Part shown: one piece after another, positions 1 to 49,343 of the stretch
How positions within the stretch are numbered: the stretch's first letter is position 1
Layout: each line of letters opens with the position of its first letter
Origin: Stellaceae bacterium
Lineage (GTDB): Bacteria; Pseudomonadota; Alphaproteobacteria; ATCC43930; CGMCC-115725
Assembly (NCBI GenBank): GCA_035632515.1
Contig: DASQGR010000149.1
Coordinates: 1 to 49,343 of the forward strand
Length of the DNA stretch: 49,343 nucleotides
Direction of reading: 5' to 3'
Notes under the pieces: generated by a model
The model's database searches: none
What the model was told of the DNA's origin: nothing
The model's input: the letters and a program-made list of their open reading frames with translations, nothing else
Position numbers and translations under genes: made by a program

Positions 1-1065
1 GCCGACCCCTTCGGCGAGATGCTTGCGGCGGATCGCTTCCGGCGCCAGCACGCCGCCGAGCCCCGGAGTGGCGAGGCTGAGATAGGCGAGCGACAGGATT
101 GCGCTGCGATGCTCGGGCCGGCCGAGGATCGGGTTGTCGGGCCAGGCGGCAAGGTTCAACAGGTGGTGGTGTTGCTGTGCCTTGCCGGTGACGGTGATGC
201 GTCGGCGCACATAGCGGCCACCAGGACGCCCACCGCCATCGACGTGGAAATCGAGCGCCCGGTCGAGCCCCGGCTGGGTCAGCACGATATCGGCGATGCG
301 GCCTTCGAGATGGCCCATGTAAAAGCGGCCGAGCGGCCCGCTTTCGCCGCCGAACGCCAGCGGGATTTCGCGCCGGGCAGCCAGCATCAGCCGCGTGGTT
401 TCCAGCCCGCCGCAGGCGAGCACCACGGCGCGGGAGCGCAGCGTCATCCGCCGGCCCGAGGCCAGCGCCACCGCGAGCTCATCGACCCGGCCGCTCGCCG
501 GGTCGATGGCGAAGCCGGTGGCGACCGCGCCGAGGCAGACGCGAAGGCCCGGATCGCTCTTCAGCGCCCGGTCGTGCAGTCGGCCCAGATCGCGCGTCTC
601 GCTCCAGCGCTCCAGCCGGTCGAGCCGGCATTCGGCGTTGTCGCCGTAGCTGCCGAGCTTTTCCTCGAACACCGGAGGCCCGCAATCGAGATAGCCGGCG
701 GCGGTGTCGTACCACGGCCGAATCGCTTGCGGATCGAGCGGCCAGCCGCCAAACGGCACGTAGTCGCGCGCAGCGAAATCATTGTCGTCGAACGGCACGC
801 AGCGCCCGCCCCACAACAGCGAGGTGCCGCCGAGCGCGCGCCGTACCGCCATCTCCATCGGCGCGTGGCGCCGCGGATCGACCAGGACGGCATCGGCCAA
901 AGCCTGGTAATCGCTGCGGAAACCGTCCATCCCGCCGGCCAGCACCAGGACCTCGACCCCGTGCCGGCGCAATTCCAGCGCCTGCACGATCCCGGCCGGC
1001 CCGGCGCCGACAACGACGACCGGATGGGCGATTGCGTCATCGTCGGAAAGGTCGCTGACGATCAT
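1..1065 (-). CDS. FAD-dependent oxidoreductase, GMC-like (partial; C-terminus lies outside the window)
   Basis: The minus frame is open from the window edge to the ATG at 1065. It is absent from the ORF track because there is no stop in the window. The N-terminus MIVSDLSDDDAIAHPVVVVGAGPAGIVQALELRRHG is a Rossmann GxGxxG FAD-binding motif, and the later RALGGTSLLWGGRCVPFDDN resembles GMC-type flavoproteins. Confidence 0.7.
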   Translation of the reverse strand, partial: MIVSDLSDDDAIAHPVVVVGAGPAGIVQALELRRHGVEVLVLAGGMDGFRSDYQALADAVLVDPRRHAPMEMAVRRALGGTSLLWGGRCVPFDDNDFAARDYVPFGGWPLDPQAIRPWYDTAAGYLDCGPPVFEEKLGSYGDNAECRLDRLERWSETRDLGRLHDRALKSDPGLRVCLGAVATGFAIDPASGRVDELAVALASGRRMTLRSRAVVLACGGLETTRLMLAARREIPLAFGGESGPLGRFYMGHLEGRIADIVLTQPGLDRALDFHVDGGGRPGGRYVRRRITVTGKAQQHHHLLNLAAWPDNPILGRPEHRSAILSLAYLSLATPGLGGVLAPEAIRRKHLAEGVG

Positions 1066-1094
1066 CTTGCCGCCCGGCGTCGCGCGGCGGCAAG

Positions 1095-1991
1095 GTGCGC
1101 CCGATGGACTACGTGACCCTCGCGCCCGGCCTGCCGCCGTCGTCGCGACTCGGCTTTGGCTGCGGCAGCGTGATGGGCCGGGTGGGTCGCGGCGAGTCGC
1201 TGCGCGCGATCGCCGCGGCGTGCGACGGCGGCATCACGCATTTCGATGTCGCCCGCCTCTACGGCTACGGCGAGGCCGAAGCTTTGCTCGGCGAGGCGCT
1301 GCGTGGTCGGCGCGACCGGGTGGTCGTCGCCAGCAAATTCGGCCTTAGCGCACCGTCGCGCGCCGCGGCATTGCGCGGGCTGAAGCCGGTGGCGCAACGG
1401 CTGGCGGCGGCGGTCCCGGGCGCACGCGGCGTGCTGCGCTCGCTGGTCGGCGGCGCGGCGCGGTCGGCCGACCGCTTCTCGGCCGGCGCGGCCGAGGTGT
1501 CGCTCAATCAGAGCCTCGCCGCGCTGGACACCGACTATCTCGACATCCTGTTCCTGCACGATTGCGCGGCCGACGACCTCTCCGACGAACTGGCCGGGTT
1601 TCTCGATCGCCAGCTCGCGATCGGCAAAATTCGCGCCTACGGGGTGGCGACGTCGATCGAGGCCGTACTGCCGGTCTATGCCGCCCGCGGCGGGACGGTC
1701 CTCTACCAGTTCGCCAACAGCCTGGTCGCGCGCAATGCCGAGCGCCTTGCCGGGGCCGAGCGGCAAGTTCTCACTCACAGCCCGTTCCTTGGCGCCGACC
1801 GGCTCGCCGCGCTGGTCGGCCGCGGCGAGGCGCACCAGGCGATGCTGACCTACGCGCTCGCCGCAAAAGCAGTCGCAGTGGTGCTTTGCTCGATGCTCGA
1901 CGCGGCGCATCTCGAGGCCAATCTCGCGGCGGTCGAGCGCCCACGCTTCACCGCCGACGAGATCGCTGCGCTGGCAGCCCGGATCCGATAG
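1095..1991 (+). CDS. aldo/keto reductase family oxidoreductase
   Basis: 298-aa ORF. SRLGFGCGSVMG, GITHFDVARLYGYGEAEALLGEAL and DRVVVASKFG follow the typical AKR motif order. Confidence 0.88.
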   Translation: MRPMDYVTLAPGLPPSSRLGFGCGSVMGRVGRGESLRAIAAACDGGITHFDVARLYGYGEAEALLGEALRGRRDRVVVASKFGLSAPSRAAALRGLKPVAQRLAAAVPGARGVLRSLVGGAARSADRFSAGAAEVSLNQSLAALDTDYLDILFLHDCAADDLSDELAGFLDRQLAIGKIRAYGVATSIEAVLPVYAARGGTVLYQFANSLVARNAERLAGAERQVLTHSPFLGADRLAALVGRGEAHQAMLTYALAAKAVAVVLCSMLDAAHLEANLAAVERPRFTADEIAALAARIR

Positions 1992-2003
1992 CAGAGCCCG
2001 ACC

Positions 2004-2597
2004 TTGCCATCGATCTGGGTCTTCGTCACCGATTGCGGCGACAGTGCGGTCACCCTGCCGCTCGCCGCTCTCGCGCTGTTCTGCCTGGTTGCGACGCGGC
2101 AGCGGCACCTGGCGTTCGCCTGGCTGCTGATGGTCGCCGGCTGCGCAGCGGCGATCGGGGCGCTGAAGCTGTGGTTCGGCGCCTGCGGCAGCAGCATCGG
2201 CATTCCGGCGATTGTCAGCCCGAGCGGCCACACGGCGATGAGCGTGGCGATATATGGCGGGTTGACCTTGCTGATCGGCGCGACCCTGAGGCCGGCGCCC
2301 CGCGCCGCGACCTATGCCGTTGCGATGATGCTGGTGGTCGCGATCGCCATCTCGCGCCTCGTGCTGCACCTGCATGATGCCGCCGAGGTTGCCGTCGGGC
2401 TGGTCACCGGCCTGATCGCGCTGACCGGCTTTGCCGTGGCGATGCGGGGACAGGCGGTTCCCGAATCGCTCGCCATCCGGCTGCTCGGTTGGGGCTTGCC
2501 CGTCATTGTGCTGATGCATGGCACCCGGCTTATGGTCGAACCCGCGTTGAACCGTGTCGCCGGGGCATTCCGCCTGGTCTTGCCGTGGTGCGGCTGA
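2004..2597 (+). CDS. PAP2-family membrane phosphatase
   Basis: 197-aa polytopic membrane ORF with the PSGH motif (SPSGHTAMS) and a later HDAAEVAVG, matching the PAP2 C2/C3 signature positions. Confidence 0.75.
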   Translation: MPSIWVFVTDCGDSAVTLPLAALALFCLVATRQRHLAFAWLLMVAGCAAAIGALKLWFGACGSSIGIPAIVSPSGHTAMSVAIYGGLTLLIGATLRPAPRAATYAVAMMLVVAIAISRLVLHLHDAAEVAVGLVTGLIALTGFAVAMRGQAVPESLAIRLLGWGLPVIVLMHGTRLMVEPALNRVAGAFRLVLPWCG

Positions 2598-2608
2598 GCG
2601 GGACGGCG

Positions 2609-3397
2609 CTACGCCGCCTGCTTGTCGGCCTGGGGTTTGTTCGCCCGTTTTTCGCCCGGGAGCCCGAGGCTGCGCAGCATGTCGTCCACCGGGAGAACCG
2701 TGGCGTTCTGCGCGGCGTAGGCGACGACCCACTCAAGCTGCTCGGGGGTGCAGCCAAAGGCCGAGGGCGTATCGGAAACGTCATGGGTGTAAAAGACGAT
2801 CCACCCGCCTTGGGCCCGGCTGTCATCGATCAGCTGGCACAGCCGGGCGCGGTCGAACACGCCGGCGTAGATGTGGATGCCGAGCAGATCGGCCAGGTCG
2901 ACGGTGCCCTGGTTGATCCCCTGGCCGGTGCTGCGGCACGAGGCGAAGCGACGGCTCAGCGCGTGTTTCGCGGCGAGCGATACGGCGCCGTAGGGGTAGG
3001 CGAAATTGCTCATGGTCGCGCCGTCGAGCAATCGGCTCAGCGCCGCGGCGTTCTCGTCGATCTCGGCGAGGATCTCGCTGGCCGGAGCGCGGCGGCAATC
3101 GCGGTGGTTGAAGGTGTGGCAGGCGATCTCGTGGCCGCGAGCATGCACCTCGCGCAGATCGTCGATCGTGAACATCGGGCCGAGATGGTTCTCGGTGCCG
3201 GCGAGGTTCAGCGCCGCGTAGTAGGTGCCGCGCAAACCGTGTCGTTCGAGGATCGCGCCGCCGTTCAGCCATGCCGAACGCGGAAAGTCGTCAAAGGTGA
3301 ACGAGACCGCGCCGCCCGGCCAACTCACTTTTGCCGGCCGGGTGCACAGGAAGCCGCCGATCTCCCGAGCCAGGCGTGCCGCTATCGAAGAACGCAT
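2609..3397 (-). CDS. polysaccharide deacetylase family protein
   Basis: 262-aa ORF. VSFTFDDFPRS (the TFDD motif) and HEIACHTFNHRD (the HxxxH metal motif) are characteristic of the NodB-type deacetylase fold. Confidence 0.85.
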   Translation of the reverse strand: MRSSIAARLAREIGGFLCTRPAKVSWPGGAVSFTFDDFPRSAWLNGGAILERHGLRGTYYAALNLAGTENHLGPMFTIDDLREVHARGHEIACHTFNHRDCRRAPASEILAEIDENAAALSRLLDGATMSNFAYPYGAVSLAAKHALSRRFASCRSTGQGINQGTVDLADLLGIHIYAGVFDRARLCQLIDDSRAQGGWIVFYTHDVSDTPSAFGCTPEQLEWVVAYAAQNATVLPVDDMLRSLGLPGEKRANKPQADKQAA

Positions 3398-3525
3398 GAA
3401 CGACTACTCCCGAGGTGCTACGCAACGACCACCCGTCCCTACAGCTCCGGTGTAGCGCGATTATGTTGTCGAGAAATTAATGTTCGCCGTGGCAACCTCC
3501 CGGGGACGTCCCGGGACAAGAGCCG

Positions 3526-4434
3526 ATGATCGAGACGAGCGTCGTCATTCCGTCCTATCGCCGGCCGGATGATCTCGAGCGGGCGATCCGCAGCGTATTG
3601 GCGCAACGCGATGTCGCCACGCCCTATGAGATCCTGGTCGTCGACAACGACGCCGAAGGGTCGGCCCGGCCGGTCGCCGAGCGGATGGCGGCGGCGAGCG
3701 CCGTGCCGATCCGCTATGTCTGCGAAAAGCGGCCGGGCATTTCCCACGCCCGCAACACCGGGGTTGCCCATGCCGCCGGCCGCTACCTTGCCTTCCTCGA
3801 CGACGACGAGGTGGTCGATCCGCGCTGGCTCGCGCACTTCCTCGACACCTTCCGCCGCTTCGGCGCCGACGCCGTGGTCGGCCCGGTCTATCCCAGCTTT
3901 CCCGACAACGCAGCCGCGATCGATGCCTATCGTCGCGGCGTCTATACGCGCGACGCGCGAATGCCGACCGGAACGCCGCTGCTGCGCTGGAACATCGGCA
4001 ACAGCATCTTCGACAAGGCGCGCTGCTTCGTCAGCCCCGAACCGTTCCTGCCCCGGCTCGGCCGCACCGGCGGAGAGGACACGGTGTTCATGCGCCAGAT
4101 GACCCGGCGCGGCTGCAAGCTCGTATGGTGCGGCGAGGCGAAAGCATGGGAAACCGTGCCCGAGGATCGGCTCGAACCGCGCTACCTGTTGCGGCGCGCG
4201 TTTCGCGGCGCCCAGACCACGACCTTTGTCTGCATCATCGTGAAGCCGCGCGAGCCCGGCCGGGCCCTGCGGCTGATGGCGGGGGGCTGCGTCCAGGTCG
4301 CGCTCTACGGCCCGATGGCGCTGGCGCTGAAGGCGATCAATCACGCGCGCTGGCTGCCGCTGATGGCAAAGGCGGTCGGCGGGCTCGGCAAGGTGTTGTG
4401 GCACCCGAGCCTGCATCCGCGGTTGTATCGGTAG
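3526..4434 (+). CDS. family 2 glycosyltransferase
   Basis: 302-aa ORF. The N-terminus VVIPSYRRPDDLERAIRSVLAQ, VVDNDAEG and FLDDDEV (a DxD-like motif) are typical of GT2. Confidence 0.88.
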   Translation: MIETSVVIPSYRRPDDLERAIRSVLAQRDVATPYEILVVDNDAEGSARPVAERMAAASAVPIRYVCEKRPGISHARNTGVAHAAGRYLAFLDDDEVVDPRWLAHFLDTFRRFGADAVVGPVYPSFPDNAAAIDAYRRGVYTRDARMPTGTPLLRWNIGNSIFDKARCFVSPEPFLPRLGRTGGEDTVFMRQMTRRGCKLVWCGEAKAWETVPEDRLEPRYLLRRAFRGAQTTTFVCIIVKPREPGRALRLMAGGCVQVALYGPMALALKAINHARWLPLMAKAVGGLGKVLWHPSLHPRLYR

Positions 4435-4480
4435 GCGCGGCTGCGGAGCGGATTGCGGTGCTGCGCGCAAGGGCGTCCGT

Positions 4481-5389
4481 TTACCCGTCGGCCTCTTGGC
4501 GCAGCCAGTCGCGGAAGACGCGGACCTTGGGCCGCTCCAGCGCGCCCGGCGCGGTGACGATGTAATAGGCGAACAGGTCGGGCAACGACAGCGAGAACAG
4601 CCGCACCAACCGGCCGGTCGCGAGGTCGGCGGCGGCCGTGGTGCTGTAGGCGAGGGTGACGCCGTGCCCGGCGATCGCTGCCTCCAGCGCCAGATGGTTG
4701 GTGCTGAAGGTCAGCCCCGGCGCGGTCGGCAGGTCGCTCACCCCAGCCGCCTTCAGCCACATCGCCCAGGTCGGCACCAGCGGGTCGCGATCGACTGCCT
4801 GGTCGTGCAGCAAGGCATGGTGGAGCAGGTCGGCCGGTGACTCGAGCGGCGGGCCGCGTCGCAGCAATTCCGGGCTGCAGGCGGGGAACACCTCGTTCTT
4901 CAGCAGCAGCTCGACCGTCAGTGCCGGGTAGCGCCCGTTGCCGTAACGGATCGCGACGTCGTAGTCGCCGCGCATCAGGTCGACGACCTCGTCGCTCGCC
5001 GAGATCCGCACATCGACCTCGGGTGAGATTTCTTGAAACCGGTAGAGGCGCTGCACCAGCCATTTGCCGGCGAACGACGGCGAGGCGGTAACATTCAGGG
5101 TGCCGGTGTCGTTATGCGCTCTCAGGCGCCGCACCGAGGCCTGGATGCCGGCAAAGGCCTCGCTCAGCCCCGGCAGCAGCACCCGCGCCGAGGCGGTCAA
5201 TTCGACCGCGCGGCTCAACCGGTTGAACAGCTTGACCCCGAGATCGGCTTCGAGCGCGGCGATCTGGTGGCTGATCGCCGCCGGGGTCACGCTGAGCTCG
5301 TCGGCGGCCTTCGAAAAACTCGTCAGCCGCGCCGCCGCCTCGAAGGCGCGCAGCGCACTCAGCGGCGGCAGGTGCCCTGTTTCCGGCAT
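4481..5389 (-). CDS. LysR-family transcriptional regulator (GcvA-like)
   Basis: HTH region LPPLSALRAFEAAARLTSFSKAADELSVTPAAISHQIAALEADLGVKLFNR. The start is placed at the internal Met (MPETGH, 5389) rather than at the ORF-track start 5461. Confidence 0.88.
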   Translation of the reverse strand: MPETGHLPPLSALRAFEAAARLTSFSKAADELSVTPAAISHQIAALEADLGVKLFNRLSRAVELTASARVLLPGLSEAFAGIQASVRRLRAHNDTGTLNVTASPSFAGKWLVQRLYRFQEISPEVDVRISASDEVVDLMRGDYDVAIRYGNGRYPALTVELLLKNEVFPACSPELLRRGPPLESPADLLHHALLHDQAVDRDPLVPTWAMWLKAAGVSDLPTAPGLTFSTNHLALEAAIAGHGVTLAYSTTAAADLATGRLVRLFSLSLPDLFAYYIVTAPGALERPKVRVFRDWLRQEADG

Positions 5390-5522
5390 GAGAATTTCTA
5401 ACTCGTTGCTGAAAAACTCTCGTTTGCGGATTGGTGTAATGACGCCCATTTTCCCGTGCAAGGAGCAAGCAGGCTCCGAATTTCGACGAGATCAGAAGGT
5501 TAGGACTTCTCACACGGCAACC

Positions 5523-5672
5523 ATGCATTTGCGAACCACGTTGCGCGAATGGCGGCGGCGCATCCGCGATCGCCGCGAACTCGCCGGGCTGGGCGAAGAG
5601 ATGCTGCACGATATCGGCATCTCCCGCGCCGAAGCCCAGTACCTCGCCAACAAGCCGTTCTGGAGGGAATGA
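5523..5672 (+). CDS. DUF1127-type small protein
   Basis: 49-aa tail of ORF 5064..5672 starting at ATG 5523. WRRRIRDRRELAGLGEEMLHDIGISRAEA matches the DUF1127 pattern (R-rich helix, then LsDhmLkDIGisR). It is divergent from the LysR gene. Confidence 0.72.
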   Translation: MHLRTTLREWRRRIRDRRELAGLGEEMLHDIGISRAEAQYLANKPFWRE

Positions 5673-5889
5673 TGACCACGCACCGCAACACCGCGCCGGC
5701 CGGGATTTGGCGCCGGACTACCAAGGCTCTCGGCAAGCTGTGGGTCGAGATGATATCGTTGCCCGATCGCGGCCAGGCCGCACCGAGGCGCGACCCGCCG
5801 GTGGAATTTTTCCGCTTCCCCCCGTTCTAGCCTGCCCAACTTCTCGCCTGCCCGATTTCAGCTCGCAAATCTCACGGAGGACCCTATCG

Positions 5890-6723
5890 ATGACCGACCG
5901 TGCCAAACTTGCTCACGTCGAGGCCGAACTGAACTACATGGCCCCGATGGCGATCCGCCCCAGCTATCTCGCCTATGATCCGGAGCCTGGCGAGCCGCGT
6001 TCGAACATGACCGCCGATCCGCACTCCGTCAGCATCTACGACATGCGGCCGATCCAGAAGGAGCTCGATCTCGACCGCGAAGGCTTCGGCCTCGTCGAGC
6101 ACCGCAGCGCGGTCAAGGATTTCTGGGACGATGACGAGGTGCGCCGCGTCTATTACCCGGAAGCCGAAGCTTTTATCAAGGAGCACACCGGCGCCAGCCG
6201 CGTCTTTATTTTCGACCATCTGCAGCGCCGCCGCGTGCCGGGCCTGCGCGACTATTCGCGCAGCGGTCCGCGCCAGCCGGCGACCCGCGTCCATGTCGAC
6301 CATACCGCCCGCTCGGGCCCGCAACGGGTGCGCGACCTGCTCCCCGACGAGGCCGAGGAGCTGCTGAAGGGTCGCGTCCAGGTGATCAATCTGTGGCGTC
6401 CGATCAAGGGCCCGCTGCAGGATTCGCCGCTGGCGCTGTGCGATGCCCGCACGGTCGACAAGGACGACCTCGTGCCGTCGGACCTGGTCTACAAGAACCG
6501 CGTCGGCGAGACCTATTCGGTCACCTACAACCCGGCGCATCGCTGGTACTACGCGCCCGAGCTCCGGCGCGACGAGGCGCTGCTGCTCAAGATCATGGAC
6601 AGCAAGGACGACGGCCGGGCGCGGTTCATGCCGCACACCTCGTTCACCGACCCGACCACCCCGGCGGACGCCTTCCCGCGCGAAAGCATCGAGCTGCGCA
6701 CGCTGGTGTTCCACCCGGCGTAA
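5890..6723 (+). CDS. CmcJ/NvfI-like oxidoreductase family protein
   Basis: Starts at ATG 5890 (MTDRAKL). REGFGLVEH, VRRVYYPEAEAFIKEHTGASRVFIFDH, VHVDHT, VINLWRPI and PLALCDARTV follow the conserved layout of the CmcJ-like family. Confidence 0.7.
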   Translation: MTDRAKLAHVEAELNYMAPMAIRPSYLAYDPEPGEPRSNMTADPHSVSIYDMRPIQKELDLDREGFGLVEHRSAVKDFWDDDEVRRVYYPEAEAFIKEHTGASRVFIFDHLQRRRVPGLRDYSRSGPRQPATRVHVDHTARSGPQRVRDLLPDEAEELLKGRVQVINLWRPIKGPLQDSPLALCDARTVDKDDLVPSDLVYKNRVGETYSVTYNPAHRWYYAPELRRDEALLLKIMDSKDDGRARFMPHTSFTDPTTPADAFPRESIELRTLVFHPA

Positions 6724-6737
6724 CGTCTCCACACTCC

Positions 6738-6812
6738 TCGCCCCTGCGAAAGCGGGGGCCGGGGCTTGCGATGTACCGTTGGCTCCGGATCCCCGCTTCC
6801 GCGGAATGACGA
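6738..6812. repeat. REP-like intergenic hairpin elements
   Basis: One hairpin is gcccctgcgaaagcgggggc (6740-6759). A second module is ccgcTTCCGCGGAAtgacg, with a 10-bp palindrome at 6797-6806. Related cgggaatga or gtcattcc motifs recur at 8385-8404 and 23283-23310. Confidence 0.55.
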
Positions 6813-6896
6813 TCGGAAAGCGATACGGCTCCCCGCCCTGTGGCGGGGGGCTTTTTGTTGTAGTGTTGCGGCCAACAACCGATGAGGGAGGGTGCG

Positions 6897-7826
6897 ATGA
6901 AGGCGATGCTGCTGGTGAAGCACGGCGGGCTCGATGCTCTGCAATACGGCGACGCGCCGGACCCGGTGGCGGGGCCGGGCGATGTCGTCGTCGATATCCG
7001 CGCCGCCAGCGTCAATGCCGCCGACTACAAGATGCGGCTCGGCGGCGGCCACTATCAGACCGGCGGCCTCAAATTCCCGCACATTCTCGGGCGCGACTTC
7101 TCCGGCGTGGTCAGCGCGGTCGGGCCTGGGGCCGACCTCAAGGTCGGTGACGAGGTGGTCGGGGTGACGATCCCCGGCACCGAAGGCGCCTATGCCGAAA
7201 AGATCGCGATCAAGGCGGCGATCATCGCCAAGAAGCCGAAAAAGCTGAGCCATGCCGAGGCGGCGGCGATGGCGCTGACCAGCCTCACCGCGATCTGGGC
7301 GCTGGAAGACACCGCCAAGCTGAAGCGCGGCGAGACGGTGCTGATCCAGGGCGGCGCCGGCGGGGTCGCCGGGTTTGCGATCCAGCTCGCCAAGCATCTC
7401 GGCGCGACGGTGATCACCACCGCCAGCGCCAGGAACCATGATTACGTCAAGAAGCTCGGGGCCGACCGGGTGATCGATTACCAGAAGGAGGATTTCACCA
7501 AGGTTGTCGGGCCGGTCGATGTCGTCTTCGACACCGTCGGCGGCGAGGTGCAGGTGCGTTCCTACGAGGTGCTGAAGCCGGGCGGGCGGCTGGTGTGGAT
7601 CGCCGCCGCGCCCGCGGGGTTCAAGCCCAGCCGCGCGGATGTGCAGGTGCTGCGCCCCAAGGTCGACCGCGACCGCGCCCATCTCGAACGCATGGCCGAG
7701 CTGCTGGAGGCGGGCGCGGTCTGGCCGCCGGCGATCACCCGCTATAAGCTCGCCGACGCGGCCGAGGCCCACCAGGTCAGCGAAGGACGCCACCTGCAAG
7801 GCAAGCTGGTGCTGGAGGTGGGGTAG
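6897..7826 (+). CDS. NADPH:quinone oxidoreductase / zinc-type alcohol dehydrogenase superfamily (MDR)
   Basis: A GGGAGGG RBS lies before ATG 6897. MKAMLLVKHGGLDALQYGD, VVVDIRAASVNAADYKMRLG and VLIQGGAGGVAGFAIQLAKHLGA (the nucleotide-binding motif) are typical. Confidence 0.88.
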   Translation: MKAMLLVKHGGLDALQYGDAPDPVAGPGDVVVDIRAASVNAADYKMRLGGGHYQTGGLKFPHILGRDFSGVVSAVGPGADLKVGDEVVGVTIPGTEGAYAEKIAIKAAIIAKKPKKLSHAEAAAMALTSLTAIWALEDTAKLKRGETVLIQGGAGGVAGFAIQLAKHLGATVITTASARNHDYVKKLGADRVIDYQKEDFTKVVGPVDVVFDTVGGEVQVRSYEVLKPGGRLVWIAAAPAGFKPSRADVQVLRPKVDRDRAHLERMAELLEAGAVWPPAITRYKLADAAEAHQVSEGRHLQGKLVLEVG

Positions 7827-7845
7827 GCGGTTTTACCGCGTGCGG

Positions 7846-7866
7846 TCGGGCATTCGCCCGATTTTT
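7846..7866 (+). terminator. rho-independent terminator candidate
   Basis: Stem tcgggc, loop attc, stem gcccga, followed by ttttt, about 20 nt after the stop of the quinone oxidoreductase gene. Confidence 0.6.
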
Positions 7867-7919
7867 CGGCACCGGACGGGGGGCGGGCCGGAACCGCAAC
7901 TTTAACACAGGAGGAAGGC

Positions 7920-8294
7920 ATGGCAGGCAACGGACAGATGGTCATCGATCTCGACAAGAAACGCATGTCGGCGATGGCCGAGAAGGATATCAAGACGCTC
8001 AATGAAATCATCTCGGACGATCTCGTCTACACCCATTCCTCGGCCCGGCTCGACACCAAGAAGAGCCTGATCGGCAACATGGAATCGGGCTCGACCGTGT
8101 ACACTTCGGTAGTGCCGTCAAGCGTCAAGGCGCAAGACCTCGGCGACACCGTGGTGCTGACCGGCGAGTGCAAGATCAGCGTCAATTCCGGCGGCAAGGC
8201 GAACAGTTTTGGCGTCCGCTTCACCGACGTCTACGCCAACAAAGGCGGCAAGTGGCAAATGGTGACCTGGCAATCGACCCGGTTGCCGGATTAG
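7920..8294 (+). CDS. SnoaL-like / DUF4440 (NTF2-fold) protein
   Basis: 124-aa ORF with a strong RBS (caggaggaagg). The DDLVYTHSSARLDTKKSLI ... VRFTDVYANKGGKWQMVTWQSTRL pattern is typical of DUF4440 proteins. Confidence 0.75.
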   Translation: MAGNGQMVIDLDKKRMSAMAEKDIKTLNEIISDDLVYTHSSARLDTKKSLIGNMESGSTVYTSVVPSSVKAQDLGDTVVLTGECKISVNSGGKANSFGVRFTDVYANKGGKWQMVTWQSTRLPD

Positions 8295-8323
8295 CTTTTC
8301 AGTCCCGGATTAGCTCTTCAGTC
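8286..8323. repeat. 19-bp tandem duplication (2 copies, 1 mismatch)
   Basis: ccggattagctTttcagtc (8286-8304) is followed by ccggattagctCttcagtc (8305-8323). Copy 1 contains the TAG stop of the upstream CDS. Confidence 0.85.
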
Positions 8324-8414
8324 ATCGACTCGCGCAGTCGGGACCCGGAACTCGCCCGCGGGTTTTGCCGAGGCAAGTTCTGGGTTCCCGTTTCGCGGGA
8401 ATGAGGCGAACAAG

Positions 8415-9395
8415 TTACATCGCCCGTGCCATTCGTGCGGCGCGGCGGTCCTTCAGCGGCTGCGCCCGCGGCCAGGTGAACTCGGGCACCCCGGCCAGGC
8501 GCGGGTTGCTGACCCGCGTCTGCCAGTTCCACTCGTCGCCTTCCATCTGATAGCTCTGCTGGCTTTGCATCGGGTTGCGGTTGACCAGCGGCCGCGCGTA
8601 GAGCGGGTGGGTCATGCTGCGGATCTCGTGCTCGATCTCGAACAGCGTCTCGTTGGTCTTGAGGTCGACGATGTGCTCGAAGCGGTATTGGTAGGCGTTG
8701 CTCTCCTCGGTCAGCACTTCGCGCTTCAGCAGCTCCTTGTAGGGGCGCGAGAAGTTCTGCACGTAAACCTGGATGTGGTGGCCGTCATACGGCACCTTCT
8801 GCGCGCCCTTCTTCTGGCGGAAGCGCAGTTCCTGGTGGTGGCCGACACCGACCCGCGCGACGCGGTCTTCGCCCTTGCCTTCGATGCAGGTCTGCGCGTC
8901 GAAGATCTTGCGATAGAACTTGGCGATGCCCTTCGCCGTCCCCAGCGGCGCGTTGAATTCGAGATAGGGCATTCCGAGGCTGACCGCGCCGAAGCGCGCT
9001 TCGTCGGGGCTGTGCATGTTGAAAATATTGCCCCACGGGCAGGTCACTTCGACGTATTCGTTGTTTTCCCTGACCTTGAACTCGGTGCCGGCAAGGCCCT
9101 TCGACACGTTGTCGAGGCGCTTCAACAGCGCTTCCCGGTCGGGGGTGACGAGACCGATCGCGCCCCGCAACACCCACGGCTCGCCGGTCGGCAAATGGAA
9201 CTGGCTCCTGCCGACATTGATCCACATGTTGGCGAGCCCGGTGTTCATGTACGGGTCGCGGGTCAGGCCGAGCCCTGAAATGTAGAACAGGGTCCCCAGG
9301 CTCTGGTCGGGGATCTGCAGGTTGACGTGTTCGAGCCCGACGATGTTGCCGAGGTCTTCGGCGTCGCGGTCGTAATGTTGAACGTCCTTGGCCAT
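8415..9395 (-). CDS. conserved hypothetical protein, possibly VOC/glyoxalase-fold-like
   Basis: 326-aa ORF with ordinary amino-acid composition and no competing gene. LEHVNLQIPDQSLGTLFYISGLGLTRDP resembles the first beta-alpha-beta unit of VOC-fold enzymes. The family assignment is uncertain. Confidence 0.6.
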   Translation of the reverse strand: MAKDVQHYDRDAEDLGNIVGLEHVNLQIPDQSLGTLFYISGLGLTRDPYMNTGLANMWINVGRSQFHLPTGEPWVLRGAIGLVTPDREALLKRLDNVSKGLAGTEFKVRENNEYVEVTCPWGNIFNMHSPDEARFGAVSLGMPYLEFNAPLGTAKGIAKFYRKIFDAQTCIEGKGEDRVARVGVGHHQELRFRQKKGAQKVPYDGHHIQVYVQNFSRPYKELLKREVLTEESNAYQYRFEHIVDLKTNETLFEIEHEIRSMTHPLYARPLVNRNPMQSQQSYQMEGDEWNWQTRVSNPRLAGVPEFTWPRAQPLKDRRAARMARAM

Positions 9396-9520
9396 GGGTT
9401 CCTCCGGGCAGCGGTGTGTTTGGCCGGAGTCTAGAGCACGATGGCGTCTGAACGAAATGTTCCTTCGCGAGCCCGGCGTTGCCGGCTAGGATCATGCCGT
9501 CCCGCCGAGAGGAGACCCCG

Positions 9521-10719
9521 ATGAGCTGGAATGGCCACCTTGTCGTCGACATGGACGCGCATATCCGCGAGCGCGCCGACCGCTTTTTCCTCGACTACAT
9601 CGATCCCGCCTACCGCGAGCCGTACAAGCTTTTGTGCGAGGCGGTGGCCAAGCAGGAGAAAAAGGGCGACCGCTATGCCCTCTTCGGCAGCCGCACCGCG
9701 GTTGTCGAGCAGCTCGAAACCGGACGCGCGCTCGGCGTGCGCGACACGTTCGGGCTGACCGGCCGCTCCGAAATGGAGCACGGCCGCGTTGCCTTTCCGC
9801 CCGGTCGCCGCGACGCGCTGCCGCCGATCCGCCCGGAGGTCAACTGGGACATCAAGGCGCGGATCGAGGACATGGACCGCGCCTTGGTCGATATCGGCGT
9901 CCTGTTCCCGACCCATGTGTCGAGCTATTGCGCGTTGCGCGACGGCGGGTTCGAGAATGCGCTCTACCGCGCCTACCACCGCTGGGTCGCCGATTTCTGC
10001 AAGCAGGCCCCGACAAGGCTCAAATGGACCGTCGTCGCCAACATGCGCGACACCGCGGCAGGGGTCGCCGAGATCCAGTATTGGGCCGAGCGCGACCCGA
10101 ACCTCGTCGGCGTCTACATCTCGCCCCAGGCGCCGGACGGACGGTTGCTCGACAATCCCCACCTCTATCCGCTTTACGATGCAGCTCAGGCGCTCGACCT
10201 GCCGATCCTCGCGCATGGCGGCACCGCGCGGCCGCCCTATGGGCCCGGCACGTTCGACCTCGACGGCGCGTGGTTCCTGCTGCACGCCTTCTCAAACCCG
10301 TGGGCGGGCATGGCGGCGCTGGGCGCGCTGATCGGCGGCGGCATTTTCGAGCTGTTCCCGCGGCTGCGGGCGGCGATCATCGAGACCGGCGGCGGGTGGA
10401 TGCCGCTGGCGATGGATCGGCTCGATACCCACTACCTGATGTCGCCGGGCCACGTGCCGAACCTCAAGCGCATGCCGCGCGAGGTGCTGGCCGAGGGCCG
10501 CTACTTCCACGGCATCGACAGCTGGGAGCGGTCGCTCGAATTTTGCATCGAGGAACTGGGCGAGGACCTCTTCCTGTTCGCCACCGACTGGCCGCACGGC
10601 GCCAGCGCCTGGCCGGAAAGTGTCGAGCAGGCCGCTGACCGCCCGCGCCTTGGCGAACCGCCCGCAAAAAGCTGCTCGGCGAGAATGCGCTGCGCCTCTG
10701 CCCCCGGCTCAAGGGCTAA
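9521..10719 (+). pseudogene. amidohydrolase-2 (ACMSD-like) family protein with an apparent -1 frameshift near the 3' end
   Basis: MSWNGHLVVDMDAH ... FATDWPHG is typical. The expected C-terminus KKLLGENALRLCPRLKG-stop lies in the -1 frame from the A5 run at 10666-10670 and ends at 10719. In the original frame the ORF runs on to 10792 with a low-complexity tail. Confidence 0.75.
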
Positions 10720-10945
10720 GGCAGCGGATCCACGCGCCTCGCGGGCAGCGGTCGTTAAGACTCTACTAAAAGTAGTTATTTTAACTATCTAAAGCGGAGC
10801 AGGCAAAGAATATCGCTTCCCTGGCCGAGCAGACGACAGATCGCAGAATCAAACTCCATTTGATCGGAGTGGCGCTGGGCCTGCTGGACATGGTGGAGAA
10901 ATGCAGCAACAAAGCGGAAATTTCCGGTCGTATTACCTGATCGGT

Positions 10946-11047
10946 TCAGCGCGGCGGATCGTTGTCGCGCAGCTCGAACCACATCGCATTGAGAATCGCA
11001 AAGGCGCAGGCGAGGCCCAGCCCCAATACCCAGCTGAAATACCACAT
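10946..11047 (-). CDS. cydX: cytochrome bd oxidase small subunit CydX
   Basis: 33-aa MWYFSWVLGLGLACAFAILNAMWFELRDNDPPR, 25 nt downstream of cydB. The MWYFxW start and single TM helix are typical of CydX. Confidence 0.8.
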   Translation of the reverse strand: MWYFSWVLGLGLACAFAILNAMWFELRDNDPPR

Positions 11048-11072
11048 CGGCCGCTCCTGATATCTGCTTTTC

Positions 11073-12236
11073 CTAATATTGGCTTTCGCGGCGGCGGGCG
11101 ACATCGGCGATACGAACCGGACCGCGCATGATCCGCAGGGCAACGCCGGTATAGACGATGACGATCGGCAGGATCGCCGCCGTCGCCACCAGCATGATGA
11201 ACAGCGTGAGTTGGCTGCTCGATGCGTCCCAGACGGTGAGGCTCATCTCCGGATGGGTCGAGGACGGCATCAGGAACGGGAACAGCGACGCTCCGGCAGT
11301 AGCGATGATCCCCGCGACCGACGCAGCGCTCGCCAGGAACGCCAGCAGCCGCGCCCGGCGCGCCGGGATCAGCGCCACCAGAACCGCGCCGGCAATGCCG
11401 AGCGCCGGCGCGGCGACCAGCGCCGGGTGGATCCGGTAATTTGCCAGCCAGGCGCCGGCGGCGCGGGTTACCGTCTTGGCCAGCGGGTTCGACGGCGCCG
11501 TGTGCGACATCGCACCCGTCAACGCATAGCCGTCGATTCCGGTCGCGATCCACCATCCGGCAAGGGCAAAAACAACCGCCGCGGCGAGCCCCAGCACCCG
11601 TGCCGTCCGTCCCGCGCGCACGGCAACCGCGCCATCGGCCTTCATCGCCAGCCACGTCCCGCCGTGCATCGCCAGCATCAGCACGCTCAACACTCCGGCG
11701 ACAAGGCCGAACGGGTTGAGCAGTTCGAAAAAGCTTCCGGCATAGCTCAGCCGCAGCTCCGCATCGAAGCCGAACGGCACGCCGAGCAGCAGGTTGCCGA
11801 AAGCGATGCCGAACACCAGCGCGGCGACAAACCCGCCCGTCGCCAGCCCCCAATCCCAGAAGCCGCGCCAGCGCCGCCCCGGCAGCTTGTCGCGGAAATG
11901 GAAGCCGACGGGCCGGATGATGAAAGACAGCAAGGCCAGAAACATCGCGACGTAAAAGCCGGAAAAGCTCGCGGCATAGAGCATCGGCCAGGCGGCGAAC
12001 GAGGCGCCGCCGCCGAGGATGAACCAGACCTGGTGACCTTCCCAGTTGGGCTCGATCGTTTCGCGCACCTGCCGGCGCTCGGGATCGCCGCGGCCGATGA
12101 AGGGCAGCAGCATCGCCGTGCCGAGGTCGTAACCGTCGAGCACGGCAAAGCCGATCAGCAGCACCCCAAGCAGTCCCCACCAGGTCAGCCGCAGGATGTC
12201 GTAGGGGATCGGCCCGGCCGACATCACGCCGCTCAT
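11073..12236 (-). CDS. cydB: cytochrome bd ubiquinol oxidase subunit II
   Basis: Starts at ATG 12236 (MSGVMSAGPIPYDILRLTWWGLLGVLLIGFAVLDGYDLG) and overlaps the cydA stop by 4 nt (ATGA). The protein is polytopic. The ORF track merges it into a longer spurious ORF, 11073..13586. Confidence 0.93.
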   Translation of the reverse strand: MSGVMSAGPIPYDILRLTWWGLLGVLLIGFAVLDGYDLGTAMLLPFIGRGDPERRQVRETIEPNWEGHQVWFILGGGASFAAWPMLYAASFSGFYVAMFLALLSFIIRPVGFHFRDKLPGRRWRGFWDWGLATGGFVAALVFGIAFGNLLLGVPFGFDAELRLSYAGSFFELLNPFGLVAGVLSVLMLAMHGGTWLAMKADGAVAVRAGRTARVLGLAAAVVFALAGWWIATGIDGYALTGAMSHTAPSNPLAKTVTRAAGAWLANYRIHPALVAAPALGIAGAVLVALIPARRARLLAFLASAASVAGIIATAGASLFPFLMPSSTHPEMSLTVWDASSSQLTLFIMLVATAAILPIVIVYTGVALRIMRGPVRIADVARRRESQY

Positions 12237-13753
12237 TCCGCGCCTCCCGGCCCGCGCCGGACGGCGCGCAGCATCAACGCCACCTCGGTCACCGCCAGGG
12301 CGCTGTAGAAGAGGACGAACCCGGCGAGCGAGCCGATTATGGTGCTGCGCGGCACGGCGGAGGCGCCGAGAAAGGTCGGCAGGACGCCTTCGACGACCCA
12401 GGGCTGACGGCCGTATTCGGCGACGATCCAGCCGAGCTCGATCGCGATCCACGGCAGGGGCAGGCTGAGGACGGCCAGGCGCAGAAACCACGGCTTGTCG
12501 AGCCGGCGGTGCGAGGCGAGGTAAAAGGCGATCGCGAACAGCAGGATGAAATAAAAGCCGAGGCCGGCCATCACCCGAAAACCCCAGAACAGCATCGGCA
12601 CGTCGGGGATCAGATCGTCGGCGGCACGGGCGATCTGAGCGGGGCTGGCGTCGAGGATGTTGCTGCTGTAGCGGCGCAGCAGCAGGGCATAGCCCATATC
12701 GGGCGAGGTCTCGCCGAATGTCTTCCGCGCCGCCTCGTCGTTGGGGTTTTGCCGCAGGGTCTGCAACGCGCGGTAGGCCTTGAGCCCGTTCGCGATGCGC
12801 TGGGTGCCTTGCGCGACCAGTTCGGCGATGCCGTCGACCGGCGTGTCGAGCGAGCGCGTGGCGATGAGGCCCAGCAGCCAGGGGATCTCGATCCGGTAGC
12901 GGGTCACCCGCTCGGCGATGTCGGGAAGGCCGAACGCGGTAAAGCTCGCCGGCGCCGGCTCGGTCTGCCACATCGCCTCGATCGCGGCGATCTTCATTTT
13001 CTGGTTGAGCCCGGCGGTATAGCCGCTCTCGTCGCCGAGCACGACGACCGACAGCGCCGAGGCCAGGCCAAAGCTGGCGGCCACGGTCAGCGAACGCCGC
13101 GCCAGCGCGACATGCCGGCCGCGCAACAGGTAATAGGCGCTCACCGAAAGCATGAACACCGCGCCGCACACATAGCCGGCGCTGACCGTGTGGACGAACT
13201 TGTCCTGCGCCACCGGGTTGAAGATGAGCTCGTAGAACGAGGTCAGCTCCATCCGCAGGGTCGCCGGGTTGAATGCGGCGCCGACCGGGTTCTGCATCCA
13301 GGCATTGGCGATCAGGATCCACAGCGCGGATAGATTGGCGCCGATCGCCACCAGCCAGGTCACCGCCAGATGGCCGAGCCGCGACATGCGGTCCCAACCG
13401 AAAAAGAACAGGCCGACAAAGCTCGCTTCGAGAAAGAACGCCATCAGCCCTTCGATCGCGAGCGGCGCCCCGAATATGTCGCCGACATATTGCGCGTAGT
13501 AGGCCCAGTTGGTGCCGAACTGGAACTCCATGGTGATCCCGGTGGCGACCCCCATCGCAAAGTTGATGCCGAACAGGATCCCCCAAAACCGGGTCATCTC
13601 GCGCCAGATCGGCCGCCCGGTCATCACATAGACGCTCTCCATGATCGCCAGCAGCAGCGACAGCCCGAGCGTCAGCGGCACGAAGAGGAAGTGGTAAAGC
13701 GCGGTCAGCGCGAATTGCAGCCGCGATAGGTCGACGACGACGGGGTCGATCAT
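12233..13753 (-). CDS. cydA: cytochrome bd ubiquinol oxidase subunit I
   Basis: DLSRLQFALTALYHFLFVPLTLGL ... GITMEFQFGTNWAYY ... GAPLAIEGLMAFFLEASF are hallmark CydA segments. The start is placed at MIDPVVV (13753). Confidence 0.93.
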   Translation of the reverse strand: MIDPVVVDLSRLQFALTALYHFLFVPLTLGLSLLLAIMESVYVMTGRPIWREMTRFWGILFGINFAMGVATGITMEFQFGTNWAYYAQYVGDIFGAPLAIEGLMAFFLEASFVGLFFFGWDRMSRLGHLAVTWLVAIGANLSALWILIANAWMQNPVGAAFNPATLRMELTSFYELIFNPVAQDKFVHTVSAGYVCGAVFMLSVSAYYLLRGRHVALARRSLTVAASFGLASALSVVVLGDESGYTAGLNQKMKIAAIEAMWQTEPAPASFTAFGLPDIAERVTRYRIEIPWLLGLIATRSLDTPVDGIAELVAQGTQRIANGLKAYRALQTLRQNPNDEAARKTFGETSPDMGYALLLRRYSSNILDASPAQIARAADDLIPDVPMLFWGFRVMAGLGFYFILLFAIAFYLASHRRLDKPWFLRLAVLSLPLPWIAIELGWIVAEYGRQPWVVEGVLPTFLGASAVPRSTIIGSLAGFVLFYSALAVTEVALMLRAVRRGPGGAE

Positions 13754-13795
13754 GTCGCCACCTGCCTGGAGCATCGACGGCGCAGGGACGACACG

Positions 13796-13975
13796 TCAGC
13801 GCAGTCCCAGAATCGCCGTGGCGGCCCGGTCGACGCGCGGCGTCGGGTCGGGCTCGGGAGTGAAGAATGCAAAATAGAGCGCCGTCAACGCGACGAGCTT
13901 GACCGCCAGCGCTGCCGCGATCGGCACCGCCAATCCGCGGCGCCCCGCGGCATCGAGATGAGACTTGTTCGGCAT
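13796..13975 (-). CDS. small single-TM protein upstream of cydA (possible cyd-operon accessory peptide)
   Basis: These are the last 59 codons of spurious ORF 13796..15478: MPNKSHLDAAGRRGLAVPIAAALAVKLVALTALYFAFFTPEPD..., with one hydrophobic helix, lying 43 nt upstream of cydA on the same strand. No homology was recognised. Confidence 0.35.
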   Translation of the reverse strand: MPNKSHLDAAGRRGLAVPIAAALAVKLVALTALYFAFFTPEPDPTPRVDRAATAILGLR

Positions 13976-14056
13976 ATCGATCCGGCAGCCCCCCGTTCCG
14001 AGATGATCTGCCTCCTCGAGCGAGAGTCTGCGGATCGGTCTCCGGTCTGACAACTG

Positions 14057-14101
14057 AAATTGTTCGGGTGAAAATTGTTCGGGTGAAGATTGTTCGGGGC
14101 T
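14057..14101. repeat. 3 x 15-bp direct repeats in the cyd / ACAD divergent intergenic region
   Basis: aaattgttcgggtga / aaattgttcgggtga / agattgttcggggct. The ATTGTTCGGG core starts at 14059, 14074 and 14089. Confidence 0.85.
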
Positions 14102-14129
14102 ACTGGCGCCATGGGCGCGCGATCGGGCA

Positions 14130-14143
14130 TTGACCTGGGTCAA
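14130..14143. promoter_or_regulatory. FNR/FixK/Anr-type box (TTGAC-N4-GTCAA)
   Basis: gcaTTGACctggGTCAAtgc has 8-bp perfect arms and fits the TTGA(T/C)-N4-(A/G)TCAA consensus. It lies between the cyd operon (minus) and the ACAD-like gene (plus; ATG 58 nt downstream). Confidence 0.55.
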
Positions 14144-14200
14144 TGCGCCGGGTTTCGCTAACCTGGATCGGGATGCGGCAACAGCGAGGAGGAATGAACG

Positions 14201-15385
14201 ATGGATGGCGTCGGCCGGGATCGCCCGGATTATGTTGCCCGCGTCCGTGCTCTGGGGCCGCTCATTGCCGCCGCCGCCGATGAGATCGAACAGCGGCGCG
14301 AGCTGCCGCGCGCGCTGACCTTGGCGCTGGCGGAACAGGGCCTCTTCCGCCTGCTGCAACCGCACGTGCTGGGCGGCGGCGAGCTGACCCCGATGGAATT
14401 CGCCGAAATCATGGGCGAGATCGCGCGCCACGACGCCAGCACCGCGTGGTGCGTCGGCCAGGGCAACGGCTGCGGCGTCGCCGCCGCGTTTCTCGCCCCC
14501 GATGTCGCCCGCGAGATCTTCGGTCCGGTCGACGGCATCGTCGCTTGGGGACCGCCAAGCCCGTGCGAGGTCAAGAAGGTGCCGGGCGGCTATCGCCTGA
14601 CCGGCTCGTGGGCCTTTGCCAGCGGCAGCCACAACGCCAGCTGGCTCGGCGCGCACACGCCGGCGATCGGGCCGGACGGCGCGCCGCTGCGCCGCGCCGA
14701 CGGCGGCACGGTGCTGCGCACCCTGCTGTTCCCCAAGAGCCAGGCGGTGATGACCGACATCTGGCGCGTCATAGGGCTGAAGGGTACCGGCAGCGACCGC
14801 TACAGCGTCACCGATTTGTTCGTGGCCGACGATCACACCGTACTGCACGACCGCAAGACCCCGCCGCACCAGGGCGGGCAGCTCTACAAGTTCAGCTTCA
14901 GCAATCTTTACGCCTCGGGGTTTGCCGGCCTCGCGCTGGGGGTGGCGAGCGCGTTCTACGACAGCTTTGTCGCGCTCGCCGCCGACAAGACCCCGCGCGG
15001 TGCGAAGTCGACGATGCGCCACGACCACGTCGTCCAGTCGCAAGTGGCGCAGGCGCGCGCCCGGCTGCGCTCGGCGCGGGCGTTCCTGCTGACCTCGCTG
15101 TCGGAGATCTGGGATGCGGTCGGCGAGTGCGGCGCGTTGACGCTCGACGACAACGCGACGATCCGCCTCGCCTCGACCTGGGCGATCAAGCAGGCGCGCG
15201 AGGTGGTCGGCGAACTCTACCACGCCGCCGGCGCGACCGCGATTTTCGAGGAGCAGCCGTTCGAGCGGCGCTTCCGCGACATCAACACGATCGCGCAGCA
15301 GATGCAGGGCGCACAGCGGCATTTCGAGACGGTCGGCGGCATCCTGCTGGGCCTCGAACCCGACGCCACGATGTTCACCTTCTGA
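14201..15385 (+). CDS. acyl-CoA dehydrogenase family flavoprotein (possibly a flavin-dependent monooxygenase type)
   Basis: 394-aa ORF with a GAGGAGG RBS. The layout has a DEIEQRRELP N-terminal helical domain, a middle beta domain (GGYRLTGSWAFASG) and a C-terminal helical domain, as in ACAD/DszC-like proteins. Confidence 0.85.
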   Translation: MDGVGRDRPDYVARVRALGPLIAAAADEIEQRRELPRALTLALAEQGLFRLLQPHVLGGGELTPMEFAEIMGEIARHDASTAWCVGQGNGCGVAAAFLAPDVAREIFGPVDGIVAWGPPSPCEVKKVPGGYRLTGSWAFASGSHNASWLGAHTPAIGPDGAPLRRADGGTVLRTLLFPKSQAVMTDIWRVIGLKGTGSDRYSVTDLFVADDHTVLHDRKTPPHQGGQLYKFSFSNLYASGFAGLALGVASAFYDSFVALAADKTPRGAKSTMRHDHVVQSQVAQARARLRSARAFLLTSLSEIWDAVGECGALTLDDNATIRLASTWAIKQAREVVGELYHAAGATAIFEEQPFERRFRDINTIAQQMQGAQRHFETVGGILLGLEPDATMFTF

Positions 15386-15554
15386 GGCGGACGCGCCCGG
15401 GCCGGCATGCGCGGCGCCGCGACAGGCGCCTCGCAATACCGGCGCAAGGATCGTTGCGGGGTCTGAAAGGCCCGACACGGGGGCTTGTATTTAGCGTCGT
15501 CTCGCGCGACCCTTGGCGCCTGTTCGACAGCATTGCTTGAGTGGGAGATTCGCC

Positions 15555-17828
15555 GTGAACGATGTTGCGCCGTCTCGGTACAAGTGGGTGGGAACGCGGC
15601 CGATCCGTCCGGACGGTGTGCCGAAAGTCACCGGCCGGGCGATGTACGGCGCCGACCTGGCATTGCCGGGGACGCTTTACGGCAAGGTGGTCCGCTCGCC
15701 GCACGCCCATGCCCGCATCCGCTCGATCAATACCGAGAAGGCCAAGGCGCTGCCGGGGGTGAAGGCGGTGATCACCGGCGCCGACTTCCCTGACCACAAG
15801 TTCGAGTACATCGGTCCGGAGCGGGTCGCGGTCAATTTCTGGCACGTGACGCGCAATGTCATGGCGCGCGAAAAGGCGCTCTACGAGGGCCATGCCGTCG
15901 CCGCGATCGCCGCGACCAGCAAGGAGATCGCCGAGGAGGCCGAGGCGCTGATCGAGATCGATTACGAGGTGCTGCCGCACGTCATCGATGTCGATGACGC
16001 GATGAAAGACGACGCACCCTTGCTCTTCGAGGACATGATCACCCGCGGCATCGAGCCGGCGCCGGCCAAGCCGTCCAACGTCTCGAAGCGGCTCGAATTC
16101 GCCATCGGCGATGTCGAGGCCGGCTTCAAGGACGCCGATTTCGTCATCGAGAAGGAATTCAAGACCGCGGCGGTGCACCAGGCCTATATCGAGCCGCATG
16201 CGACGACGGCGCGGATGGAGGCCGACGGCCAGGGCGAGATCTGGGCCTCGAGCCAGGGGCATTTCGTCGTCCGCGCGCTGACCGCCAAGCTCTTGGACAT
16301 GCCGGTCGGCGATCTGCGCGTGACCCCGGCCGAGATCGGCGGCGGGTTCGGCGGCAAGACCGTCGTCTATATCGAGCCGGTCGCGGCGCTGCTGTCGAAG
16401 AAGACCGGCCGCCCGGTCAAGATCGTGATGAGTCGCGACGAGGTGTTCAAGGCGTCGGGGCCAACCTCGGGCTCGTCGATGTGGGTCAAGATCGGCGTCA
16501 AGAAGGACGGCAAGATCACCGCCGCCGAAGGCATCTTCAAGTTCCAGGCCGGCGCCTTCCCGGGCTCGCCGGTGATGAACGGGTGCCTGTGCGCGTTTGC
16601 CCCTTATGACGTCGCCAACGCCAAGACGGTCGGTTACGACGTCGTTTGCAACCGGCCGAAATCGGCCGCCTACCGGGCGCCGGGCTCGCCGATCTCGGCC
16701 TTTGCGGTCGAGAGCGTGCTCGACATGTGCGCGAAGAAGATCGGCATGGACCCCGTCGCCTTCCGCCTCAAGAACGCGGCCAAGGCGGGCACGACGATGA
16801 TCTACGGGCCAAAGCTCGCCCACGGCGGCTATATCGAGACGCTGGAAGCGGTGAAGAACCACCCCGAATACAACAAGCCGCTCGGGCCGAACCAGGGCCG
16901 CGGCGTCGCCTCGGGCTATTGGTTCAACGGCGGCGGCGAGTCGAGCGCCAGCGTCCAGATCAACGCCGACGGCACGGTCCTCGTCGCCACCGGCAGCGTC
17001 GATGTCGGTGGCTCGCGCGCCTCGATGGCGCTGATGGCGGCGGAGACCTTCGGCGTCGATTACAGCCAGGTTCGCGCGATCGTCGCCGACACCGCCTCGG
17101 TCGGCTACACCCACGTGACCGGCGGCAGCCGCGTCACCTTCGCCACCGGCACCGCGGTCGTCGACGCCAGCAAGAAGGCGATCGAACAGCTGCGCGCCCG
17201 CGCCGCGATGATCTGGGATGTCGATGTCGAGGGCGTCGTCTGGGAGGACGGCTACGCCAAGCCGGCGTCGAGCAATGTCGGCGACTTCAAGCCGATGTCG
17301 CTAAAGGAGCTGGCGGGCAAGGCCTCGGTGACCGGCGGGCCGATCACCACTGCCGCCTCGGTCAATGCCGGCGGCCAGGCGCCCGGCTTTGCCACCCAGT
17401 TCTGCGATGTCGAGGTCGATCCCGAGACCGGCAAGGTGACGATCCTGCGGTTCGTCGCGGCGCAGGATGTCGGCACCGCGATCCATCCTTCCTATGTCGA
17501 GGGGCAGATCCAGGGCGGTGTCGTCCAGGGCATCGGCTGGGCACTCCATGAGGAGTACATCTACGACCAGAAGGGCCGCATGGATAACGCCGGCTTCCTC
17601 GATTATCGCTGCCCGGTCGCCTCCGACCTGCCGATGATCGAGCCGCTGCTGGTCGAGGTGCCGAACCCGGCGCACCCCTACGGCGCCAAGGGCGTCGGCG
17701 AGGTCAATATCTGCCCGCCGATGGCGGCGATTGCCAATGCGATCGACAACGCCATCGGTCGGCGGCTGACCGAGCTGCCGATGTCGCCGCCGAAAATCCG
17801 CGCCGCGCTCGACCACGCCACGGAGTAG
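15555..17828 (+). CDS. xanthine dehydrogenase family molybdopterin-binding (large) subunit
   Basis: A GTG start at 15555 is assumed. RPDGVPKVTGRAMYGADL, LYGKVVRSPHAHARI, GGGFGGK, AYRAPG and GVGE near the C-terminus are hallmark Mo-hydroxylase large-subunit motifs. Confidence 0.9.
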   Translation: MNDVAPSRYKWVGTRPIRPDGVPKVTGRAMYGADLALPGTLYGKVVRSPHAHARIRSINTEKAKALPGVKAVITGADFPDHKFEYIGPERVAVNFWHVTRNVMAREKALYEGHAVAAIAATSKEIAEEAEALIEIDYEVLPHVIDVDDAMKDDAPLLFEDMITRGIEPAPAKPSNVSKRLEFAIGDVEAGFKDADFVIEKEFKTAAVHQAYIEPHATTARMEADGQGEIWASSQGHFVVRALTAKLLDMPVGDLRVTPAEIGGGFGGKTVVYIEPVAALLSKKTGRPVKIVMSRDEVFKASGPTSGSSMWVKIGVKKDGKITAAEGIFKFQAGAFPGSPVMNGCLCAFAPYDVANAKTVGYDVVCNRPKSAAYRAPGSPISAFAVESVLDMCAKKIGMDPVAFRLKNAAKAGTTMIYGPKLAHGGYIETLEAVKNHPEYNKPLGPNQGRGVASGYWFNGGGESSASVQINADGTVLVATGSVDVGGSRASMALMAAETFGVDYSQVRAIVADTASVGYTHVTGGSRVTFATGTAVVDASKKAIEQLRARAAMIWDVDVEGVVWEDGYAKPASSNVGDFKPMSLKELAGKASVTGGPITTAASVNAGGQAPGFATQFCDVEVDPETGKVTILRFVAAQDVGTAIHPSYVEGQIQGGVVQGIGWALHEEYIYDQKGRMDNAGFLDYRCPVASDLPMIEPLLVEVPNPAHPYGAKGVGEVNICPPMAAIANAIDNAIGRRLTELPMSPPKIRAALDHATE

Positions 17829-17857
17829 GGGCGCCGGGCGAACGGCGGGAGACCAAG

Positions 17858-18115
17858 ATGGCGACCGCGCAGGTCACGCTCACGAGCGGCTTCAGCCGCC
17901 GCTATACCGGCGGCCGGCGGGAGTTCGAGATCGAGGCGCGCACCCTGCGCGACGTCATCAAGGCGCTCGACAAGATGTATCCGGGCCTCGGCGAGCATCT
18001 CGAAGAGGAAACCACCGTCGCCATCGACGGCGCAATCCACGACGCCCCCGGCTATTTCCAACAGCTCCGCCAAGGCAGCGAGGTGTTCTTCATCCCCAAG
18101 CTTGAAGGCGGCTGA
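17858..18115 (+). CDS. MoaD/ThiS-family ubiquitin-like sulfur-carrier protein
   Basis: 85-aa ORF 30 nt after the Mo-enzyme gene, ending in ...FFIPKLEGG-stop (a C-terminal Gly-Gly). Size and pattern fit the MoaD/ThiS fold. Confidence 0.75.
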   Translation: MATAQVTLTSGFSRRYTGGRREFEIEARTLRDVIKALDKMYPGLGEHLEEETTVAIDGAIHDAPGYFQQLRQGSEVFFIPKLEGG

Positions 18116-18246
18116 GCCGGGGTATCGCCTCGCTGTCACCCCGCGGGCGCACAAGGCGCCGCAGCGGAACCGGGAAACGCGGCCCGTCACGAAGGTGTCG
18201 AGTCGCGTTTTCAATGCCGCCTGGGTATCCCCTGCCCGGTGCTTGC

Positions 18247-18274
18247 TTACAAACTGGCGGTTACAAACTGGCGG
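18247..18274. repeat. 14-bp perfect tandem duplication
   Basis: ttacaaactggcgg occurs twice (18247-18260 and 18261-18274). The second copy is the last 14 nt (including the stop) of the minus-strand flp gene. Confidence 0.85.
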
Positions 18275-18422
18275 CGATATTCGTGAAAAGAGCGACCAGG
18301 TTGGTGCCGACTGTCTCGACCGCGCCAACAACGACGACCGCAATAAGCGAAACGAGCATTGCGTATTCGATTGCCGCAGTGCCCTTCTCTTCCATAAAGA
18401 TACCGTTGAACCACGCAACCAT
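18261..18422 (-). CDS. flp: Flp-family type IVb pilin
   Basis: MVAWFNGIFMEEKG|TAAIEYAMLVSLIAVVVVGAVETVGTNLVALFTNIAASL carries the G/xxxIEY prepilin processing motif plus a hydrophobic helix. The length is about 53 aa, and AT-rich sequence lies upstream. Confidence 0.8.
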   Translation of the reverse strand: MVAWFNGIFMEEKGTAAIEYAMLVSLIAVVVVGAVETVGTNLVALFTNIAASL

Positions 18423-18721
18423 CGCCGATTCTCCCGAAGAAATGGCGATGAAGACCCTATTAAATATCCACGGTATTTTCATAAAATTGATAATTAATGC
18501 GACCGATAGGGACGGCACTTAGGGTTAATTTCGCTCACTCCCGGCCACGAGGCAGGTCAGCCTCGGGGCCTACAACGGCTGCGTCATTCCTGTTCCGGCG
18601 CCACTGCACGCGTTGGACTGGGCCCGATTTTAGCCGCTGATCGTGCTGCCTCCGGCGGTGCGAAATCCAGCAACGTCGCTGCCTGGCGGCACCGGCGCGG
18701 GAGACCCACAGCGCTGCGGCC

Positions 18722-18901
18722 CTATAGGCCAAGCTTGCGGCGAATTGCGTCCCGATCGGCTCTCGCGGCCTCGATCTGCGTGTTCAACGTGTCGACGCGC
18801 TGCCAGTCTTCCGCCCGGATCGCTTCATCGTACTGGACGAGCAGGTCAATGAGGCGATCCTGCGCTTCGGTCAACGAGCGACTATCGTGATCCGCGGCCA
18901 T
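18722..18901 (-). CDS. small helical hypothetical protein (59 aa)
   Basis: Hand-translated: MAADHDSRSLTEAQDRLIDLLVQYDEAIRAEDWQRVDTLNTQIEAARADRDAIRRKLGL-stop. It falls below the ORF-track length cutoff, has a weak RBS, and no homology was recognised. Confidence 0.25.
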   Translation of the reverse strand: MAADHDSRSLTEAQDRLIDLLVQYDEAIRAEDWQRVDTLNTQIEAARADRDAIRRKLGL

Positions 18902-19117
18902 GACAAGCTTTCAATGTTGTACGACACCGTACTGGATCATTACCTGAGCAACAAATTCTCGCGAATTTTGGTCCAAAGTACACGCATATCTTATACGTTA
19001 GCGCACATCTTTTTGCCGCAGTTGCCCGGTAAGATTTGATTATTGCGCTGACTATTTTGAGCACCAGCGCAGCAGAGGGAGATGCGTACTCCCGCTCGGT
19101 TGTCTGGGGAGTGCGAC

Positions 19118-19822
19118 ATGGCATCCGCAATCGGCTATAGGGGCAAAAACCGCCTCCTCGCGGCGTTGCCCGCAGACGATTTTGATCGATATTTCTCGGC
19201 GCTTGAGCGGATTACCTTGACGCTAAGGTCGGTAATCCAAGGCGCGGCACAGCCAGTCAAGCATGTCTATTTCGTGGAGGACGGGGTCAGCTCGGTCCTC
19301 ACCATCATGGACGACGGCTCGGCTGTCGAGGTCGGCATGATCGGCAGCGAGGGAATGATCGGTATCGCCGCCTTGCTCGACGGTGGGTCGGCGCCCCCGC
19401 AAGTCATCGTGCAGATACCCGGTACAGTGCTGAGGATGCCCATTGCCCTTTGCAAATGCGCGTTTGACGAAAGCGCAGGGGTGCGCACGGTCATGCTTCG
19501 CTTTGCCGCCGACATGCTCGGCCTCAGCACCCAGACCGCGGCTTGCAACCGGCTGCACTCGATCGAGCAGCGATGCGCGCGCTGGCTGCTGATGGCGTAT
19601 GATCGCGTTGGATCGGAGACGATGCCGATGACACACGAGTTCCTGGCCTACATGCTCGGCGTGCGGCGCGCGGGAGTGACGACGACGGCCCAGGAACTGC
19701 AACGCTCCGGGCTGATCCGCTATCGCCAGGGGCAGATTGTGATCACCGATCTCGAAGGATTGAAAGCGCTTGCCTGCGAATGCCGCCGGCTCGATCACGA
19801 GCGGCTCAACCGCATGCTGTAA
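19118..19822 (+). CDS. Crp/Fnr-family transcriptional regulator
   Basis: A cNMP-binding-like beta-roll (VYFVEDGVSSVLTIMDDGSAVEVGMIGSEGMIG) is followed by a C-terminal HTH (THEFLAYMLGVRRAGVTTTAQELQRSGLIRY). A GGGGAG RBS precedes ATG 19118. There is no N-terminal Cys cluster, so it is not a classical O2-sensing FNR. Confidence 0.88.
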   Translation: MASAIGYRGKNRLLAALPADDFDRYFSALERITLTLRSVIQGAAQPVKHVYFVEDGVSSVLTIMDDGSAVEVGMIGSEGMIGIAALLDGGSAPPQVIVQIPGTVLRMPIALCKCAFDESAGVRTVMLRFAADMLGLSTQTAACNRLHSIEQRCARWLLMAYDRVGSETMPMTHEFLAYMLGVRRAGVTTTAQELQRSGLIRYRQGQIVITDLEGLKALACECRRLDHERLNRML

Positions 19823-19914
19823 ATCGTCGGAATCCCGCCGAGCCTGTCCACTACCGGACAGCTTGTTATCGTTTCCGGTCGCCTCCTGTAACGTCAAGAA
19901 AATAGGAGGGACCA

Positions 19915-20202
19915 ATGCCCCGAAGTCGACCGATAAGTCTTAACGTGTTGCCCGATGTGGAGATCGAAGCGGAGAACATCGCGCGCGTCGTGTTGGAAAC
20001 ATACACCGCCGCCATGGCCTTGAGCCGAAACGAAGACAACGCCTTCAACGCAGCCGCCCACATATGGCGGGAGCATCATCCAAAAGCCACGCAACACGAA
20101 GCGGCGCGCCGTCGCAACCATCATCTGTCAAGCCATGTAGGCGCTGAGTTTTCGCCATGCCGGCACGCATCGTTCTCGTTCACGACGACGCGGATTTTCT
20201 GA
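19915..20202 (+). CDS. hypothetical protein
   Basis: A strong RBS (taggaggga) precedes ATG 19915. The first roughly 65 aa look protein-like. The tail is R/H/S-rich and overlaps the receiver-domain fragment, so the true 3' end is uncertain. Confidence 0.4.
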   Translation: MPRSRPISLNVLPDVEIEAENIARVVLETYTAAMALSRNEDNAFNAAAHIWREHHPKATQHEAARRRNHHLSSHVGAEFSPCRHASFSFTTTRIF

Positions 20203-20302
20203 ACGGGCCGCGGCGGCCGTCCGGGCGCTGGGGCATGACGTAGCGGCATTCGACGGTTCGATGATCGCTTTGGACCGCGTGTCGCGCCTATTGGCGCCGT
20301 GA
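20157..20302 (+). pseudogene. response-regulator receiver-domain N-terminal fragment (frameshifted and truncated)
   Basis: MPARIVLVHDDADFL is followed, after a 1-nt shift, by ERAAAAVRALGHDVAAFDGSMIALDRV, then a stop. This matches only the first third of a CheY-like receiver. Confidence 0.5.
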
Positions 20303-20407
20303 AGCCGGCAACGTCATGGAACGGCGGCTCCAGTCGATCGTCTGGCGGAAGCCCGCGAGGATAGGAGCTTGGGCTCCGTCCGCCAGCCCGCTCGCAGGCG
20401 CCAGTTC

Positions 20408-20728
20408 CTAGAAGCGGCACAGAAGCTTGCTGGCGGCGGGATCTTGGAGGAATGTCTGCAACTGTCCTCCAAGCCTGTGGCACGTCTCTTCGGCTTGAGC
20501 CCTTGTTGTGCTGCTCGGCACCTCCATCAATGCCACCGGCCCGTGTGCGGCCAGCCTGTTTACCGTATCCTGCAAGGCCCGCATTTGTCCGGTAAGCGAG
20601 CGCACTTCCGAGGCGAGCTGGGCAACCGATCTTCCCACTTCATCATCGCGAGCCTGCGCAGTTTGAAGGGTGGGTTGAAGGACAACCAAGAGCCCGAGTA
20701 TGCCGAGCACTCCAGCCATTGATTTCAT
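20408..20728 (-). CDS. secreted hypothetical protein (about 106 aa)
   Basis: An AGGAGA RBS lies 7 nt before ATG 20728. MKSMAGVLGILGLLVVLQPTLQTAQA is a signal-peptide-like N-terminus, followed by a helical region. No homology was recognised. Confidence 0.5.
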   Translation of the reverse strand: MKSMAGVLGILGLLVVLQPTLQTAQARDDEVGRSVAQLASEVRSLTGQMRALQDTVNRLAAHGPVALMEVPSSTTRAQAEETCHRLGGQLQTFLQDPAASKLLCRF

Positions 20729-20775
20729 TTCGCCATCTCCTGTCGCATTGGCCTCGATCTCGCCGCCGATAGCCG

Positions 20776-20925
20776 GTGATACGTGAAGCCGGTACGCCGC
20801 AATTGGCAACACGAACGGTCGAGCTGCATCGGACCGCGGTGATGCAAAAGGCGCAGCTGACGACTTTCGCGGAGATGATCCGGCTGGCGATCGACGCGCG
20901 TCAAACCGATCTTAACCGCCGCTCT
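20776..20925 (+). pseudogene. LuxR/FixJ-type HTH C-terminal fragment
   Basis: QLATRTVELHRTAVMQKAQLTTFAEMIRLAIDA matches the recognition-helix region of LuxR-type HTH domains (SxrTVExHRxxvMxKl...l). No upstream receiver or effector part lies in frame. Confidence 0.5.
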
Positions 20926-21191
20926 CCCCACCCCATCGGCCCCGTTTTGCCGAGCTTGCCGTCCCATCGCGACTTGGCAAATGCGCTCGGGAGTGCCCAA
21001 GCGGAGGCGACGCACCGCGCGGCAACCACCTCGTAACTTGCGGCGGCAAGATGGGTGCGTTGATGCGGGCTCATAATTGCGGCTATGCGCGACGCGCACG
21101 CGATCGGCGAGCCACTACCGCCGGGCGTGGTGCTGGAGCACGATCTATTTAGATTGAAGCCCCAAAGCAGTTTCCCTTCCGCGGGCTTGAC

Positions 21192-21410
21192 TTGCGGGTC
21201 CACGTCTTTGTTTGCGAACGTCGGAGAAAAAGACGGGTCAAGCCCGGCCACGGCGCTACACAAAGCGGTTCGGCCCAAACAGATAAGGCTCTAATGAAAA
21301 AGCCGTTCAAGATGGAGGAGCTGGCGGCCGCATTGGAGGCCGCCGCCCGAGAAGCTGGAGGCGTTGCCGGGACCCATAACGTAATTTCGCTGAGTCGGGC
21401 TCGCCACTAA
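21192..21410 (+). pseudogene. possible receiver-domain C-terminal remnant
   Basis: ALMKKPFKMEELAAALEAA resembles the KPF...eL end of CheY-like receivers. The upstream part of the ORF is not protein-like. This is a weak call. Confidence 0.3.
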
Positions 21411-21523
21411 CCCTCGCGCTGGAGCAGCGCGGTCGACGCAGCATTGCGCGGTGCTATAAATGCCCTCGCGGCGCGGAAATGAAGCGGCTCGCTCGGAACA
21501 AGGGATCCCTGTCGGTCAAAGAA

Positions 21524-21557
21524 CCGAGATTTTGTTTAGGCCGAGATTTTGTTTAGA
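21524..21557. repeat. 17-bp tandem duplication (16/17 identical) just upstream of the tRNA
   Basis: ccgagattttgtttagg (21524-21540) is followed by ccgagattttgtttaga (21541-21557), 11 nt before the tRNA-Thr 5' end. Confidence 0.85.
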
Positions 21558-21568
21558 CATCGCATTAT

Positions 21569-21640
21569 GCCGGGTTAGCACAGTGGCAGTGCAGCGGTTT
21601 TGTAAACCGAAGGTCGGAGGTTCGAATCCCTCACCCGGCA
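21569..21640 (+). tRNA. tRNA-Thr (anticodon UGU)
   Basis: Hand-folded cloverleaf: acceptor GCCGGGT/ACCCGGC; D stem GCAC/GTGC; anticodon arm GCGGT-TTTGTAA-ACCGA (U33, TGT, A37); T arm GGAGG-TTCGAAT-CCCTC. There is one A-C mismatch in the T stem and a G27-A43 mismatch. CCA is not encoded. Confidence 0.8.
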
Positions 21641-21712
21641 CCGGCGACCGTCGCCCTTGGAAATTTCCGCCGACCCACCAGATCAGGCGCAGCTCGTGCG
21701 AGGGAGGTTTGC

Positions 21713-22081
21713 GTGCGTCGCAATATGCTGATTGTTCTTGCTTTGGGGGTTGTCGTCATGTCGCCGGCGGCGTCGGCGCTCGCCGCTTATGGGGCCTTTG
21801 CCTATGACAACGATGCCCATAAATACGGCTACAGCTGGAACCAGGACACCCAGCGCCGCGCCGAAGAGGCTGCGCTCAAAGGCTGCGCCACCGACAAGTG
21901 CAAGATCGTCTTCCGCACCGGACCCAAGCAGTGCGGAGCCATCGCGATGACCGCGGACGGCAAAATCTGGGGCGGGGCACAGCGCGACCAGCGTTCCGGC
22001 GCCGAGCTCGCCGCGATCGAGAATTGCCAGAAGCGGACCTCAGGCCAATGCAAGATCCGCGCGTCCGAGTGCAACCGCTAG
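21713..22081 (+). CDS. DUF4189-domain secreted protein
   Basis: GTG start after a GAGGGAGG RBS. Signal peptide MRRNMLIVLALGVVVMSPAASALA is followed by YGAFAYD...GYSWNQDTQRRAEEAALKGC...CKIV...CGAIA..., the Cys-rich DUF4189 pattern. Confidence 0.78.
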   Translation: MRRNMLIVLALGVVVMSPAASALAAYGAFAYDNDAHKYGYSWNQDTQRRAEEAALKGCATDKCKIVFRTGPKQCGAIAMTADGKIWGGAQRDQRSGAELAAIENCQKRTSGQCKIRASECNR

Positions 22082-22107
22082 CATCGGGTTGCGGCCAAGT
22101 CGTGTCG

Positions 22108-22128
22108 TGAGGCCTGGGCCGGGCCTCA
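22108..22128. terminator. hairpin between convergent genes (possible bidirectional terminator)
   Basis: tgaggcc / ggcctca are 7-bp arms with a 7-nt loop. There is no T-tract, and the 3' arm overlaps the stop of the hydrolase gene. Confidence 0.3.
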
Positions 22129-23175
22129 TCGGCCGTCGATGACCGCTAGGGGTCGAGCGCGGGGAAGGCGGGTCGGTTTGAGGCTCTCGCGCGAAGCCAC
22201 CCGCTCGGCGACAAAGCGGTCGATGCGGGCGAGCCAGGCGTCGCGGATCGCGTCGCGTTCGAGGAATGGCTCGTGCTTTGATTCGGGCAGTTCGAACAAG
22301 GTGCAGTCGGGCAGGTGCCGGGCGGCGCGGTGGTGCGCGAGCGGTGCGACGATATGCTCGCGGCCGGCGCTGCCGATCAGGATCGGGGTATGGATCGCGG
22401 CGAGGAAGCGCGGCTTGCCGATCCGCGCGATCAGCGACAAGGCCGGATCAAGCCAGCCATAGGTCGGCTGGTCGAGGCGGAGCCCCGGCTCGCTCGACAC
22501 CCAGGCGTGACGGATGCGGCAGCGCTCGGCGTCGCTCGAGATGCGGCTGCGCTCCGGGGTCGGCGGCTGCGCCGGGCGCCAACGTGCGGTTCCCGGCAGC
22601 CGGCACAAGCCGAGCCCGGCGAGGCGCGCAGGCCCGGTTACCGCGCGCAGCAGGGTCGGCGGCGTCCGCCCGCTGAGGATGCCGAGCATCGGCGCCGACA
22701 GGATGGCCGCATCGAACAGGCCGGGGTTGCGGTGCAGGCAGAGAAGCGCGATCGCCCCGCCCATCGAATGGGCGATCAGCACGCGCGGCAAGCCGCCGGT
22801 CAGCTCGGCACGGGCAAATTCGGCGAGCTCCGCGGCATCGCGATCGAAGCGGCGGGCCCGCGGCCGGTTGGGCCAGCGCTTGGGCCGGGTCGAGCCGCCC
22901 TGGCCGCGCCAGTCGAGGCACCACACCGAGAGCCCGTGCGCGGCGAGGTCGCGCACCGTCTCGAAGTGCTTTTCGATAAAGTCGCCAAAGCCTCCGACCA
23001 GGACGCATTCGGCGCGGGCCTCGGCGGCAGGGAGATGACCCCAGCGCAACACCGCCCCGTCGCCGGTCGCAAACCCGCCCCAGACAAACCCCGGCGGGTC
23101 GAGGAACCGTTCCGGCAAAGGCGGCATCCGCCGGGTCATGGCGAGCATCGGGCCAGGCGCATAACTATCCGGCAT
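22126..23175 (-). CDS. alpha/beta hydrolase (lysophospholipase-like)
   Basis: The nucleophile elbow is AHSMGG, with WCLDWRGQGGS upstream, giving a typical alpha/beta-fold layout. The start is placed at MPDSYAPG (23175). Confidence 0.82.
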   Translation of the reverse strand: MPDSYAPGPMLAMTRRMPPLPERFLDPPGFVWGGFATGDGAVLRWGHLPAAEARAECVLVGGFGDFIEKHFETVRDLAAHGLSVWCLDWRGQGGSTRPKRWPNRPRARRFDRDAAELAEFARAELTGGLPRVLIAHSMGGAIALLCLHRNPGLFDAAILSAPMLGILSGRTPPTLLRAVTGPARLAGLGLCRLPGTARWRPAQPPTPERSRISSDAERCRIRHAWVSSEPGLRLDQPTYGWLDPALSLIARIGKPRFLAAIHTPILIGSAGREHIVAPLAHHRAARHLPDCTLFELPESKHEPFLERDAIRDAWLARIDRFVAERVASRESLKPTRLPRARPLAVIDGR

Positions 23176-23313
23176 TGTTCGGCAATCCACTCCCGCCGCG
23201 CTGGCGCGGACTGCTACGCAGCAAATATGGCGATCACGTGACCGTGCCGGGATCACGCGCGCCGCTGCGGCAAATTTTTCGCCTCCGTCATTCCGGGACA
23301 GGCCATGACGGCG

Positions 23314-24530
23314 TCAGGCGGTGGCCGGGCCGGCGATGATCCCTTTGTCATGGAGCCGCCCGACCTCCGCGGCGGAAAGACCAAGAACCTCTGCCAGCAC
23401 CCGCTCGGTATGCTCGCCGAGACGGGGCGCCGGCCGGGTCGGTTGGCGCGGTGCCGCACTGAAATCGAGCGGCAGGCCGGGCATCAGATAGCGACCGATC
23501 CCCGGCTGTTCGATTTCGGTGAAAAGCGGGTTCGCGGGCGAGCAGCGCGGGTCGTGCTCGACCAGGGTGGCGAAGTCCTGGAAGGGTCCCCAGAGCACGC
23601 CGCTGCCGGCAAAAATCCTCTCGATCTCGGCCAGAGTCTTGCCGGCGCACCAGCGCCCGACCAGCGCGGCGATGGCATCGCGCGCCTCGAAGCGGCCGGC
23701 CTCGGTGTCGAGATCGACGTCCATCATCGTGCCCACCCTCGCCAATTTGTCGGCGAGGCCGGTGGCGCGGCCGAGCGCCCGCCATTGCCGCGGGGTCAGC
23801 GCAATGACCATCACTCGGCGGCCATCGGCGGTGGCGAAGTCGCGACCAAAGCTGCCGTAAAGGTCATTGCCCAATGCCGGTCGCGAGGTGCCGTTGATCT
23901 GCACGTCGCCGACATAGCCGAGGTGCCCCATCATCGCCAGCATCACGTCGGCGAGCGCGGCGACGACTTCCTGGCCCTGGCCGGTGCGGCCGCGGTGACG
24001 CTCGGCGGCGAGCAGCGCGGTCGCGAGGTAAAGCCCGGTCGCGACATCCCAGGCCGGCAGCACGTTGTTCACCGGCTCCCCGCCGCGCCCGGTGACGAGC
24101 GGGAACCCGCTCGCCGCATTGACGGTGTAGTCGACCGCCGCCGAGCCGTCGCGGTTGCCGATCAGCCGCAGCATGATGACGTCGTCGCGCGCCGCCCTGA
24201 GGCTCGCGTAATCGAGCCCGGCGAGCGGTGGCAGATTGGTCAGCACGATGCCCGCGCCCGGCCCCGGCGCGGTGGCGATGGCTCTGGCGAGCTCGCGGCC
24301 TTCGGGCTTGTCGAGGCGATCGCGACCGAGCGCTTCGCCTTGTTGAGCCCGGCCCAATAAAGGCTCGCGCCGCTATCGGTGACCGGCCAGCGATTGTGGT
24401 CGATACCGCCGCGCAGCGGATCGATGCGGATCACCTCGGCGCCCATCTGCGCCATTGTCATGCCGCCGAGCGGCGCGGCGACAAAGGCGGAAAACTCGAC
24501 GATGCGCAGATCGGCGAGGAGCTGGTTCAT
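23314..24530 (-). pseudogene. family III CoA-transferase (CaiB/BaiF-like) with an internal frameshift
   Basis: The N-terminal part MNQLLADLRIVEFSAFVAAPLGGMTMAQMGAEVIRID...YWAGLNKAKRSVAI lies in ORF 24240..24647. It continues as LDKPEGRELARAI...VLTNLPP...GEHTERVL in ORF 23314..24357. The frames join only if 1 nt is added near 24316-24317. Confidence 0.8.
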
Positions 24531-24657
24531 GGCCGCGCCTCCTTGGAGCGTGATCGCCGCATTGAGCCGAAACTGTGGTGCCGCCGCAAGCGGGGCGCCG
24601 GGGAACGCGATGCGCTGCGGCCCGTTGGAACACGTGAAGCAGCACAAGCATACGACG

Positions 24658-25125
24658 ATGAGCTATTCGCCAGACAGCCGCGACGGCGGCGAAAAGCGGC
24701 GCGGCACGGTCGCGGTGAAATCGATGATCCGCCGCAATCGGCCGGTGTCGTCCCACCTGCACCCGGCGATCTATTGGACCATCGTCGGATTGGCCGGGTG
24801 GCTGGTGCTGTCGGTCTGGGGCTTTTTCGGCAGCGGCTATGCCGGGTTGGCACTGGCGGTGGTGAGCATCTTTATCGGCATCGCGGTGGCGATCCCGCTG
24901 CTGTTGTGGGCCATCGCCCGGCGACACCCGCCGGCGCACACCGACCCGCGGGACTCAGCCTCGTTCAACGAGACGCTTTCGGAATGGCTGGCGCACAAGC
25001 TCGATATCAACACCGGGCAGATGAAGGCGACGGTGGCAGCGGTCGAGATATTGCTGCCGATTGCCGCCGTGGCGTTTGGAATGACGGTCTTTGCCCTCGT
25101 GCGCCATCTTGACGGGGTTGTCTGA
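24658..25125 (+). CDS. hypothetical membrane protein (about 155 aa, 3 predicted TM helices)
   Basis: This is the tail of ORF 24379..25125 from ATG 24658. The hydrophobic segments are IYWTIVGLAGWLVLSVWGFF, LALAVVSIFIGIAVAIPLLLWAI and ILLPIAAVAFGMTVFALV. The upstream part of the ORF is antisense to the CoA-transferase gene. Confidence 0.55.
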   Translation: MSYSPDSRDGGEKRRGTVAVKSMIRRNRPVSSHLHPAIYWTIVGLAGWLVLSVWGFFGSGYAGLALAVVSIFIGIAVAIPLLLWAIARRHPPAHTDPRDSASFNETLSEWLAHKLDINTGQMKATVAAVEILLPIAAVAFGMTVFALVRHLDGVV

Positions 25126-25161
25126 TACGGTCCGCTTCCGCTCGATGTTTCAGGCGGCGTT

Positions 25162-25596
25162 TCAAGCGGCGCCGGCGATGAACAGGCGCATCGAACTCGC
25201 CTCGAATTCGATCTCGTCGAGCCGGCTCTTGACCAGGTCGCCGATGCTGACGATGCCGCAGAGCTGGTTATGGCGGATTACCGGAAAGTGGCGAATGCGC
25301 CGGTTGGTCATCTCGGCCATCAACTCGGCGACGCCGTCCTCGGGCTTGCAGGTCACGACCGGGCGGGTCATCACCTCGCCGACGCGCAGCGACAGCAGTT
25401 CGTTGCCGTAAACCGCGAGGGCGGCGACGATGTCGCGCTCGGAGAGGATGCCGTCAACGGCCTCGCCGTCATTGCTGACGACCAGCGCACCGATGCCGCG
25501 CTGATGCAGCAACATCACCGCCTGGTCGACCGTGGCGTCCTGGTGGATGGTCGCGACCGCACGGCCCTTGTTATGCAGGATTGTCTCGACGTTCAT
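25162..25596 (-). CDS. CBS-domain pair protein
   Basis: 144-aa ORF with two CBS-like units (GIGALVVSNDGEAVDGILSERDIV and IRHFPVIRHNQLCGIVSIGDLV). Confidence 0.88.
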   Translation of the reverse strand: MNVETILHNKGRAVATIHQDATVDQAVMLLHQRGIGALVVSNDGEAVDGILSERDIVAALAVYGNELLSLRVGEVMTRPVVTCKPEDGVAELMAEMTNRRIRHFPVIRHNQLCGIVSIGDLVKSRLDEIEFEASSMRLFIAGAA

Positions 25597-25745
25597 CGGC
25601 GGCTCCTACGATCGGAGGCAGGCAAGCGCTTGCGCGGGTGCCGCTTATGCCACGGACGTTAGGACATAATGTCGCAGTCGATCCAGTCAAAATGTGTAAA
25701 TGGACAGTAACAGTCGTGTCCGGGACCCGAGGTGCAAGCACCGCG

Positions 25746-26057
25746 TCAGCGCAAGGAATTGATGATCTCGCGATAGGCGGCCTCGGGAAACGCCTTCATC
25801 GTGCGGGTGCGCACCGTGCCGAGCTGGCCGAGCAGCAAGGTAAAGCGGGCGGCGACGGCATCGTCCGGCGCTTCGTAGATGACCACAAGGTCGTAATCGC
25901 CCATCGTCATGTACAGCGAACGGAACTCGCCGCCCATGTCGATCAGGGCCTTGCGCACCAGATCGACCCGTTTCGGTGATTCCTTGACCTCGCGGGCGCC
26001 CCGATCGGTCCAGTTGGCGAGCGCAATATAGGTCGGCACGGCGGTTCTCCCTGTCAT
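25746..26057 (-). CDS. GYD-domain protein
   Basis: 103-aa protein from ATG 26057. YIALANWTDRGAREVKESPKR ... YMTMGDYDLVVIYEAPDD contains the eponymous GDYD motif. Confidence 0.82.
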   Translation of the reverse strand: MTGRTAVPTYIALANWTDRGAREVKESPKRVDLVRKALIDMGGEFRSLYMTMGDYDLVVIYEAPDDAVAARFTLLLGQLGTVRTRTMKAFPEAAYREIINSLR

Positions 26058-26229
26058 GGCGGTGACGCGGCGGGCGCTTTTTTGGTCTTCGCCGAGCCCT
26101 TCAACTTGGCGAGCCGTGGCGTCCGGCGCAAGCATGCGGCAATGCACCGCAGGCGGTGCGTTCATCAATGTTTTAGAAGCAATGCTTACTATCTACCGGG
26201 CTTGGTCATGGTGTTTTGGAAGCGGCGCG

Positions 26230-26361
26230 ATGCGTGACTGGATGGCCGATTGGCGGAAATGGTCCCCGGCGGAGCGGGCTTTCGCCATAGCTTTGGTTCT
26301 GACGATGGTCATGGCATTGCCGCTCGGCCTTCTGCTCGGGGTCGGCCGGCCCGGCGTCTAG
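26230..26361 (+). CDS. possible small membrane protein (43 aa)
   Basis: MRDWMADWRKWSPAERAFAIALVLTMVMALPLGLLLGVGRPGV has one hydrophobic helix. The RBS is weak and no homology was recognised. Confidence 0.22.
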   Translation: MRDWMADWRKWSPAERAFAIALVLTMVMALPLGLLLGVGRPGV

Positions 26362-26521
26362 CTATCTGGCGGGGCGCTTTCCCGCCCGCCCTTGCCGCCC
26401 GCCCTTACCGTTCGCCGCCCTTACCGTTCCATGTCGTTCGAACCGCATCCGCTGCGGCACGATGGTTGACCTATTTTTACATTATATATAAGTTGAATAG
26501 TTTGTATTGACTCTGTTTCAT

Positions 26522-26545
26522 CTGTGAAATAATTTCTTTTCACAG
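26522..26545. promoter_or_regulatory. inverted repeat (operator-like) inside an AT-rich promoter island
   Basis: CTGTGAAA-taatttct-TTTCACAG has 8-bp perfect arms. It overlaps a candidate -10 (TAATTT) located 17 nt after TTGACT (26499-26504), about 57 nt upstream of the GTG at 26602. Confidence 0.4.
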
Positions 26546-26601
26546 CGCCGATTTGCAATGCCTTGCGGGCGCTCGAAAAATGCAGCTAAGGAGCCGGATT
26601 A

Positions 26602-27207
26602 GTGTCGATTTCCACTGTTGTTCCGATCGGATTGGTCGAGCGCGCGACCGCGCGATCGCCTGTTCTTGCTCTCCCGATCCTCCCCCAAATCGAGCCCGGT
26701 CAGCTCTGGCTGATCGAGCTTGCGACGGCGCAGGATCCGCCCGCCGCGCCGCTGCGCCAGGCGATCGACCAGGCCAATGTCGTTATCTACGACCGGGCAT
26801 TTGCCGATTTCGTCGCCGCGTCGCTGCCGCTCGGCAACTATGCCGAGCCTGCCGCCAGCACTGACGAGGCGGGCGATCCGGCAGCGGCGCGCGCGGTGCG
26901 CTTTGCCTGCGACGGCTGGAGCGTCGCCCGCCTAGTGCCGCCCCACCCGACGCAGCGCGAGCGCATCGTCCGTGTTCGCCGGCTCGTCGAGGAACTCGCC
27001 GCGACCAAGGCGCCGGGCGATGTGCCGGTGACGGTTGTCGGCGAACTTGCCGATGGTGTCTTCGAGCCGACCGAGACCCGGCTCGACCGGCTCGACCTGG
27101 TCGTCGTCACCTATCCGCGCGATGCGCGCCTGACGATCGTCGTCGGCGACGTCGGCGGCACCGCGGCGCGGCTCCATGCCGTCGCCGCCAACGGGCTCGC
27201 CGGCTGA
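26602..27207 (+). CDS. degenerate tetrapyrrole (uroporphyrin-III C) methylase-like protein
   Basis: GTG start 8 nt after AAGGAG. LWLIELATAQDPPAAPLRQAIDQANVVIYDRAF parallels the CobA/CysG N-terminus (VYLVGAGPGDPELLT...ADVVLYDRLV), but the Gly-rich GAGPGD loop is replaced. At 201 aa it is shorter than canonical methylases. Confidence 0.5.
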   Translation: MSISTVVPIGLVERATARSPVLALPILPQIEPGQLWLIELATAQDPPAAPLRQAIDQANVVIYDRAFADFVAASLPLGNYAEPAASTDEAGDPAAARAVRFACDGWSVARLVPPHPTQRERIVRVRRLVEELAATKAPGDVPVTVVGELADGVFEPTETRLDRLDLVVVTYPRDARLTIVVGDVGGTAARLHAVAANGLAG

Positions 27208-27219
27208 GCTGGCTGCTCG

Positions 27220-27303
27220 ATGCATCGGCTCGGCGGCGCCGTCCTCGTCCTCGTGGTATTTTTTGGCGTGCTTTGGGCGGTCGGGCTGCTCCGACCGTTT
27301 TAA
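27220..27303 (+). CDS. possible 27-aa hydrophobic micro-protein
   Basis: Hand-translated MHRLGGAVLVLVVFFGVLWAVGLLRPF-stop, lying between the methylase-like gene and hemD. No homology was recognised. Confidence 0.2.
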   Translation: MHRLGGAVLVLVVFFGVLWAVGLLRPF

Positions 27304-27334
27304 GGGCGCAACACCCTTGCGGACGGTGCCCGGG

Positions 27335-28144
27335 ATGAGTGCTGCGTTAACCGGCCGGCGGGTCGTCGTTCCCGAGACGCGTGAGATCGAGCTGCTGGCC
27401 GGCATGCTGGAAAAGCACGGTGCCACGGTGGTGCGCTGCCCGCTGGTGGCGATCCGCGACGTCGCCGACCCGGCGCCGGTAATCGGCTGGATCGAGCGTT
27501 TCGTCGCAAGCCCGCCCGCCGATGCGATCCTCTTTACCGGGGAGGGGCTGCAACGCCTGCACCGGCTCGCCGAGGGTGCCGGGCTTGGCGAAAAATTCGT
27601 CGCGGCGCTCGGTCGGGTGCGCACGATCGCCCGCGGCCCCAAGCCGGCGCGGCGGCTGCGCGAGTTGGGGCTGAAGGTTGATTTGCCGGTCGAGCCGGCG
27701 ACCACGGCCGGAATCATCGCTGCCTTGTCGGCGGAAGACCTCTGCGGGCGGCGGATCGCGGTGCAGCTCTATCCCGACGCGCCGCAGGGGCTGCTGGCGT
27801 TCCTCGCCGAGAGGGGGGCCCAGGCCGACCCCGTCGTGCCCTACGCGTATGCTTCGGCCGCCGATGCGGAGCGGGTCGTCGCGATGATCGGCGAGATGGC
27901 GCGCGGCGAGGTCGATCTGGTCGCCTTTACCAGCTCGCCGCAATTGCGCCGCCTGCGCCAGGTGGCCCGGGCCCACGGCTGCGAGGCAGCGCTCGCCGAG
28001 GGCTTCGCCAAGACCAAGCTGGCTGCGGTCGGCCCGGTTGTCGCGGCGGCGATCGAAGCGGAAGGCGGTACGGTCGCAGTTGCGCCGCCGGCCAATTTCC
28101 ACCTGCGCCCGATGGTCAACGCCATTGTCGAGGCGCTGGGGTAG
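27335..28144 (+). CDS. hemD: uroporphyrinogen-III synthase
   Basis: 269 aa from ATG 27335. LTGRRVVVPETREIELLAGMLEKHGATVVRCPLV, DAILFTGEGLQRL, VDLVAFTSSPQL and KLAAVGPVVAAAIEAEG follow the two-lobed HemD pattern. Confidence 0.8.
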   Translation: MSAALTGRRVVVPETREIELLAGMLEKHGATVVRCPLVAIRDVADPAPVIGWIERFVASPPADAILFTGEGLQRLHRLAEGAGLGEKFVAALGRVRTIARGPKPARRLRELGLKVDLPVEPATTAGIIAALSAEDLCGRRIAVQLYPDAPQGLLAFLAERGAQADPVVPYAYASAADAERVVAMIGEMARGEVDLVAFTSSPQLRRLRQVARAHGCEAALAEGFAKTKLAAVGPVVAAAIEAEGGTVAVAPPANFHLRPMVNAIVEALG

Positions 28145-28217
28145 GAGGCCGGACAAGCCCGCGCGCGCTGCGAGACGCACCCTGCCGGCGGATTTCACGA
28201 CACCAAGAGGGCTGGCG

Positions 28218-29579
28218 TCAGCCGGCCCTGATCTCGTTCGCCGTCGCCCGGGCCCGTACCGCCGCCTCGCGGGCCATGTCGGCGCACAGGCCGGTGTAGG
28301 CGGTGGGGTCGAGCAGCGCGGCGATCTGTTTTGCGTCGAGATGGGCGGTCACCCGCTGGTCGGCCGCCAACAGCTCGGCGAAGGATTTGTGCTCGACCGC
28401 CGCCTCCATCGCCGCGTCGTAGACGACATCGTGGGCATGCTGGCGGCCGATCGCGGCGCCGAGGTCGAGCATCACCGCCTCGGCCATGATGAGGCCGCCG
28501 CCCAGGTCGAGATTGGCGCGCATCCGCGCCGGGTCGAGCTTCAGCCCGCGCAATATCTCGACCAGCCGGCTCAGCATGTCGCCGGTGGCGATGCAGGCGC
28601 GCGATTCGGCCGAATCCATCATCAGGCTGGTGGTGCGGTCGGCCTCATGCTCGGTCTGCATCGCTTCCAGGGCGAACGGCACGATCGCGCGAATCTCGGC
28701 CGCTGCGGCGATGATGTCCTGGCACAGCTTGGGGTTGCGCTTCTGCGGCATCGTCGAGCTGCCGACCGTGCCCGGCGGCACCGGCTCCTCGACCTCGCCG
28801 AACTCGGTCTTCATCAGCGTATAGATCTCGCGGCCGATCTGGCCGCAGGTCGCCGCCAGCATGCCGAGCAGGCAGATGTTCTCGGCAAGATGATCGAGGA
28901 TCACCCGCGACGGCACCGTCATCGAGTTGAACCCGAGCTGCCTGCCGATGCCGGCCTGCACCGGCGGCCCGTTCTTGCCGAGCGAGGCGAAGGTGCCGGC
29001 GCCGCCGCCCAGCATCGCGACAAAGATGCGCGGCGCCGCCTGATGGAAGCGCTCGACGTGGCGGATCAGCTGGTCGACCCACACCGCGACCTTGTAGCCA
29101 AAGGTCGCCGGCACCGCATGCTGGCCGTGGGTGCGGCCGGGGATCGGCATCTCGGCGCCGCGCTCGGCGAGGTCGGCGGCCGCGGCGAGGGCGTCGGCAA
29201 TCAGGCCGAGAAAGATGCCGTGCGCCTGGCGCAGCACCAGCAGGTCGCCGGTCTGGGTGATGTTCTGCGTCGTGGCGCCCCAATGCACCCAGCCGCCATG
29301 CGGCTCGCCGACGACGCGCGACAGCTCCCACACCAGCGGCACGATCGTATGGCCGGTGCGGGCGAAGCCCTCGTCGAGCCGGGCGCGGTCCATCAAGTCG
29401 TAATGCGCCGCCTTGGCGATCGCCTCGGCCGCCGCCGCCGGGATGATGCCGAGCTCGGCCTGGGCCCGGGCCAGCGCCGCCTCGACATCGAGCCAGGCCT
29501 GCCAGCGGTTTTCCAGGCGGTAGAGCGCGCGGATGCCGGGATCGGACACGCGCGCGGCGGTCGGGAGTTCATCGCTCAT
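28218..29579 (-). CDS. class II lyase (3-carboxy-cis,cis-muconate cycloisomerase / adenylosuccinate lyase family)
   Basis: 453-aa ORF with the family signature GSSTMPQKRNP, plus WGATTQNITQTGD and TFGYK motifs. Confidence 0.88.
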   Translation of the reverse strand: MSDELPTAARVSDPGIRALYRLENRWQAWLDVEAALARAQAELGIIPAAAAEAIAKAAHYDLMDRARLDEGFARTGHTIVPLVWELSRVVGEPHGGWVHWGATTQNITQTGDLLVLRQAHGIFLGLIADALAAAADLAERGAEMPIPGRTHGQHAVPATFGYKVAVWVDQLIRHVERFHQAAPRIFVAMLGGGAGTFASLGKNGPPVQAGIGRQLGFNSMTVPSRVILDHLAENICLLGMLAATCGQIGREIYTLMKTEFGEVEEPVPPGTVGSSTMPQKRNPKLCQDIIAAAAEIRAIVPFALEAMQTEHEADRTTSLMMDSAESRACIATGDMLSRLVEILRGLKLDPARMRANLDLGGGLIMAEAVMLDLGAAIGRQHAHDVVYDAAMEAAVEHKSFAELLAADQRVTAHLDAKQIAALLDPTAYTGLCADMAREAAVRARATANEIRAG

Positions 29580-29694
29580 CTGGGTTCCTCCCTGGGGGAT
29601 CGAGCGTCATATATCACTAACCGTGCGTCTTTAGGTTGACGACCGGCGGCTGCCCGGTCACAGGATCGGGCGGCATCAGCGGAGAGGTAAGGAC

Positions 29695-30285
29695 ATGCCC
29701 CACCCGACGATTTACTTGGCCCGTCACGGCGAGACGGAATGGAGCCTTTCCGGCCAGCATACCGGGCTCACCGACCTGCCGCTGACCCCGCATGGCGAGG
29801 AGCTGGCGCGCAAGCTGGCGCCGCGGCTCAAAGGCATGAGCTTTGCCAAGGTGTTCACCAGCCCGCTGCAGCGCGCCAAGCGGACTTGCGAGCTCGCCGG
29901 TTTCGCCGCCCGGGCCGAGATCATGCCCGAGCTCGTCGAATGGAATTACGGTGATTACGAGGGGATCAAGACTCACGACATCCACAAGGATCGCCCGGAC
30001 TGGCAGCTCTTCGACCACGGCGCCCCCGGCGGCGAATCGGTCGATCAGGTTACCGCCCGCGCCGGCCGCGTCATCGCCCGCCTGCGCGAGATCGACGGCA
30101 ATGTGCTGTGCTTTTCGAGCGGCCACTTCCTGCGCGCCTTGGCCGGCACCTGGCTGGGGTTCGGCGCCGCCGGCGGCCGCTATCTGATGCTCAGCACCAC
30201 CAGCCTCAGCGCGCTGAGCTACGAGCACAATGTGCAGGAACCGGTGCTCAAGCTGTGGAACGACACGGCGCATTTGAGCGGGTGA
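29695..30285 (+). CDS. histidine phosphatase (phosphoglycerate mutase-like) family protein
   Basis: Catalytic RHGET motif (LARHGETEWS), LTPHGEELA, and SPLQRAKRT. Confidence 0.88.
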   Translation: MPHPTIYLARHGETEWSLSGQHTGLTDLPLTPHGEELARKLAPRLKGMSFAKVFTSPLQRAKRTCELAGFAARAEIMPELVEWNYGDYEGIKTHDIHKDRPDWQLFDHGAPGGESVDQVTARAGRVIARLREIDGNVLCFSSGHFLRALAGTWLGFGAAGGRYLMLSTTSLSALSYEHNVQEPVLKLWNDTAHLSG

Positions 30286-30348
30286 CCGAGCGCGTCGGTG
30301 CATCCGCGCCGATGACGGGCCGCAGCCGTTTGCGCGCGTGACGGGCGC

Positions 30349-31527
30349 CTACAGCCTCACCATCCCCATCCACCACTGGGTCCGGCCGCCGACATCGATG
30401 TCGTATTTGCGGACGAAATCGAGCTTGCCGTCATCGCCGATGCGAAACACCGAGAGGCAGCACGGCACTTCGCGGAATCCCGCGCCCTCCTTGACGGTGA
30501 TGCCCTGGATGTGGGCGGCCACCAGCATTCGTCCGCTCGGATCGATGTGAAAGGTGCGGCAATGGATGCCGCGAGTGTCGACGTGCTGGATCGCATTCGG
30601 CTCGCCGGTCGCCGGATCGATGGCAAAAACCGCGAGCGTGTTTTCGCCGCCGGCGAAGACGCTGCGGCCCTCGACCGGCACCGCGGTCGAGGCGCGATTC
30701 GCGACGTAGACGAACTTGCCGCTGGGATGGACATGCACGGTGCCGACCGCCTGGCGCGCGCCCGGCGGGACCGGCTGCGACAGGGTCGACTTGCGGAACG
30801 CCGCCTCCGGGGTCAGCGCGCCGTTGTTCAAGGGAAACATGTCGACCCGATTCTCGCGTTCGAGCGAGACATAGACCCACGGCCGGGCCGGGTGGAAATC
30901 GAGGTGGCGCGGGCCGAAGCCGTAGCCGCCATTGGGCGCGATCGAGACTTCCCGGCTTAACATCCCGGCGTTGTAGTCGAAGACCTTGAGCGCGCCGGGC
31001 TCCTCGGGCCTGGCGCCGGCCGGGTCGTGACCGCGGGTGACCAGAATCACCTGCTTGTTGTCCGGGGTGGCGCGCACCTGATGGGCGAAGATGCCCGGGT
31101 CGATCGTACCCGGCTGCGCCACCTCGACGCCCGGGGTGCCGTCCGGATTGATCCGGTAGATGTGGATCGAGCTTGGGTTGTTGAACGCGACCAGCGCGTG
31201 CTCGCTGGGGATGTCGGTCGCCATGTGGATCGGGCGGGTCGGCAGCGGGATCGAGGCCCCGTGCGGCGACAAGGCGCCCGAGCCCGGGTCGATTCGCAGC
31301 GCGGTGAGGCGATGATTCGTGCCGGCGGGCCCCATGCCCGAGGCGCTATCGCTGGTAGCGACGTAAAGAAAGGGCTGCGAGGCGTGCGGCCATGCGTATT
31401 GCACATTCGCCGGCAGCGATACCGTACCGCGTCGGGTCAGCGCGGCGCCGGCGACATCGACGTCGTAATGCGTCAGCTCGGCGCCGATATTAGCGTAAAG
31501 CGCGATTTTTGCTGCGGATGCGGGCAT
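30349..31527 (-). CDS. lactonase, 7-bladed beta-propeller family
   Basis: 392-aa ORF with repeated blade-like units (PFLYVATSDS, HALVAFNNPSSIHIY, KQVILVTRGHD, PWVYVSLEREN, KFVYVANRAS, RMLVAAHIQG), typical of the 6-phosphogluconolactonase / muconate lactonizing propeller family. Confidence 0.8.
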   Translation of the reverse strand: MPASAAKIALYANIGAELTHYDVDVAGAALTRRGTVSLPANVQYAWPHASQPFLYVATSDSASGMGPAGTNHRLTALRIDPGSGALSPHGASIPLPTRPIHMATDIPSEHALVAFNNPSSIHIYRINPDGTPGVEVAQPGTIDPGIFAHQVRATPDNKQVILVTRGHDPAGARPEEPGALKVFDYNAGMLSREVSIAPNGGYGFGPRHLDFHPARPWVYVSLERENRVDMFPLNNGALTPEAAFRKSTLSQPVPPGARQAVGTVHVHPSGKFVYVANRASTAVPVEGRSVFAGGENTLAVFAIDPATGEPNAIQHVDTRGIHCRTFHIDPSGRMLVAAHIQGITVKEGAGFREVPCCLSVFRIGDDGKLDFVRKYDIDVGGRTQWWMGMVRL

Positions 31528-31675
31528 CGCGGCTGCCTCCCTGGCAATTGATCAAAATCCGGACGATGACGGCCGGTCGCGGAACCGGCCGGGGCATGTC
31601 GGCGAGAGGGTGCCCGCTTCGAGCGATGCCGGCAAGACGGTGCATAAATGCGAAATAGCCCTACCTTTCGGAGTG

Positions 31676-31701
31676 CCCAGTTGGTAGATTCTTCAACTGG
31701 G
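31676..31701 (+). promoter_or_regulatory. inverted repeat in the leader or promoter of the redox operon
   Basis: CCCAGTTG-gtagattctt-CAACTGGG has 8-bp perfect arms and lies about 72 nt upstream of the TTG start at 31773. A second hairpin, GGCCGC-gagaa-GCGGCC, is at 31720-31736. A candidate extended -10 (TGCATAAAT) is at about 31650. Confidence 0.3.
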
Positions 31702-31772
31702 GATGGGGTGCCGGACGGCGGCCGCGAGAAGCGGCCCTGGAGCTGGCGAAAACCTGAAAATCGGGAAGCGCG

Positions 31773-34223
31773 TTGGCCGCAGATTTCAAGGTTGTCATCA
31801 TTGGCTCCGGACCGGCCGGCTTGAGCGCCGCCGTTCACGCCGCCAAGGGCGGCGTGTCCCATGTGCTGCTCGAGCGTACCGACCACATCAACAACACCAT
31901 CTTCCGCTATCAAAAGCGCAAGCACGTGATGGCGACCCCCGAGGTCCTGCCGCTGCGCAGCGACCTCGAGTTCGAGGAGGAGTCGCGCGAGGAGTTGATC
32001 GACAGTTGGACCGGGGGTTCCACCGCAGCGGGGATCAACATCCGGTTCAACACCGAGGTGTCGGCGATCAAGGGCGAGAAGGGCAATTTCCAGGTTCAGC
32101 TCGTTGGCGGCGGGGTGATCTCCGCCGAATACGTCGTCCTCGCCATCGGGGTGCAGGGCAATTTCAACCGGTTGAGGGTTCCCGGCGCCGATCTGCCTTT
32201 CGTCCAGTACCAGCTCGACGATCCCGACGAATACCGGGAGGAGAAGATCGCGGTCATCGGGGTCGGCGATGCCGGCATCGAGAACGCGCTGGCGCTGGCG
32301 ACCAACAACGAAGTCTACGTGCTCAACCAGAAGGACGACTTCCCGCGGGCCAAGGCCGGCAATCGCGCGCTGATCATGGCCGCGGTTGCCAAGAACCCGG
32401 ACGAGGCGGGCTCGATCAACCACGTCGTCAACGTCGAGACGCAGGAAATCGTCGCCGGCCCGCCGGGCCAGCCCGGCGAACTGGTGCTGCACCGCGCCGA
32501 CGGCGCAACGGTGCGCGTCGCGTGCAACCGGGTCATCGCGCGCATCGGCGCACAGCCGCCGCGCCGCTTTCTCGAAGATTGCGGCATCGTCTTCACCAGC
32601 GCCGACCGCAACGCCATCCCGGAGGTGTCGGAGACCTACGAATCAGGGGTCAAGGGACTCTATATAATAGGGGCGCTGGCCGGGTACCCGCTGATCAAGC
32701 ATTGCCTCAACCAGGGCTACGAGGTCATCGAGTACATCCTCGGCAACGAGCTCCCGCCGGCCGACGAGCCGCTGATCCAGGCAAAGCTGACCCCCGAGAA
32801 GATACGTGTCCTCGATCCGAGCAAGGACGCGATGACCGGCGCCGAGCTGATCGGCTACATCAGAGCACGGGCGCCGATGTTTTCGGGCCTCAAGCCGATC
32901 CAGATCCGCGAATTCCTGATCCATGCGGAGCTGCATCGGCTGCAGCCCGGCGACGTCGTCTTCCGCCGGGGCGAGTCGACCAATTCGCTGTACACCATCC
33001 TCGACGGTCAGGTCGGCATCCAGATCGACCCGACCAATCCGGCGGAGATGGTTCATCTCGGACCCGGCCAGTTCTTTGGCGAGATGGGGCTGATCTCCGG
33101 CCGCAAGCGCACCGCCACGGTCGTCGCCGCCCAGCCGAGCCTGTTGCTCGAAGTCGACCGCAACACGATGATCCGGCTGGAGCGTTCGGAAGCATCGATC
33201 AAGCAGGCCATCGATTCGGCCGCCGTGATTCGCCAGATCAAGACGTTCCTGGCCCCGCAGGTCGAAGACAGCCTGCTCGCCGAGGTGGTGGCGACCTCCA
33301 AGATCGTCGAATTCAAGCCCGACCAGAAACTGATCGAAGAGGATGCCGAGGACGATGCGGTCTATCTGATTCGCAAGGGCTCGGTGACGGTGTCGATGCG
33401 GGTCGGCGGCAAGGATGTCGTGCTCGCCTATGTCCCGGCCGGCAATTATGTCGGCGAAATGGCGATGATCACCCGCCGCCGCCGTGCCGCAACGGTCACC
33501 GCCGCCAGCGTTACCGAGGCGATCCGCATCGACAGCAGCGCCTTTCGCAAGCTGCTCGACCGCGATCCCGACCTGCGTCGACGGGTCGAGGACAAGCTCG
33601 AGCAGCGGCTGGCCGAGCGCAACCAGATGCAGCAGAACGCCGAGACCGGCGATCTGATCAAATTCCTGGTGCGCGAGGGGCTGGGGGAGGCGACCAACGT
33701 CCTGCTGATCGACGAATCGCTCTGCGTGCGCTGCGACAATTGCGAGAAGGCCTGCGCCGAGACCCATCACGGCGTCAGCCGGCTCAACCGCGAGGCCGGG
33801 CCCACCTTTGCGATGGTGCACGTGCCGACCTCGTGCCGGCATTGCGAAGACCCGCATTGCATGACCGATTGTCCGCCGGACGCGATCCACCGCGCGCCGA
33901 ACGGCGAGGTGTTTATCAACGACCAATGCATCGGCTGCGAGAATTGTAAGAACAACTGTCCCTACGGCGTCATCCAGATGGCGGCGGTGCCGGAAGAAAA
34001 GCCCGGCCTGCTGAGCTGGCTGCTGTTCGGCTGGGGCGCCGGCCCGGGCGAGGACAAATCGCCGGAGGGCATGGCCAAGCGCACCGGCGGCAAGCATGCC
34101 GTCAAATGCGATATGTGCAAGGATCTGGCCGGACCGGCCTGCGTGCGCGCCTGCCCGACCGGCGCGGCGATTCGCGTCGATCCGGCCGGGTTCATCGACG
34201 TCATGCGCCAGGCCCAGGCATGA
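31773..34223 (+). CDS. fusion protein: TrxR-type FAD/NAD(P)H oxidoreductase + two cNMP-binding domains + four-cluster [4Fe-4S] ferredoxin domain
   Basis: 816 aa with a TTG start.
- **aa 4-320:** KVVIIGSGPAGLSAA and KIAVIGVGDAGIE dinucleotide folds, with no redox CxxC.
- **aa ~365-480 and ~495-605:** FGEMGLISGRKRTATV and VGEMAMITRRRRAATV cNMP signatures.
- **aa 651-794:** four Cys motifs, CVRCDNCEKAC, CRHCEDPHCMTDCP, CIGCENCKNNCP and CDMCKDLAGPACVRACP. Confidence 0.85.
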   Translation: MAADFKVVIIGSGPAGLSAAVHAAKGGVSHVLLERTDHINNTIFRYQKRKHVMATPEVLPLRSDLEFEEESREELIDSWTGGSTAAGINIRFNTEVSAIKGEKGNFQVQLVGGGVISAEYVVLAIGVQGNFNRLRVPGADLPFVQYQLDDPDEYREEKIAVIGVGDAGIENALALATNNEVYVLNQKDDFPRAKAGNRALIMAAVAKNPDEAGSINHVVNVETQEIVAGPPGQPGELVLHRADGATVRVACNRVIARIGAQPPRRFLEDCGIVFTSADRNAIPEVSETYESGVKGLYIIGALAGYPLIKHCLNQGYEVIEYILGNELPPADEPLIQAKLTPEKIRVLDPSKDAMTGAELIGYIRARAPMFSGLKPIQIREFLIHAELHRLQPGDVVFRRGESTNSLYTILDGQVGIQIDPTNPAEMVHLGPGQFFGEMGLISGRKRTATVVAAQPSLLLEVDRNTMIRLERSEASIKQAIDSAAVIRQIKTFLAPQVEDSLLAEVVATSKIVEFKPDQKLIEEDAEDDAVYLIRKGSVTVSMRVGGKDVVLAYVPAGNYVGEMAMITRRRRAATVTAASVTEAIRIDSSAFRKLLDRDPDLRRRVEDKLEQRLAERNQMQQNAETGDLIKFLVREGLGEATNVLLIDESLCVRCDNCEKACAETHHGVSRLNREAGPTFAMVHVPTSCRHCEDPHCMTDCPPDAIHRAPNGEVFINDQCIGCENCKNNCPYGVIQMAAVPEEKPGLLSWLLFGWGAGPGEDKSPEGMAKRTGGKHAVKCDMCKDLAGPACVRACPTGAAIRVDPAGFIDVMRQAQA

Positions 34224-35155
34224 GCGTCAGCGAACAGGCGGCCGCTCGGCCCAACGCCGCTTCCGCCGCCGCGCCGCGAACGGACCGGCACACCTCCTTC
34301 CTCGCCTATGAAGGGTATCGCTATCTGAAATGGGCGCTCGCCGCGGTGGTGGCGGCGATCCTGCTTTATTGGCTGGTGCCGCCCTACGGCGCGCGCTACG
34401 GCGGCGGCTGGGCCGGGTACACGCTGGGGACGGTGGGCGCCCTGCTGATCCTGTGGCTGACCTGGTTCGGCTATCGCAAGCGCACCTATGCCTCGAGCCT
34501 GGCCGGCGCGGCGGATGTCGGCGGCAATCCCGTCGAGGATCCGAGCCGGCTGGCGCGGCGACTGTCGGCGCATGTCTACCTCGGCAGCGCGCTGCTGGTC
34601 ATCGCGACGCTGCACACCGCGTTCAATTTTCATTGGAACATCCACACCCTGGCCTATGCACTGATGTGCATCGTCATTTTCAGCGGCATGTTCGGGGTTG
34701 TCGCCTATGCCCGCTATCCGCGGCGGATGACCGAGAATCGCGAAAACCTCACCCTGGGGCAGATGCTCACCCGTGTCGGCAGCATTGACGGCGAGTTGCG
34801 CCGCGGCGCGATGCAGCTCGACGATGCGACGGTCGCCATGATCGAGAATACGGTCGAGACGACCGCGATCGGGGGCTCGATGTGGCGGCAATTGTCGGGG
34901 CGCTATCCCCGGTGCACCACCGCCGCGGCGATCGCCCGCATGGATGCGCGCGCCGAGGCGGTCCCGCCCGAGCTGCAGGATGCCTGGCGCCAGACCCGGC
35001 TGAGGCTGGAGGAAAAGGCCGCCCTTCTGACGCGCCTGCGCCGCGACATCCGCTTCAAGGCGATGATGGAGGTGTGGCTCTTCCTGCATGTTCCGCTGAC
35101 CTTCGCCCTGATTGCCGCGCTTGTCGCCCACATCGTCGCGATCTTTTTCCTTTAG
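34220..35155 (+). CDS. 5-TM membrane protein with two H-x13-H pairs (candidate di-haem b-type transmembrane electron carrier)
   Basis: ATG 34220 overlaps the upstream stop (ATGA). TM3 is HVYLGSALLVIATLH (His codons at 34571 and 34613). TM5 is HVPLTFALIAALVAH (His codons at 35087 and 35129). An Arg-rich loop of about 95 aa separates TM4 and TM5. Confidence 0.7.
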   Translation: MSVSEQAAARPNAASAAAPRTDRHTSFLAYEGYRYLKWALAAVVAAILLYWLVPPYGARYGGGWAGYTLGTVGALLILWLTWFGYRKRTYASSLAGAADVGGNPVEDPSRLARRLSAHVYLGSALLVIATLHTAFNFHWNIHTLAYALMCIVIFSGMFGVVAYARYPRRMTENRENLTLGQMLTRVGSIDGELRRGAMQLDDATVAMIENTVETTAIGGSMWRQLSGRYPRCTTAAAIARMDARAEAVPPELQDAWRQTRLRLEEKAALLTRLRRDIRFKAMMEVWLFLHVPLTFALIAALVAHIVAIFFL

Positions 35156-35225
35156 CCCGATGCGGTCTTGAGATCGGCAATGTCCGCTTCCCACTCCCCG
35201 AACTTTCGCGATTGCGGCCGAGCGC

Positions 35226-36986
35226 ATGGAGGTTGAGTTCACCTTTCTCACCCAGCGCGGCACCGCGGTGATGCGCCGGTCTCAGCGAGCCAGCGCCGAC
35301 AGCGTGCGGCTGGGTCGCGGCACCGACAACGAGGTGCCGCTGGGCGATATTCGCGTCGGGCTGCGGGTGGCGCAGCTCGTGCGGCGTCCCGACGGGATCG
35401 CGATCGAGAAACTCGGGGCGATGCCGCTGCAGGTAAACGGCCAGTCGGTCGACAATGCGATGCTGCATGTCGGCGACGAGATTCGGCTCGGCCCCTACCG
35501 GATCGAGGTCACGGCACCGCCCGAGGGCTGCGACGGCGCGATCCAAATCGAACTGGCGGAGCCGCTGGCCTCGGCGACCGACCCGGTGCGGGCGAGCTCC
35601 CGAATCGGCCTGGAGCACGCCGGCTTCAGCAAGCGCATCGCCTCGTGGACCGGCGTCTTGGTGCTGGCGGTTATCTGCCTGGCGGTGCCGCTCATCGTCT
35701 TTACCAGCGGCGCGTTGACGCCGTGGCACAAGGACACGCCGGCACCGCATGCGACGACCCTGGTCGGGCTGTCGTGGAATACCGGCGAATTCTCGAATTC
35801 GCATCGATTTTTCGCCAAGAATTGCGCGACCTGCCATGAGGGCAAGTTCTCGCGCGTCGCCGACACGGCATGCCTTGCCTGCCACGCGGCGGTCGGCAGC
35901 CATGTCGAGCACGGCGTCAAGCTCGGCTCGGCGGGCGAGCAGCTGGCGGAGTCCCGCTGTATCGATTGCCATACCGAGCACCGCGGCGTGCGCGGCTCGG
36001 TGATCCGCACTGCCGCGCTCTGTCTCGACTGCCATCGCGGGCTCGACAAGACCGCTCCGGAGGCCGGGGTAAAGGCGGTCGGCGGCTATCCGGCCGGCCA
36101 CCCCCAGTTCCGCGCAACGCTTGTCGCCGATGCCGCAAAAAAGCAGAACGTGCGGGTCGAGCTCGGCAGCAAGCCGGCGCCGGCCGATCATCCGGGGATC
36201 AAATTCTCGCACGCGGCCCATCTCGTGCCGGGCGGCTTCCCGAAGCTCCACTACAAGGAGATGGCCTGCGCCGATTGCCATGTCCCGGAGCCGGGCGGCC
36301 AAAGCTTTCAGCCGATCACGTTCAAAGGCCAGTGCCAGAGCTGCCACAACGACAATCTGACATTCGACAGCGTCGCGTTGCCGTGGTCCGGCGCCAAGGT
36401 ACCGCATGGCGATGACAGCGCGGTCGTCGCCGGGGTGGTCAACTTCTATGCCGCGCAGGCAGTGCAGAACGGCGCCGCCGCGCCTGCCGCAACGCCCGCG
36501 GTCGAGCGGCGCGGCGCCGGCATGCCGACTTCGCTGGCAAGCGCGGCGCCGGCCAGCGTCCAGGCGTGGATACGCGACAAATCGCAGGCCGCGCTCCGGG
36601 TGATTTTCGACGAGAAGCGCGGCTGCGCCTATTGCCACTACGGCACCGGGGCGGACGGTGCCATCGACACCGGCAAGGTGATGGCGAGCCTGGCGGCAGA
36701 CAAGGAACCGCTGAAGGTGATCGCCGCGGTCGAGATGCGCACCCGGTTTCTGCCCAACGCGGTCTTCGACCATTCCCAGCACCGCGGCGTGAAGTGCGAG
36801 GAATGCCATGCCAGCCGCCAGTCCCAGGCAAGCGCCGACGTGCTGATCCCGGGCATCGAGACCTGCAAGACTTGCCACGGCGCCGAGGACGTCCACCTGC
36901 AGGTCAAGTCGACCTGCATTACCTGCCACGTCTTTCACCGCAGCGAGTTGGGGTTGATGCACATGACCGCGGAGGCGCCAAAATGA
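35226..36986 (+). CDS. FHA-like domain / single TM / decahaem c-type cytochrome
   Basis: 586 aa. aa ~1-98 are FHA-like (VRLGRGTDNEVPLGD...LQVNGQSV...VGDEIRLGPYRIEV). The TM helix spans aa 139-160 (WTGVLVLAVICLAVPLIVF). There are ten CxxCH motifs, with first Cys at aa 200, 216, 245, 266, 348, 370, 467, 524, 547 and 564. Confidence 0.85.
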   Translation: MEVEFTFLTQRGTAVMRRSQRASADSVRLGRGTDNEVPLGDIRVGLRVAQLVRRPDGIAIEKLGAMPLQVNGQSVDNAMLHVGDEIRLGPYRIEVTAPPEGCDGAIQIELAEPLASATDPVRASSRIGLEHAGFSKRIASWTGVLVLAVICLAVPLIVFTSGALTPWHKDTPAPHATTLVGLSWNTGEFSNSHRFFAKNCATCHEGKFSRVADTACLACHAAVGSHVEHGVKLGSAGEQLAESRCIDCHTEHRGVRGSVIRTAALCLDCHRGLDKTAPEAGVKAVGGYPAGHPQFRATLVADAAKKQNVRVELGSKPAPADHPGIKFSHAAHLVPGGFPKLHYKEMACADCHVPEPGGQSFQPITFKGQCQSCHNDNLTFDSVALPWSGAKVPHGDDSAVVAGVVNFYAAQAVQNGAAAPAATPAVERRGAGMPTSLASAAPASVQAWIRDKSQAALRVIFDEKRGCAYCHYGTGADGAIDTGKVMASLAADKEPLKVIAAVEMRTRFLPNAVFDHSQHRGVKCEECHASRQSQASADVLIPGIETCKTCHGAEDVHLQVKSTCITCHVFHRSELGLMHMTAEAPK

Positions 36987-38968
36987 CCGATTCGCGCCGA
37001 CCGAGATTTCTCCATCATCCGGCGTTTCGTGCCGCCATGGCGGTGCTTTCCGTATGGTGCATGGCGCCGGGCGGCTGTGGCGGCGGCAGCAGCGGCGCCA
37101 ACAACAGCAACCCGAACGCGATCACCCCGGCGGCGCCGGTTGCCGACACCAGCCCCAACCTGACCGAGAGCGACGTCAACACGATCGTGCTGCAGGCGAT
37201 CAACGAGGCGACCGCCCGCGGCCGGCCGGCGACCATTGCCGTGGTCGATCGGGTCGGCAATGTGCTGGCGGTGACCCAGATGGCAGGCGCGCCGGTCTTG
37301 GCGACGGTCACCTCGGGGCGCGGCGTGACGACCGGGCTCGAGACGGTTCAGGTGCCGACGACGCTCGCGGCGCTCGCCAAGGCCTATACCGGCGCCTACC
37401 TGTCGTCGAACGGCAACGCCTTCAGCACCCGCACTGCCAACCAGATCGTCCAAGAGCATTTCAACCCCGGCGTCCGCGGCACGCCGGGCGGGCCGCTGTT
37501 CGGGGTGCAGTTCAGCCAGCTCGCCTGCTCCGATTTCAACACCGCCGCCTCCCCCGTTGCCGGCGGCACCAATGCCGGGCCGCATCGCTCGCCGCTCGGC
37601 TTTTCCGCCGATTCCGGCGGGTTGCCGATCTACAAGAACGGCGTCCTCGCCGGCGGTATCGGGGTGATGACCAAGACCATCTATGGCGCCAACCTCAATA
37701 TTTTTGCCGTGCCGATCGATGACGACGAGGTGGTGGCTATCGCCGGAACGACTGGATACGCGGCGCCGCCGGCGATTACCGCCGACAACATCGCCGTCGG
37801 CGGCCTGACGCTGCAATATATCGACGCCTCCAGTGCCAATCTTGCCGCGCCGGTGTCGGCTGCGGGCACCTTCACGCCGCTGCCGGTGGCCGGGTACTGG
37901 GCCGGGCCCGCCGCCGGTCACACGGCGAATGCCGGGTTGATCTACGGCAGCGCGGACGGCGCTTCGGGAGTGGCTCCGGACGGCGCACTCGGCCCGGTGA
38001 TCTACCCCGGCACCACCCAGACCTCCTACGTCTTCACCGACGGCGCCGGCCATATCCTCTACCAGCCGACCGCAGGGGCGATGCCGGCAGACGGCAATGC
38101 GATCACCGCGGCGGAGGCGAAAGGGCTGACTACCGCGGCGCTCAATGTCGCCTACTCGGCCCGTGCCGCCATCCGGGTGCCGACCAACAGCTTCGCCCAG
38201 GTGACCGTCACCGTGGTCGATCTCGACGGCAATGTGCTGGCCCAGGCGCGCACCCCTGACGCACCGATCTTCGGCGCCGACGTGTCGCGGCAAAAGGCGC
38301 GCTCGGCCGTGTTCTTTTCGCGGCCCGACGCGGCAGCGAAGATCAACGCGATCACCGCTCCGGCGAGCACCGTGACCGGCACTTTTGCCGACTACATCAC
38401 CCGCTCGCAGTTGTTGATCGGCAGCGGCACCTTCTCCAACAGTTTGGCTTGGGCGGCGGTGTCGATCGGCGATGTGGCGCGGCCGTTTTATCCGGACGGC
38501 ATCGACGGCAACCAGCCGGGATCGCTGAGCCTGCCCTTCGACCGATGGAGCGTGTTTTCGACCGGCCTGCAGGTCGACCTGGTGACGAGCGATATCGTTG
38601 CCGGCACGACCGGGGCGCTGGCGCCCGCGACTGGCTGCGGCAACGCCAACGGCCGAGGCTTGCCGCCGACCGCGAGCGGCAAGACCCAGCTCGCCAACGG
38701 ACTGCAGATCTTCTCCGGGTCGGTGCCGATCTACCGCGGCAATGTCCTGGTCGGCGCCGTCGGCGTCTCCGGTGACGGCATCCAGCAGGACAGCCTGATC
38801 TCGTTCCTCGGCCTGGACCGCTTCGCCGCGCAGGACGGCGCAAACCCCATCGCCAACGCGCCCGCGGCAATCCGTGTCGACCTCCTCAAGCCGGCCGGCG
38901 TCAACCTGCGCTACACCAACTGTCCGGCGGCCCCCTTCGTCGACTCCACCGTGCAAAACCCGTGCTGA
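36983..38968 (+). CDS. probable lipoprotein with two GlcG/HbpS-like (DUF336) domains
   Basis: ATG 36983 overlaps the upstream stop (ATGA). The signal is followed by Cys and a Gly/Ser linker (MAPGGCGGGSSG). There are two DUF336-like units, ending in GGLPIYKNGVLAGGIGV and SGSVPIYRGNVLVGAVGVSGDGIQQD. Confidence 0.7.
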   Translation: MTDSRRPRFLHHPAFRAAMAVLSVWCMAPGGCGGGSSGANNSNPNAITPAAPVADTSPNLTESDVNTIVLQAINEATARGRPATIAVVDRVGNVLAVTQMAGAPVLATVTSGRGVTTGLETVQVPTTLAALAKAYTGAYLSSNGNAFSTRTANQIVQEHFNPGVRGTPGGPLFGVQFSQLACSDFNTAASPVAGGTNAGPHRSPLGFSADSGGLPIYKNGVLAGGIGVMTKTIYGANLNIFAVPIDDDEVVAIAGTTGYAAPPAITADNIAVGGLTLQYIDASSANLAAPVSAAGTFTPLPVAGYWAGPAAGHTANAGLIYGSADGASGVAPDGALGPVIYPGTTQTSYVFTDGAGHILYQPTAGAMPADGNAITAAEAKGLTTAALNVAYSARAAIRVPTNSFAQVTVTVVDLDGNVLAQARTPDAPIFGADVSRQKARSAVFFSRPDAAAKINAITAPASTVTGTFADYITRSQLLIGSGTFSNSLAWAAVSIGDVARPFYPDGIDGNQPGSLSLPFDRWSVFSTGLQVDLVTSDIVAGTTGALAPATGCGNANGRGLPPTASGKTQLANGLQIFSGSVPIYRGNVLVGAVGVSGDGIQQDSLISFLGLDRFAAQDGANPIANAPAAIRVDLLKPAGVNLRYTNCPAAPFVDSTVQNPC

Positions 38969-41037
38969 GCGTGCCCCGGCGTATCGACCGATCGCGGCGC
39001 GAGCGGCGACTGGGCCGCAGCGCGCTCGCGTTCATGGCCGCGATGACGGCGCTGACCGGCGCGGCCACGCCGCCCCACGCCTCGGTCGACATCGGCGAGC
39101 TGCGCCGCGACCGGCGCATGGCCGACGAGCTCTACTCGGCGACGACCGGCGACGCCGCCGCCTTCGAGAAAGCGCTAAAGACCCCGGTCCTGCGCAGCGA
39201 GCTCGAACGAACCCTCAACCGTCAGCTCTCCGACGAGACGCTCCAGGCGATGGCCTCGCACGCCCGTGCCGAGGCCGATTACTGGGCCTCCTATCGCCGC
39301 GGCATCGACATGGCGATCGGCGCCGAGGGCCCGTTGATCATGGGCCGCCGGGCGCCCGGCCGGGCCCCGCCGAGCTCGGAGGCCGAGCCCATCGTCAATC
39401 CGGCGGCGTTGCCGCCGCCCGAGCCGTTCGAGCGGGGCGGCTATGTCCCGGTGCAGGATCGCTGGCGCATTCTCGACGCGCTCGGCCGCCGTGAGAACCT
39501 GCTCGATCCCTACAACACCAACACGCTGAAGGCGGATAAGCCGATCTTCGGCGAGGACTGGTTCGTCAACGTCGCGGCGATCGTCGATATTCTCTACGAG
39601 CCGGCGCGGGTGCCGCTGGGGGTCGGCGCGCAATACATCGCGCGGCCGCTCGAAAACAATACATTCGGCCGCTACGGCCGCACCATGCTCAACCAGACCG
39701 ATATTCTCAGCGTCTCGTTGATCAAGGGCGACACCGCGTACAAGCCGCCCGATTTGGAGTTCCGCCTGACCCCGGCGTTCAATTTCAACCATACCGATGT
39801 CGGCGAAATCGGCGTCCTCAACATCGATCCGGCCTACGGGCAAACGCGCAACGACAATTTCATCGGCCTGCAGGAAGGGTTCATCGACTATCACTTCCGC
39901 AACGTCTCCGAGTATTACGATTTCGATTCGGTCCGCGTCGGCATCCAGCCGTTCAACGCCGATTTCCGCGGCTTTTTGTTTCAGGACAACCAGCTCGGCG
40001 TGCGCTTGTTCGGCGATCGCGACGCCAATCGCTGGCAGTACAACCTCGCCTATTTCCGCCGGCTCGAAAAAGACACCAATAGCGGCCTCAACGATATCGG
40101 CCAGGCAGTGCGGCAAGACGGCGTCTTTATCGCCAATTTGTTCCGCCAGGATTTCCCGGTGCACGGGTTCACCTCGCAGATTGCCTTTCTGCGCAACGAC
40201 AACCACGAGGGCGGCGATTTTCACTTCGACAAGAACGGGTTCCTCGTTCGCCCGTCGCAGATCGGCGACAATCGTGGCTACAACTATGACGCCAATTATC
40301 TCGGCTTCAACGGCGACGGCCATTTCGGCCGCGTCAACCTGACGACCTCGGCCTACTATCTGTTCGGCCATCTGAGCCACAATCAGTTTGGCGCGCCGGG
40401 CAACAAGGGCTCTGACATCAGCGCTTTCTTCGTTGCCGCCGAGCCGTCGATCGATTTCGACTGGGCGCGGTTCCGGTTGTCCGGCCTCTACGCCAGCGGC
40501 GCCCGGCATCCGCAAAGCGGTACGGTCGGCGGGTTCGATGCAGTGTTCGAGAACCCGCAATTCGCCGGTGCCGACTCGAGCTTCTGGATCCGCCAGTCGA
40601 TCCCGCTCATCGGCGGCGGCGGCGTGGCGCTCAACACCCCGAACGGCGTGCTCGCCGACCTGCGCTCGTCGAAGGGCGAGGGCCAGTCGAACTTCCTCAA
40701 TCCGGGGATCATGCTCGCCGGTATCGGCGGCGATTTCGACATTCTGCCCGAGCTGCGTTTGTCGACCAATTTCAACTATCTGCGCTTCGACACTACCGCC
40801 CCGCTCGAATTCCTGCGCCACCAGGCGAACATTCCCAACTCGATCGGCTGGGACCTGTCGGCGGCGCTGACCTACCGGCCGCTATTCACCCAGAATATCG
40901 TCTTCCGGCTCTCCGGCGCGGTGTTGCTGCCCGGCGAAGGCACCAAGGCGCTGTTCAATACGCCGGGCGGCCTCGGCCTCTTCGGCAATGACGGTCTGCT
41001 CTACTCGGTTCTGGCCAACGTGATCGTGAACTATTGA
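38962..41037 (+). CDS. large outer-membrane beta-barrel-like protein with a helical N-terminal extension
   Basis: 691 aa. GTG 38962 overlaps the upstream stop by 7 nt. It has a signal-like N-terminus, a helical segment of about 100 aa, then long runs of alternating-hydrophobicity strands rich in Y/F/N/G/D (NRWQYNLAYFRRLEKD, ISAFFVAAEPSIDFDWARFRLSGLYASG). The C-terminus ...VLANVIVNY ends in an aromatic residue. No family was recognised. Confidence 0.6.
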   Translation: MLSVPRRIDRSRRERRLGRSALAFMAAMTALTGAATPPHASVDIGELRRDRRMADELYSATTGDAAAFEKALKTPVLRSELERTLNRQLSDETLQAMASHARAEADYWASYRRGIDMAIGAEGPLIMGRRAPGRAPPSSEAEPIVNPAALPPPEPFERGGYVPVQDRWRILDALGRRENLLDPYNTNTLKADKPIFGEDWFVNVAAIVDILYEPARVPLGVGAQYIARPLENNTFGRYGRTMLNQTDILSVSLIKGDTAYKPPDLEFRLTPAFNFNHTDVGEIGVLNIDPAYGQTRNDNFIGLQEGFIDYHFRNVSEYYDFDSVRVGIQPFNADFRGFLFQDNQLGVRLFGDRDANRWQYNLAYFRRLEKDTNSGLNDIGQAVRQDGVFIANLFRQDFPVHGFTSQIAFLRNDNHEGGDFHFDKNGFLVRPSQIGDNRGYNYDANYLGFNGDGHFGRVNLTTSAYYLFGHLSHNQFGAPGNKGSDISAFFVAAEPSIDFDWARFRLSGLYASGARHPQSGTVGGFDAVFENPQFAGADSSFWIRQSIPLIGGGGVALNTPNGVLADLRSSKGEGQSNFLNPGIMLAGIGGDFDILPELRLSTNFNYLRFDTTAPLEFLRHQANIPNSIGWDLSAALTYRPLFTQNIVFRLSGAVLLPGEGTKALFNTPGGLGLFGNDGLLYSVLANVIVNY

Positions 41038-41041
41038 GACA

Positions 41042-44000
41042 ATGTCGCTGCGCGCTCTGATAGTAGCTGGATTGATGGCATGGGCCGGCGTCTTCGTCGC
41101 GCCGTCGCTTGCCCGCGCCGAGGAATCGCCGGCCGCCCATGAGGAGAGCGCGCCGCCGGCCCCACAAAAGCAGTCGGAGGCTGCGGCGCGGCTCAAGAGC
41201 GCCGGGTGCATGAGCTGCCATACGGCGACCGACTCGGTGACGATGCATACCAGCCCCGGGGTCGTCCTCGGCTGCGCCGATTGCCATGGCGGCAACGCTG
41301 CGGTGTTTGCGCAAGGTGCGGCGCCGGGAACCCCGGAATACCGCAAAGCGCTCGACGCCGCTCATGTCCACCCGCTTCATCCCGAAGCCTGGAATTACCC
41401 GTCGAGCGTCAAGCCGCCGCGCACCTACACGCTGCTCAACAAGGAATCGCCGGCGTTCATCCGCTTTATGAACCCGAGCGACTACCGGGTGGCGCGCGAG
41501 GCCTGCGGCGCCTGCCATCTGAAGGAGATCGCCGCCAACGAGCGCAGCCCGATGGCGACGACCGCGATGTTCTGGGCGGCCGGCGCGTACAATAACGGCA
41601 TCCTGCCGTTCAAGCACTCGATCGTCGGCGAGGCCTATACCCGGGAGGGCGAGCCGGCGACCCTGCTCGATCCCAATCCCCCCAGCCCCGAGGCGAGCCG
41701 CCTGCACGGGATCGAGCCGAAATTCGTGCCGCTGCCGACCTGGGAGGTGTTTCCGACCGGCGACGTCTTCCGCGTCTTTGAGCGCGGCGGCCGCACCATC
41801 AACACGCAATTCCCCGAGATCGGCAATCCGAACTCGACCGGCGAGCTACAGAAGCTCGAGGAGCCGGGGCGGCCCGATCTGAAGCAATCGAACCGCGGCC
41901 CCGCCACCGGGCTGCGGGTGTCGATCCCGATCCTCAACATCACCAAGACCCGGCTCAACGACCCGACCACCTGGTTCCTTGGCACCAACGACAATCCCGG
42001 CGACTATCGCAACTCAGGCTGTGCCGCGTGCCATGTCGTCTACGCCAACGACCGCGACGTGCAGGAGGGCGGGCCCTACGCCGCCTACGGCAATCGCGGC
42101 ACCGGCGCCGGTATCGACCCGACCATCCGCAAGGGCGAGTCGGGGCACCCGATCGTGCATCGCATGACCACGGCGATCCCGACCAGCCAGTGCATGATCT
42201 GCCACATGCATCAGCCGAACCTGTTCCTCAACAGCATGCTCGGCTACACGATGTGGGATTACGAGACCGGCGCGCCGCAGATGTGGCCGAAGCGGCAGAA
42301 ATACCCGACCGACACCGAGATGCGCGCCGCACTTGAGCGCAACCCCGAGGGGGCGGTGGTGCGCGGCAGATGGGCCGACCCGGAATTCTCGGCCAACGTC
42401 AACGAGCTCAACCCCAAGCTCAATGACACCCAGTTCGCCGACTATCACGGCCACGGCTGGAACTTCCGCGCGATCTTCAAGCGCGACCGCAAAGGCAACC
42501 TGCTCGACGACGACAACAACATCATCCCGGCCAGCGACCCGCAAAAATTCAAGAAGGCGGTGCACCTCGATTCGATCCACGTCGATTTTGGGATGCAATG
42601 CGTCGACTGCCATTTCTCGCAGGACAACCACGGCACCGGCCATCTCCACGGCGAGATCCAGGGTGCGATCGAGATCACCTGCGCCGATTGCCACGGCACT
42701 GCGACCAAGCTGCCGGATCTGAAGACCCACGGACCGGCGGCGCCGCCGCGGGGCACCGACATGTCGGCCTTGCGCACTGCCGATGGCCGCGCCCGTTTCG
42801 AATGGCGTGGCGACAAGCTGTTCCAGCGCTCGGCGGTCTATCCGGGGCTCGAGTGGCAGGTCACCCTGGTCAAGGACACGGTCACCCCGGGCAACCCGCA
42901 CTACAATCCGCGGGCGGCCCGCGCCAAGCTGATGTCGAAGGGCAACTCGATGGCCTGGGGGCCGGGGGTGCCGACAAATCAGCTCGCGCACGGCAGCGAC
43001 GAGATGGCGTGCTACACCTGCCATTTGTCGTGGACGACGAGCTGCGCCGGCTGCCACCTGCCGATCGAGGCCAATCAGCACACCGAACGACACCGCTATG
43101 AAGGCGAGACCACCCGCAATTTCGCCACCTACAATCCGCAAGTGGCGCGCGAGGACATGTTCCAGCTTGGCCGCCACAGCACGGTGAAGAACAACATCAT
43201 CGCCCCGATCGCGTCGCGCTCGGCGCTGGTGCTGTCGTCGACCAACATCAACCGCGAGCACATCTATGTGCAGCAGCCGCCGGTGTCGTCGTCCGGGTTC
43301 TCGGCCCAGGCGTTCTCGCCTCACTACCCGCATACCGAGCGGCGCACCGAGACCAAGACCTGCACCGACTGCCACATCTCGGCGCAGAACGACAACAACG
43401 CGATCATGGCCCAGCTGCTGCTGCTCGGGACCAATTTCGTCAATTTTGTCGGGCTCAATTCCTGGGTCGGCGAGGAACACGACATCGAGGCGGTGCGTGT
43501 CACCGAATGGGACGAGCCGCAGGCGGTGATCGGCAGCTACCTGCACCGCTATGCCTACCCGGACTACTACAAGAAGCACCTCGCCGAAGGCCGCAAACTG
43601 GAGGAGGCCCACGGTCATGCCTCCAACGACGCCAAATGTCTGCAGCTGCGCGGCGAATACCTCTTCGTCTCCGAGGGCTCCAACGGGACGCGGGCCTATG
43701 ATGTCGCCAGCATTGCCAACAAGGGCGTTTCCGAGCGCATCATCACCGCGCCCTTCTCGGCCCTCGGCCACGACACCCATATCGCCTCGAAAAACGCGAC
43801 CTGCGTCGTGCTGCCGACCGATCAGCCGATCAACCCGCTGCGCAATGCGGGCAAGAACGAGGCACTCGATTTCAGCCAGGATTACGGCCCGGTGATGCGC
43901 GGGGCGAACGAAGAACAGGTGATGCACCCGATCTACAACTACGCCTACATCACCGATTCCGTCGAAGGGCTGATCCTGACCAATGTCAACACGCTGCAGG

Positions 44001-44821
44001 ACCAGGAGCCGCGCAACAACTTCTTCACCCGGGCGCTGACCTGGAACGAGAACGGCATCCTTAACGGAGCCCGCTACCTGACCATCGCCGGGACCAAGTT
44101 CTACGTCACCGCCGATGCCGGCATCGTCGAGCTCGACATGGACGACCCGCTGCATCCCAAGCTCGTCGCGGTGATCCCCATCCGCGATGCCCGGGCGACA
44201 GTGGTGCAATTCCGCTATCTGTTTGTCGTCGGCGCCAGCGGGCTGGAAGTCGTCGACGTCACCAACCCGGCCCGGCCGGTGGTGGTGCCGGGCGCGCGCG
44301 TGCCGCTCGCCGATGCGCGGCGCATCTTTGTCGCTCGCACCTATGCCTATATTGCCGATGGCCGCGACGGGCTGGCGATCGTCGATGTCGAGCGGCCGGA
44401 CCACCCGTTCCTCAAGATGCAGTACACCGCCGACGGCAAGATCACCGACGCGCGCGATGTGGTCGTCGCCTCGACCAATGCCTCGCTCTTTGCCTATGTC
44501 GCCGACGGGGTGAATGGGCTCAAGGTGATCCAGTTGCTCTCGCCGGTCAGCCAGCCCAATTTCTACGGCTTTTCGCCGGAGCCGAAACCGGAGCTGATCT
44601 CGTGGTACCCGACCGCCTCGCCGGCGCTGTCGTTGTCGCGCGGGCTCGAGCGCGACCGCGCGGTCGACGAGACCGGACACCAGATCGCGGTATTTGGCCG
44701 CATCGGCTCGCGCCCGTTCACCCTCAAGGAAATGCAGCAGCTCTATATGGGCCCTGACGGCAAGCCGTTCACTGTCACCGATCAGGTGCAAAAGCAGGAC
44801 TTCGTGCCGGCGCGGCATTAA
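41042..44821 (+). CDS. secreted decahaem c-type cytochrome with a C-terminal LVIVD-repeat beta-propeller region
   Basis: 1259 aa with Sec signal MSLRALIVAGLMAWAGVFVAPSLARA. Ten widely spaced CxxCH motifs have first Cys at aa 56, 78, 155, 327, 384, 520, 547, 657, 668 and 774. aa ~865-1165 (nt 43634-44536) carry LVIVD-type repeats (YLFVSEGSNGTRAYDV, YAYITDSVEGLILTNV, FYVTADAGIVELDM, YLFVVGASGLEVVDV, YAYIADGRDGLAIVDV, FAYVADGVNGLKVIQL). Confidence 0.85.
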   Translation: MSLRALIVAGLMAWAGVFVAPSLARAEESPAAHEESAPPAPQKQSEAAARLKSAGCMSCHTATDSVTMHTSPGVVLGCADCHGGNAAVFAQGAAPGTPEYRKALDAAHVHPLHPEAWNYPSSVKPPRTYTLLNKESPAFIRFMNPSDYRVAREACGACHLKEIAANERSPMATTAMFWAAGAYNNGILPFKHSIVGEAYTREGEPATLLDPNPPSPEASRLHGIEPKFVPLPTWEVFPTGDVFRVFERGGRTINTQFPEIGNPNSTGELQKLEEPGRPDLKQSNRGPATGLRVSIPILNITKTRLNDPTTWFLGTNDNPGDYRNSGCAACHVVYANDRDVQEGGPYAAYGNRGTGAGIDPTIRKGESGHPIVHRMTTAIPTSQCMICHMHQPNLFLNSMLGYTMWDYETGAPQMWPKRQKYPTDTEMRAALERNPEGAVVRGRWADPEFSANVNELNPKLNDTQFADYHGHGWNFRAIFKRDRKGNLLDDDNNIIPASDPQKFKKAVHLDSIHVDFGMQCVDCHFSQDNHGTGHLHGEIQGAIEITCADCHGTATKLPDLKTHGPAAPPRGTDMSALRTADGRARFEWRGDKLFQRSAVYPGLEWQVTLVKDTVTPGNPHYNPRAARAKLMSKGNSMAWGPGVPTNQLAHGSDEMACYTCHLSWTTSCAGCHLPIEANQHTERHRYEGETTRNFATYNPQVAREDMFQLGRHSTVKNNIIAPIASRSALVLSSTNINREHIYVQQPPVSSSGFSAQAFSPHYPHTERRTETKTCTDCHISAQNDNNAIMAQLLLLGTNFVNFVGLNSWVGEEHDIEAVRVTEWDEPQAVIGSYLHRYAYPDYYKKHLAEGRKLEEAHGHASNDAKCLQLRGEYLFVSEGSNGTRAYDVASIANKGVSERIITAPFSALGHDTHIASKNATCVVLPTDQPINPLRNAGKNEALDFSQDYGPVMRGANEEQVMHPIYNYAYITDSVEGLILTNVNTLQDQEPRNNFFTRALTWNENGILNGARYLTIAGTKFYVTADAGIVELDMDDPLHPKLVAVIPIRDARATVVQFRYLFVVGASGLEVVDVTNPARPVVVPGARVPLADARRIFVARTYAYIADGRDGLAIVDVERPDHPFLKMQYTADGKITDARDVVVASTNASLFAYVADGVNGLKVIQLLSPVSQPNFYGFSPEPKPELISWYPTASPALSLSRGLERDRAVDETGHQIAVFGRIGSRPFTLKEMQQLYMGPDGKPFTVTDQVQKQDFVPARH

Positions 44822-44867
44822 CCTTTCCGAGGTTTCCGCTCGCTGCCAAACTGCGCTACCGTGCCTC

Positions 44868-45572
44868 ATGGATCGGCGTTTGTTTCTATCCTTGCTGGGT
44901 GCGGCATTGGCGTCGCCGTCGGTGTCACAGGCCCAACCGGCCGCTCCACGATTGCGCCGACTGAAACTGGTCAACGCCCATACCGGCGAGACCTTCAACG
45001 GACCCTATCGCGACGATGGCGGCCCGATCGCTGCGGCGATGGAGGACCTCTCCGCCTTCTTGCGCGACCATCATTCCGGCGAGACGATCGACTACGATGT
45101 CGGGGTCATCGATTTTCTCGCCGGGGTGATGGAGGCGGTCGGCGCCGGCCAGGCGACGATCCTTTCGGCCTATCGCACCCGGGCGACCAACCAGATGCTG
45201 GCGCGCACCACGTTCGGCGTCGCCGACAACAGCCAGCACATCTACGGCCGCGCGCTCGACATCTACCTGCCGGTGCGGCTCGATACCGCAATGGAGGTGG
45301 CGCGGGCGATGCAGCGCGGCGGTGTCGGCTGGTATCCGGATTCGCACTTCATGCACCTCGACAGCGGGCCGGTGCGCAACTGGACCCTGGGCGGCGAAGG
45401 GTTCGAGCGTTTGTTGCTCGAGTTGCGGCGGATCATCGCCAAGGGCGACCTCTCGGTGACGCCCAAGGGTGAGTTGCGGGTCGGCGACGAGCAGCGGCCG
45501 CTATCGGCAAAAGAGCGGTTGGCCCTGCACCGCCTCCTCAGCAAGGCCGAGGCGGCTGTCGCCTCTCACTGA
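44868..45572 (+). CDS. DUF882 / YcbK(MepK)-like peptidase M15 family protein with a Tat signal
   Basis: MDRRLFLSLLGAALASPSVSQA carries a twin-arginine motif. SQHIYGRALDIY (HxxGxAxD) and SHFMHLD are metal-ligand motifs typical of DUF882. Confidence 0.8.
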   Translation: MDRRLFLSLLGAALASPSVSQAQPAAPRLRRLKLVNAHTGETFNGPYRDDGGPIAAAMEDLSAFLRDHHSGETIDYDVGVIDFLAGVMEAVGAGQATILSAYRTRATNQMLARTTFGVADNSQHIYGRALDIYLPVRLDTAMEVARAMQRGGVGWYPDSHFMHLDSGPVRNWTLGGEGFERLLLELRRIIAKGDLSVTPKGELRVGDEQRPLSAKERLALHRLLSKAEAAVASH

Positions 45573-46054
45573 GGCTTCGTCTCGGGGGCGGCGGTGCGGG
45601 AGAGCTTTAGCGTCACTTCGCCCGCGGGCGATGCCAGCACCACCTGGTCCTGGGCGACGATTTTGACCGTCCAGCCGTCGAGCGTGTCGCCCTCGCCAAT
45701 TTCCATGCGCCGCGTGCCTTCCGCGACAAAGGCATGCCGCTTCGCGCCGGTGCCGACGATCCCGAGCAGGCGATAGCGGCTGTCGATCGACGGACCGGCG
45801 GGCGCGACGGAAACCCCGGGCGGCGCCTGTCGCGACGGAGCAAAAAGCGGGCGCTCGACGATCGCGGCAAGGCTGGCGAGGGGCGGCAGCGCCGCGAGCG
45901 CCGGCGGCGGTTTCGTCGTCTCCTGGGTGGCGGCGTGCCGGTTCGACGGGGTCGGCGGCACCAGCCAGGGCCAGACGGCGAGGGCGGCGAATAGCGCCGT
46001 TGCCAGGCCGAGCAGCGAAGCGGGCCGCAGTGCCGGCAATTTCGCCGCGATCAC
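45566..46054 (-). CDS. gspN: type II secretion system protein at the GspN position (PilP/GspC-HR-like C-terminal domain)
   Basis: GTG 46054 overlaps the gspM stop (GTGA). It has an N-terminal TM (LLGLATALFAALAVWPWLV) and a C-terminal region YRLLGIVGTGAKRHAFVAEG...GDTLDGWTVKIVAQDQVVLAS. The assignment rests mainly on gene order. Confidence 0.55.
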   Translation of the reverse strand: MIAAKLPALRPASLLGLATALFAALAVWPWLVPPTPSNRHAATQETTKPPPALAALPPLASLAAIVERPLFAPSRQAPPGVSVAPAGPSIDSRYRLLGIVGTGAKRHAFVAEGTRRMEIGEGDTLDGWTVKIVAQDQVVLASPAGEVTLKLSRTAAPETKPQ

Positions 46055-46602
46055 GGGGCCGGCTCCGTCTTGAAGCCGGCGATGTCGAGCTGGAAATCGA
46101 GCCGCGGCGCGGCTGCGCCCGGTGACGGTGCGGGCGACTGAACCTGCAGGTTGTCGGCGTAGAGCACCGGGCGCGCCGATTCGATTGCGTAGATCAGGCT
46201 GCGCAGGCCGGGCATGTCGCCGCTGGCGCGGATGCGGACGCCGATCCGGGTCGCACCGGGCAGCGCCTCGCTGCGCAGCATCTGCAATCCCTGCACCTGG
46301 ATACGGGCGGCGGTGGCGGCGCCTTTGACCGTTTCTTGCAGCATGGCCGCGGCCTGCGAATCGGGCATTTCGGGATAAAGCAAGCTCCGACCGGCCGCCG
46401 ACGGCAAGGTGGCGGGTGTGGGGCCGTCGGCGAGCGCCCGATAGCGGGCCAGTACCGCAGCCTTGGCGGCCAGCCGATCGTCGGCGGCATCGATCAGCCC
46501 GCGATAGGCGCCGACCGGCCCGAACCAGAACGCGACAATCAGCGCCGCCAGGATCGCGAGCGCCGCGGCTCGCCTCGCCGTGGCCCGGTCGGTCAGGCTC
46601 AC
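46051..46602 (-). CDS. gspM: type II secretion system protein M
   Basis: 183 aa with a GTG start. It has a single N-terminal TM followed by a periplasmic domain. Its position between gspL and gspN, with 4-nt overlaps on both sides, supports the call. Confidence 0.7.
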   Translation of the reverse strand: MSLTDRATARRAAALAILAALIVAFWFGPVGAYRGLIDAADDRLAAKAAVLARYRALADGPTPATLPSAAGRSLLYPEMPDSQAAAMLQETVKGAATAARIQVQGLQMLRSEALPGATRIGVRIRASGDMPGLRSLIYAIESARPVLYADNLQVQSPAPSPGAAAPRLDFQLDIAGFKTEPAP

Positions 46603-47675
46603 GGCTTTGTTTCCGCCAACGTTGCGCCGAGCTGGAAGTGCTCCAGCCCCGACGCCGGTTCACGCGTGATCGGGGTGCGAAAGACCACGCCGGCGACGTT
46701 GCCGCCTTTCTCCAGTGCCAGCGCCATGGTCGCCGCCGACGGCGACAGCCCATCCATGACCACCTCGCGGCCACTCACCGACAGCGATAGCAGGTACGAG
46801 CCGTCGGGAACGTCGCGGCTCAGCGCGTCGAGCACCGTGACGAGCGGGGGCCGGCCGGCACGCAGGCCGAGAACCGCGTCGCTGCGTTCGCTGTCGTGGC
46901 GCTGAGCCTCGCCGGCACGCAAAGCCGCCTCGGCACGCGGCTTCAGCACCGCCAGCTCATGCTCGATTCGGGTGAGCTGTGCCTGCTGCGCCAGCGGCCA
47001 GGACACCGCCGCCGCAACCGCCGCCAGCGCCGCCGCAAAACCCAGGCGGCGGGTGGCCGGCGATGCTGCGGCCCGGGCGCCGAGCACGGCAGCAGGCAGG
47101 AATAGCGGCTGCGAGTCGGCTCCCGCTAGCACTGCGATCCCCGCCGGCCGCAGCCCCGCCTCGGCGAGCACGGCGCCGATGCCGTCGACGACGTCGCGCG
47201 GCACCGCGACGATCTCGACCGCGATGGTCGCGCCGCCGCCATCGCCGCGCGGCACCAGCCGATGGTGGAAATAGACCCGCTTGGCCGGGAAGGGGAAATG
47301 CCGTGCGATCTCGAATTCGACGATGCGGTCGAGCTGGCCCTTTGCCCCCGCGGGGAAATCGACAATCTTACTCAGTGCCCGCTCGGGCGGGATCTCGACG
47401 ACAACGCCTCGCTGCTGCGCTGGCGGGATCAGGTTGCGCACTTGCGCCGGGTCGGCGGACTGCCAATCGACCTGGCCGATCGGCCGCTGGCCCTGGCGCA
47501 ACAGCCAATAGCGCTCGCCGGCCTCGATTGTCACCGTGCCGCGGCCCCGCGTTACCGCCCACCGCCGCAGGTCGTCGCCGCAGCCCCGCAACTCGCCCAG
47601 CCACCAGCCGAGCGCGCGGCCGATCCGGGCGGGGGGACGCGCGCTTTTCAGCGGGTTGTTTGCAGCAATCGTCAT
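46599..47675 (-). CDS. gspL: type II secretion system protein L
   Basis: 358 aa from ATG 47675. It has a cytoplasmic actin-like N-domain (IVEFEIARHFPFPAKRVYF), a central TM (LGFAAALAAVAAAVSWPL) and a periplasmic C-domain. It sits between gspK and gspM. Confidence 0.72.
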   Translation of the reverse strand: MTIAANNPLKSARPPARIGRALGWWLGELRGCGDDLRRWAVTRGRGTVTIEAGERYWLLRQGQRPIGQVDWQSADPAQVRNLIPPAQQRGVVVEIPPERALSKIVDFPAGAKGQLDRIVEFEIARHFPFPAKRVYFHHRLVPRGDGGGATIAVEIVAVPRDVVDGIGAVLAEAGLRPAGIAVLAGADSQPLFLPAAVLGARAAASPATRRLGFAAALAAVAAAVSWPLAQQAQLTRIEHELAVLKPRAEAALRAGEAQRHDSERSDAVLGLRAGRPPLVTVLDALSRDVPDGSYLLSLSVSGREVVMDGLSPSAATMALALEKGGNVAGVVFRTPITREPASGLEHFQLGATLAETKP

Positions 47676-47769
47676 GGGCGGTCGACGGCCTCGCAGCCGG
47701 AACGAAACGACCTTAAAGGAATTTCCGCCGATGCAAAATCGGTTCCGTGGCGCCGTTGCTTGCCGTTGC

Positions 47770-48708
47770 TTAAGGTGCCTGCCGCCGGGCGACGACCGCC
47801 TCGCCACCGCGATCGGCCTGCGGGGTTCGCCAGGCGACCACCTCGTAGGGGCGGGCGGGTCGATCGGTCAGGCGCACCTGCAGCTCGGCGCGAAAGCGCG
47901 CGCCCTCCGGGGTTTTCGCGGTGGCGGCGATGGTGAAATCGCGCCGCGGGCTTGCCATCACGAACGGCGCCGCGGCGGCCAGCCCGAGAGTGCCACCGGC
48001 GGAGACGGCGTCGTGCCAGCTCGCGCGGCGGTCGAGAAAATCGTCGACGAGGCTCGCGGTCGCGCCTGGGATTGCCATCAGCGCCAGACGCGGCGCCACC
48101 ATCGGGTCAATGGCGGAAGCACCGGTCGCCACGGTGATGCTGTCGGCGACGCGGTCGTAGAGCGAATCGTCGATGCCGGGAAGCTGCGCCAATTCCTCGA
48201 TCGCGGCAAAGCGGCGAGCGGCAGGCCGCGCGGCGCCAGCGCCCTCGGCCGGACCAGGGCAGTCGGCGCCCGTCTGGCCGCGCCAATCGAGGACATTGCA
48301 GGCGAGCAGTGCCGCCTCGTTGCGCGCTCGGCCGGCGGCGATGAACAGTCCGGTGAGCAATTCCTGCGAGGCGACGTTGAGGTCGATCTTGCCGGCCTCG
48401 TCGGAAATGGCGATGGCAATGTGGGTGCTGCCCTGCTGCCAGATCTCGGGGGCACCATCGAAATAGACCGTGCCGGCCTCCTTGCGGCGCAGCAGGCGGG
48501 CGAGGCCGAGCTGGGTTCCGGCCTCGGCCGCGAGCCGCGCCCGGCTGGCGCCGAGCGCATTGCGCGCCACCTGCAATTCGGTGCGGGTGGCGAAGGCGAC
48601 CGGTGCCAGCAGCATGAAGATCAGCGCGACGCCCCACAGCGCGAGGATCGCGACCGAGCCGCGCTCGCGGTTTCGCTCCGGCGCCGCTTCGCGCATCTCA
48701 GCCGGCAT
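47770..48708 (-). CDS. gspK: type II secretion system minor pseudopilin K
   Basis: 312 aa. RGSVAILALWGVALIFMLL, the DEAGKIDLN motif, and IEELAQLPGIDDSLYDRV (helix-hairpin-helix-like) are typical of GspK. Confidence 0.82.
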   Translation of the reverse strand: MPAEMREAAPERNRERGSVAILALWGVALIFMLLAPVAFATRTELQVARNALGASRARLAAEAGTQLGLARLLRRKEAGTVYFDGAPEIWQQGSTHIAIAISDEAGKIDLNVASQELLTGLFIAAGRARNEAALLACNVLDWRGQTGADCPGPAEGAGAARPAARRFAAIEELAQLPGIDDSLYDRVADSITVATGASAIDPMVAPRLALMAIPGATASLVDDFLDRRASWHDAVSAGGTLGLAAAAPFVMASPRRDFTIAATAKTPEGARFRAELQVRLTDRPARPYEVVAWRTPQADRGGEAVVARRQAP

Positions 48709-49270
48709 TCCACAGATGCACGATCAGCGGCGGTCGCGGCGCGTCGCCGGTGTCGACGATCACCTGCACCAGCAGCGGCAAGGTGCCCAGCCCCTCCCAG
48801 CGGTCATGCCAGGCAGGCTCGGCATCGGCGCCATCGGCGCCGAAATAGGTGAGGCGGAACTCGCCTATATTGGCGGCAAGGACGCTGGCGGCGGATCGCG
48901 GGTCGCCCCCCGCCACGGCCAGCCGGCGCTGCAGGATCAGGCGCCGGTCGGTCCGCGTCTTGTCGATGGCGATCTCGATGCGGTAAAGCCCGGCGCCGCT
49001 GTCCTCGGCGATCGCCAGAAAGGCAACGGCATCGGGCCGGCCGACAAAGCCGCCCGCCTGGCCCGGCACGATCGCGGCCGAGCCCAGGGTACGGCGCAGG
49101 ATGTCGTCAAGGCTGCGCTGCGCATCGAAGCGCTCGGCCTGGCGGGCGTGACGGTCGAGCCCGGTCGCGGCGAGCCGGATTCCGCCGAGCAGGATCAGGC
49201 TCACCACCGCTGTCAGCGCCAGCGCCACCAGCACCTCGACCAGGGTGAAGCCGGCCTCCCGTTTGCTCAC
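48698..49270 (-). CDS. gspJ: type II secretion system minor pseudopilin J
   Basis: 190 aa with a GTG start. It carries the prepilin N-methylation motif AGFTLVEVLVALAL and sits between gspI and gspK with overlapping stop/start codons. Confidence 0.82.
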   Translation of the reverse strand: MSKREAGFTLVEVLVALALTAVVSLILLGGIRLAATGLDRHARQAERFDAQRSLDDILRRTLGSAAIVPGQAGGFVGRPDAVAFLAIAEDSGAGLYRIEIAIDKTRTDRRLILQRRLAVAGGDPRSAASVLAANIGEFRLTYFGADGADAEPAWHDRWEGLGTLPLLVQVIVDTGDAPRPPLIVHLWNAG

Positions 49271-49343
49271 GGCGACGGTCCAAGCCGCAGGGTGGACAGG
49301 GCCAATTGCCGCTGACGATGGCCGTCGCGCCAGGCGACGCTGA
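49267..49343 (-). CDS. gspI: type II secretion system minor pseudopilin I (C-terminal fragment at the window edge)
   Basis: Hand-translated ...SVAWRDGHRQRQLALSTLRLGPSP-stop, whose TGA overlaps the GTG of gspJ (GTGA). The call is made from position and the short C-terminal pattern only. Confidence 0.55.
   Translation of the reverse strand, partial: SVAWRDGHRQRQLALSTLRLGPSP

Follow-up and report, generated by a model that had tools for sequence, protein, structure and literature searches.

Within the 49,343-nucleotide stretch of Stellaceae DNA analysed here (the window), six closely packed genes on the plus strand, termed g1 to g6, encode what appear to be the parts of an electron-transfer system. 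The first, g1 (31773..34223, 816 aa), is predicted to encode a cytoplasmic entry protein, g2 (34220..35155, 311 aa) an inner-membrane protein with five transmembrane (TM) segments and a predicted role as di-haem b carrier, and g3 (35226..36986, 586 aa) a protein with an FHA-like domain, one TM helix, and a decahaem domain. These are followed by g4 (36983..38968, 661 aa), for an exported, probable lipoprotein with two expanded GlcG/HbpS-like (DUF336) domains, g5 (38962..41037, 691 aa), modelled as an outer-membrane protein, and g6 (41042..44821, 1259 aa), for a secreted decahaem cytochrome with a C-terminal LVIVD beta-propeller. The g1/g2 and g3/g4 junctions are ATGA overlaps and g4/g5 is a GTG..TGA overlap, with 4 nt between g5 and g6 and 70 nt between g2 and g3. 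The coordinates of these reading frames and junctions all agree with the first-pass annotation, as do its counts of ten CxxCH haem motifs in g3 and ten in g6, and Pfam matches were obtained for the domains it had named in g1, g3, g4, and g6, with the FHA match in g3 being marginal. Longer starts for g2 (34106) and g4 (36566), taken from a mechanical list of open reading frames, overlap the upstream genes, have no orthologue support, and were rejected.

Every homologue of these genes is annotated as a ‘hypothetical protein’, and characterised conduit families gave no match above any curated cut-off in Pfam or NCBIfam, in keeping with the initial impression that the cluster is unlike any characterised conduit. 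The accompanying description of the system as new holds only in part, since related pieces appear in two preprints. One names a related parts list ptdABCDEFG, the ptd operon (bioRxiv 10.1101/2023.11.21.568154), and the other describes a 4Fe-4S/5-TM/FHA-multihaem (FHA-nonahaem) trio in Ferrigenium, located between nirK and an SHP-like gene (section 6.3.2; bioRxiv 10.64898/2026.01.22.701106); no function was assigned to either.

Three kinds of module are combined in the g1 protein. The FAD/NAD(P)H flavoprotein domain (31785..32717, aa 5-315) contains two Rossmann motifs, GSGPAG (aa 11) and GVGDAG (aa 163), and matches Pyr_redox_3/2 in Pfam (5.9e-33 for Pyr_redox_3). Tandem cyclic-nucleotide-binding (cNMP) domains (32934..33629, aa ~388-619), both with the phosphate-binding cassette GE...R-x-A, match cNMP_binding in two stretches (2.4e-37), and the Fe-S domain (33702..34199, aa 644-809), which matches Fer4_7/Fer4_11, contains four Cys motifs of the four-cluster type, starting at C651, C688, C719, and C779. 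Relatives in the PDB include the YpdA/Bdr flavoprotein, the cNMP domains of PKA/PKG, and the four-cluster proteins HycB and ArrB; the Fe-S domain resembles HycB, HydN, DmsB, and NrfC. Neither a signal peptide nor a TM segment is predicted. Across 55 orthologues, conservation is at least 95% at G163, G165, D166, and E170 and at least 90% at all of the cluster Cys.

The two H-x13-H pairs previously noticed in g2 are present and invariant in 52 orthologues, together with H142; H118 and H132 lie on TM3, and H290 and H304 on TM5. The sole family likeness of this protein is a weak one, to cytochrome b561/Ni_hydr_CYTB: all 14 tested orthologues match Ni_hydr_CYTB weakly (best E 1.5e-6), and two of the 14 match Ferric_reduct. 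Because known members of this family react with quinones, g2 may exchange electrons with the quinone pool, and the proposal that the system bypasses that pool is weakened. Further evidence on g2 comes from two Myxococcota-type genomes, each of which encodes a 739-759-aa protein annotated as cNMP_binding plus Fer4. In locus L084, where the protein was compared directly, its residues 2-434 match g1 365-809 (31% identity, E 1e-55). A second match (25% identity, E 2e-10) pairs its C-terminal part with g2 and aligns all four His. In both genomes this 739-759-aa protein is adjoined by a 3xFHA-Pyr_redox protein, which in L084 additionally has a 4Fe-4S domain, and by an LVIVD multihaem protein. The natural fusion of g2 to the cNMP/4Fe-4S half of g1 indicates that the g1 and g2 modules dock, and it supports the entry module proposed at the outset, in which a flavo-Fe-S protein is coupled to a di-haem-b-like membrane protein.

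A single TM helix (aa 142-160) and an N-in orientation are predicted for g3, so that the FHA-like domain (aa 25-93) would be cytoplasmic and the decahaem domain (aa 193-571) periplasmic. The FHA domain scores 21.6 bits in Pfam against a cut-off of 20.7, and FHA domains were also matched in the PDB. No other gene of the set evolves as fast (26-55% identity), and the ten CxxCH of g3 are kept in 49 of 51 orthologues. Besides the His of these ten motifs, exactly 10 others are invariant, which points to an all-bis-His decahaem wire rather than an enzyme.

Matches of g4 are to HbpS-like/GlcG in Pfam (PF03928, 6.9e-19, three matched stretches) and, in the PDB, to EfgA, 2a2l, the PduO C-terminal domain, and a putative extracellular haem-binding protein. 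Its lipobox is non-canonical in this window, and a clear L-x-x-C-G-G-G lipobox is found in many orthologues. Four Cys are conserved in the orthologue alignment; no His or Met that could act as a haem ligand is conserved across the aligned orthologues, which weakens an earlier view of g4 as a redox component. The g5 protein consists of a signal peptide, a periplasmic helical domain (aa 44-119), a Pro-rich linker, and an 18-strand beta-barrel (aa ~200-689). It matches no family in Pfam or NCBIfam, and its C-terminal residue is Y, F, or W in all orthologues. The identification of g5 as outer-membrane barrel-like is strengthened by its AF2 model (pLDDT 60.7), which has 18 strands and in Foldseek is closest to AlgE (E 2e-14), followed by OccD/OprD porins. 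As modelled, the barrel is probably too narrow for a folded decahaem domain, and an 18-strand AlgE/OprD-type barrel looks too small for a decahaem sheath in the style of MtrB.

The haem motifs of g6 lie between aa 56 and 778, and the LVIVD propeller at aa ~965-1165 (Pfam 2.5e-16). This is the most conserved gene of the set (60-83% identity across classes), a level that is enzyme-like and unlike MtrC; all ten CxxCH are kept in 79 of 79 orthologues, and g6 contains no CxxCK or other variant haem motif. A search of the PDB found no relatives, and in the AF2 model the propeller is the sole confident part, the haem domain (mean pLDDT 45.9) being unusable. SPase-I signal peptides, and not lipoboxes, are found in g6 and in all of its close orthologues. 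The distant relatives, some with lipoboxes and one with 28 CxxCH and MtrC-like domains, look like extracellular electron-transfer cytochromes.

The initial annotation took the chain to the cell surface. This is weakened by the ordinary signal peptides of g6, by the AlgE/OprD-like g5 with only 18 strands, and by the type II secretion genes beside the cluster, which are missing from an 82%-identical relative; on these grounds a periplasmic g6 is just as possible as one at the surface. A tentative and rather unlikely reading goes further, keeping the same NAD(P)H-fed entry module and making g6 a soluble periplasmic reductase, with a propeller that binds a specific soluble substrate, g5 as a dedicated substrate channel, and g4 as an accessory lipoprotein. 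The missing lipid anchor and the unconserved secretion genes would suit such an arrangement, as would the conservation of g6, by far the best of the set and typical for enzymes, and the likeness of g5 to substrate-specific 18-strand channels. It is harder to reconcile with g6 having no CxxCK and, since 11-12 non-motif His are conserved for 10 haems, no obviously open catalytic haem. Also against it, surface proteins are where LVIVD propellers are typically found, as the Pfam description states, the distant members of the family have lipoboxes or many additional haems with MtrC-like domains, and no candidate substrate can be named. In favour of this periplasmic reading, the Ferrigenium trio is flanked by two genes, nirK and the SHP-like gene, that are both for periplasmic redox proteins (bioRxiv 10.64898/2026.01.22.701106).

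The system is very widespread: in a collection with one genome per species, at least 587 stretches contain a relative of g6. Of 80 loci that were fetched, 52, spread over four classes or phyla, have the complete six-gene set in conserved order; of the 28 without it, 25 run into a contig end. Alpha- and Gammaproteobacteria have the arrangement 1-6, and that of Betaproteobacteria and Acidobacteriota is 2-6,(c554),1, where (c554) denotes a seventh gene, for a tetrahaem c554-like protein, that is present in most lineages and absent from this window. The neighbourhood search thus upholds the idea of one conserved, co-inherited system and goes beyond what a chance arrangement would give; the usual number of genes elsewhere is seven, not the six first described. 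Three loci (L075, L077, and L080) have a full upstream flank yet lack some or all of g1-g3 beside g4-g6, and in L077 and L080 the outer module (g4-g6) occurs with no adjacent g1-g3. Such loci, the absence of a conserved redox ligand from g4, and the similar entry trio of Ferrigenium, for which an outer module goes unmentioned (bioRxiv 10.64898/2026.01.22.701106), could indicate independent operons placed side by side, with g1-g3 as a general electron supply to the periplasm and g4-g6 as an unrelated surface or adhesion system. We consider this very improbable, given that the two halves are together in all 52 six-gene loci across two gene orders, that g3 and g4 overlap in this window, and that LVIVD multihaem proteins are again found together with cNMP/Fe-S/flavoprotein/FHA proteins in Myxococcota, at only 26-29% identity. 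The L077, L080, and Ferrigenium examples suggest that the entry and outer halves can work with other partners.

The reading that we favour, with a probability of roughly 0.55, is that the six genes form one modular envelope redox chain that takes electrons outward, from NAD(P)H in the cytoplasm to an acceptor beyond that compartment. With the predicted cofactors in place and the carriers in the proposed order, NAD(P)H would be oxidised by g1 on FAD and the electrons passed to four [4Fe-4S] clusters, a step gated by the two cyclic-nucleotide-binding domains. The Fe-S domain of g1 would dock on g2, which would stack two b haems across the inner membrane, with H118/H290 holding the cytoplasmic haem and H132/H304 the periplasmic one. 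Electrons would then enter g3, a wire of ten bis-His c haems anchored in the inner membrane, whose cytoplasmic FHA-like domain may provide a second regulatory handle. From there they would reach the outer module of the g4 lipoprotein, the 18-strand g5 barrel, and the secreted decahaem/beta-propeller protein g6, which would lie at or beyond the outer membrane, joined in most other lineages by the tetrahaem c554-like protein, with g6 acting as terminal reductase or contact protein. The logic of the cluster resembles that of NADPH oxidase/ferric reductase or Fre-MsrQ, with a multihaem wire added, and the cluster most likely encodes a trans-envelope electron conduit with a NOX-like, cyclic-nucleotide-gated entry module.

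We infer the outward direction because movement of electrons from the negative to the positive side would be helped by the membrane potential, and reverse flow is disfavoured since, on the way to NAD(P)+ at -320 mV, electrons would have to climb against both the redox gradient and the electrical one. Reducing NAD(P)+ with the donors of an inward chain would meet this obstacle too. In that chain, g6, assisted by the c554-like protein, would oxidise an external or periplasmic donor (for instance Fe(II), Mn(II), reduced humics, or an N or S compound) and deliver electrons through g3 and g2 to quinone, as in FdnI/cytochrome b561, leaving g1 as a regulatory or side branch. We regard this as improbable. 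It would conserve energy through the di-haem b protein, as inward electron flow does in formate dehydrogenase-N, and it would agree with the family signal of g2, solely to quinone-reactive cytochromes b, and with the tetrahaem protein that accompanies g6 in most lineages. Furthermore, iron-oxidising Gallionellaceae often have FHA-decahaem genes (PMC9900912, cluster 403; bioRxiv 10.64898/2026.01.22.701106). However, the complete NAD(P)H/FAD and four-cluster chain, co-inherited with the b-haem module and with its cNMP/4Fe-4S half fused to g2 in Myxococcota, would be left without a role if electrons stopped at quinone. The carriers also speak against it, most of them belonging to lineages of aerobic heterotrophs, such as Steroidobacter, Duganella, Dokdonella, Halieaceae, and Stellaceae, that are not known as lithotrophs.

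Electron export through the favoured outward chain would dissipate the membrane potential and not conserve energy, which would fit tight regulation and a non-respiratory role. Candidates for such a role are reductive iron acquisition, reduction of extracellular or periplasmic oxidants, and superoxide formation. Judging from the predicted products of adjoining genes, regulation is a recurring theme of these neighbourhoods. For example, CHASE2 nucleotide cyclases adjoin g6-like genes in L083 and L087, with a HEAT-cNMP protein additionally in L087, and in the Steroidobacter group the cluster is accompanied by a PP2C phosphatase and a double-FHA protein, together with a Ser/Thr kinase in L077.

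The six genes occupy positions 31773-44821 on the plus strand and are closely packed. The gene for a flavoprotein with cyclic-nucleotide-binding (cNMP) and iron-sulfur domains (g1, 31773-34223) shares an ATGA overlap with that for a protein with five transmembrane segments (g2, 34220-35155). After a 70-nt gap there follows a decahaem protein with an FHA-like domain (g3, 35226-36986), joined by a second ATGA overlap to a GlcG/HbpS-like probable lipoprotein (g4, 36983-38968). A GTG..TGA overlap links g4 to the gene for an outer-membrane barrel (g5, 38962-41037), and a 4-nt gap precedes the last of the six, encoding a 1259-aa decahaem protein with LVIVD repeats (g6, 41042-44821). These coordinates and junctions are exactly those proposed in the first-pass annotation, and its counts of ten CxxCH motifs in each of g3 and g6 also held, with variant motifs absent. 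A Pfam check bore out the domains expected of g1 (Pyr_redox_3/2, two cNMP_binding and 4Fe-4S families), g4 (HbpS-like/GlcG) and g6 (LVIVD), and assigned c3/c7-type haem domains and a marginal FHA domain to g3. There is no Pfam or NCBIfam match for g5, and none of the six proteins reaches a curated NCBIfam cut-off. Scanning across g1-g6 gave no promoter-like sites, and terminator-like sites only at chance level.

Relatives of g6 were found in at least 587 stretches when one genome per species was scanned, and these come from Alpha-, Beta- and Gammaproteobacteria and from Acidobacteriota. The closest relatives of the cluster are in Stellaceae MAGs, and cultured carriers include Steroidobacter agaridevorans SA29-B, Duganella guangzhouensis FT80W, one Halieaceae strain, GM1-29, and one Lysobacteraceae strain. 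All six genes are present in 52 of the 80 loci that were fetched, running from g1 to g6 in 43 of these complete loci and from g2 to g6 followed by g1 in the remaining nine; a contig end explains 25 of the 28 incomplete ones. Conservation is very uneven, with identities across loci of 60-83% for g6, 47-80% for g5, 41-68% for g1, 38-71% for g4, 34-60% for g2 and 26-55% for g3. Within a large protein collection g6 and g5 each form more than 7,500 clusters at 90% identity, which are annotated as ‘hypothetical protein’ virtually throughout. The six genes are a real, conserved system. It is very unlikely that they represent two unrelated operons lying side by side, given the ATGA overlap between g3 and g4, the synteny across loci and the recurrence of the association in Myxococcota. 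The entry module (g1-g3) and the outer module (g4-g6) are nevertheless separable, if usually linked, because two loci (L077, where a c554-like gene comes after g6, and L080) have g4-g6 without adjacent g1-g3, and a preprint on a similar trio in Ferrigenium straubiae mentions no outer module.

Within the entry module, Rossmann motifs and phosphate-binding cassettes each occur twice in g1, alongside four Cys motifs of the four-cluster type. Its relatives in the PDB are the YpdA/Bdr flavoprotein, the cNMP domains of PKA/PKG, and HycB and ArrB. Its membrane partner g2 has five hydrophobic segments, and four of its His residues (H118/H132/H290/H304) form two H-x13-H pairs, in TM3 and TM5; in 52 orthologues neither these four nor H142 varies. 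According to the positive-inside rule, as read from sequence, each pair would place one His near either face of the membrane, which is the classic layout for two predicted b haems stacked across it. All of 14 g2 orthologues weakly match Ni_hydr_CYTB/cytochrome b561 (PF01292; best E 1.5e-6), the g2 of the window itself scoring 16.4 bits, below the gathering cut-off of 30.1. Only two of the 14 match Ferric_reduct (PF01794; best E 7e-3). Searching the PDB with a g2 profile gave no relative, only chance coiled-coil matches to its cytoplasmic loop.

The strongest new evidence comes from a natural fusion protein in Myxococcota-type genomes. In a Kofleriaceae locus (L084), and in a second one arranged in the same way (L086), an LVIVD multihaem protein adjoins two divergently transcribed genes. 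The first of these (L084, 1748-3967, minus strand; L086, 1829-4108, minus strand) encodes a protein of 739 and 759 aa, respectively, that is annotated with cNMP_binding and Fer4 domains. Sequence comparison was made with the L084 protein, that of L086 being known by domain annotation and layout. The N-terminal 434 residues correspond to residues 365-809 of g1 (31% identity, E 1e-55), and the C-terminal domain corresponds to g2 (25% identity, E 2e-10), with all four His aligned and both H-x13-H spacings intact. The four conserved transmembrane His expected of di-haem b561-type proteins are present in g2 and matched in the fusion. Because the two parts are joined in one polypeptide, the Fe-S/cNMP module works physically with the predicted b-haem membrane module. 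The second divergent gene encodes a protein with three FHA domains and a Pyr_redox domain, to which L084 adds a 4Fe-4S domain. However they are distributed among polypeptides, the flavoprotein, FHA, cNMP and Fe-S domains are parts of a single system. The earlier proposal that electrons would enter a haem b/haem c chain from a cytoplasmic NAD(P)H flavo-Fe-S protein is strengthened by this fusion. It is also a ready-made construct for biochemistry, and the cultured carriers can likewise be used directly in experiments. In both loci the fusion gene also lies beside clusters with at least 46 haems.

Following the predicted b haems, g3 consists of an FHA-like cytoplasmic N-terminus, one TM helix and a periplasmic domain with the ten CxxCH motifs, the first of which lies ~40 residues beyond the helix. 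Exactly ten further His are invariant, which fits ten bis-His haems, and by this signature g3 would be a wire rather than an enzyme. In the FHA-like domain (35298-35504, aa 25-93; ...GDIRVGLRVAQL...), the Ser and His that are canonical for a phosphothreonine pocket seem by eye to be missing. This domain scores equally with a YscD-type FHA-like family and may serve for docking instead of reading phosphopeptides. The g3 homologue in Duganella has no FHA match.

Many related loci have a seventh gene directly 3′ of g6, encoding a tetrahaem cytochrome of 430-480 aa that matches Cytochrome_C554. It occurs in most Beta- and Gammaproteobacteria and Acidobacteriota and in many Alphaproteobacteria (L079, 13655-14965; L057, 11199-12611; L081, 13810-15216; and ~33 other loci). 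By tblastn it is absent from the window, and it is absent within 10 kb of the cluster in L082, a relative 82% identical. A c554-like partner, together with the resemblance of g2 to the b561 family, would suit a flow of electrons inward to quinone through g2; we consider this unlikely, since the NAD(P)H/Fe-S chain, which is co-inherited and in part fused, would then have no role.

In the outer module, g5 as modelled by AF2 has a signal peptide and a periplasmic domain of helices, which a Pro-rich linker joins to a barrel of 18 strands (mean pLDDT 60.7, with 70-87 in most strands). Foldseek placed AlgE at the top of its matches (E 2e-14), followed by OccD/OprD porins, and the last residue is aromatic in all g5 orthologues; g5 is therefore an outer-membrane barrel. 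From simple barrel geometry it appears unlikely that this 18-strand barrel could sheathe a folded decahaem as the 26-strand MtrB does. An ordinary signal peptide is found in every close orthologue of g6, and its C-terminal LVIVD region is modelled by AF2 as a confident beta-propeller. Searches of the PDB with the single sequence and with a profile gave no relatives of g6, and an AF2 model of residues 46-1245 with 35 homologues was unusable in the haem domain (pLDDT 45.9), so that Foldseek returned generic beta-propellers only. The haem domain has 2,681 relatives in a 50%-identity representative library, and full-length clusters number only a handful. The LVIVD fusion is kept in six of seven divergent full-length relatives scanned, the seventh (P0354, 35% identical, 2 CxxCH) having no Pfam match. 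Among distant members, some carry lipoboxes and one combines 28 CxxCH motifs with MtrC-like domains; ExtM-like and other cytochromes of 650-800 aa are remote relatives of the g6 haem domain alone.

These features bear on the possibility that the outer module acts as an enzyme in the periplasm and has a substrate porin of its own. In favour of such an arrangement, which we hold to be possible, if doubtful, g6 is conserved in an enzyme-like way and carries no lipid anchor, and the barrel of g5 is AlgE/OprD-like. For its ten haems g6 has 11-12 conserved His outside the motifs, and no open-haem enzyme site is evident from its sequence. The remaining protein, g4, contains a pair of expanded GlcG/HbpS-like domains, and a lipobox is clear in many of its orthologues. 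It has four conserved Cys and no conserved His, and for this reason a role as a haem-b shuttle or haem carrier is not supported. L080 (1480-3012, plus strand) and L081 (427-1779, minus strand) have Slam-type genes (SlipAM, surface lipoprotein assembly modifier) close to the cluster, so that in some lineages the g4 lipoprotein may be exposed on the surface.

The closest described system to g1-g6 is ptdABCDEFG of UBA11136 marine Alphaproteobacteria and others, which its authors propose to be a porin-cytochrome complex of completely unknown function (bioRxiv 10.1101/2023.11.21.568154). It comprises an FAD oxidoreductase, a cNMP/4Fe-4S protein, a ferric-reductase-like TM protein (PtdF), a periplasmic decahaem (PtdG), a tetrahaem (PtdD) and a porin (PtdB) (bioRxiv 10.1101/2023.11.21.568154). 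This parts list closely parallels that of g1-g6, with PtdE, PtdF and PtdG agreeing by domain description only. However, the terminal cytochrome PtdA is a pentahaem NrfA-family protein with a beta-sandwich, whereas g6 is a decahaem-LVIVD protein of 1259 aa, and there is no pentahaem or NrfA-like protein among g1-g6. The ptd system has no GlcG/HbpS lipoprotein like g4, keeps separate the flavoprotein and cNMP/Fe-S protein that are fused in g1, and has an unlike gene order. PtdC is described as flavohaemoprotein-like (FNR type), in contrast to the Pyr_redox flavin domain of g1.

The entry module alone has a counterpart in Ferrigenium straubiae, where a 4Fe-4S protein, a 5-TM protein and an FHA-nonahaem form a trio (bioRxiv 10.64898/2026.01.22.701106, section 6.3.2). 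It is built like g1-g2-g3, with an Fe-S protein in the cytosol, five helices in the membrane protein and a multihaem that has one TM segment and an FHA domain on the cytoplasmic side. The trio lies beside nirK and an SHP-like gene with no outer module described, whereas g1-g3 adjoin g4-g6. Its authors considered the TM protein to be without a redox motif and proposed quinone reduction by the cytochrome (bioRxiv 10.64898/2026.01.22.701106). In contrast, the invariant H-x13-H pairs of g2 and the fusion protein point to putative haem b in the TM protein. A pangenome of Gallionellaceae lists, without comment, a cluster 403 described as ‘Forkhead-associated protein, 10 haems’ (PMC9900912). A literature search found no description of a six- or seven-gene cluster with an LVIVD decahaem, and brought up only the uet, ptd and Ferrigenium reports; the uet cluster of Tenderiales proved unrelated in content to g1-g6, and MccSep (GSU2936) was checked and is irrelevant to them. 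The first-pass annotation had the anatomy right, and the six genes are real, but to call it ‘undescribed’ was too strong and should be softened because related modules have already been named.

Similarities to better-known conduits are more general. MtrCAB, PioAB/MtoAB and Pcc/Ext likewise combine multihaem c proteins and an outer-membrane barrel in one operon, with a decahaem as the periplasmic wire. However, g3 scores 21.3 bits against TIGR03508 decahem_SO (DmsE/MtrA; cut-off 192.2) and, unlike that family, is membrane-anchored with an FHA domain. No MtrB_PioB match was found for g5 in Pfam/NCBIfam; MtrB/PioB-family porins have 26-28 strands, and porin-cytochrome barrels 20-28, compared with 18 in g5. 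Against Mtrc-MtrF_II-IV_dom g6 reaches 19.5 bits (cut-off 30), and it has an SPase-I signal with no lipobox where MtrC/OmcA are surface lipoprotein decahaems. Scores against the Ext proteins are also low, at 71.6 bits for g6 with NF040943 ExtM (cut-off 800) and 16.2 bits for g3 with ExtS (cut-off 100). Entry into porin-cytochrome conduits is through a quinol dehydrogenase of the CymA/ImcH/Cbc type, in contrast to the flavo-Fe-S/haem b entry of g1-g3; g3 scores 18.7 bits against TIGR03153 NrfH (cut-off 134.2) and has no match to Cytochrom_NNT (NapC/NirT), and no NrfD-family match was found among the six proteins. The tetrahaem domain of NapC/NirT proteins comes straight after an N-terminal TM helix, unlike the more distant first CxxCH of g3. 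With curated scores far below cut-offs, g1-g6 lie outside the Mtr/Pio/Mto, Geobacter Ext/Pcc, NapC/NirT/NrfH and NrfD systems.

The logic of the entry module is that of NOX/FRE and of Fre-MsrQ-MsrP, in which electrons pass from NAD(P)H to flavin, to two b haems and to an acceptor across the membrane. Two His pairs ~13 residues apart on two helices hold the b haems of NOX/FRE, and this export of electrons is tightly regulated and does not conserve energy. In contrast to the FNR-like flavin domain of NOX/FRE, g1 has Pyr_redox_2/3 (YpdA/TrxR-like); four [4Fe-4S] clusters come in between, g2 has five TM segments, and the output is to a 10-haem wire, whereas that of NOX/FRE/MsrQ is to O2, Fe(III) or MsrP directly. 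The system would work in a NOX-like manner but is outside the ferric-reductase family. The combination of a four-cluster ferredoxin and di-haem b is a classic pairing for transmembrane electron transfer, and the Fe-S part of g1 (HycB/HydN/DmsB-like) with g2 (distantly Ni_hydr_CYTB-like) resembles the pairing seen with FdnH-FdnI, HybA and HycB. Unlike FdnH and similar proteins, g1 is cytoplasmic, lacks a Tat signal and combines its Fe-S part with a flavoprotein and cNMP sensors in one chain, and the periplasmic partner of g2, unlike that of FdnH-FdnI, is a multihaem c wire.

Taken together, g1-g6 are more likely than not an envelope-spanning multihaem conduit with a NOX-like, regulated entry. 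Electrons would pass from NAD(P)H to the FAD of g1 and then, gated by cNMP, to its four [4Fe-4S] clusters; from there they would reach the cytoplasmic-side b haem of g2, its periplasmic-side b haem, the ten c haems of g3 and finally the outer module, with g6 as the terminal component. We infer the outward direction from thermodynamics, because the membrane potential assists outward transfer, and transfer inward to NAD(P)+ is uphill both in redox and electrically. Outward flow dissipates the membrane potential, as in NADPH oxidases, which fits heavy regulation and suggests a non-respiratory purpose. Since we take most carrier genera to be aerobic heterotrophic lineages, reductive iron acquisition, oxidant reduction and superoxide formation are more plausible candidate roles than dissimilatory metal respiration. 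At a probability of roughly one in four, we tentatively propose the long-sought envelope-spanning ‘bacterial NADPH oxidase/ferric reductase’ of aerobic Gram-negative heterotrophs, which would be gated by cNMP and phosphothreonine and would spend cytoplasmic NAD(P)H to bring electrons to the surface without relying on the quinone pool or on respiration. In oxic soils and oceans it would form superoxide outside the cell, or mobilize Fe(III)/Mn oxides and organic complexes by reduction. Carriers number hundreds of species in Alpha-, Beta- and Gammaproteobacteria, Acidobacteriota and Myxococcota.

To our knowledge, the known trans-envelope conduits (Mtr, Pcc/Ext, Pio/Mto and Cyc2) all feed or drain the quinone pool or soluble cytochromes. 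They have been studied mainly in metal-respiring or metal-oxidizing specialists, whereas the g1-g6 cluster, with its unnamed g6 homologues, occurs in ordinary bacteria of soil, freshwater and the sea, across hundreds of species. What sets it apart is the coupling of multihaem wires to an NAD(P)H flavo-Fe-S protein of the cytoplasm under putative cyclic-nucleotide control. If the outward model is true, it would give aerobic bacteria a new, regulated way of exporting reducing power, and would bear on the unexplained enzymatic source of bacterial extracellular superoxide, on reductive iron acquisition, and on humic and metal redox cycling in oxic environments.

Several neighbouring genes are regulatory in type. 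The Steroidobacter group has a PP2C phosphatase and a double-FHA protein as extras, with a Ser/Thr kinase also in L077. CHASE2 nucleotide cyclases lie beside divergent g6-like genes in L083 and L087, with a HEAT-repeat cNMP protein in L087 (L083, 14184-16043, minus strand; L087, 638-3022 and 4679-7966, plus strand). Cyclic-nucleotide and phospho-Ser/Thr control is thus a recurrent theme, and this suggests that cyclic-nucleotide control is general in the g6-like family. In L081, a beta-type locus, an NADP-type malic enzyme (malic, Malic_M, PTA_PTB; 17787-20078, plus strand) comes directly after g1; it is possibly a local source of NADPH, or a coincidence.

In the window, a perfect 7-bp inverted repeat, CCAGTTG-N10-CAACTGG (31677-31700), lies 73 nt 5′ of g1, with a spacing that does not match the FNR or CRP consensus. 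Its core, TTGGTAGATTCT, is the only short motif common to the aligned upstream regions of g1 in the window and its nearest relative L082. A gene for a Crp/Fnr-family transcription factor (cNMP_binding and HTH_Crp_2; 19082-19822, plus strand) sits beside tRNA-Thr(TGT) (21569-21642) in a stretch of lower G + C content (0.59-0.62, ~18-22 kb) that may be a small island. Genes of a type II secretion/pseudopilin set (GspC-like, PilM/PilN-like GspL/M, GspK and N-methyl pseudopilin; 45566-49343, minus strand) converge on the cluster and run past the window end. Such Gsp genes adjoin the cluster in only ~9 close alphaproteobacterial loci and are absent near it in the 260-kb contig of L082, so type II secretion was discarded as evidence for an export route of g6. 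Directly 3′ of g6 is a DUF882/peptidase M15 gene (44694-45572, plus strand), common to the nearest relatives L001, L004 and L008 (57-83% identity) and outside the conserved system. Upstream, a lactonase gene (30349-31527, minus strand) is conserved as a neighbour in L082, and a gene for uroporphyrinogen-III synthase (HemD, haem biosynthesis; 27176-28144, plus strand) lies 3.6 kb before the cluster.

Follow-up and report, generated by a model that had tools for sequence, protein, structure and literature searches.

A widespread fusion of flavoprotein, cNMP-binding and polyferredoxin modules heads a conserved multihaem cytochrome operon and may serve as its gated NAD(P)H dehydrogenase

Known porin-cytochrome conduits are fed by the quinol dehydrogenases CymA, ImcH and CbcL. 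In formate dehydrogenase-N of E. coli, the four-cluster ferredoxin FdnH is paired with FdnI, a di-haem cytochrome b of the PF01292 type. In the Fre-MsrQ system, a separate protein in the cytoplasm acts as the flavin reductase. The output of the cNMP-binding proteins CRP, MloK1/SthK, mycobacterial Pat, PKA-R and PKG is a transcription factor, channel, acetyltransferase or kinase, and no cNMP-regulated oxidoreductase was found described in the literature searched. The ptdABCDEFG operon, found in marine Alpha- and Gammaproteobacteria as a putative porin-cytochrome cluster, encodes in this order a pentahaem protein, a porin, an FAD/NAD(P) oxidoreductase, a tetrahaem protein, a cNMP-binding protein with 4Fe-4S clusters (PtdE), a ferric-reductase-like transmembrane protein (PtdF) and a periplasmic decahaem protein (PtdG); its function was called completely unknown by the authors who described it (Elbon, Stewart & Glass, bioRxiv 10.1101/2023.11.21.568154).

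The window analysed here is a stretch of 49,343 nucleotides from a Stellaceae bacterium. It contains a conserved six-gene operon, A-B-C-D-E-F, of which gene A (31773..34223) is the first; all features described below lie on the plus strand. The start codon of B overlaps the stop codon of A by four nucleotides (ATGA), as does the start codon of D the stop codon of C. Genes D and E overlap by seven nucleotides, and a gap of four nucleotides separates E from F. In related alpha- and gammaproteobacterial loci, down to 49% identity, synteny with A is retained by B in 75 of 77 loci, by C in 68 of 69, by D in 60 of 63, by E in 55 of 58 and by F in 53 of 57. The full gene order is kept in one locus at 40% identity (L087), and linkage of B- and C-like genes to A persists in another at 34% identity (L088). 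Conservation within the cluster is highest for F, with identities of 57–84% apart from one 45% match at a contig end.

Compared by description only, A-B-C and the ptd operon seem to have their inner-membrane trio in common, since the consecutive PtdE, PtdF and PtdG are a cNMP/Fe-S protein, a membrane protein and a decahaem protein. In locus L087, a C554-type multihaem gene directly precedes A-B-C, which matches the order PtdD-E-F-G. However, PtdE as described has two Fe-S clusters and no fused flavoprotein is mentioned, whereas A has the motifs for four clusters and an N-terminal flavoprotein. Genes resembling PtdA, PtdB, PtdC and PtdD are missing upstream in the window, and most related loci lack them as well. 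Unlike ptd, the window continues downstream with D, E and F, which encode an HbpS-like protein, a 691-residue outer-membrane candidate and a decahaem-LVIVD protein.

Gene A starts with a TTG codon, which is preceded at a distance of five nucleotides by the Shine-Dalgarno-like sequence GGGAAG, and ends with TGA. The 816-residue product is a cytoplasmic fusion of a flavoprotein, two cNMP-binding domains and a four-[4Fe-4S] ferredoxin domain, as assigned from the open reading frame, Pfam, NCBIfam and homologues. Its AlphaFold model, with a pLDDT of 87.5 and a pTM of 0.82, is of good overall confidence. This domain layout had been proposed in a sequence-only reading of the locus, and it is borne out throughout by the HMM assignment, the motif positions and their conservation. 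That reading also considered the fusion unusual; the database survey shows instead a large family, with 6211 proteins matching A at E≤1e-10, the best 120 of which are full-length, 64–84% identical and have the identical Pfam set. Many uncultured Alpha- and Gammaproteobacteria have full-length relatives with identities of 31–84%, all of them generically annotated, and the hosts of all family members found are metagenome-assembled genomes. The fusion protein is real, widespread and uncharacterised. Some family members have two FHA domains or an additional ferredoxin fused onto A, and short cNMP-FeS relatives lacking the flavoprotein are located in unrelated contexts. The window also contains cytochrome bd oxidase genes, and the hosts look aerobic.

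The flavoprotein module (residues 1–320, 31773..32732) has the two-Rossmann organisation of the YpdA/TrxR type. Pfam assigns Pyr_redox_3 to residues 8–300 (E 5.9e-33) and Pyr_redox_2 to residues 5–315 (E 3.1e-23). Both of the dinucleotide-binding folds that had been read from the sequence are present, with the FAD motif GSGPAG at residues 11–16 and the NAD(P)H motif GVGDAG at residues 163–168. The N-terminus of A enters the first Rossmann strand directly (MAADFKVVIIGSGPAG) and therefore leaves no signal or Tat peptide. The best match of the module by both sequence and fold is the YpdA/Bdr and low-Mr thioredoxin reductase group, represented by the Bdr structure 7a7b (phmmer E 3.9e-17; Foldseek TM-score normalised to the target of 0.82–0.83 and E 2e-24 against 7a7b and 7a76). 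The flavoprotein in the model corresponds best to the flavin-reducing (FR) conformation of thioredoxin reductase, with a TM-score of 0.82 against 5mh4 and 0.58 against the FO structure 5mjk.

The module is not a disulfide reductase, as the sequence-only reading had suggested from the missing CxxC pair. Residues 1–640 contain only three cysteines (Cys251, Cys270 and Cys311), none of them invariant, and a sequence scan of this region found no CxxC. The position of the YpdA/Bdr catalytic Cys14 (GGGPCG) is occupied by alanine, glycine or serine in all 44 diverse family members. Assignment of A as a YpdA/Bdr bacillithiol-disulfide reductase was rejected because, although the fold is shared, Cys14 is absent and the score for TIGR04018 is 124.4 bits against a cut-off of 339.9. 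A low-Mr thioredoxin reductase was rejected because of the absence of a redox-active CxxC and a score of 61.6 bits against the TIGR01292 cut-off of 343. The proposed resemblance to TrxR-type ferredoxin-NADP+ reductases holds as far as the missing CxxC is concerned. However, these enzymes give weak sequence matches (5ygq, 1.7e-5; 3ab1, 6e-4) and TM-scores of about 0.6–0.65 (3ab1, 6gar and 3lzw), and YpdA/Bdr is the nearest relative by sequence and fold. The comparison to ferredoxin-NADP+ reductases is therefore one of inferred function and not of closest homology. Unlike in YpdA/Bdr and low-Mr thioredoxin reductases, the electron acceptor would be the fused Fe-S domain.

Two cNMP-binding domains follow, at residues of about 365–480 (32865..33212) and 496–620 (33258..33632). 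The PF00027 profile matches A in two stretches (E 2.4e-37; 127.2 bits against a cut-off of 27.5), the first covering residues 388–469, and CRP matches residues 496–619. The phosphate-binding cassettes, FGEMGLISGRKRTATV at residue 435 and VGEMAMITRRRRAATV at residue 560, are intact in both domains upon alignment, with Gly-Glu for the ribose followed by Arg-(Thr/Ala)-Ala for the phosphate, in line with the two complete modules noted earlier. PKA regulatory subunit and PKG tandems align over the full length of the two domains with the cassettes kept, and what sets A apart from these proteins is that its output is a redox enzyme. The cassette residues G436-E437...R446-T-A and G561-E562...R571-A-A are conserved at 95% or more in 80 orthologues. 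Among the 44 most diverse members, Gly436 is invariant and Glu437 is present in 43, while Arg446 is retained by 32 and Arg571 by 34; the phosphate-binding arginine is missing from roughly one in four of the most distant members. In the AlphaFold model, a long helix (residues 599–634) leads from the second cNMP-binding domain into the Fe-S domain.

The C-terminal polyferredoxin of the HycB/HydN type (residues 644–810, 33702..34202) contains sixteen cysteines in the four motifs C651xxC654xxC657xxxC661, C688xxC691x4C696xxxC700P, C719xxC722xxC725xxxC729P and C779xxC782x7C790xxxC794P. All four of the clusters noticed earlier were located, and the sixteen cysteines, conserved at 99–100% in 80 orthologues, would be enough to bind four [4Fe-4S] clusters. 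Fer4_11 and Fer4_7 cover residues 681–798, with a score of 42.3 bits against a cut-off of 26.2 for Fer4_11 (PF13247). The match to HycB of formate hydrogenlyase (7z0s_B) extends over residues 644–808 with an E-value of 3.9e-19, and the other best matches are HycB3/HycB4 of hydrogen-dependent CO2 reductase, HydN and the N-terminus of AegA. The absence of a twin-arginine or other signal peptide from the sequence of A agrees with the cytoplasmic location suggested previously, and the Fe-S domain lies C-terminal to cytoplasmic modules. However, the accompanying claim that four-cluster domains are normally Tat-exported does not hold, because the best matches, HycB, HycB3/HycB4, HydN and AegA, are cytoplasmic proteins. 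Export applies only to the periplasmic subset (FdnH, NrfC, DmsB by hitch-hiking). The location of the Fe-S domain of A is therefore not anomalous.

Gene B (34220..35155) encodes a protein of 311 residues with five transmembrane helices and, on the cytoplasmic side, a helical domain of about 115 residues. His118 and His132 in transmembrane helix 3 and His290 and His304 in helix 5 do not vary among 77 orthologues. Within each pair the spacing is His-x13-His (i, i+14), and the two helices run in the same direction. A fifth histidine, His142, is also invariant. B is likely a di-haem cytochrome b, in which the four transmembrane histidines are placed to ligate two stacked b haems. The window protein scores 16.4 bits against the cut-off of 30.1 for PF01292 (cytochrome b561/Ni_hydr_CYTB), and this profile is matched by all 27 B members compared, always below threshold (best E 1.2e-6). 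Searches of the PDB found no significant match of B, by sequence or fold, to a solved cytochrome b or ferric-reductase domain (best Foldseek E 0.5), and the transmembrane region is predicted moderately well, with a pLDDT of about 55–80. Haem binding by B is therefore proposed from the conserved histidines. The ferric-reductase domain of NOX, MsrQ and STEAP (PF01794) was rejected as an assignment for B, since it matches one of the 27 members at an E-value of 0.82 and finds no fold counterpart.

The combination of A and B resembles FdnH-FdnI, in that a four-[4Fe-4S] ferredoxin of the same type, which also matches FDH-beta, is paired with a membrane protein that has two histidine pairs and matches the FdnI/HyaC family. 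In contrast to FdnH-FdnI, the topology is inverted, with the Fe-S domain of A in the cytoplasm and fused to a flavoprotein and two cNMP-binding domains. B differs from FdnI by its score below the PF01292 threshold, its five transmembrane helices and its cytoplasmic helical domain. The downstream partner of A-B would be a multihaem cytochrome and not a quinone. With NADPH oxidase, ferric reductases and Fre-MsrQ-MsrP the proposed system shares the logic of NAD(P)H to flavin to two stacked membrane b haems to an acceptor at the outer face. It differs from them by the four-cluster Fe-S wire between flavin and haem and by a chain of c-type cytochromes as the probable acceptor, and B is not demonstrably a ferric-reductase domain.

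Gene C (35226..36986) encodes 586 residues, with an N-terminal cytoplasmic FHA-like domain (residues of about 25–93), one transmembrane helix (about 136–167) and a periplasmic decahaem cytochrome c, all ten CxxCH motifs of which are invariant in 69 orthologues. Its Pfam matches are FHA, Yop-YscD_cpl, Cytochrome_C7 and c3. The FHA match (PF00498) is barely above the cut-off, at 21.6 against 20.7 bits. The Gly-Arg and Asn-Gly elements are conserved, but Ser-x-x-His and Ser-x-Asn are not (VGLRVA, GAMPL), so that the canonical pThr-binding serine and histidine are absent; the domain resembles the phospho-independent FHA of the YscD type (PF16697 match). Gene D (36983..38968) encodes an exported protein of about 661 residues, possibly a lipoprotein, with three HbpS-like/GlcG-type domains (three stretches in Pfam, E 6.6e-19; PDB matches 2a2l, 6bws and 4nkp). 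The 691-residue product of gene E (38962..41037) has an N-terminal signal-like segment and the C-terminus ...VNY. It has no family match in Pfam or NCBIfam and is a probable outer-membrane beta-barrel. Gene F (41042..44821) encodes a secreted protein of 1259 residues with a signal peptide, ten CxxCH motifs and a C-terminal LVIVD beta-propeller (E 2.5e-16); it weakly matches ExtM of the selenite/tellurite operon.

As in MtrCAB/CymA, Geobacter Pcc and PCC3, one operon combines two decahaem cytochromes, one periplasmic and one secreted, with a probable outer-membrane barrel. Nevertheless, no significant homology to MtrA, MtrB or MtrC was found in the operon: the DmsE family matched with an E-value of 1.5e-4 (21 against 192 bits), and the MtrC-MtrF domain, at E 7.5e-4, was below the cut-off. 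Because these matches are faint and E belongs to no family, the operon was rejected as MtrCAB-type by homology. The periplasmic cytochrome of PCC3 has 21–27 haems, whereas C has ten, is anchored by its transmembrane helix and carries the FHA-like domain. Unlike MtrCAB, Pcc and PCC3, the operon has its own NAD(P)H-type flavo-Fe-S input with second-messenger domains.

Based on these features, a mechanism can be proposed in which A is a cNMP-gated NAD(P)H dehydrogenase, the electron-input subunit feeding a six-gene trans-envelope haem wire; we give this reading an even chance. The FAD of the YpdA/TrxR-like module would be reduced by NAD(P)H and pass electrons to the four [4Fe-4S] clusters of the HycB-like domain. 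These would reduce the cytoplasm-side haem of B, ligated by His118 and His290, and electrons would cross the membrane to the periplasm-side haem, ligated by His132 and His304. From B they would reach the membrane-anchored decahaem cytochrome C, probably without a quinone step, and exit via D, E and F to a periplasmic or extracellular acceptor. Docking of the cytoplasmic subunit is probably the task of the FHA-like domain of C, which is degenerate. The tandem cNMP-binding domains, placed between the flavin and the Fe-S wire, may act as an allosteric gate, with cAMP or cGMP permitting (or blocking) transfer from flavin to clusters.

The sequence-only reading had already suggested nucleotide-gated electron transfer, but as a purely intramolecular process in a stand-alone protein. 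The latter part is not retained, since the operon context suggests that the Fe-S chain leads outward, to a cytochrome b in the membrane and to multihaem cytochromes. Gating itself is supported by an independent line of evidence: in 23 of 32 gammaproteobacterial loci, a gene for a CHASE2 class III adenylate/guanylate cyclase belongs to the same gene string as A and lies directly upstream of it. In 21–23 of the 32 gamma-type loci, A is immediately preceded by genes for the CHASE2 cyclase, for a TPR protein and for one with a FecR domain. This cyclase may be the source of the nucleotide in many lineages; no cyclase adjoins A in the window or in most alphaproteobacterial loci.

The alternative that survives best, although we consider it unlikely, is that A and B form a cNMP-regulated NAD(P)H:quinone oxidoreductase, an inverted Fdh-N-like FeS/di-haem-b module, and that C is a separate NapC/CymA-like quinol dehydrogenase feeding the outer cytochromes. 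The sole detectable similarity of B is to PF01292, a family whose members, where characterised, carry out quinone reduction or oxidation; its relatives FdnI and HyaC are quinone reductases. C combines one transmembrane helix with multiple haems, as do NapC and CymA, and has faint matches to NrfH and DmsE (E of about 1e-3 to 1e-4). However, B has no recognisable quinone-site motif or family membership, with scores under every cut-off, and A, B and C are invariably adjacent and translationally coupled. The cytoplasmic FHA-like domain of C and the FHA domains fused to A in some relatives point to a physical A-B-C complex rather than a diffusible pool.

Somewhat less probable again is a service to the periplasm, in which, as in Fre-MsrQ-MsrP or NOX, reducing power is exported for periplasmic or surface repair, detoxification or assimilation, such as iron acquisition, ROS handling or oxyanion reduction by F, and not for respiration-like disposal. 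It would suit the membership of D in the HbpS/GlcG family, with its links to haem binding and to the sensing of oxidative stress, the aerobic look of the hosts with the cytochrome bd oxidase genes, and a possible catalytic role for the non-cytochrome LVIVD propeller of F, a protein with a weak ExtM match. Against this, family searches found no recognisable catalytic reductase domain in the operon, and the outer-membrane-type E together with two decahaems exceeds the wiring needs of periplasmic repair.

Reverse flow, by which electrons from a donor in the periplasm or outside the cell, such as Fe(II), Mn(II), reduced humics or a cathode, would enter the conduit, with A reducing NAD(P)+ for biosynthesis, appears improbable. 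Multihaem porin-cytochrome systems such as Mto/Mtr can run in either direction (PMC10734462), and related clusters occur in lineages including lithotrophs; ptd genes were reported from Nitrospirales (10.1101/2023.11.21.568154). Nevertheless, inward electrons would oppose the membrane potential on the way to the −320 mV NAD(P)+ couple, and the gene content of the operon appears to include no proton or ion pump subunit. That A works alone as a soluble enzyme or sensor, for instance a disulfide/bacillithiol reductase or a cNMP-responsive redox sensor with functionally unrelated neighbours, would fit its best single-family match to YpdA/Bdr and the unlinked short relatives, but is very hard to reconcile with the missing YpdA cysteine and TrxR CxxC, a score far under the family cut-off (124 against 340 bits), and synteny and start/stop overlaps conserved across two proteobacterial classes.

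If A is the cNMP-gated NAD(P)H dehydrogenase of a trans-envelope haem wire, its gate would keep a pmf-dissipating, non-conserving drain of NAD(P)H closed unless signalled.

The fusion protein gene, A, is the first of six genes that lie closely spaced on one strand of the window. A occupies positions 31773–34223 (+) and encodes 816 residues between a TTG start and a TGA stop, with the Shine-Dalgarno-like sequence GGGAAG just 5′ of the gene. The ATG of B (34220–35155, +), which encodes a 311-residue membrane protein, overlaps the stop codon of A in an ATGA, and C (35226–36986, +) follows after a gap of 70 nt. D (36983–38968, +) shares an ATGA overlap with C, E (38962–41037, +; 691 residues) overlaps D by 7 nt, and F (41042–44821, +) starts after a gap of 4 nt. 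A scan of the operon for promoters and terminators revealed nothing above chance. The order A–F on one strand was recovered by tblastn in related loci holding a homologue of A. Among the loci whose contig extends far enough, B is present in 75 of 77, C in 68 of 69, D in 60 of 63, E in 55 of 58, and F in 53 of 57. The cluster is still present at 40% identity (L087), and B- and C-like genes are still linked to A at 34% (L088). The sequence-only reading, which considered A as a stand-alone protein, missed this conserved six-gene operon.

Inspection of the open reading frame of A located each of the motifs described previously where they had been placed: the dinucleotide-binding motifs GSGPAG (residue 11) and GVGDAG (residue 163), the phosphate-binding cassettes beginning at residues 435 and 560, and four cysteine motifs (residues 651–661, 688–701, 719–730, and 779–795). 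The domain composition is borne out by Pfam: residues 5–315 are assigned to Pyr_redox_3/Pyr_redox_2, cNMP_binding is found twice with a score of 127 bits (cut-off 27.5), and residues 681–798 match 4Fe-4S dicluster families. The first Rossmann strand starts right at the N-terminus, and A thus has no export signal. AlphaFold modelled full-length A with confidence (pLDDT 87.5, pTM 0.82). In Foldseek searches of the PDB, the N-terminal flavoprotein module alone finds matches, and no solved structure spans more than about one third of A.

The closest sequence match of the flavoprotein module (residues 1–320) in the PDB is the bacillithiol-disulfide reductase YpdA/Bdr (7a7b, E 3.9e-17), followed by low-Mr thioredoxin reductases (TrxR), whereas TrxR-type ferredoxin-NADP+ reductases match far more weakly (5ygq, 1.7e-5; 3ab1, 6e-4). 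The Foldseek TM score is 0.82 against Bdr, and 0.82 and 0.58 against the flavin-reducing and flavin-oxidising conformations of TrxR, respectively. The only cysteines within residues 1–640 are 251, 270, and 311, and the residues in this region contain no CxxC, in agreement with the earlier claim. The catalytic cysteine of Bdr (GGGPCG) aligns with an alanine in A, and each of 44 diverse members has Ala, Gly, or Ser at this position. Because both the CxxC and the YpdA cysteine are missing, A is a YpdA/TrxR scaffold incapable of thiol chemistry, and a role as a disulfide or bacillithiol reductase was rejected. The fused Fe-S domain is the obvious redox partner of the flavoprotein. The likeness to ferredoxin-NADP+ reductases proposed from the sequence alone is therefore retained as the likely function, but not as the nearest homology. 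After the second Rossmann strand, most members have N185-R186 … R192-A-K194, where the window has Q186-K187; these residues recall the NADPH 2′-phosphate site of TrxR. We leave the predicted cofactor as NAD(P)H.

The tandem cyclic-nucleotide-binding domains of A (residues about 365–620) align end to end with the tandems of PKA regulatory subunits and PKG. The Gly-Glu and the phosphate-binding Arg are kept in at least 95% of 80 orthologues in both domains, which shows that the cassettes are proper ones, as had been supposed. The two phosphate-binding arginines are kept in 32 and 34 of the 44 most diverse members. Both domains look nucleotide-competent, for cAMP or cGMP. The Fe-S domain (residues 644–810) matches best HycB of E. 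coli formate hydrogenlyase in the PDB (E 3.9e-19, four motifs aligned), followed by HycB3 and HycB4 of hydrogen-dependent CO2 reductase and by ArrB, and its NCBIfam matches are the AegA N-terminus and HydN. All sixteen cluster-binding cysteines are conserved at 99–100%. HycB, HycB3/HycB4, HydN, and the N-terminus of AegA are cytoplasmic. Therefore, the assertion that four-cluster domains of this type are normally Tat-exported was wrong, the cytoplasmic Fe-S domain of A is unremarkable, and a reading of A as a Tat-exported ferredoxin with an anomalous cytoplasmic location was rejected.

The fusion had also been considered unusual, and the database survey instead revealed a large family. A 90%-clustered protein collection contains 6211 matches to A at E ≤ 1e-10. 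The best 120 of these are 772–831 residues long, are 64–84% identical, and have the same Pfam set as A; their names are limited to “cyclic nucleotide-binding domain-containing protein” and JGI concatenated COG names, and the family is named generically across databases. Among 50%-identity representatives, an exhaustive HMMER scan found 847 matches at E ≤ 1e-30, including roughly fifty full-length representatives with identity down to about 31–34%. Since relatives number in the thousands and roughly fifty of the cluster representatives are full-length, a rare or unique fusion was rejected. When one genome was scanned for each species, 250 genomes proved to hold a relative of A. The 80 loci taken from them are all from MAGs, and no cultured carrier was identified. 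The alphaproteobacterial loci (57–83% identity) belong to Stellaceae, Azospirillaceae, and Elsteraceae, and the gammaproteobacterial ones (49–54%) to Steroidobacteraceae, Woeseiaceae, Acidibacter, Pseudomonadales, and others; nearest to A are one alphaproteobacterial MAG (83%) and Stellaceae. The relatives include architectural variants (P0137, P0170, P0222/P0239/P0254). One relative of 1134 residues has two FHA domains fused at its N-terminus, in another, of 917 residues, the flavoprotein and cyclic-nucleotide-binding domains are separated by an additional single-cluster ferredoxin, and short forms of about 470 residues contain the two cyclic-nucleotide-binding domains and the Fe-S domain without the flavoprotein. 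The neighbourhoods of the short forms lack cytochromes; therefore, they were rejected as a split version of the system and are regarded as a separate branch.

Protein B is predicted to cross the membrane with five helices, and about 115 of its residues form a helical domain on the cytoplasmic side. Five histidines are invariant among 77 orthologues. His118/His132 on TM3 and His290/His304 on TM5 form pairs spaced i, i+14 on helices running in the same direction, the arrangement classically seen where a membrane protein holds two b haems in a transmembrane stack. The positive-inside rule would place His118 and His290 close to the cytoplasm, and His132 and His304 close to the periplasm. PF01292 matches B below threshold in 27 of 27 members, and PF01794 (ferric reductase) matches one of the 27, with an E-value of 0.82. 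The transmembrane region was modelled with moderate confidence only; a fold search of the PDB with the model gave no significant match, and a profile search of PDB sequences found nothing. A ferric-reductase or b561 fold of B was thus not confirmed. The A–B pair may be likened to FdnH–FdnI of formate dehydrogenase-N, where a four-cluster ferredoxin is known to partner a PF01292-type di-haem b protein, although its topology is inverted relative to A–B.

Protein C is composed of a cytoplasmic FHA-like domain, one transmembrane helix, and a decahaem part with ten invariant CxxCH motifs. The FHA-like domain keeps Gly-Arg and Asn-Gly but not the pThr-binding Ser and His, and is degenerate. The gene for D, a protein of three HbpS/GlcG-like domains, is placed between two decahaem cytochrome genes; D could carry haem or another tetrapyrrole, act as a redox shuttle, or have a sensory role. 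E has no family match in Pfam or NCBIfam, and its signal-like N-terminus and C-terminal …VNY indicate that it is probably an outer-membrane barrel. F starts with a signal peptide and combines ten CxxCH motifs with an LVIVD β-propeller.

The nearest relatives of A (L003 and L004) retain A–B–C only, with two C554-type tetrahaem genes nearby. These exceptions suggest that A–B–C acts as an inner-membrane module that joins different outer modules, possibly including alternatives of the type found in the ptd operon. C554-type tetrahaem genes were seen beside A–B–C at L003:15699–18103, in L004, at L021:5330–8218, and at L087:8378–9919, in relatives without D–E–F or with additions to it. Genes upstream of A (27176–31527) encode HemD-like, adenylosuccinate-lyase-like, histidine-phosphatase, and 7-bladed lactonase proteins. 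Their synteny extends to the closer alphaproteobacterial loci (such as L002, L006, and L007) but not to gammaproteobacterial ones, and therefore they probably reflect the lineage and do not belong to the system. Two 402-residue ORFs with weak PilN, PilM, and T2SS-C matches follow closely after the operon on the opposite strand (45566–47807, −) and are not conserved beside it in related loci.

A gene with CHASE2 and class III adenylate/guanylate cyclase domains was first noticed near A in L003. In most gammaproteobacterial loci, a full-length homologue of this cyclase is encoded 3–6 kb ahead of A and in the same orientation. In L053, the cyclase is followed by a TPR protein, a FecR-domain protein, and A, and the FecR gene overlaps A by 4 nt. 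Among loci with at least 7 kb of upstream sequence, the cyclase, TPR, and FecR genes are present in 23, 21, and 21 of 32 gammaproteobacterial loci, and in 4, 0, and 1 of 25 alphaproteobacterial loci; the window contains no cyclase gene and no equivalent of the three-gene string. This conserved string, which directly precedes A at L053:4857–9998 and in at least 20 other gammaproteobacterial loci (among them L037, L044, L065, L082, and L083), has the look of a sensory input to the system. The cyclase linkage is independent support for nucleotide control of A, and the variants with fused FHA domains or an extra ferredoxin point the same way. Nucleotide gating, as suggested previously, remains plausible and has gained this genomic backing. 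A Crp/Fnr-type regulator (cNMP_binding and HTH_Crp_2; 19082–19822, +) is encoded about 12 kb upstream of A, in a stretch of lower GC content (0.59–0.62 at 18–22 kb, compared with about 0.67 elsewhere and about 67% for the window).

The domain types, the cofactor ligands and their conservation, the missing thiol site, the operon and its synteny, and the cyclase linkage are direct observations, and whatever goes beyond domain content, conservation, and synteny in the following mechanism is what we infer from them. The FAD of A would be reduced by NAD(P)H, and the electrons would then run along the four clusters of A. B would take them up at its cytoplasm-side haem and pass them to the periplasm-side haem and on to the decahaem protein C, whose degenerate FHA-like domain probably docks A. 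D, E, and F would hand the electrons on to a periplasmic or extracellular acceptor. Cyclic nucleotide bound to the tandem domains would set the flavin-to-cluster geometry, possibly through the large rotation between flavin-oxidising and flavin-reducing conformations that is typical of TrxR-type enzymes. Outward export of electrons would be downhill, both redox-wise and electrically, so that no energy would be conserved and NAD(P)H would be drained, which would explain why A has its own second-messenger switch. Since the membrane potential would be spent, the route would need tight control. The window also encodes subunits I and II of a cytochrome bd terminal oxidase (11073–13774, −), suggesting aerobic respiration by the host, possibly at low oxygen tension, and a molybdopterin-binding subunit of the xanthine dehydrogenase/aldehyde oxidase family (15513–17828, +).

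We tentatively propose, as a possibility somewhat short of probable, that A, B, and C constitute a new class of inner-membrane electron exporter, which is gated by cyclic nucleotides, independent of quinones, runs from NAD(P)H through FAD, four [4Fe-4S] clusters, and two b haems to multihaem c, and has interchangeable outer modules (D–E–F here, Ptd-type elsewhere). A quinone-mediated version of the A–B–C system is a serious rival, because relatives in PF01292 handle quinones and the layout of C resembles that of CymA/NapC. The system would be of the porin-cytochrome or NOX-like transmembrane electron transfer type. The ptdABCDEFG operon was named in marine MAGs in a 2024 preprint, whose authors describe its function as completely unknown (10.1101/2023.11.21.568154). 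Its PtdE (cyclic-nucleotide-binding, Fe-S), PtdF (ferric-reductase-like transmembrane protein), and PtdG (decahaem) match A, B, and C by description only, whereas the outer components differ from those in the window, and the ferric-reductase label of PtdF is not reproduced for B, given its single PF01794 match. The PCC3 periplasmic cytochrome has 21–27 haems, and membership of PCC3 was rejected since haem counts and composition are unlike those of the window cluster. Mtr has no significant homology with the cluster, and a Magnetospirillum lead proved unrelated. Literature searches on the architecture of A, LVIVD-multihaem clusters, and extracellular electron transfer in Woeseiaceae found nothing relevant beyond the ptd preprint, and no report of an oxidoreductase regulated by cyclic nucleotides was found. 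The system is widespread, was noticed once, and has never been characterised.

To our knowledge, the known extracellular electron-transfer systems of Gram-negative bacteria take electrons from the quinone pool. If the proposed exporter is real, NAD(P)H would be linked directly to a trans-envelope haem wire, and control by cAMP or cGMP would fall on the enzyme itself. The tandem would then be the first known case of a cyclic-nucleotide receptor with direct control over an oxidoreductase. The operon provides a mechanistic way into the uncharacterised ptd-type clusters and is open to clear experiments. Its carriers are cosmopolitan, mostly uncultured lineages of soil, freshwater, and marine sediment. 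The exporter would give abundant soil and sediment Proteobacteria, such as Stellaceae, Steroidobacteraceae, and Woeseiaceae, a switchable export of cytoplasmic reducing equivalents, and such hidden extracellular redox activity would matter for the cycling of iron, manganese, and humic substances.

Follow-up and report, generated by a model that had tools for sequence, protein, structure and literature searches.

A conserved five-helix membrane protein with two histidine pairs, encoded between a flavo-FeS protein and a decahaem cytochrome c: a candidate di-haem b relay for electron export

The locus and its genes

The window, that is, the whole stretch of 49,343 nucleotides that was analysed, carries a series of genes for redox and exported proteins, in which the gene of a membrane protein of 311 residues (the target) is enclosed between genes for two electron carriers. 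The features used below are as follows.

31773..34223, + strand: 816-residue protein, predicted cytoplasmic electron input (Pfam and NCBIfam matches)
34220..35155, + strand: target gene, 311-residue putative di-haem b protein with five transmembrane (TM) helices (translation, alignment, AlphaFold model)
34427..34471, + strand: TM2 small-residue pair G70/G84, i/i+14, proposed to pack on haem (conservation, helical periodicity)
34571..34615, + strand: TM3 histidine pair, H118 (34571-34573, cytoplasmic side) and H132 (34613-34615, periplasmic side), 115/115
34643..34687, + strand: TM4 pair H142/G156, i/i+14 (conservation, helical periodicity)
35087..35131, + strand: TM5 histidine pair, H290 (35087-35089, cytoplasmic side) and H304 (35129-35131, periplasmic side), 113/115
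35226..36986, + strand: 586-residue FHA-decahaem cytochrome c, predicted electron-acceptor partner (Pfam, counts of CXXCH motifs and TM helices)
36983..38968, + strand: lipoprotein-like protein, exported, in which three stretches are HbpS-like (PF03928, Pfam)
38962..41037, + strand: 691-residue putative outer-membrane beta-barrel (signal-peptide-like N-terminus, C-terminal ...VNY)
41042..44821, + strand: 1259-residue decahaem-LVIVD protein, secreted (signal peptide, 10 CXXCH motifs, C-terminal LVIVD-repeat propeller)

The protein encoded upstream of the target begins with a FAD and NAD(P)H module (Pyr_redox_3/2, GxGxxG at residues 11 and 163), followed by two cNMP-binding domains and then by a C-terminal four-cluster ferredoxin, where 16 cysteines are distributed in four CxxC...CxxxC motifs (residues 651, 688, 719 and 779). 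This C-terminus matches the models of HydN, DmsB, NrfC, ArrB, DsrO and FDH-beta, a type of ferredoxin subunit that feeds membrane anchors in known respiratory complexes. The flavo-FeS gene is found directly upstream of the target homologue in 58 of 69 testable loci. It is missing there in the remaining 11, mostly beta- and gammaproteobacterial; the cytoplasmic donor is therefore not universal, or it is encoded elsewhere. In one MAG only, that of Magnetococcus sp. YQC-9, a single open reading frame (P0160) fuses the flavo-FeS protein (44% identity over residues 1-777) to the membrane protein, and the FHA-cytochrome gene follows the fusion.

The 586-residue protein encoded downstream consists of an FHA domain in the cytoplasm, one TM helix (residues 136-167) and, on the periplasmic side, a domain in which 10 CXXCH motifs mark haem-c sites. 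Its gene directly follows that of the target homologue in 72 of 73 testable loci, a tighter linkage than that of the flavo-FeS gene and one that had escaped the first-pass annotation of this DNA. The ATG of the HbpS-like gene overlaps the stop codon of the cytochrome gene (ATGA), and this gene is present in 56 of 62 testable loci. The 691-residue protein, encoded in 52 of 57 testable loci, matches no Pfam or NCBIfam model; it is a putative outer-membrane beta-barrel. The last product, the decahaem-LVIVD protein, is a putative terminal cytochrome of the cell surface, and of 14 related loci that were checked, 9 encode proteins of similar size with 10 CXXCH motifs at the equivalent position.

Gene start and membrane topology

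The junction between the flavo-FeS gene and the target gene reads ...GGCATGAGC..., so that the start codon of the target (ATG, 34220) and the stop codon of the flavo-FeS gene (TGA, 34221-34223) overlap. This is the 4-bp overlap (ATGA) already read in the first-pass annotation. Since homologues share an MSVS(E/D) N-terminus at the same point, 34220 is the real start, rather than the upstream ATG at 34106.

Five hydrophobic segments (about residues 34-52, 64-85, 117-136, 140-165 and 281-311) match the five TM helices of a confident AlphaFold model (pLDDT 91.9, pTM 0.85). In the segments proposed to be cytoplasmic, lysines and arginines number 3 (plus 2 at the start of TM1), 6 and 21; in the periplasmic ones they number 1, 0 and 0. 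Because of this distribution, the positive-inside rule supports a predicted topology with the N-terminus inside, the C-terminus outside, and TM3 parallel to TM5, as had been proposed at first sight. The orientation agrees with the natural fusion, where the cytoplasmic flavo-FeS protein is joined to the N-terminus of the membrane protein. The segment between TM4 and TM5, initially described as an arginine-rich cytoplasmic loop of 95 residues, keeps its predicted place on the cytoplasmic side with its 21 basic residues, but its length is about 115 residues, and AlphaFold predicts a folded helical domain (pLDDT about 96-98) instead of a loop. The conserved core of the protein thus consists of TM2-TM5, with this helical domain inserted between TM4 and TM5.

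Two histidine pairs and their surroundings

Histidines are found at positions 24, 118, 132, 138, 142, 290 and 304 of the target. H118 and H132 belong to HVYLGSALLVIATLH, H290 and H304 to HVPLTFALIAALVAH, and within each couple the two residues are exactly 14 positions apart, which bears out the two H-x13-H pairs first noticed on TM3 and TM5. When the target sequence was shuffled 200,000 times, two or more such pairs came by chance with p = 0.0056. Conservation, which had been proposed as a check on the four residues, is a stronger argument than this statistic. In an alignment of 115 relatives (A2, 30-48% identity to the target) all four are kept at 98-100%, H118 and H132 each in 115, H290 and H304 each in 113.

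The flanking helices supply conserved small residues at the proposed haem depths, with G70 and G156 in 115/115 and G84 in 110/115 relatives; G122 is also found in 115/115. Every core helix has, in fact, a conserved i/i+14 pair: G70/G84 in TM2, H118/H132 in TM3, H142/G156 in TM4 and H290/H304 in TM5. This layout of glycine pairs and histidine pairs is that of helices A-D in mitochondrial cytochrome b. Conservation is helically periodic in TM2 (p = 0.012), in TM4 (p = 0.0016) and also in TM5, while TM3 is conserved all round.

A fifth conserved histidine, absent from the first-pass annotation, is H142 (112/115, 98%), which forms with N140 a conserved pair at the periplasmic end of TM4. A simple di-haem model leaves H142 without a role.

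A family with sub-threshold matches to cytochromes b

The family comprises 1639 clusters at 50% identity and was found in 371 species genomes. The majority of its carriers are soil or marine heterotroph-like Alphaproteobacteria, and Ferrovibrio and Sulfuriflexus MAGs are also among them. No Pfam or NCBIfam model matches the target above threshold, and RefSeq and IMG label it a hypothetical protein, in keeping with the initial impression that it belongs to no named family.

The matches that do appear are below threshold, and those counted in favour of haem binding all fall on di-haem b families. PF01292 (Ni_hydr_CYTB) is matched at E <= 0.1 by 78 of the 115 members (best E 3.8e-8). The target itself scores 16.4 bits (E 0.0078), below the gathering cut-off of 30.1 bits, and among ten relatives eight score 14-29.6 bits and two have no match. 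The alignment to this profile is weak and collinear, pairing residues 59-136 with profile positions 46-119, and residues 279-310 (TM5) with positions 133-164. DUF4405 (PF14358) gives sub-threshold matches in 17 of the 115 relatives (best E 4.1e-5) and Ferric_reduct (PF01794) marginal ones in 8 (best E 0.001), the target itself matching neither model. A few family members also give stray matches to CopD-type models.

Foldseek with the target model retrieved no solved di-haem protein, the best matches (E 0.26) being helical bundles of the TorS type, and the family HMM found no cytochrome b in the PDB. Neither hmmsearch nor hhalign (probability below 1%) gave significant results against E. coli FdnI, HyaC, CybB, YodB, YceJ and MsrQ. 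The best score of the family HMM was that of FdnI (2.2 bits), whose H155/H169 align, at this insignificant score, on H290/H304.

Earlier encounters with the module

The module has already been met in two preprints, neither of which analysed or tested the five-helix protein. In the first, PtdF was named "ferric reductase-like"; its gene lies between those of PtdE (cNMP-binding/2x[4Fe-4S]) and PtdG (decahaem), within ptdABCDEFG, a putative porin-cytochrome operon of unknown function, and that work contains neither an analysis of histidine ligands nor an experiment on PtdF (bioRxiv 10.1101/2023.11.21.568154). The target gene, too, has a cNMP-binding/4Fe-4S gene on one side and a decahaem gene on the other, and from this architecture, rather than from accession numbers, we infer that its family is that of PtdF. 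Around target homologues of 43-44% identity in two further loci (L080, from Pacificispira, and L064) the setting is ptd-like and includes penta- and tetrahaem genes. The operon in the window is a variant: it lacks the pentahaem PtdA, the porin PtdB and the tetrahaem PtdD, and has instead the HbpS-like lipoprotein, the other outer-membrane candidate of 691 residues and the decahaem-LVIVD protein.

The second encounter, matched by description, is in the Fe(II) oxidiser Ferrigenium straubiae, where a [4Fe-4S] protein and a five-TM protein accompany a single-TM multihaem cytochrome c whose FHA domain is cytosolic (NHC), the latter with nine haems as against ten in the window; its authors found no redox motif in the five-TM protein and proposed a scaffold role (bioRxiv 10.64898/2026.01.22.701106).

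A probable di-haem b relay

Conservation, topology and sub-threshold HMM matches agree in supporting the first suggestion made for this gene, a candidate transmembrane di-haem b relay. We consider it fairly probable, reading from sequence, that the target is such a relay and that it works in an electron-export pathway which possibly bypasses quinones. H118 on TM3 and H290 on TM5 would ligate one haem near the cytoplasmic face; H132 and H304, on the same two helices, would ligate a second one close to the periplasmic face, some 21 Å farther outward. Conserved small residues, G70/G84 on TM2 and G156 on TM4, would let these helices pack on the haem edges. The FAD/NAD(P)H protein would dock on the relay from the cytoplasm with its four-[4Fe-4S] ferredoxin domain, probably at the inserted helical domain and a conserved RKR motif. 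Electrons would then pass, on the periplasmic side, to the membrane-anchored decahaem cytochrome c, and from there successively to the HbpS-like lipoprotein, the putative outer-membrane barrel, the decahaem-LVIVD protein and an extracellular acceptor. The net reaction would most likely transfer electrons from NAD(P)H to that acceptor, bypassing the quinone pool, and the cNMP-binding and FHA domains could gate the pathway.

More tentatively, at somewhat less than even chance, the family as a whole may be the missing inner-membrane link from NAD(P)H to extracellular multihaem cytochromes without the quinone pool, switched by cNMP and FHA domains, and shared with the ptd and Ferrigenium systems. 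If this is true, it would be a widespread and so far unrecognised route, equivalent to a 'split NOX' of bacteria that supplies a porin-cytochrome conduit. Its switches would be cyclic nucleotides, acting on the cNMP domains of the donor protein, and Ser/Thr phosphorylation, read by the acceptor's FHA domain. The same module would then operate in bacteria of marine oxygen-deficient zones, within the ptd operon, and in Fe(II)-oxidising Ferrigenium, within its FHA-multihaem cluster.

Other readings of the same genes

The alternative that fares best, while still unlikely, makes the target a cytochrome b that oxidises quinol (or reduces quinone) and connects the quinone pool with the decahaem cytochrome c, in function like CbcL, CymA or ImcH. 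The flavo-FeS protein would then be accessory or regulatory instead of an obligatory donor. PF01292 provides the sole HMM relatives with known function, and its members FdnI, HyaC and CybB are quinone-reactive. The conserved N140/H142 could form a quinol site, and the flavo-FeS gene is missing from 11/69 loci, whereas 72/73 retain that of the cytochrome c. A link to quinones has likewise been speculated upon for Ferrigenium (bioRxiv 10.64898/2026.01.22.701106). However, translational coupling and natural fusion tie the membrane protein to the flavo-FeS protein, whose cytoplasmic four-cluster ferredoxin domain requires a membrane acceptor. A haem on the cytoplasmic side would, moreover, be superfluous for a periplasmic quinol site, and no quinone-site motif was identified in the target.

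Inward electron flow through the same di-haem architecture seems improbable to us; here an extracellular donor, Fe(II) for instance, would feed the cytochromes, and the relay would pass the electrons on to the cytoplasmic FeS-flavoprotein for the reduction of NAD(P)+ or a disulfide. Inward electron movement opposes the membrane potential, and Fe(II) is far too weak to reduce NAD(P)+ without energy input; nothing in the module suggests energy coupling. Ferrovibrio and Sulfuriflexus do carry the family, and F. straubiae expresses an apparently equivalent set of three genes in every condition tested, its products being considered there as candidates for connecting Fe(II) oxidases with the inner membrane (bioRxiv 10.64898/2026.01.22.701106), but the predominance of heterotroph-like carriers goes against this direction.

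Least probable of all is a non-redox scaffold tethering the FHA-cytochrome and the FeS protein, or a set of histidines that bind a metal ion instead of haem: the want of any InterPro, Pfam or NCBIfam assignment above threshold, the lack of a structural match among solved cytochromes and the CopD-type matches would fit, but four invariant i/i+14 histidines on parallel helices, with glycine pairs at equal depths, are hard to explain in this way, the fringe HMM matches concentrate on di-haem b families, and the genes on either side encode electron carriers, which end at opposite faces of the membrane.

Comparison with known cytochrome b systems

The di-haem b relay that we favour recalls several known classes. 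Proteins of the PF01292 type, such as FdnI, have four TM helices and distribute their histidine ligands over TM1 (one), TM2 (one) and TM4 (two), and FdnI is partnered by FdnH, a four-cluster ferredoxin. The target shares with them an H-x13-H pair on the last helix and a four-cluster ferredoxin as partner. By contrast, it has no conserved histidine on TM1 or TM2, its pairs being on TM3 and TM5, and it has one extra TM helix and the 115-residue cytoplasmic insert. Its ferredoxin partner is cytoplasmic, and a cytochrome c takes the place of a quinone as its likely acceptor. With a score of 16.4 against 30.1 bits, and with a different ligand layout and TM count, membership of PF01292 was rejected.

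In NOX/FRE, with the N-terminus inside, histidine pairs on TM3 and TM5 hold two stacked b haems. The target places its pairs on the same helices, also with the N-terminus inside, which is a resemblance of pattern only, and the proposed path from a cytoplasmic NAD(P)H-flavin donor through two haems to the outer face is that of the Ferric_reduct proteins (NOX, FRE, STEAP, MsrQ). The differences are these: five TM helices, with the C-terminus outside, instead of six; a dehydrogenase that is separate, or rarely fused and then N-terminal, with four FeS clusters between flavin and haem; and as predicted acceptor a multihaem cytochrome, not O2, Fe(III) or MsrP. The target was not placed in PF01794, given its helix number and the lack of an HMM match.

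Nor was it placed in DUF4405, which its own sequence does not match. DUF4405, MsrQ-like and PepSY-like (FoxB) proteins form one structural class of transmembrane cytochromes, with four central histidines and two b haems, transferring electrons across the membrane to extracytosolic redox partners, and haem b binding was demonstrated for a DUF4405 protein (PMC11334425). These proteins are associated with flavinylated (ApbE) partners or siderophore reduction (PMC11334425), whereas the target family is associated with a flavo-FeS donor and multihaem c acceptors. FoxB (7ABW) is not among the top Foldseek matches to the target model.

Finally, Tmc, Hmc and Dsr-type transmembrane redox complexes, as well as Geobacter CbcL, which joins a b-type domain to a multihaem c domain, match the target and its neighbours in their overall logic, that of an FeS protein in the cytoplasm, a cytochrome b in the membrane and a multihaem cytochrome c in the periplasm. 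The protein families differ, with a cytochrome b of the NarI/HdrE type and FeS proteins of the HdrD type, and no homology between them and the present module was detected.

The operon encoding the candidate relay

Six tightly packed genes, designated (a) to (f), form an operon in which the five-helix membrane protein under study (the target) is encoded by the second.

Genes of the operon (positions in the window)
(a) 31773-34223, forward strand: 816 aa; FAD/NAD(P)H module of the Pyr_redox type, with its GxGxxG motifs at aa 11 and 163; a pair of cNMP-binding domains; four cluster motifs comprising 16 Cys; matches to HydN, DmsB, NrfC, ArrB, DsrO and FDH-beta
(b) 34220-35155, forward strand: 311 aa; the target
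(c) 35226-36986, forward strand: 586 aa; cytoplasmic FHA domain, then one transmembrane (TM) helix and ten CXXCH
(d) 36983-38968, forward strand: ~660 aa; lipoprotein-like, with three HbpS-like (PF03928) stretches; start overlaps the stop of (c) (ATGA)
(e) 38962-41037, forward strand: 691 aa; exported, ending in ...VNY
(f) 41042-44821, forward strand: 1259 aa; secreted, with ten CXXCH and a C-terminal LVIVD-repeat propeller

In the product of (c), the association of a phospho-Thr reader, FHA, with a multihaem protein is an unusual pairing. The 691-aa product of (e) had no match in Pfam or NCBIfam, and is a candidate new barrel protein for the outer-membrane part of a porin-cytochrome complex; the idea that it is an Mtr/MtoB porin (MtrB/PioB-like) was rejected, as TIGR03509 gave no match. 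Of 14 related loci checked, 9 have a protein of similar size with ten haem sites at the position of (f). Convergent on the operon, at 45566-48708 on the reverse strand, are genes weakly resembling those of type II secretion or pilus assembly (T2SSC, PilN/PilM, T2SSK), which might export the surface cytochrome. Upstream are found a HemD-like uroporphyrinogen-III synthase gene (27332-28144, forward strand, some 3.6 kb from the operon) and, further away, a gene for cytochrome bd subunit I (12233-13774, reverse strand); nothing links either of them to the module. Neighbouring lyase, His-phosphatase and lactonase genes, syntenic only in close Stellaceae relatives, were rejected as members.

Histidine pairs and topology

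The target's ATG overlaps the TGA of the 816-aa flavo-FeS gene upstream (ATGA), as the first-pass annotation had read it. Homologues share an MSVS(E/D) N-terminus at the Met of position 34220, which is therefore the right start, and an in-frame ATG at 34106 was discarded since homologues begin at the 34220 Met. Seven histidines are present, at positions 24, 118, 132, 138, 142, 290 and 304. The H-x13-H pairs noticed at first reading are indeed there: H118 and H132 lie within the third of five hydrophobic segments, H290 and H304 within the fifth, spaced by exactly 14 residues in each case. At least two such pairs appeared in 0.56% of shuffles of the target sequence (p = 0.0056); given this value and the invariance of the residues, we rejected a chance pattern.

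Lys and Arg residues number 3 (+2) at the N-terminus, 6 in the TM2-TM3 loop and 21 in the TM4-TM5 region; the corresponding counts for the remaining loops and the C-terminus are 1, 0 and 0. This distribution places the N-terminus inside and the C-terminus outside, so that TM3 and TM5 both run from inside to outside, in keeping with the parallel arrangement and cytoplasmic N-terminus and TM4-TM5 region first proposed. That region had been described as an Arg-rich loop of 95 aa: it is Arg/Lys-rich and predicted to be cytoplasmic, but its length is ~115 aa and the AlphaFold model predicts a well-folded helical domain rather than a loop.

Conservation and distribution of the family

A word-indexed search collected 3643 relatives of the target, while a profile search run exhaustively over 1.84 billion representatives gave 1639 clusters (counted at 50% identity) at E <= 1e-3, of which 265 reached E <= 1e-30. 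A scan limited to one genome per species found the family in 371 genomes of Alpha-, Beta- and Gammaproteobacteria. The relatives are named 'hypothetical protein' in every case; the family is thus common, not rare, yet annotated in this way throughout. Further phyla are listed in the preprint that describes the ptd operon (10.1101/2023.11.21.568154).

Conservation was assessed in a full-length alignment, A2, of 115 sequences (the query, six close relatives at 61-68% identity and 108 at 30-48%). The four histidines, whose loss among homologues would have spoken against haem binding, are maintained: H118 and H132 in 115/115, H290 and H304 in 113/115. The other two core helices carry a comparable signature, with G70 (115/115) and G84 (110/115) 14 residues apart on TM2, and H142 (112/115) and G156 (115/115) 14 apart on TM4, so that each of TM2, TM3, TM4 and TM5 displays a conserved i/i+14 pair. 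Conservation is helically periodic on TM2 (p = 0.012), TM4 (p = 0.0016) and TM5 (p = 0.0044); TM3 is conserved on all sides, with far lower conservation in TM1 and the cytoplasmic insert. The di-haem four-helix core of mitochondrial cytochrome b is typified by Gly pairs on two of its helices and His pairs on the remaining two. A spacing of 14 residues (~21 A) corresponds to the usual distance between haems. TM4 has at its periplasmic end a fifth histidine, H142 (codon at 34643-34645), which is 98% conserved along with N140. This histidine is superfluous to a simple two-haem model; it could form a hydrogen bond to a propionate of the outer haem, contact a cytochrome c partner or be part of a quinol site.

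Relationship to known cytochromes b

The first-pass annotation recognized no named family, and this was confirmed: NCBIfam gave no match, and in Pfam the target reached PF01292 on TM5 at a sub-threshold 16.4 bits (cut-off 30.1). Scanned singly, 78 of the 115 members of A2 matched PF01292 (best E 3.8e-8), 17 DUF4405 and 8 Ferric_reduct, the remaining Pfam matches being scattered noise. The PF01292 matches are collinear, aa 59-136 aligning with profile positions 46-119 and aa 279-310 with 133-164. The comparison with Ferric_reduct and Ni_hydr_CYTB families suggested at the outset yields sub-threshold matches to di-haem b families: PF01292 (Ni_hydr_CYTB) for the target itself, and Ferric_reduct for relatives but not for the target. 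DUF4405, MsrQ-like and PepSY-like proteins have recently been grouped as a single structural class, transmembrane cytochromes that carry four central histidines, and haem b binding has been demonstrated for a DUF4405 protein (PMC11334425).

More distant comparisons were silent. PDB sequences searched with the profiles of A2 and of the other family alignment, A1, returned no cytochrome. hmmsearch and hhalign against FdnI, HyaC, CybB, YodB, YceJ and MsrQ of E. coli K-12 were all insignificant, with a five-sequence reference alignment that was probably too shallow; in the FdnI alignment, itself of insignificant score, the haem ligands H155/H169 fall on H290/H304. An AlphaFold model built from 115 sequences (pLDDT 91.9, pTM 0.85) followed one from 28 sequences (pLDDT 71). 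With both, Foldseek against the PDB gave nothing at E < 0.26, returning generic helical bundles and ABC transporters only. We gave this null result no weight as an argument against a haem protein, since Foldseek performs poorly on small transmembrane bundles and the model is dominated by its 115-aa insert. As judged by these searches, the target lies outside every curated family, and would stand at the margin of the di-haem cytochrome b superfamily. Its ligand distribution would be its own: 2+2 on TM3 and TM5, in the manner of NOX and FRE, unlike the 1+1+2 of FdnI.

Related loci

Linkage was counted in 80 related loci, testable cases only. The most constant neighbour of the target is (c), directly downstream in 72/73 loci; (a) is upstream in 58/69, (d) is present in 56/62 and (e) in 52/57. 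Three further loci have (a) downstream of the cluster. The 11 loci without (a) upstream are mostly from Beta- and Gammaproteobacteria (L053, L060, L061, L062, L066, L068, L071, L073, L074, L076 and L079). At the last of these (L079:3960-9970, from Betaproteobacteria bacterium GR16-43), divergent genes of cytochrome c maturation (ccmA, ccmC, ccmF and ccmH/cycH-like) stand in place of (a).

In Magnetococcus sp. YQC-9 (L086:9001-12333; JAMOBI010000025.1), (a) is fused to the N-terminus of (b) in a single ORF of 1110 aa, 44% identical to (a) over aa 1-777 and followed by (c), the FHA-multihaem gene. The fusion independently assigns a cytoplasmic position to the N-terminus of the relay, and speaks for physical contact between (a) and (b); seen in one MAG only, it is possibly an assembly error. 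Cultured carriers are Oceanibacterium hippocampi, Sphingobium herbicidovorans MH and, according to the ptd preprint, Tistlia consotensis (10.1101/2023.11.21.568154). In S. herbicidovorans MH the trio is located on a 959-kb replicon, plasmid pMSHV (NZ_CP020539.1; L087:6227-11402), and RefSeq names its members cyclic nucleotide-binding domain-containing protein, hypothetical protein (WP_037469326.1) and cytochrome c3 family protein; the gene for a 1329-aa multihaem cytochrome lies close by. Two marine Rhodospirillales loci, L080:12866-17980 (reverse strand) and L064, with target homologues at 43-44% identity, associate the trio with genes for a pentahaem (641 aa) and a tetrahaem protein (485 aa in L080, ~455 aa in L064). 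Together with a 533-aa protein in L080 that matches no family, these replace the HbpS-like, 691-aa and LVIVD genes, and constitute the ptd-type version of the operon.

A proposed path for electrons

The motif of four histidines and its conservation, the topology signals, the gene linkage and the Magnetococcus fusion are direct observations, and support, at the level of sequence, the view that the target is probably a transmembrane di-haem b relay. The most economical reading, for which we infer haem binding, ligand pairing, docking, the direction of flow, its regulation and the final acceptor, would be a path in five steps. NAD(P)H would reduce the FAD of (a); the four [4Fe-4S] clusters of this protein would carry the electron to the membrane face; the acceptor within the membrane would be a haem held by H118/H290; from the haem of H132/H304 the electron would move on to (c), the decahaem protein anchored in the membrane, entering at its first c-haem; and the remaining operon proteins would convey it across the periplasm and outer membrane. 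Outward flow is favoured: export is helped by the membrane potential, and NAD(P)H has strong reducing power. Regulation of the flow is suggested by the cNMP and FHA domains.

The function of the PF01292 relatives, the loci without a flavo-FeS gene and H142 would all suit a quinol-reactive cytochrome b, which we consider unlikely, while ranking it first among the alternatives. Inward electron uptake through the relay would be consistent with the presence of the module in Fe(II) oxidisers, but transfer from Fe(II) to NAD(P)+ would be bioenergetically unfavourable, against both the membrane potential and the strength of the reductant, making this direction improbable. A non-redox scaffold or metal site fits the invariant His and Gly geometry so poorly that we give it very little credit.

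Comparison with known systems

The ptd operon has been described as a penta-, tetra- and decahaem porin-cytochrome system whose function 'remains completely unknown' (10.1101/2023.11.21.568154). Its PtdF, named there as 'ferric reductase-like', is encoded between a cNMP-binding/[4Fe-4S] protein, PtdE, and a decahaem protein, PtdG; judged by this architecture, it is probably the counterpart of the target. In Ferrigenium straubiae, a [4Fe-4S] protein, a five-TM protein and an FHA-nonahaem cytochrome were reported, and the five-TM protein, matching no redox motif, was proposed to act as a scaffold (10.64898/2026.01.22.701106). Neither preprint contains a histidine analysis or a functional test of the five-TM protein, and the operon variant of the window, with HbpS-like, 691-aa and decahaem-LVIVD genes, was not found described in the literature. 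Searches for an FHA domain with a multihaem cytochrome in extracellular electron transfer, for LVIVD with multihaem, porin and inner membrane, and for quinone-independent extracellular electron transfer via cytochrome b found no paper; the Tenderiales uet cluster, considered for its LVIVD link, is unrelated. For an operon flagged as functionally unknown by two preprints, the four-His/Gly-pair analysis offers the missing redox link as a concrete hypothesis, amenable to mutagenesis.

In the known Gram-negative systems of extracellular electron transfer (Mtr, Pcc, Cbc/ImcH), it is the quinone pool that supplies the periplasm with electrons. The target would be a known kind of relay, of the di-haem b type, but from an uncurated family and with an unusual donor and acceptor. 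Its junction with (a) would resemble the FeS-to-cytochrome b junction of Fdn-N, here turned inside out, and the whole would be in principle a NOX/FRE enzyme, here split over separate polypeptides. If this is true, electrons would enter at a different point and at the expense of the pmf, a di-haem b relay receiving them directly from an NAD(P)H-flavo-FeS protein on the principle of eukaryotic NOX/FRE.

Follow-up and report, generated by a model that had tools for sequence, protein, structure and literature searches.

The gene at 35226..36986 (+) encodes a bitopic inner-membrane protein in which a cytoplasmic FHA fold is joined by one transmembrane (TM) helix to a periplasmic decahaem cytochrome c. 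The protein is encoded on a 49,343-nucleotide stretch of Stellaceae DNA (the window) and belongs to a widespread, recently noticed electron-transfer module. Its architecture is not new: an earlier, sequence-only reading of the window overstated the novelty of the fusion, which is already found in the literature and in RefSeq annotation. We infer that the module most likely carries electrons across the membrane, from NAD(P)H to haems in the periplasm.

Window genes were annotated from ORF and GC3 calls together with Pfam matches. The reading frame of the cytochrome is open throughout, specifying 586 residues and a stop codon. It has 254 full-length homologues, and an exact-sequence look-up returned no record. 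The N-terminus (MEVEVT..RG) is kept across the alignment, and M1, T6, L8, R11 and G12 are invariant in the alignment of the N-terminal domain (A3). A start at Met16 was rejected, since residues 1-15 are conserved and form the first strand of the structural model.

The FHA-fold domain (aa 1-112; 35226..35561, +) is followed by a low-confidence linker (aa 113-138; 35562..35639, +), whose AF2 pLDDT is below 50 at aa 114-135 and which ends in an invariant K136-R137 pair on the cytoplasmic side of the TM helix. Hydropathy reveals a single hydrophobic stretch, at aa ~138-162, corresponding to one signal-anchor helix (aa 139-162; 35640..35711, +). The attachment of c-type haem is periplasmic. Because the protein has no N-terminal signal peptide, K/R residues lie mainly on the N-terminal side of the helix (three before vs one after) and all haem motifs are C-terminal to it, the topology is N-in/C-out. 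The sequence-only reading had described one TM helix followed by ten CxxCH motifs, with the FHA module in the cytoplasm and the haems in the periplasm; hydropathy and motif positions bear out the former, and the K/R counts and missing signal peptide the latter.

The periplasmic domain (aa 163-586; 35712..36983, +) carries CxxCH motifs at aa 200, 216, 245, 266, 348, 370, 467, 524, 547 and 564, the first of them 38 residues past the TM helix. Ten further His residues (193, 226, 252, 292, 329, 332, 394, 516, 519 and 571) are invariant across 79 sequences. Since ten CxxCH motifs are accompanied by ten extra invariant His residues, the pattern fits a predicted capacity for ten bis-His c-type haems. 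Pfam matches in this domain are to Cytochrome_C7, c3_2 and paired-CXXCH models; GSU1996 domains and ActA from Alternative Complex III (E 7e-7) are similar to its C-terminal trihaem part.

The family comprises 1081 clusters (50% identity) at E <= 1e-30, distributed among soil Stellaceae, marine SAR116, Rhodospirillaceae and Lysobacterales, and includes a member in the cultured strain Zavarzinia sp. CC-PAN008. Architecture was examined in 146 full-length representatives of 50%-identity clusters. All 146 have the same N-terminal domain and 9-10 CxxCH motifs (nine in eight representatives), and in 139 the first TM helix lies near aa 120-160. An origin of the fusion in gene-calling or assembly error was rejected on the grounds that the architecture recurs in every representative.

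The cytochrome gene is the third of a tightly packed, conserved core that also encodes a flavo-FeS protein and a five-helix membrane protein. Of 80 alpha- and gammaproteobacterial loci, nearly all keep this gene order; at one locus (L031) the cytochrome occurs without adjacent flavo-FeS and TM genes. ATGA start/stop overlaps link the flavo-FeS gene to the five-helix gene and the cytochrome gene to the HbpS-like gene downstream. Pfam matches, Cys positions and PDB matches define the 816-aa cytoplasmic flavo-FeS protein (31773..34223, +), which contains two tandem cNMP-binding domains in addition to a FAD/NAD(P)H Rossmann pair, and whose 16 Cys residues fall into four ferredoxin-type motifs. It has GSGPAG and GVGDAG motifs and lacks CxxC, and its PDB matches are YpdA/Bdr, PKA-R/PKG and HycB/ArrB.

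The 311-aa five-helix inner-membrane protein (34220..35155, +) is probably a dihaem cytochrome b, a prediction made because of its His pattern and its sub-threshold PF01292 matches. In alignment A2, H118/H132 in helix 3 and H290/H304 in helix 5 are invariant (62 of 62 sequences). Each forms an H-x13-H pair whose members are 14 residues apart; since helices 3 and 5 both run in-to-out, the pairs would lie at matching depths. The PF01292 (cytochrome b561) model scores 16.4 bits against a cut-off of 30.1, and 20 of 22 family members match it weakly (best E 7e-7). The AF2 model of the protein is of moderate confidence (pLDDT 72); Foldseek against the PDB gave nothing significant with it (best E 0.23), and a profile search of PDB sequences gave no match.

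The three core proteins would form one complex across the cytoplasmic membrane. Electrons would pass from NAD(P)H to FAD, through four [4Fe-4S] clusters and two b haems to the ten c haems, and from there to an exchangeable outer module; the chain might also run in reverse.

Cytochromes b of the PF01292 type, FdnI and HydC among them, react with quinones, and the weak PF01292 matches of the five-helix partner favour a different course: a link between the module and the quinone pool through the b-type protein or the membrane-proximal decahaem, with the FHA domain only regulating or stabilising. Quinol/quinone would then exchange electrons with one of the two, at the decahaem as in CymA/NrfH. The C-terminal trihaem part, with its likeness to ActA of the quinol-oxidising Alternative Complex III, speaks for such a link, as does the succession of one TM helix and a multihaem domain, which resembles NapC/NirT; that resemblance is argued, and a quinone link proposed, for the nonahaem protein of Ferrigenium (bioRxiv 10.64898/2026.01.22.701106). 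A quinone link is nevertheless judged unlikely. The cytochrome scores far below the NrfH (TIGR03153, 18.7 vs 134.2) and DmsE (TIGR03508, 21.3 vs 192.2) thresholds, its first CxxCH is separated from the helix by the 38 residues noted above, and the adjoining NAD(P)H flavoprotein with its four FeS motifs is a complete cytoplasmic donor or acceptor without quinone. An additional quinone site is compatible with both the CxxCH distance and the flavoprotein.

The outer module that the proposed path from NAD(P)H would feed in the window consists of three proteins encoded at conserved positions. A 661-aa HbpS-like repeat protein (36983..38968, +) has three stretches matching the Pfam HbpS-like model and a hydrophobic, Cys-containing N-terminus. 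A 691-aa secreted protein (38962..41037, +) has no Pfam match; it is a putative outer-membrane barrel because of its signal-like N-terminus and C-terminal ...VIVNY. A 1259-aa secreted cytochrome (41042..44821, +) has a signal peptide, ten CxxCH motifs, an LVIVD repeat region and a weak match to ExtM. Searches of PDB sequences with the 691-aa protein and the 1259-aa cytochrome gave no useful match. The downstream module changes even in the closest relative (L085), while the core is fixed: tetra- or pentahaem neighbours are found, for example, at L081, L064, L084 and L085. Pfam identifies type II secretion (T2SS) genes (GspM-, GspL- and GspK-like, and a pseudopilin) at 46051..49342 (-), and the secretion system may export the outer cytochrome. 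T2SS genes also adjoin the homologous clusters L001 and L002, and none was found in the stretches read near clusters that have tetra- or pentahaem genes alongside. Scanning the window for Rfam families and tRNAs gave a single, unrelated feature, a tRNA-Thr at 21569-21642.

The assignment of the N-terminal domain to the FHA fold is solid. Pfam FHA (PF00498) matches aa 27-89 over the full profile (1-67) with 21.6 bits against a gathering score of 20.7. That margin is small; phmmer matches to solved FHA domains back the assignment. Searched against PDB sequences, aa 1-137 match FHA-2 of Rv1747 (2.4e-5) and GarA (7e-5). An AF2 model of aa 1-135 has ten strands and a mean pLDDT of 81, with values above 90 across most of aa 1-110. 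FHA domains, or FHA-type domains from secretion-system proteins, account for all of the top 50 Foldseek matches in the PDB; matches to GarA, OdhI and Rv0020c have target-normalised TM-scores of 0.54-0.78, and the best-matching structures include the GarA-KGD and OdhI-ODH complexes (6i2q, 8p5x, 8p5r). Profile alignment, sequence search and structure prediction thus bear out the FHA-like module recognised in the sequence-only reading. A search with a profile built from just the N-terminal domain (A3) recovered only short contig-end fragments and is uninformative on other architectures of this FHA subtype.

An FHA domain, a TM helix and a periplasmic domain in succession are also the layout of the scaffold proteins YscD (T3SS), EssC (T7SS) and GltG (gliding). 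The FHA domain could accordingly be imagined to drive oligomerisation or to serve as a scaffold in a trans-envelope machine, a cytochrome ring or array that possibly works with the T2SS, whose genes adjoin the cluster here and in L001 and L002. Foldseek also returns EssC, a T7SS core unit and a T3SS protein (5fwh, 9qks, 4d9v), but the weak sequence matches to Yop-YscD_cpl (PF16697; 22.0 bits) and GltG (17.8 bits) are far under their cut-offs (33.2 and 650), and the top sequence and structure matches are GarA, OdhI and Rv1747 rather than secretion scaffolds. Across lineages it is the redox partners and not the secretion genes that stay constant as neighbours, and no T2SS genes were seen in the stretches read at clusters flanked by tetra- or pentahaem genes. 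A scaffold role is therefore quite improbable.

Judged by its residues, the FHA domain is very unlikely to be a standard phosphothreonine (pThr) reader. G30-R31 and N71-G72 are retained. In an alignment with GarA, "VGLRVA" stands opposite "VSRRHA", so that Ser95 becomes Gly45 and His98 becomes Val48, and "GAMP-L" stands opposite "GSLNGT", with Pro67 in place of Asn. Of the pThr-binding set (Arg, Ser, His and Asn), Arg31 alone survives. The sequence-only reading had pointed to the replaced S-x-x-H region and had raised a degenerate docking module as a possibility; the alignment agrees on the residues and favours that option. The Ser position is occupied by G, A, L, P, E, R or D, and never by Ser, in all 77 genome relatives, and by Ser in nine of the 146 cluster representatives. 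At the position equivalent to Asn117, where the window protein has Pro, Asn occurs in two of 79 aligned sequences; His is retained at its canonical position in 108 of the 146 representatives. Some relatives are less degenerate at the pThr site than the window protein. The phosphate-contacting Arg31 is invariant; together with conserved apical loops (T33, D41, R43), it could still bind a phosphate or acidic ligand.

Although the domain passes the PF00498 threshold, its phosphate-contacting Arg is invariant and the five-helix partner presents an invariant Thr171 in a cytoplasmic loop, it is very improbable that the domain works as a pThr reader through which a Ser/Thr kinase switches the electron conduit on and off, because Ser is almost never found at its position in the family, His and Asn are also replaced here, no kinase or phosphatase gene was found among the window genes scanned or in four homologous neighbourhoods, and the operon has its own cNMP sensor. 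The coupling to Ser/Thr-kinase signalling suggested by the sequence-only reading loses its footing on the same grounds: a search for Pkinase and PP2C genes found none in 26 window genes (six of the operon and 20 flanking) or in four annotated homologous neighbourhoods, and cNMP-binding domains are present instead. Control by cAMP/cGMP is more likely than control by Ser/Thr kinases, given the two cNMP-binding domains of the flavoprotein and the CHASE2-cyclase gene that adjoins the cluster in the closest relative, L085.

The degenerate domain is, by its conservation, under selection, since it is conserved like the haem domain (mean identity 0.42 vs 0.41) and present in 146 of 146 representatives. 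It may be a phospho-independent docking module, a role suggested by gene order, topology and analogy. The FHA domains of GarA and OdhI bind dehydrogenases through their canonical face without a phosphorylated partner (PDB 6i2q, 8p5x). By comparison, the window domain would keep the soluble flavo-FeS subunit at the membrane wire, or else the large helical domain (aa 164-283) that the b-type subunit has in the cytoplasm. GarA and OdhI, from Mycobacterium and Corynebacterium, are its best matches in both sequence and structure, yet they are soluble and kinase-controlled and keep Ser, His and Asn, whereas the window domain is tethered to the membrane and has lost the set.

Taken as a whole, the reading of the core as a route that takes electrons from NAD(P)H across the membrane to periplasmic haems, in which the FHA domain serves for docking independently of phosphorylation, is given an even chance of being correct. 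A more detailed version is tentative and on present evidence rather doubtful: the core would act across the membrane as a NOX-like NAD(P)H:cytochrome c oxidoreductase that needs no quinone and is gated by cyclic nucleotides, the degenerate FHA domain would be a reversible clamp for the dehydrogenase, and cytoplasmic NAD(P)H would be wired straight to interchangeable outer modules, also in abundant marine groups such as SAR116.

The closest published counterparts are described in two preprints. The ptdABCDEFG operon of marine Alphaproteobacteria UBA11136 is proposed to form part of a porin-cytochrome complex (bioRxiv 10.1101/2023.11.21.568154). Matched by architecture, its consecutive PtdE, PtdF and PtdG (a cNMP-binding 4Fe-4S protein, a TM "ferric reductase-like" protein and a decahaem cytochrome) resemble the core in the window, and relatives of the window cytochrome adjoin tetra- and pentahaem genes, as in ptd. 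The systems differ in several respects. The FAD/NAD(P) oxidoreductase of ptd is a separate protein, PtdC, whereas FAD and FeS domains are fused in the window; two clusters are counted in the ptd FeS protein, against four Cys motifs here. PtdG is described as periplasmic, with no mention of an FHA domain or TM anchor (bioRxiv 10.1101/2023.11.21.568154). The window lacks PtdA (pentahaem), PtdB (porin) and PtdD (tetrahaem); their place is taken by the HbpS-like protein, its 691-aa neighbour and the ten-haem LVIVD cytochrome.

The second counterpart is "NHC" of Ferrigenium straubiae, an FHA-nonahaem cytochrome (bioRxiv 10.64898/2026.01.22.701106). As described, it shares with the window protein a cytosolic FHA domain, one TM helix, a periplasmic multihaem domain, and five-helix and [4Fe-4S] neighbours, although it has nine haems rather than ten. 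No redox motif was found in its five-helix neighbour (bioRxiv 10.64898/2026.01.22.701106), whereas the window counterpart has two invariant H-x13-H pairs. A "Forkhead-associated protein" with ten CXXCH motifs is also reported in 27 Gallionellaceae genomes (PMC10734462).

Several better-known systems share features with the proposed path. Hmc/Tmc of Desulfovibrio, ActA and NOX/ferric reductases resemble it in running a cofactor chain across the membrane. Hmc/Tmc combines a multihaem c cytochrome in the periplasm with a b cytochrome in the membrane and an FeS subunit in the cytoplasm. ActA, a multihaem c protein with a TM anchor, matches the C-terminal trihaem region. In NOX, an NAD(P)H flavin domain is connected with two b haems, which His pairs on two helices hold in place. 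None is known to possess an FHA domain or to work with a cNMP-gated flavoprotein, three separate proteins share the functions in the window, and no family model was passed. CymA/NrfH (NapC/NirT) are N-terminally anchored multihaem c cytochromes and MtrA/DmsE are ten-haem wires, but they lack a cytoplasmic domain and occur in other gene contexts. Membership of CymA/NrfH or MtrA was rejected on the TIGR03153 and TIGR03508 scores.

Four points extend the two preprints. The FHA domain is very unlikely to read pThr in the standard way, the "motif-less" partner with five helices has its His residues in a textbook dihaem arrangement, four Cys motifs are present in the FeS domain, and the core stays fixed while the outer module is swapped among close relatives. 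If the proposed chain is true, electrons could move between cytoplasmic NAD(P)H and either the periplasm or the cell surface without having to pass through quinones, with a bearing on extracellular electron transfer, iron cycling in oxygen-deficient waters and redox balancing. Similar proteins have been reported from iron oxidisers.

The open reading frame at 35226..36986 (+) encodes a 586-aa protein in which an FHA domain of 135 aa stands ahead of the sole strongly hydrophobic segment (aa ~138-162), and all ten CxxCH motifs (aa 200, 216, 245, 266, 348, 370, 467, 524, 547, and 564) lie C-terminal to that helix. Pfam matches to Cytochrome_C7, Cytochrom_c3_2, and Paired_CXXCH cover the C-terminal two thirds, and the ORF, hydropathy, and Pfam results confirm, at the same coordinates, the sequence-only reading of an FHA-like domain joined through one TM helix to a decahaem region. 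In c-type cytochromes the haems are covalently attached in the periplasm. Because the protein lacks an N-terminal signal peptide, carries more basic residues before the helix than after it (three K/R versus one, with K136-R137 invariant), and places its haem motifs after the helix, the segment is predicted to be an N-in signal anchor that leaves the FHA domain in the cytoplasm, as that reading had supposed. Beyond the CxxCH motifs, ten His are invariant among 79 sequences (193, 226, 252, 292, 329, 332, 394, 516, 519, and 571), giving one distal ligand per haem; this bis-His pattern looks like that of an electron-transfer wire rather than a catalytic site.

Assignment of the N-terminal domain to the FHA fold is secure on three independent lines (phmmer, AlphaFold2, and Foldseek). 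A phmmer comparison of aa 1-137 with all PDB sequences returns Rv1747 FHA-2 (2.4e-5), GarA (about 7e-5), and OdhI (0.19). An AlphaFold2 model of aa 1-135, made from a 22-sequence alignment, contains ten beta strands and has a mean pLDDT of 81, exceeding 90 over most of aa 1-110 and falling below 50 in the linker (aa 114-135). The top 50 PDB matches of this model in Foldseek are solely FHA domains or FHA-type domains of secretion-system proteins, including Ki67, Rv1747, GarA, OdhI, Rv0020c, EmbR, kinesin-3, EssC, and a T3SS protein, with target-normalised TM-scores of 0.54-0.78 for GarA, OdhI, and Rv0020c. In Pfam, FHA (PF00498) scores 21.6 bits at aa 27-89 against a gathering score of 20.7.

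The cytochrome gene belongs to a run of six genes on one strand that overlap or lie very close together. ATGA start/stop overlaps at 34220-34223 and 36983-36986 join the flavo-FeS gene to the membrane protein gene and the decahaem gene to the HbpS-like gene, whose end also shares 7 bases with the following ORF; these overlaps point to translational coupling along the operon. The 816-aa flavo-FeS protein (31773..34223, +) is cytoplasmic. It combines Rossmann motifs for FAD and NAD(P)H (GSGPAG, GVGDAG), without CxxC, with two cNMP-binding domains and four ferredoxin-type motifs that together hold 16 Cys. In the PDB, the N-terminal part is related to YpdA/Bdr, the middle to PKA-R/PKG, and the C-terminal part to HycB/ArrB.

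The 311-aa five-helix membrane protein (34220..35155, +) has five His that are invariant in the family alignment and kept in 62/62 distinct homologues from divergent loci: H118 and H132 in helix 3, H290 and H304 in helix 5, and H142. Within each pair the spacing is 14 residues (H-x13-H). By the positive-inside rule, helices 3 and 5 both run from cytoplasm to periplasm, so that H118 and H290 would share one depth and H132 and H304 the other. Cytochrome b, FdnI, and NOX show this classical arrangement, in which two such pairs hold two b haems, one stacked above the other in the membrane. Prokaryotic cytochrome b561 (PF01292) is matched weakly by 20 of 22 family members (best E 7e-7), and the window's own member, at 16.4 bits, falls short of the cut-off (30.1). 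The AlphaFold2 model is moderate (pLDDT 72) with a confident cytoplasmic helical domain (aa 164-283, pLDDT 85-95), and neither fold search nor profile search finds a solved relative. From the observed motif we infer haem binding, making the protein a probable dihaem b cytochrome.

Taking together the observed domain content, topology signals, cofactor-binding motifs, and conserved gene order, we give an even chance to a model in which the three core proteins form one transmembrane complex with FHA docking and cNMP regulation. A continuous chain of FAD, four [4Fe-4S] clusters, two b haems, and ten c haems would join cytoplasmic NAD(P)H to the periplasm and then, through the outer module and perhaps a T2SS-exported cytochrome, to the cell surface. 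Electrons could move either way, serving outward disposal or metal reduction, or inward uptake. A quinone-linked function is a rather unlikely alternative, as the cytochrome falls outside the CymA/NrfH group.

The outer module begins with an HbpS-like repeat protein of 661 aa (36983..38968, +), in which a hydrophobic N-terminus with Cys is combined with three stretches of HbpS-like type (haem-binding/degrading, GlcG-type). The position of its gene, between those for the inner-membrane cytochrome and a putative outer-membrane protein, is conserved, and the product might act in the periplasm as a shuttle for haem or redox equivalents. The next gene (38962..41037, +) encodes a secreted 691-aa protein without a match in Pfam or the PDB, whose C-terminus (...VIVNY) is putatively outer-membrane-barrel-like. 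It is followed by a secreted 1259-aa cytochrome (41042..44821, +) that contains ten CxxCH motifs and a region of LVIVD repeats; its match to ExtM is weak. As a pair, the two proteins resemble a porin-cytochrome system not described before. Type II secretion genes (GspM-, GspL-, and GspK-like, and a pseudopilin; 46051-49342, -) adjoin the cluster downstream; two homologous clusters (L001 and L002) are bordered by T2SS genes as well, suggesting that the large cytochrome is exported. That the FHA domain is itself a secretion-type scaffold is improbable: the YscD and GltG matches are weak, with Yop-YscD_cpl reaching 22.0 bits on the cytochrome N-terminus under a cut-off of 33.2, and T2SS adjacency is not universal.

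Residue pairing by alignment with GarA shows that Arg31 (GarA Arg81) is kept, while Gly45 (Ser95), Leu46 (Arg96), Val48 (His98), Pro67 (Asn117), and Leu68 (Thr119) are not. Residues were also counted in 79 aligned sequences (the window protein and 78 from genome loci) and in 146 representatives at 50% identity. Gly30 and Arg31 occur in 77/77 of the former, and in 143 and 140, respectively, of the latter. Position 45 is G, A, L, P, E, R, D, or M in the genome-loci alignment and never Ser; nine of the 146 representatives have Ser, the rest A, P, L, G, R, and others. His occupies position 48 in 29 sequences of the genome-loci alignment and in 108/146 representatives. The key Ser is absent from the family as a whole, and the His is lost too in the window's clade. 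Haem-domain-like conservation (mean identity to the window protein 0.42 versus 0.41), presence in 146/146 representatives, and nearly invariant apical-loop residues among close relatives (T33, E36, D41, and R43) show that the FHA domain is under selection. The sensible interpretation is a binding face that is conserved but chemically altered, rather than a phosphothreonine pocket.

Pkinase and PP2C domains are absent from the six operon proteins and the 20 flanking window genes scanned, and four annotated homologous neighbourhoods contain no kinase or phosphatase genes. With the binding residues missing and no kinase nearby (26 window genes, four homologous neighbourhoods), a real phosphothreonine reader is very improbable, and the Ser/Thr-kinase coupling proposed in the sequence-only reading is unsupported; the architecture it described stands, as does its caveat of a degenerate docking module, given the replaced Ser, His, and Asn. 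Docking would be the most economical role for the domain. As the sole cytoplasmic part of the cytochrome, carried on a flexible linker, it may dock the soluble flavo-FeS subunit or the cytoplasmic helical domain of the b subunit. GarA and OdhI, its best structural relatives, use the same face to bind dehydrogenases, with no need for phosphorylation of the partner (6i2q, 8p5x). Regulation would more likely reside in the tandem cNMP-binding domains.

The system is widespread. Metagenomes yield 254 full-length cytochrome homologues (identity 47-67%), mainly labelled 'cytochrome c3 family protein' and from Stellaceae MAGs. A one-genome-per-species scan finds 123 relatives in Stellaceae, SAR116, Rhodospirillaceae, Kiloniellales, Thalassobaculaceae, Lysobacterales, Rhodanobacteraceae, and others. 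An HMM search of 1.84 billion representatives returns 1081 clusters at E <= 1e-30, and among the best 146 full-length clusters, 137 have ten CxxCH motifs and eight have nine. By tblastn of the six window proteins against 83 loci (L001-L083), nearly all keep the flavo-FeS, membrane protein, cytochrome order. The only clear break seen is a MAG locus (L031, 1-8000) with the FHA-decahaem and downstream genes, a kdp potassium-pump operon upstream, and neither the flavo-FeS gene nor its membrane partner. The window's downstream set of HbpS-like, 691-aa, and LVIVD-cytochrome genes occurs in most Stellaceae and many marine loci, and tetrahaem or pentahaem genes replace it elsewhere. The three-gene core is thus fixed and the outer module exchangeable, even between near relatives: the closest relative (L085, 67% identity) keeps the window's upstream synteny, yet downstream carries genes for two c554-like cytochromes and a CHASE2-adenylate/guanylate cyclase (11954-17189) instead of the set at 36983-44821. 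There the cyclase gene adjoins the cluster with the cNMP-sensing flavoprotein.

The window protein joins a recently noticed kind, and its headline fusion is already in the literature. The ptd operon encodes an FAD oxidoreductase (PtdC), a cNMP-binding, 4Fe-4S protein (PtdE), a ferric-reductase-like transmembrane protein (PtdF), a decahaem protein (PtdG), a pentahaem protein, a porin, and a tetrahaem protein; an FHA domain is unmentioned (bioRxiv 10.1101/2023.11.21.568154). In Ferrigenium straubiae, a nonahaem cytochrome combines a single TM helix with an FHA domain in the cytosol, and its gene adjoins those for a five-helix protein and a [4Fe-4S] protein; that preprint describes FHA plus multihaem as previously unreported and detected no redox motif in the five-helix neighbour (bioRxiv 10.64898/2026.01.22.701106), whereas in the window counterpart two H-x13-H pairs are invariant. 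The Gallionellaceae pangenome includes a 'Forkhead-associated protein' (ten CXXCH) in 27 genomes (PMC10734462). The likeness of the window protein to PtdG and the nonahaem cytochrome is judged by architecture, and the window cluster differs from the published kind by its outer module. The analysis gives concrete, testable predictions, and cultured Zavarzinia sp. CC-PAN008, which has a nine-CxxCH family member named 'FHA domain-containing protein' (WP_439816822.1, RefSeq), is a possible experimental system.

Elsewhere in the window, positions 18000-22000 have a GC content of 0.59-0.62, versus about 0.67 in the rest, and few convincing ORFs. Also holding a Crp-family regulator gene (19082-19822) and tRNA-Thr(TGT) (21569-21642), the stretch may mark the edge of an island or be a regulatory region between genes. 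Some 20 kb upstream of the cluster is a gene for cytochrome bd oxidase subunit I (12233-13774, -), which gives the organism a high-affinity quinol oxidase.
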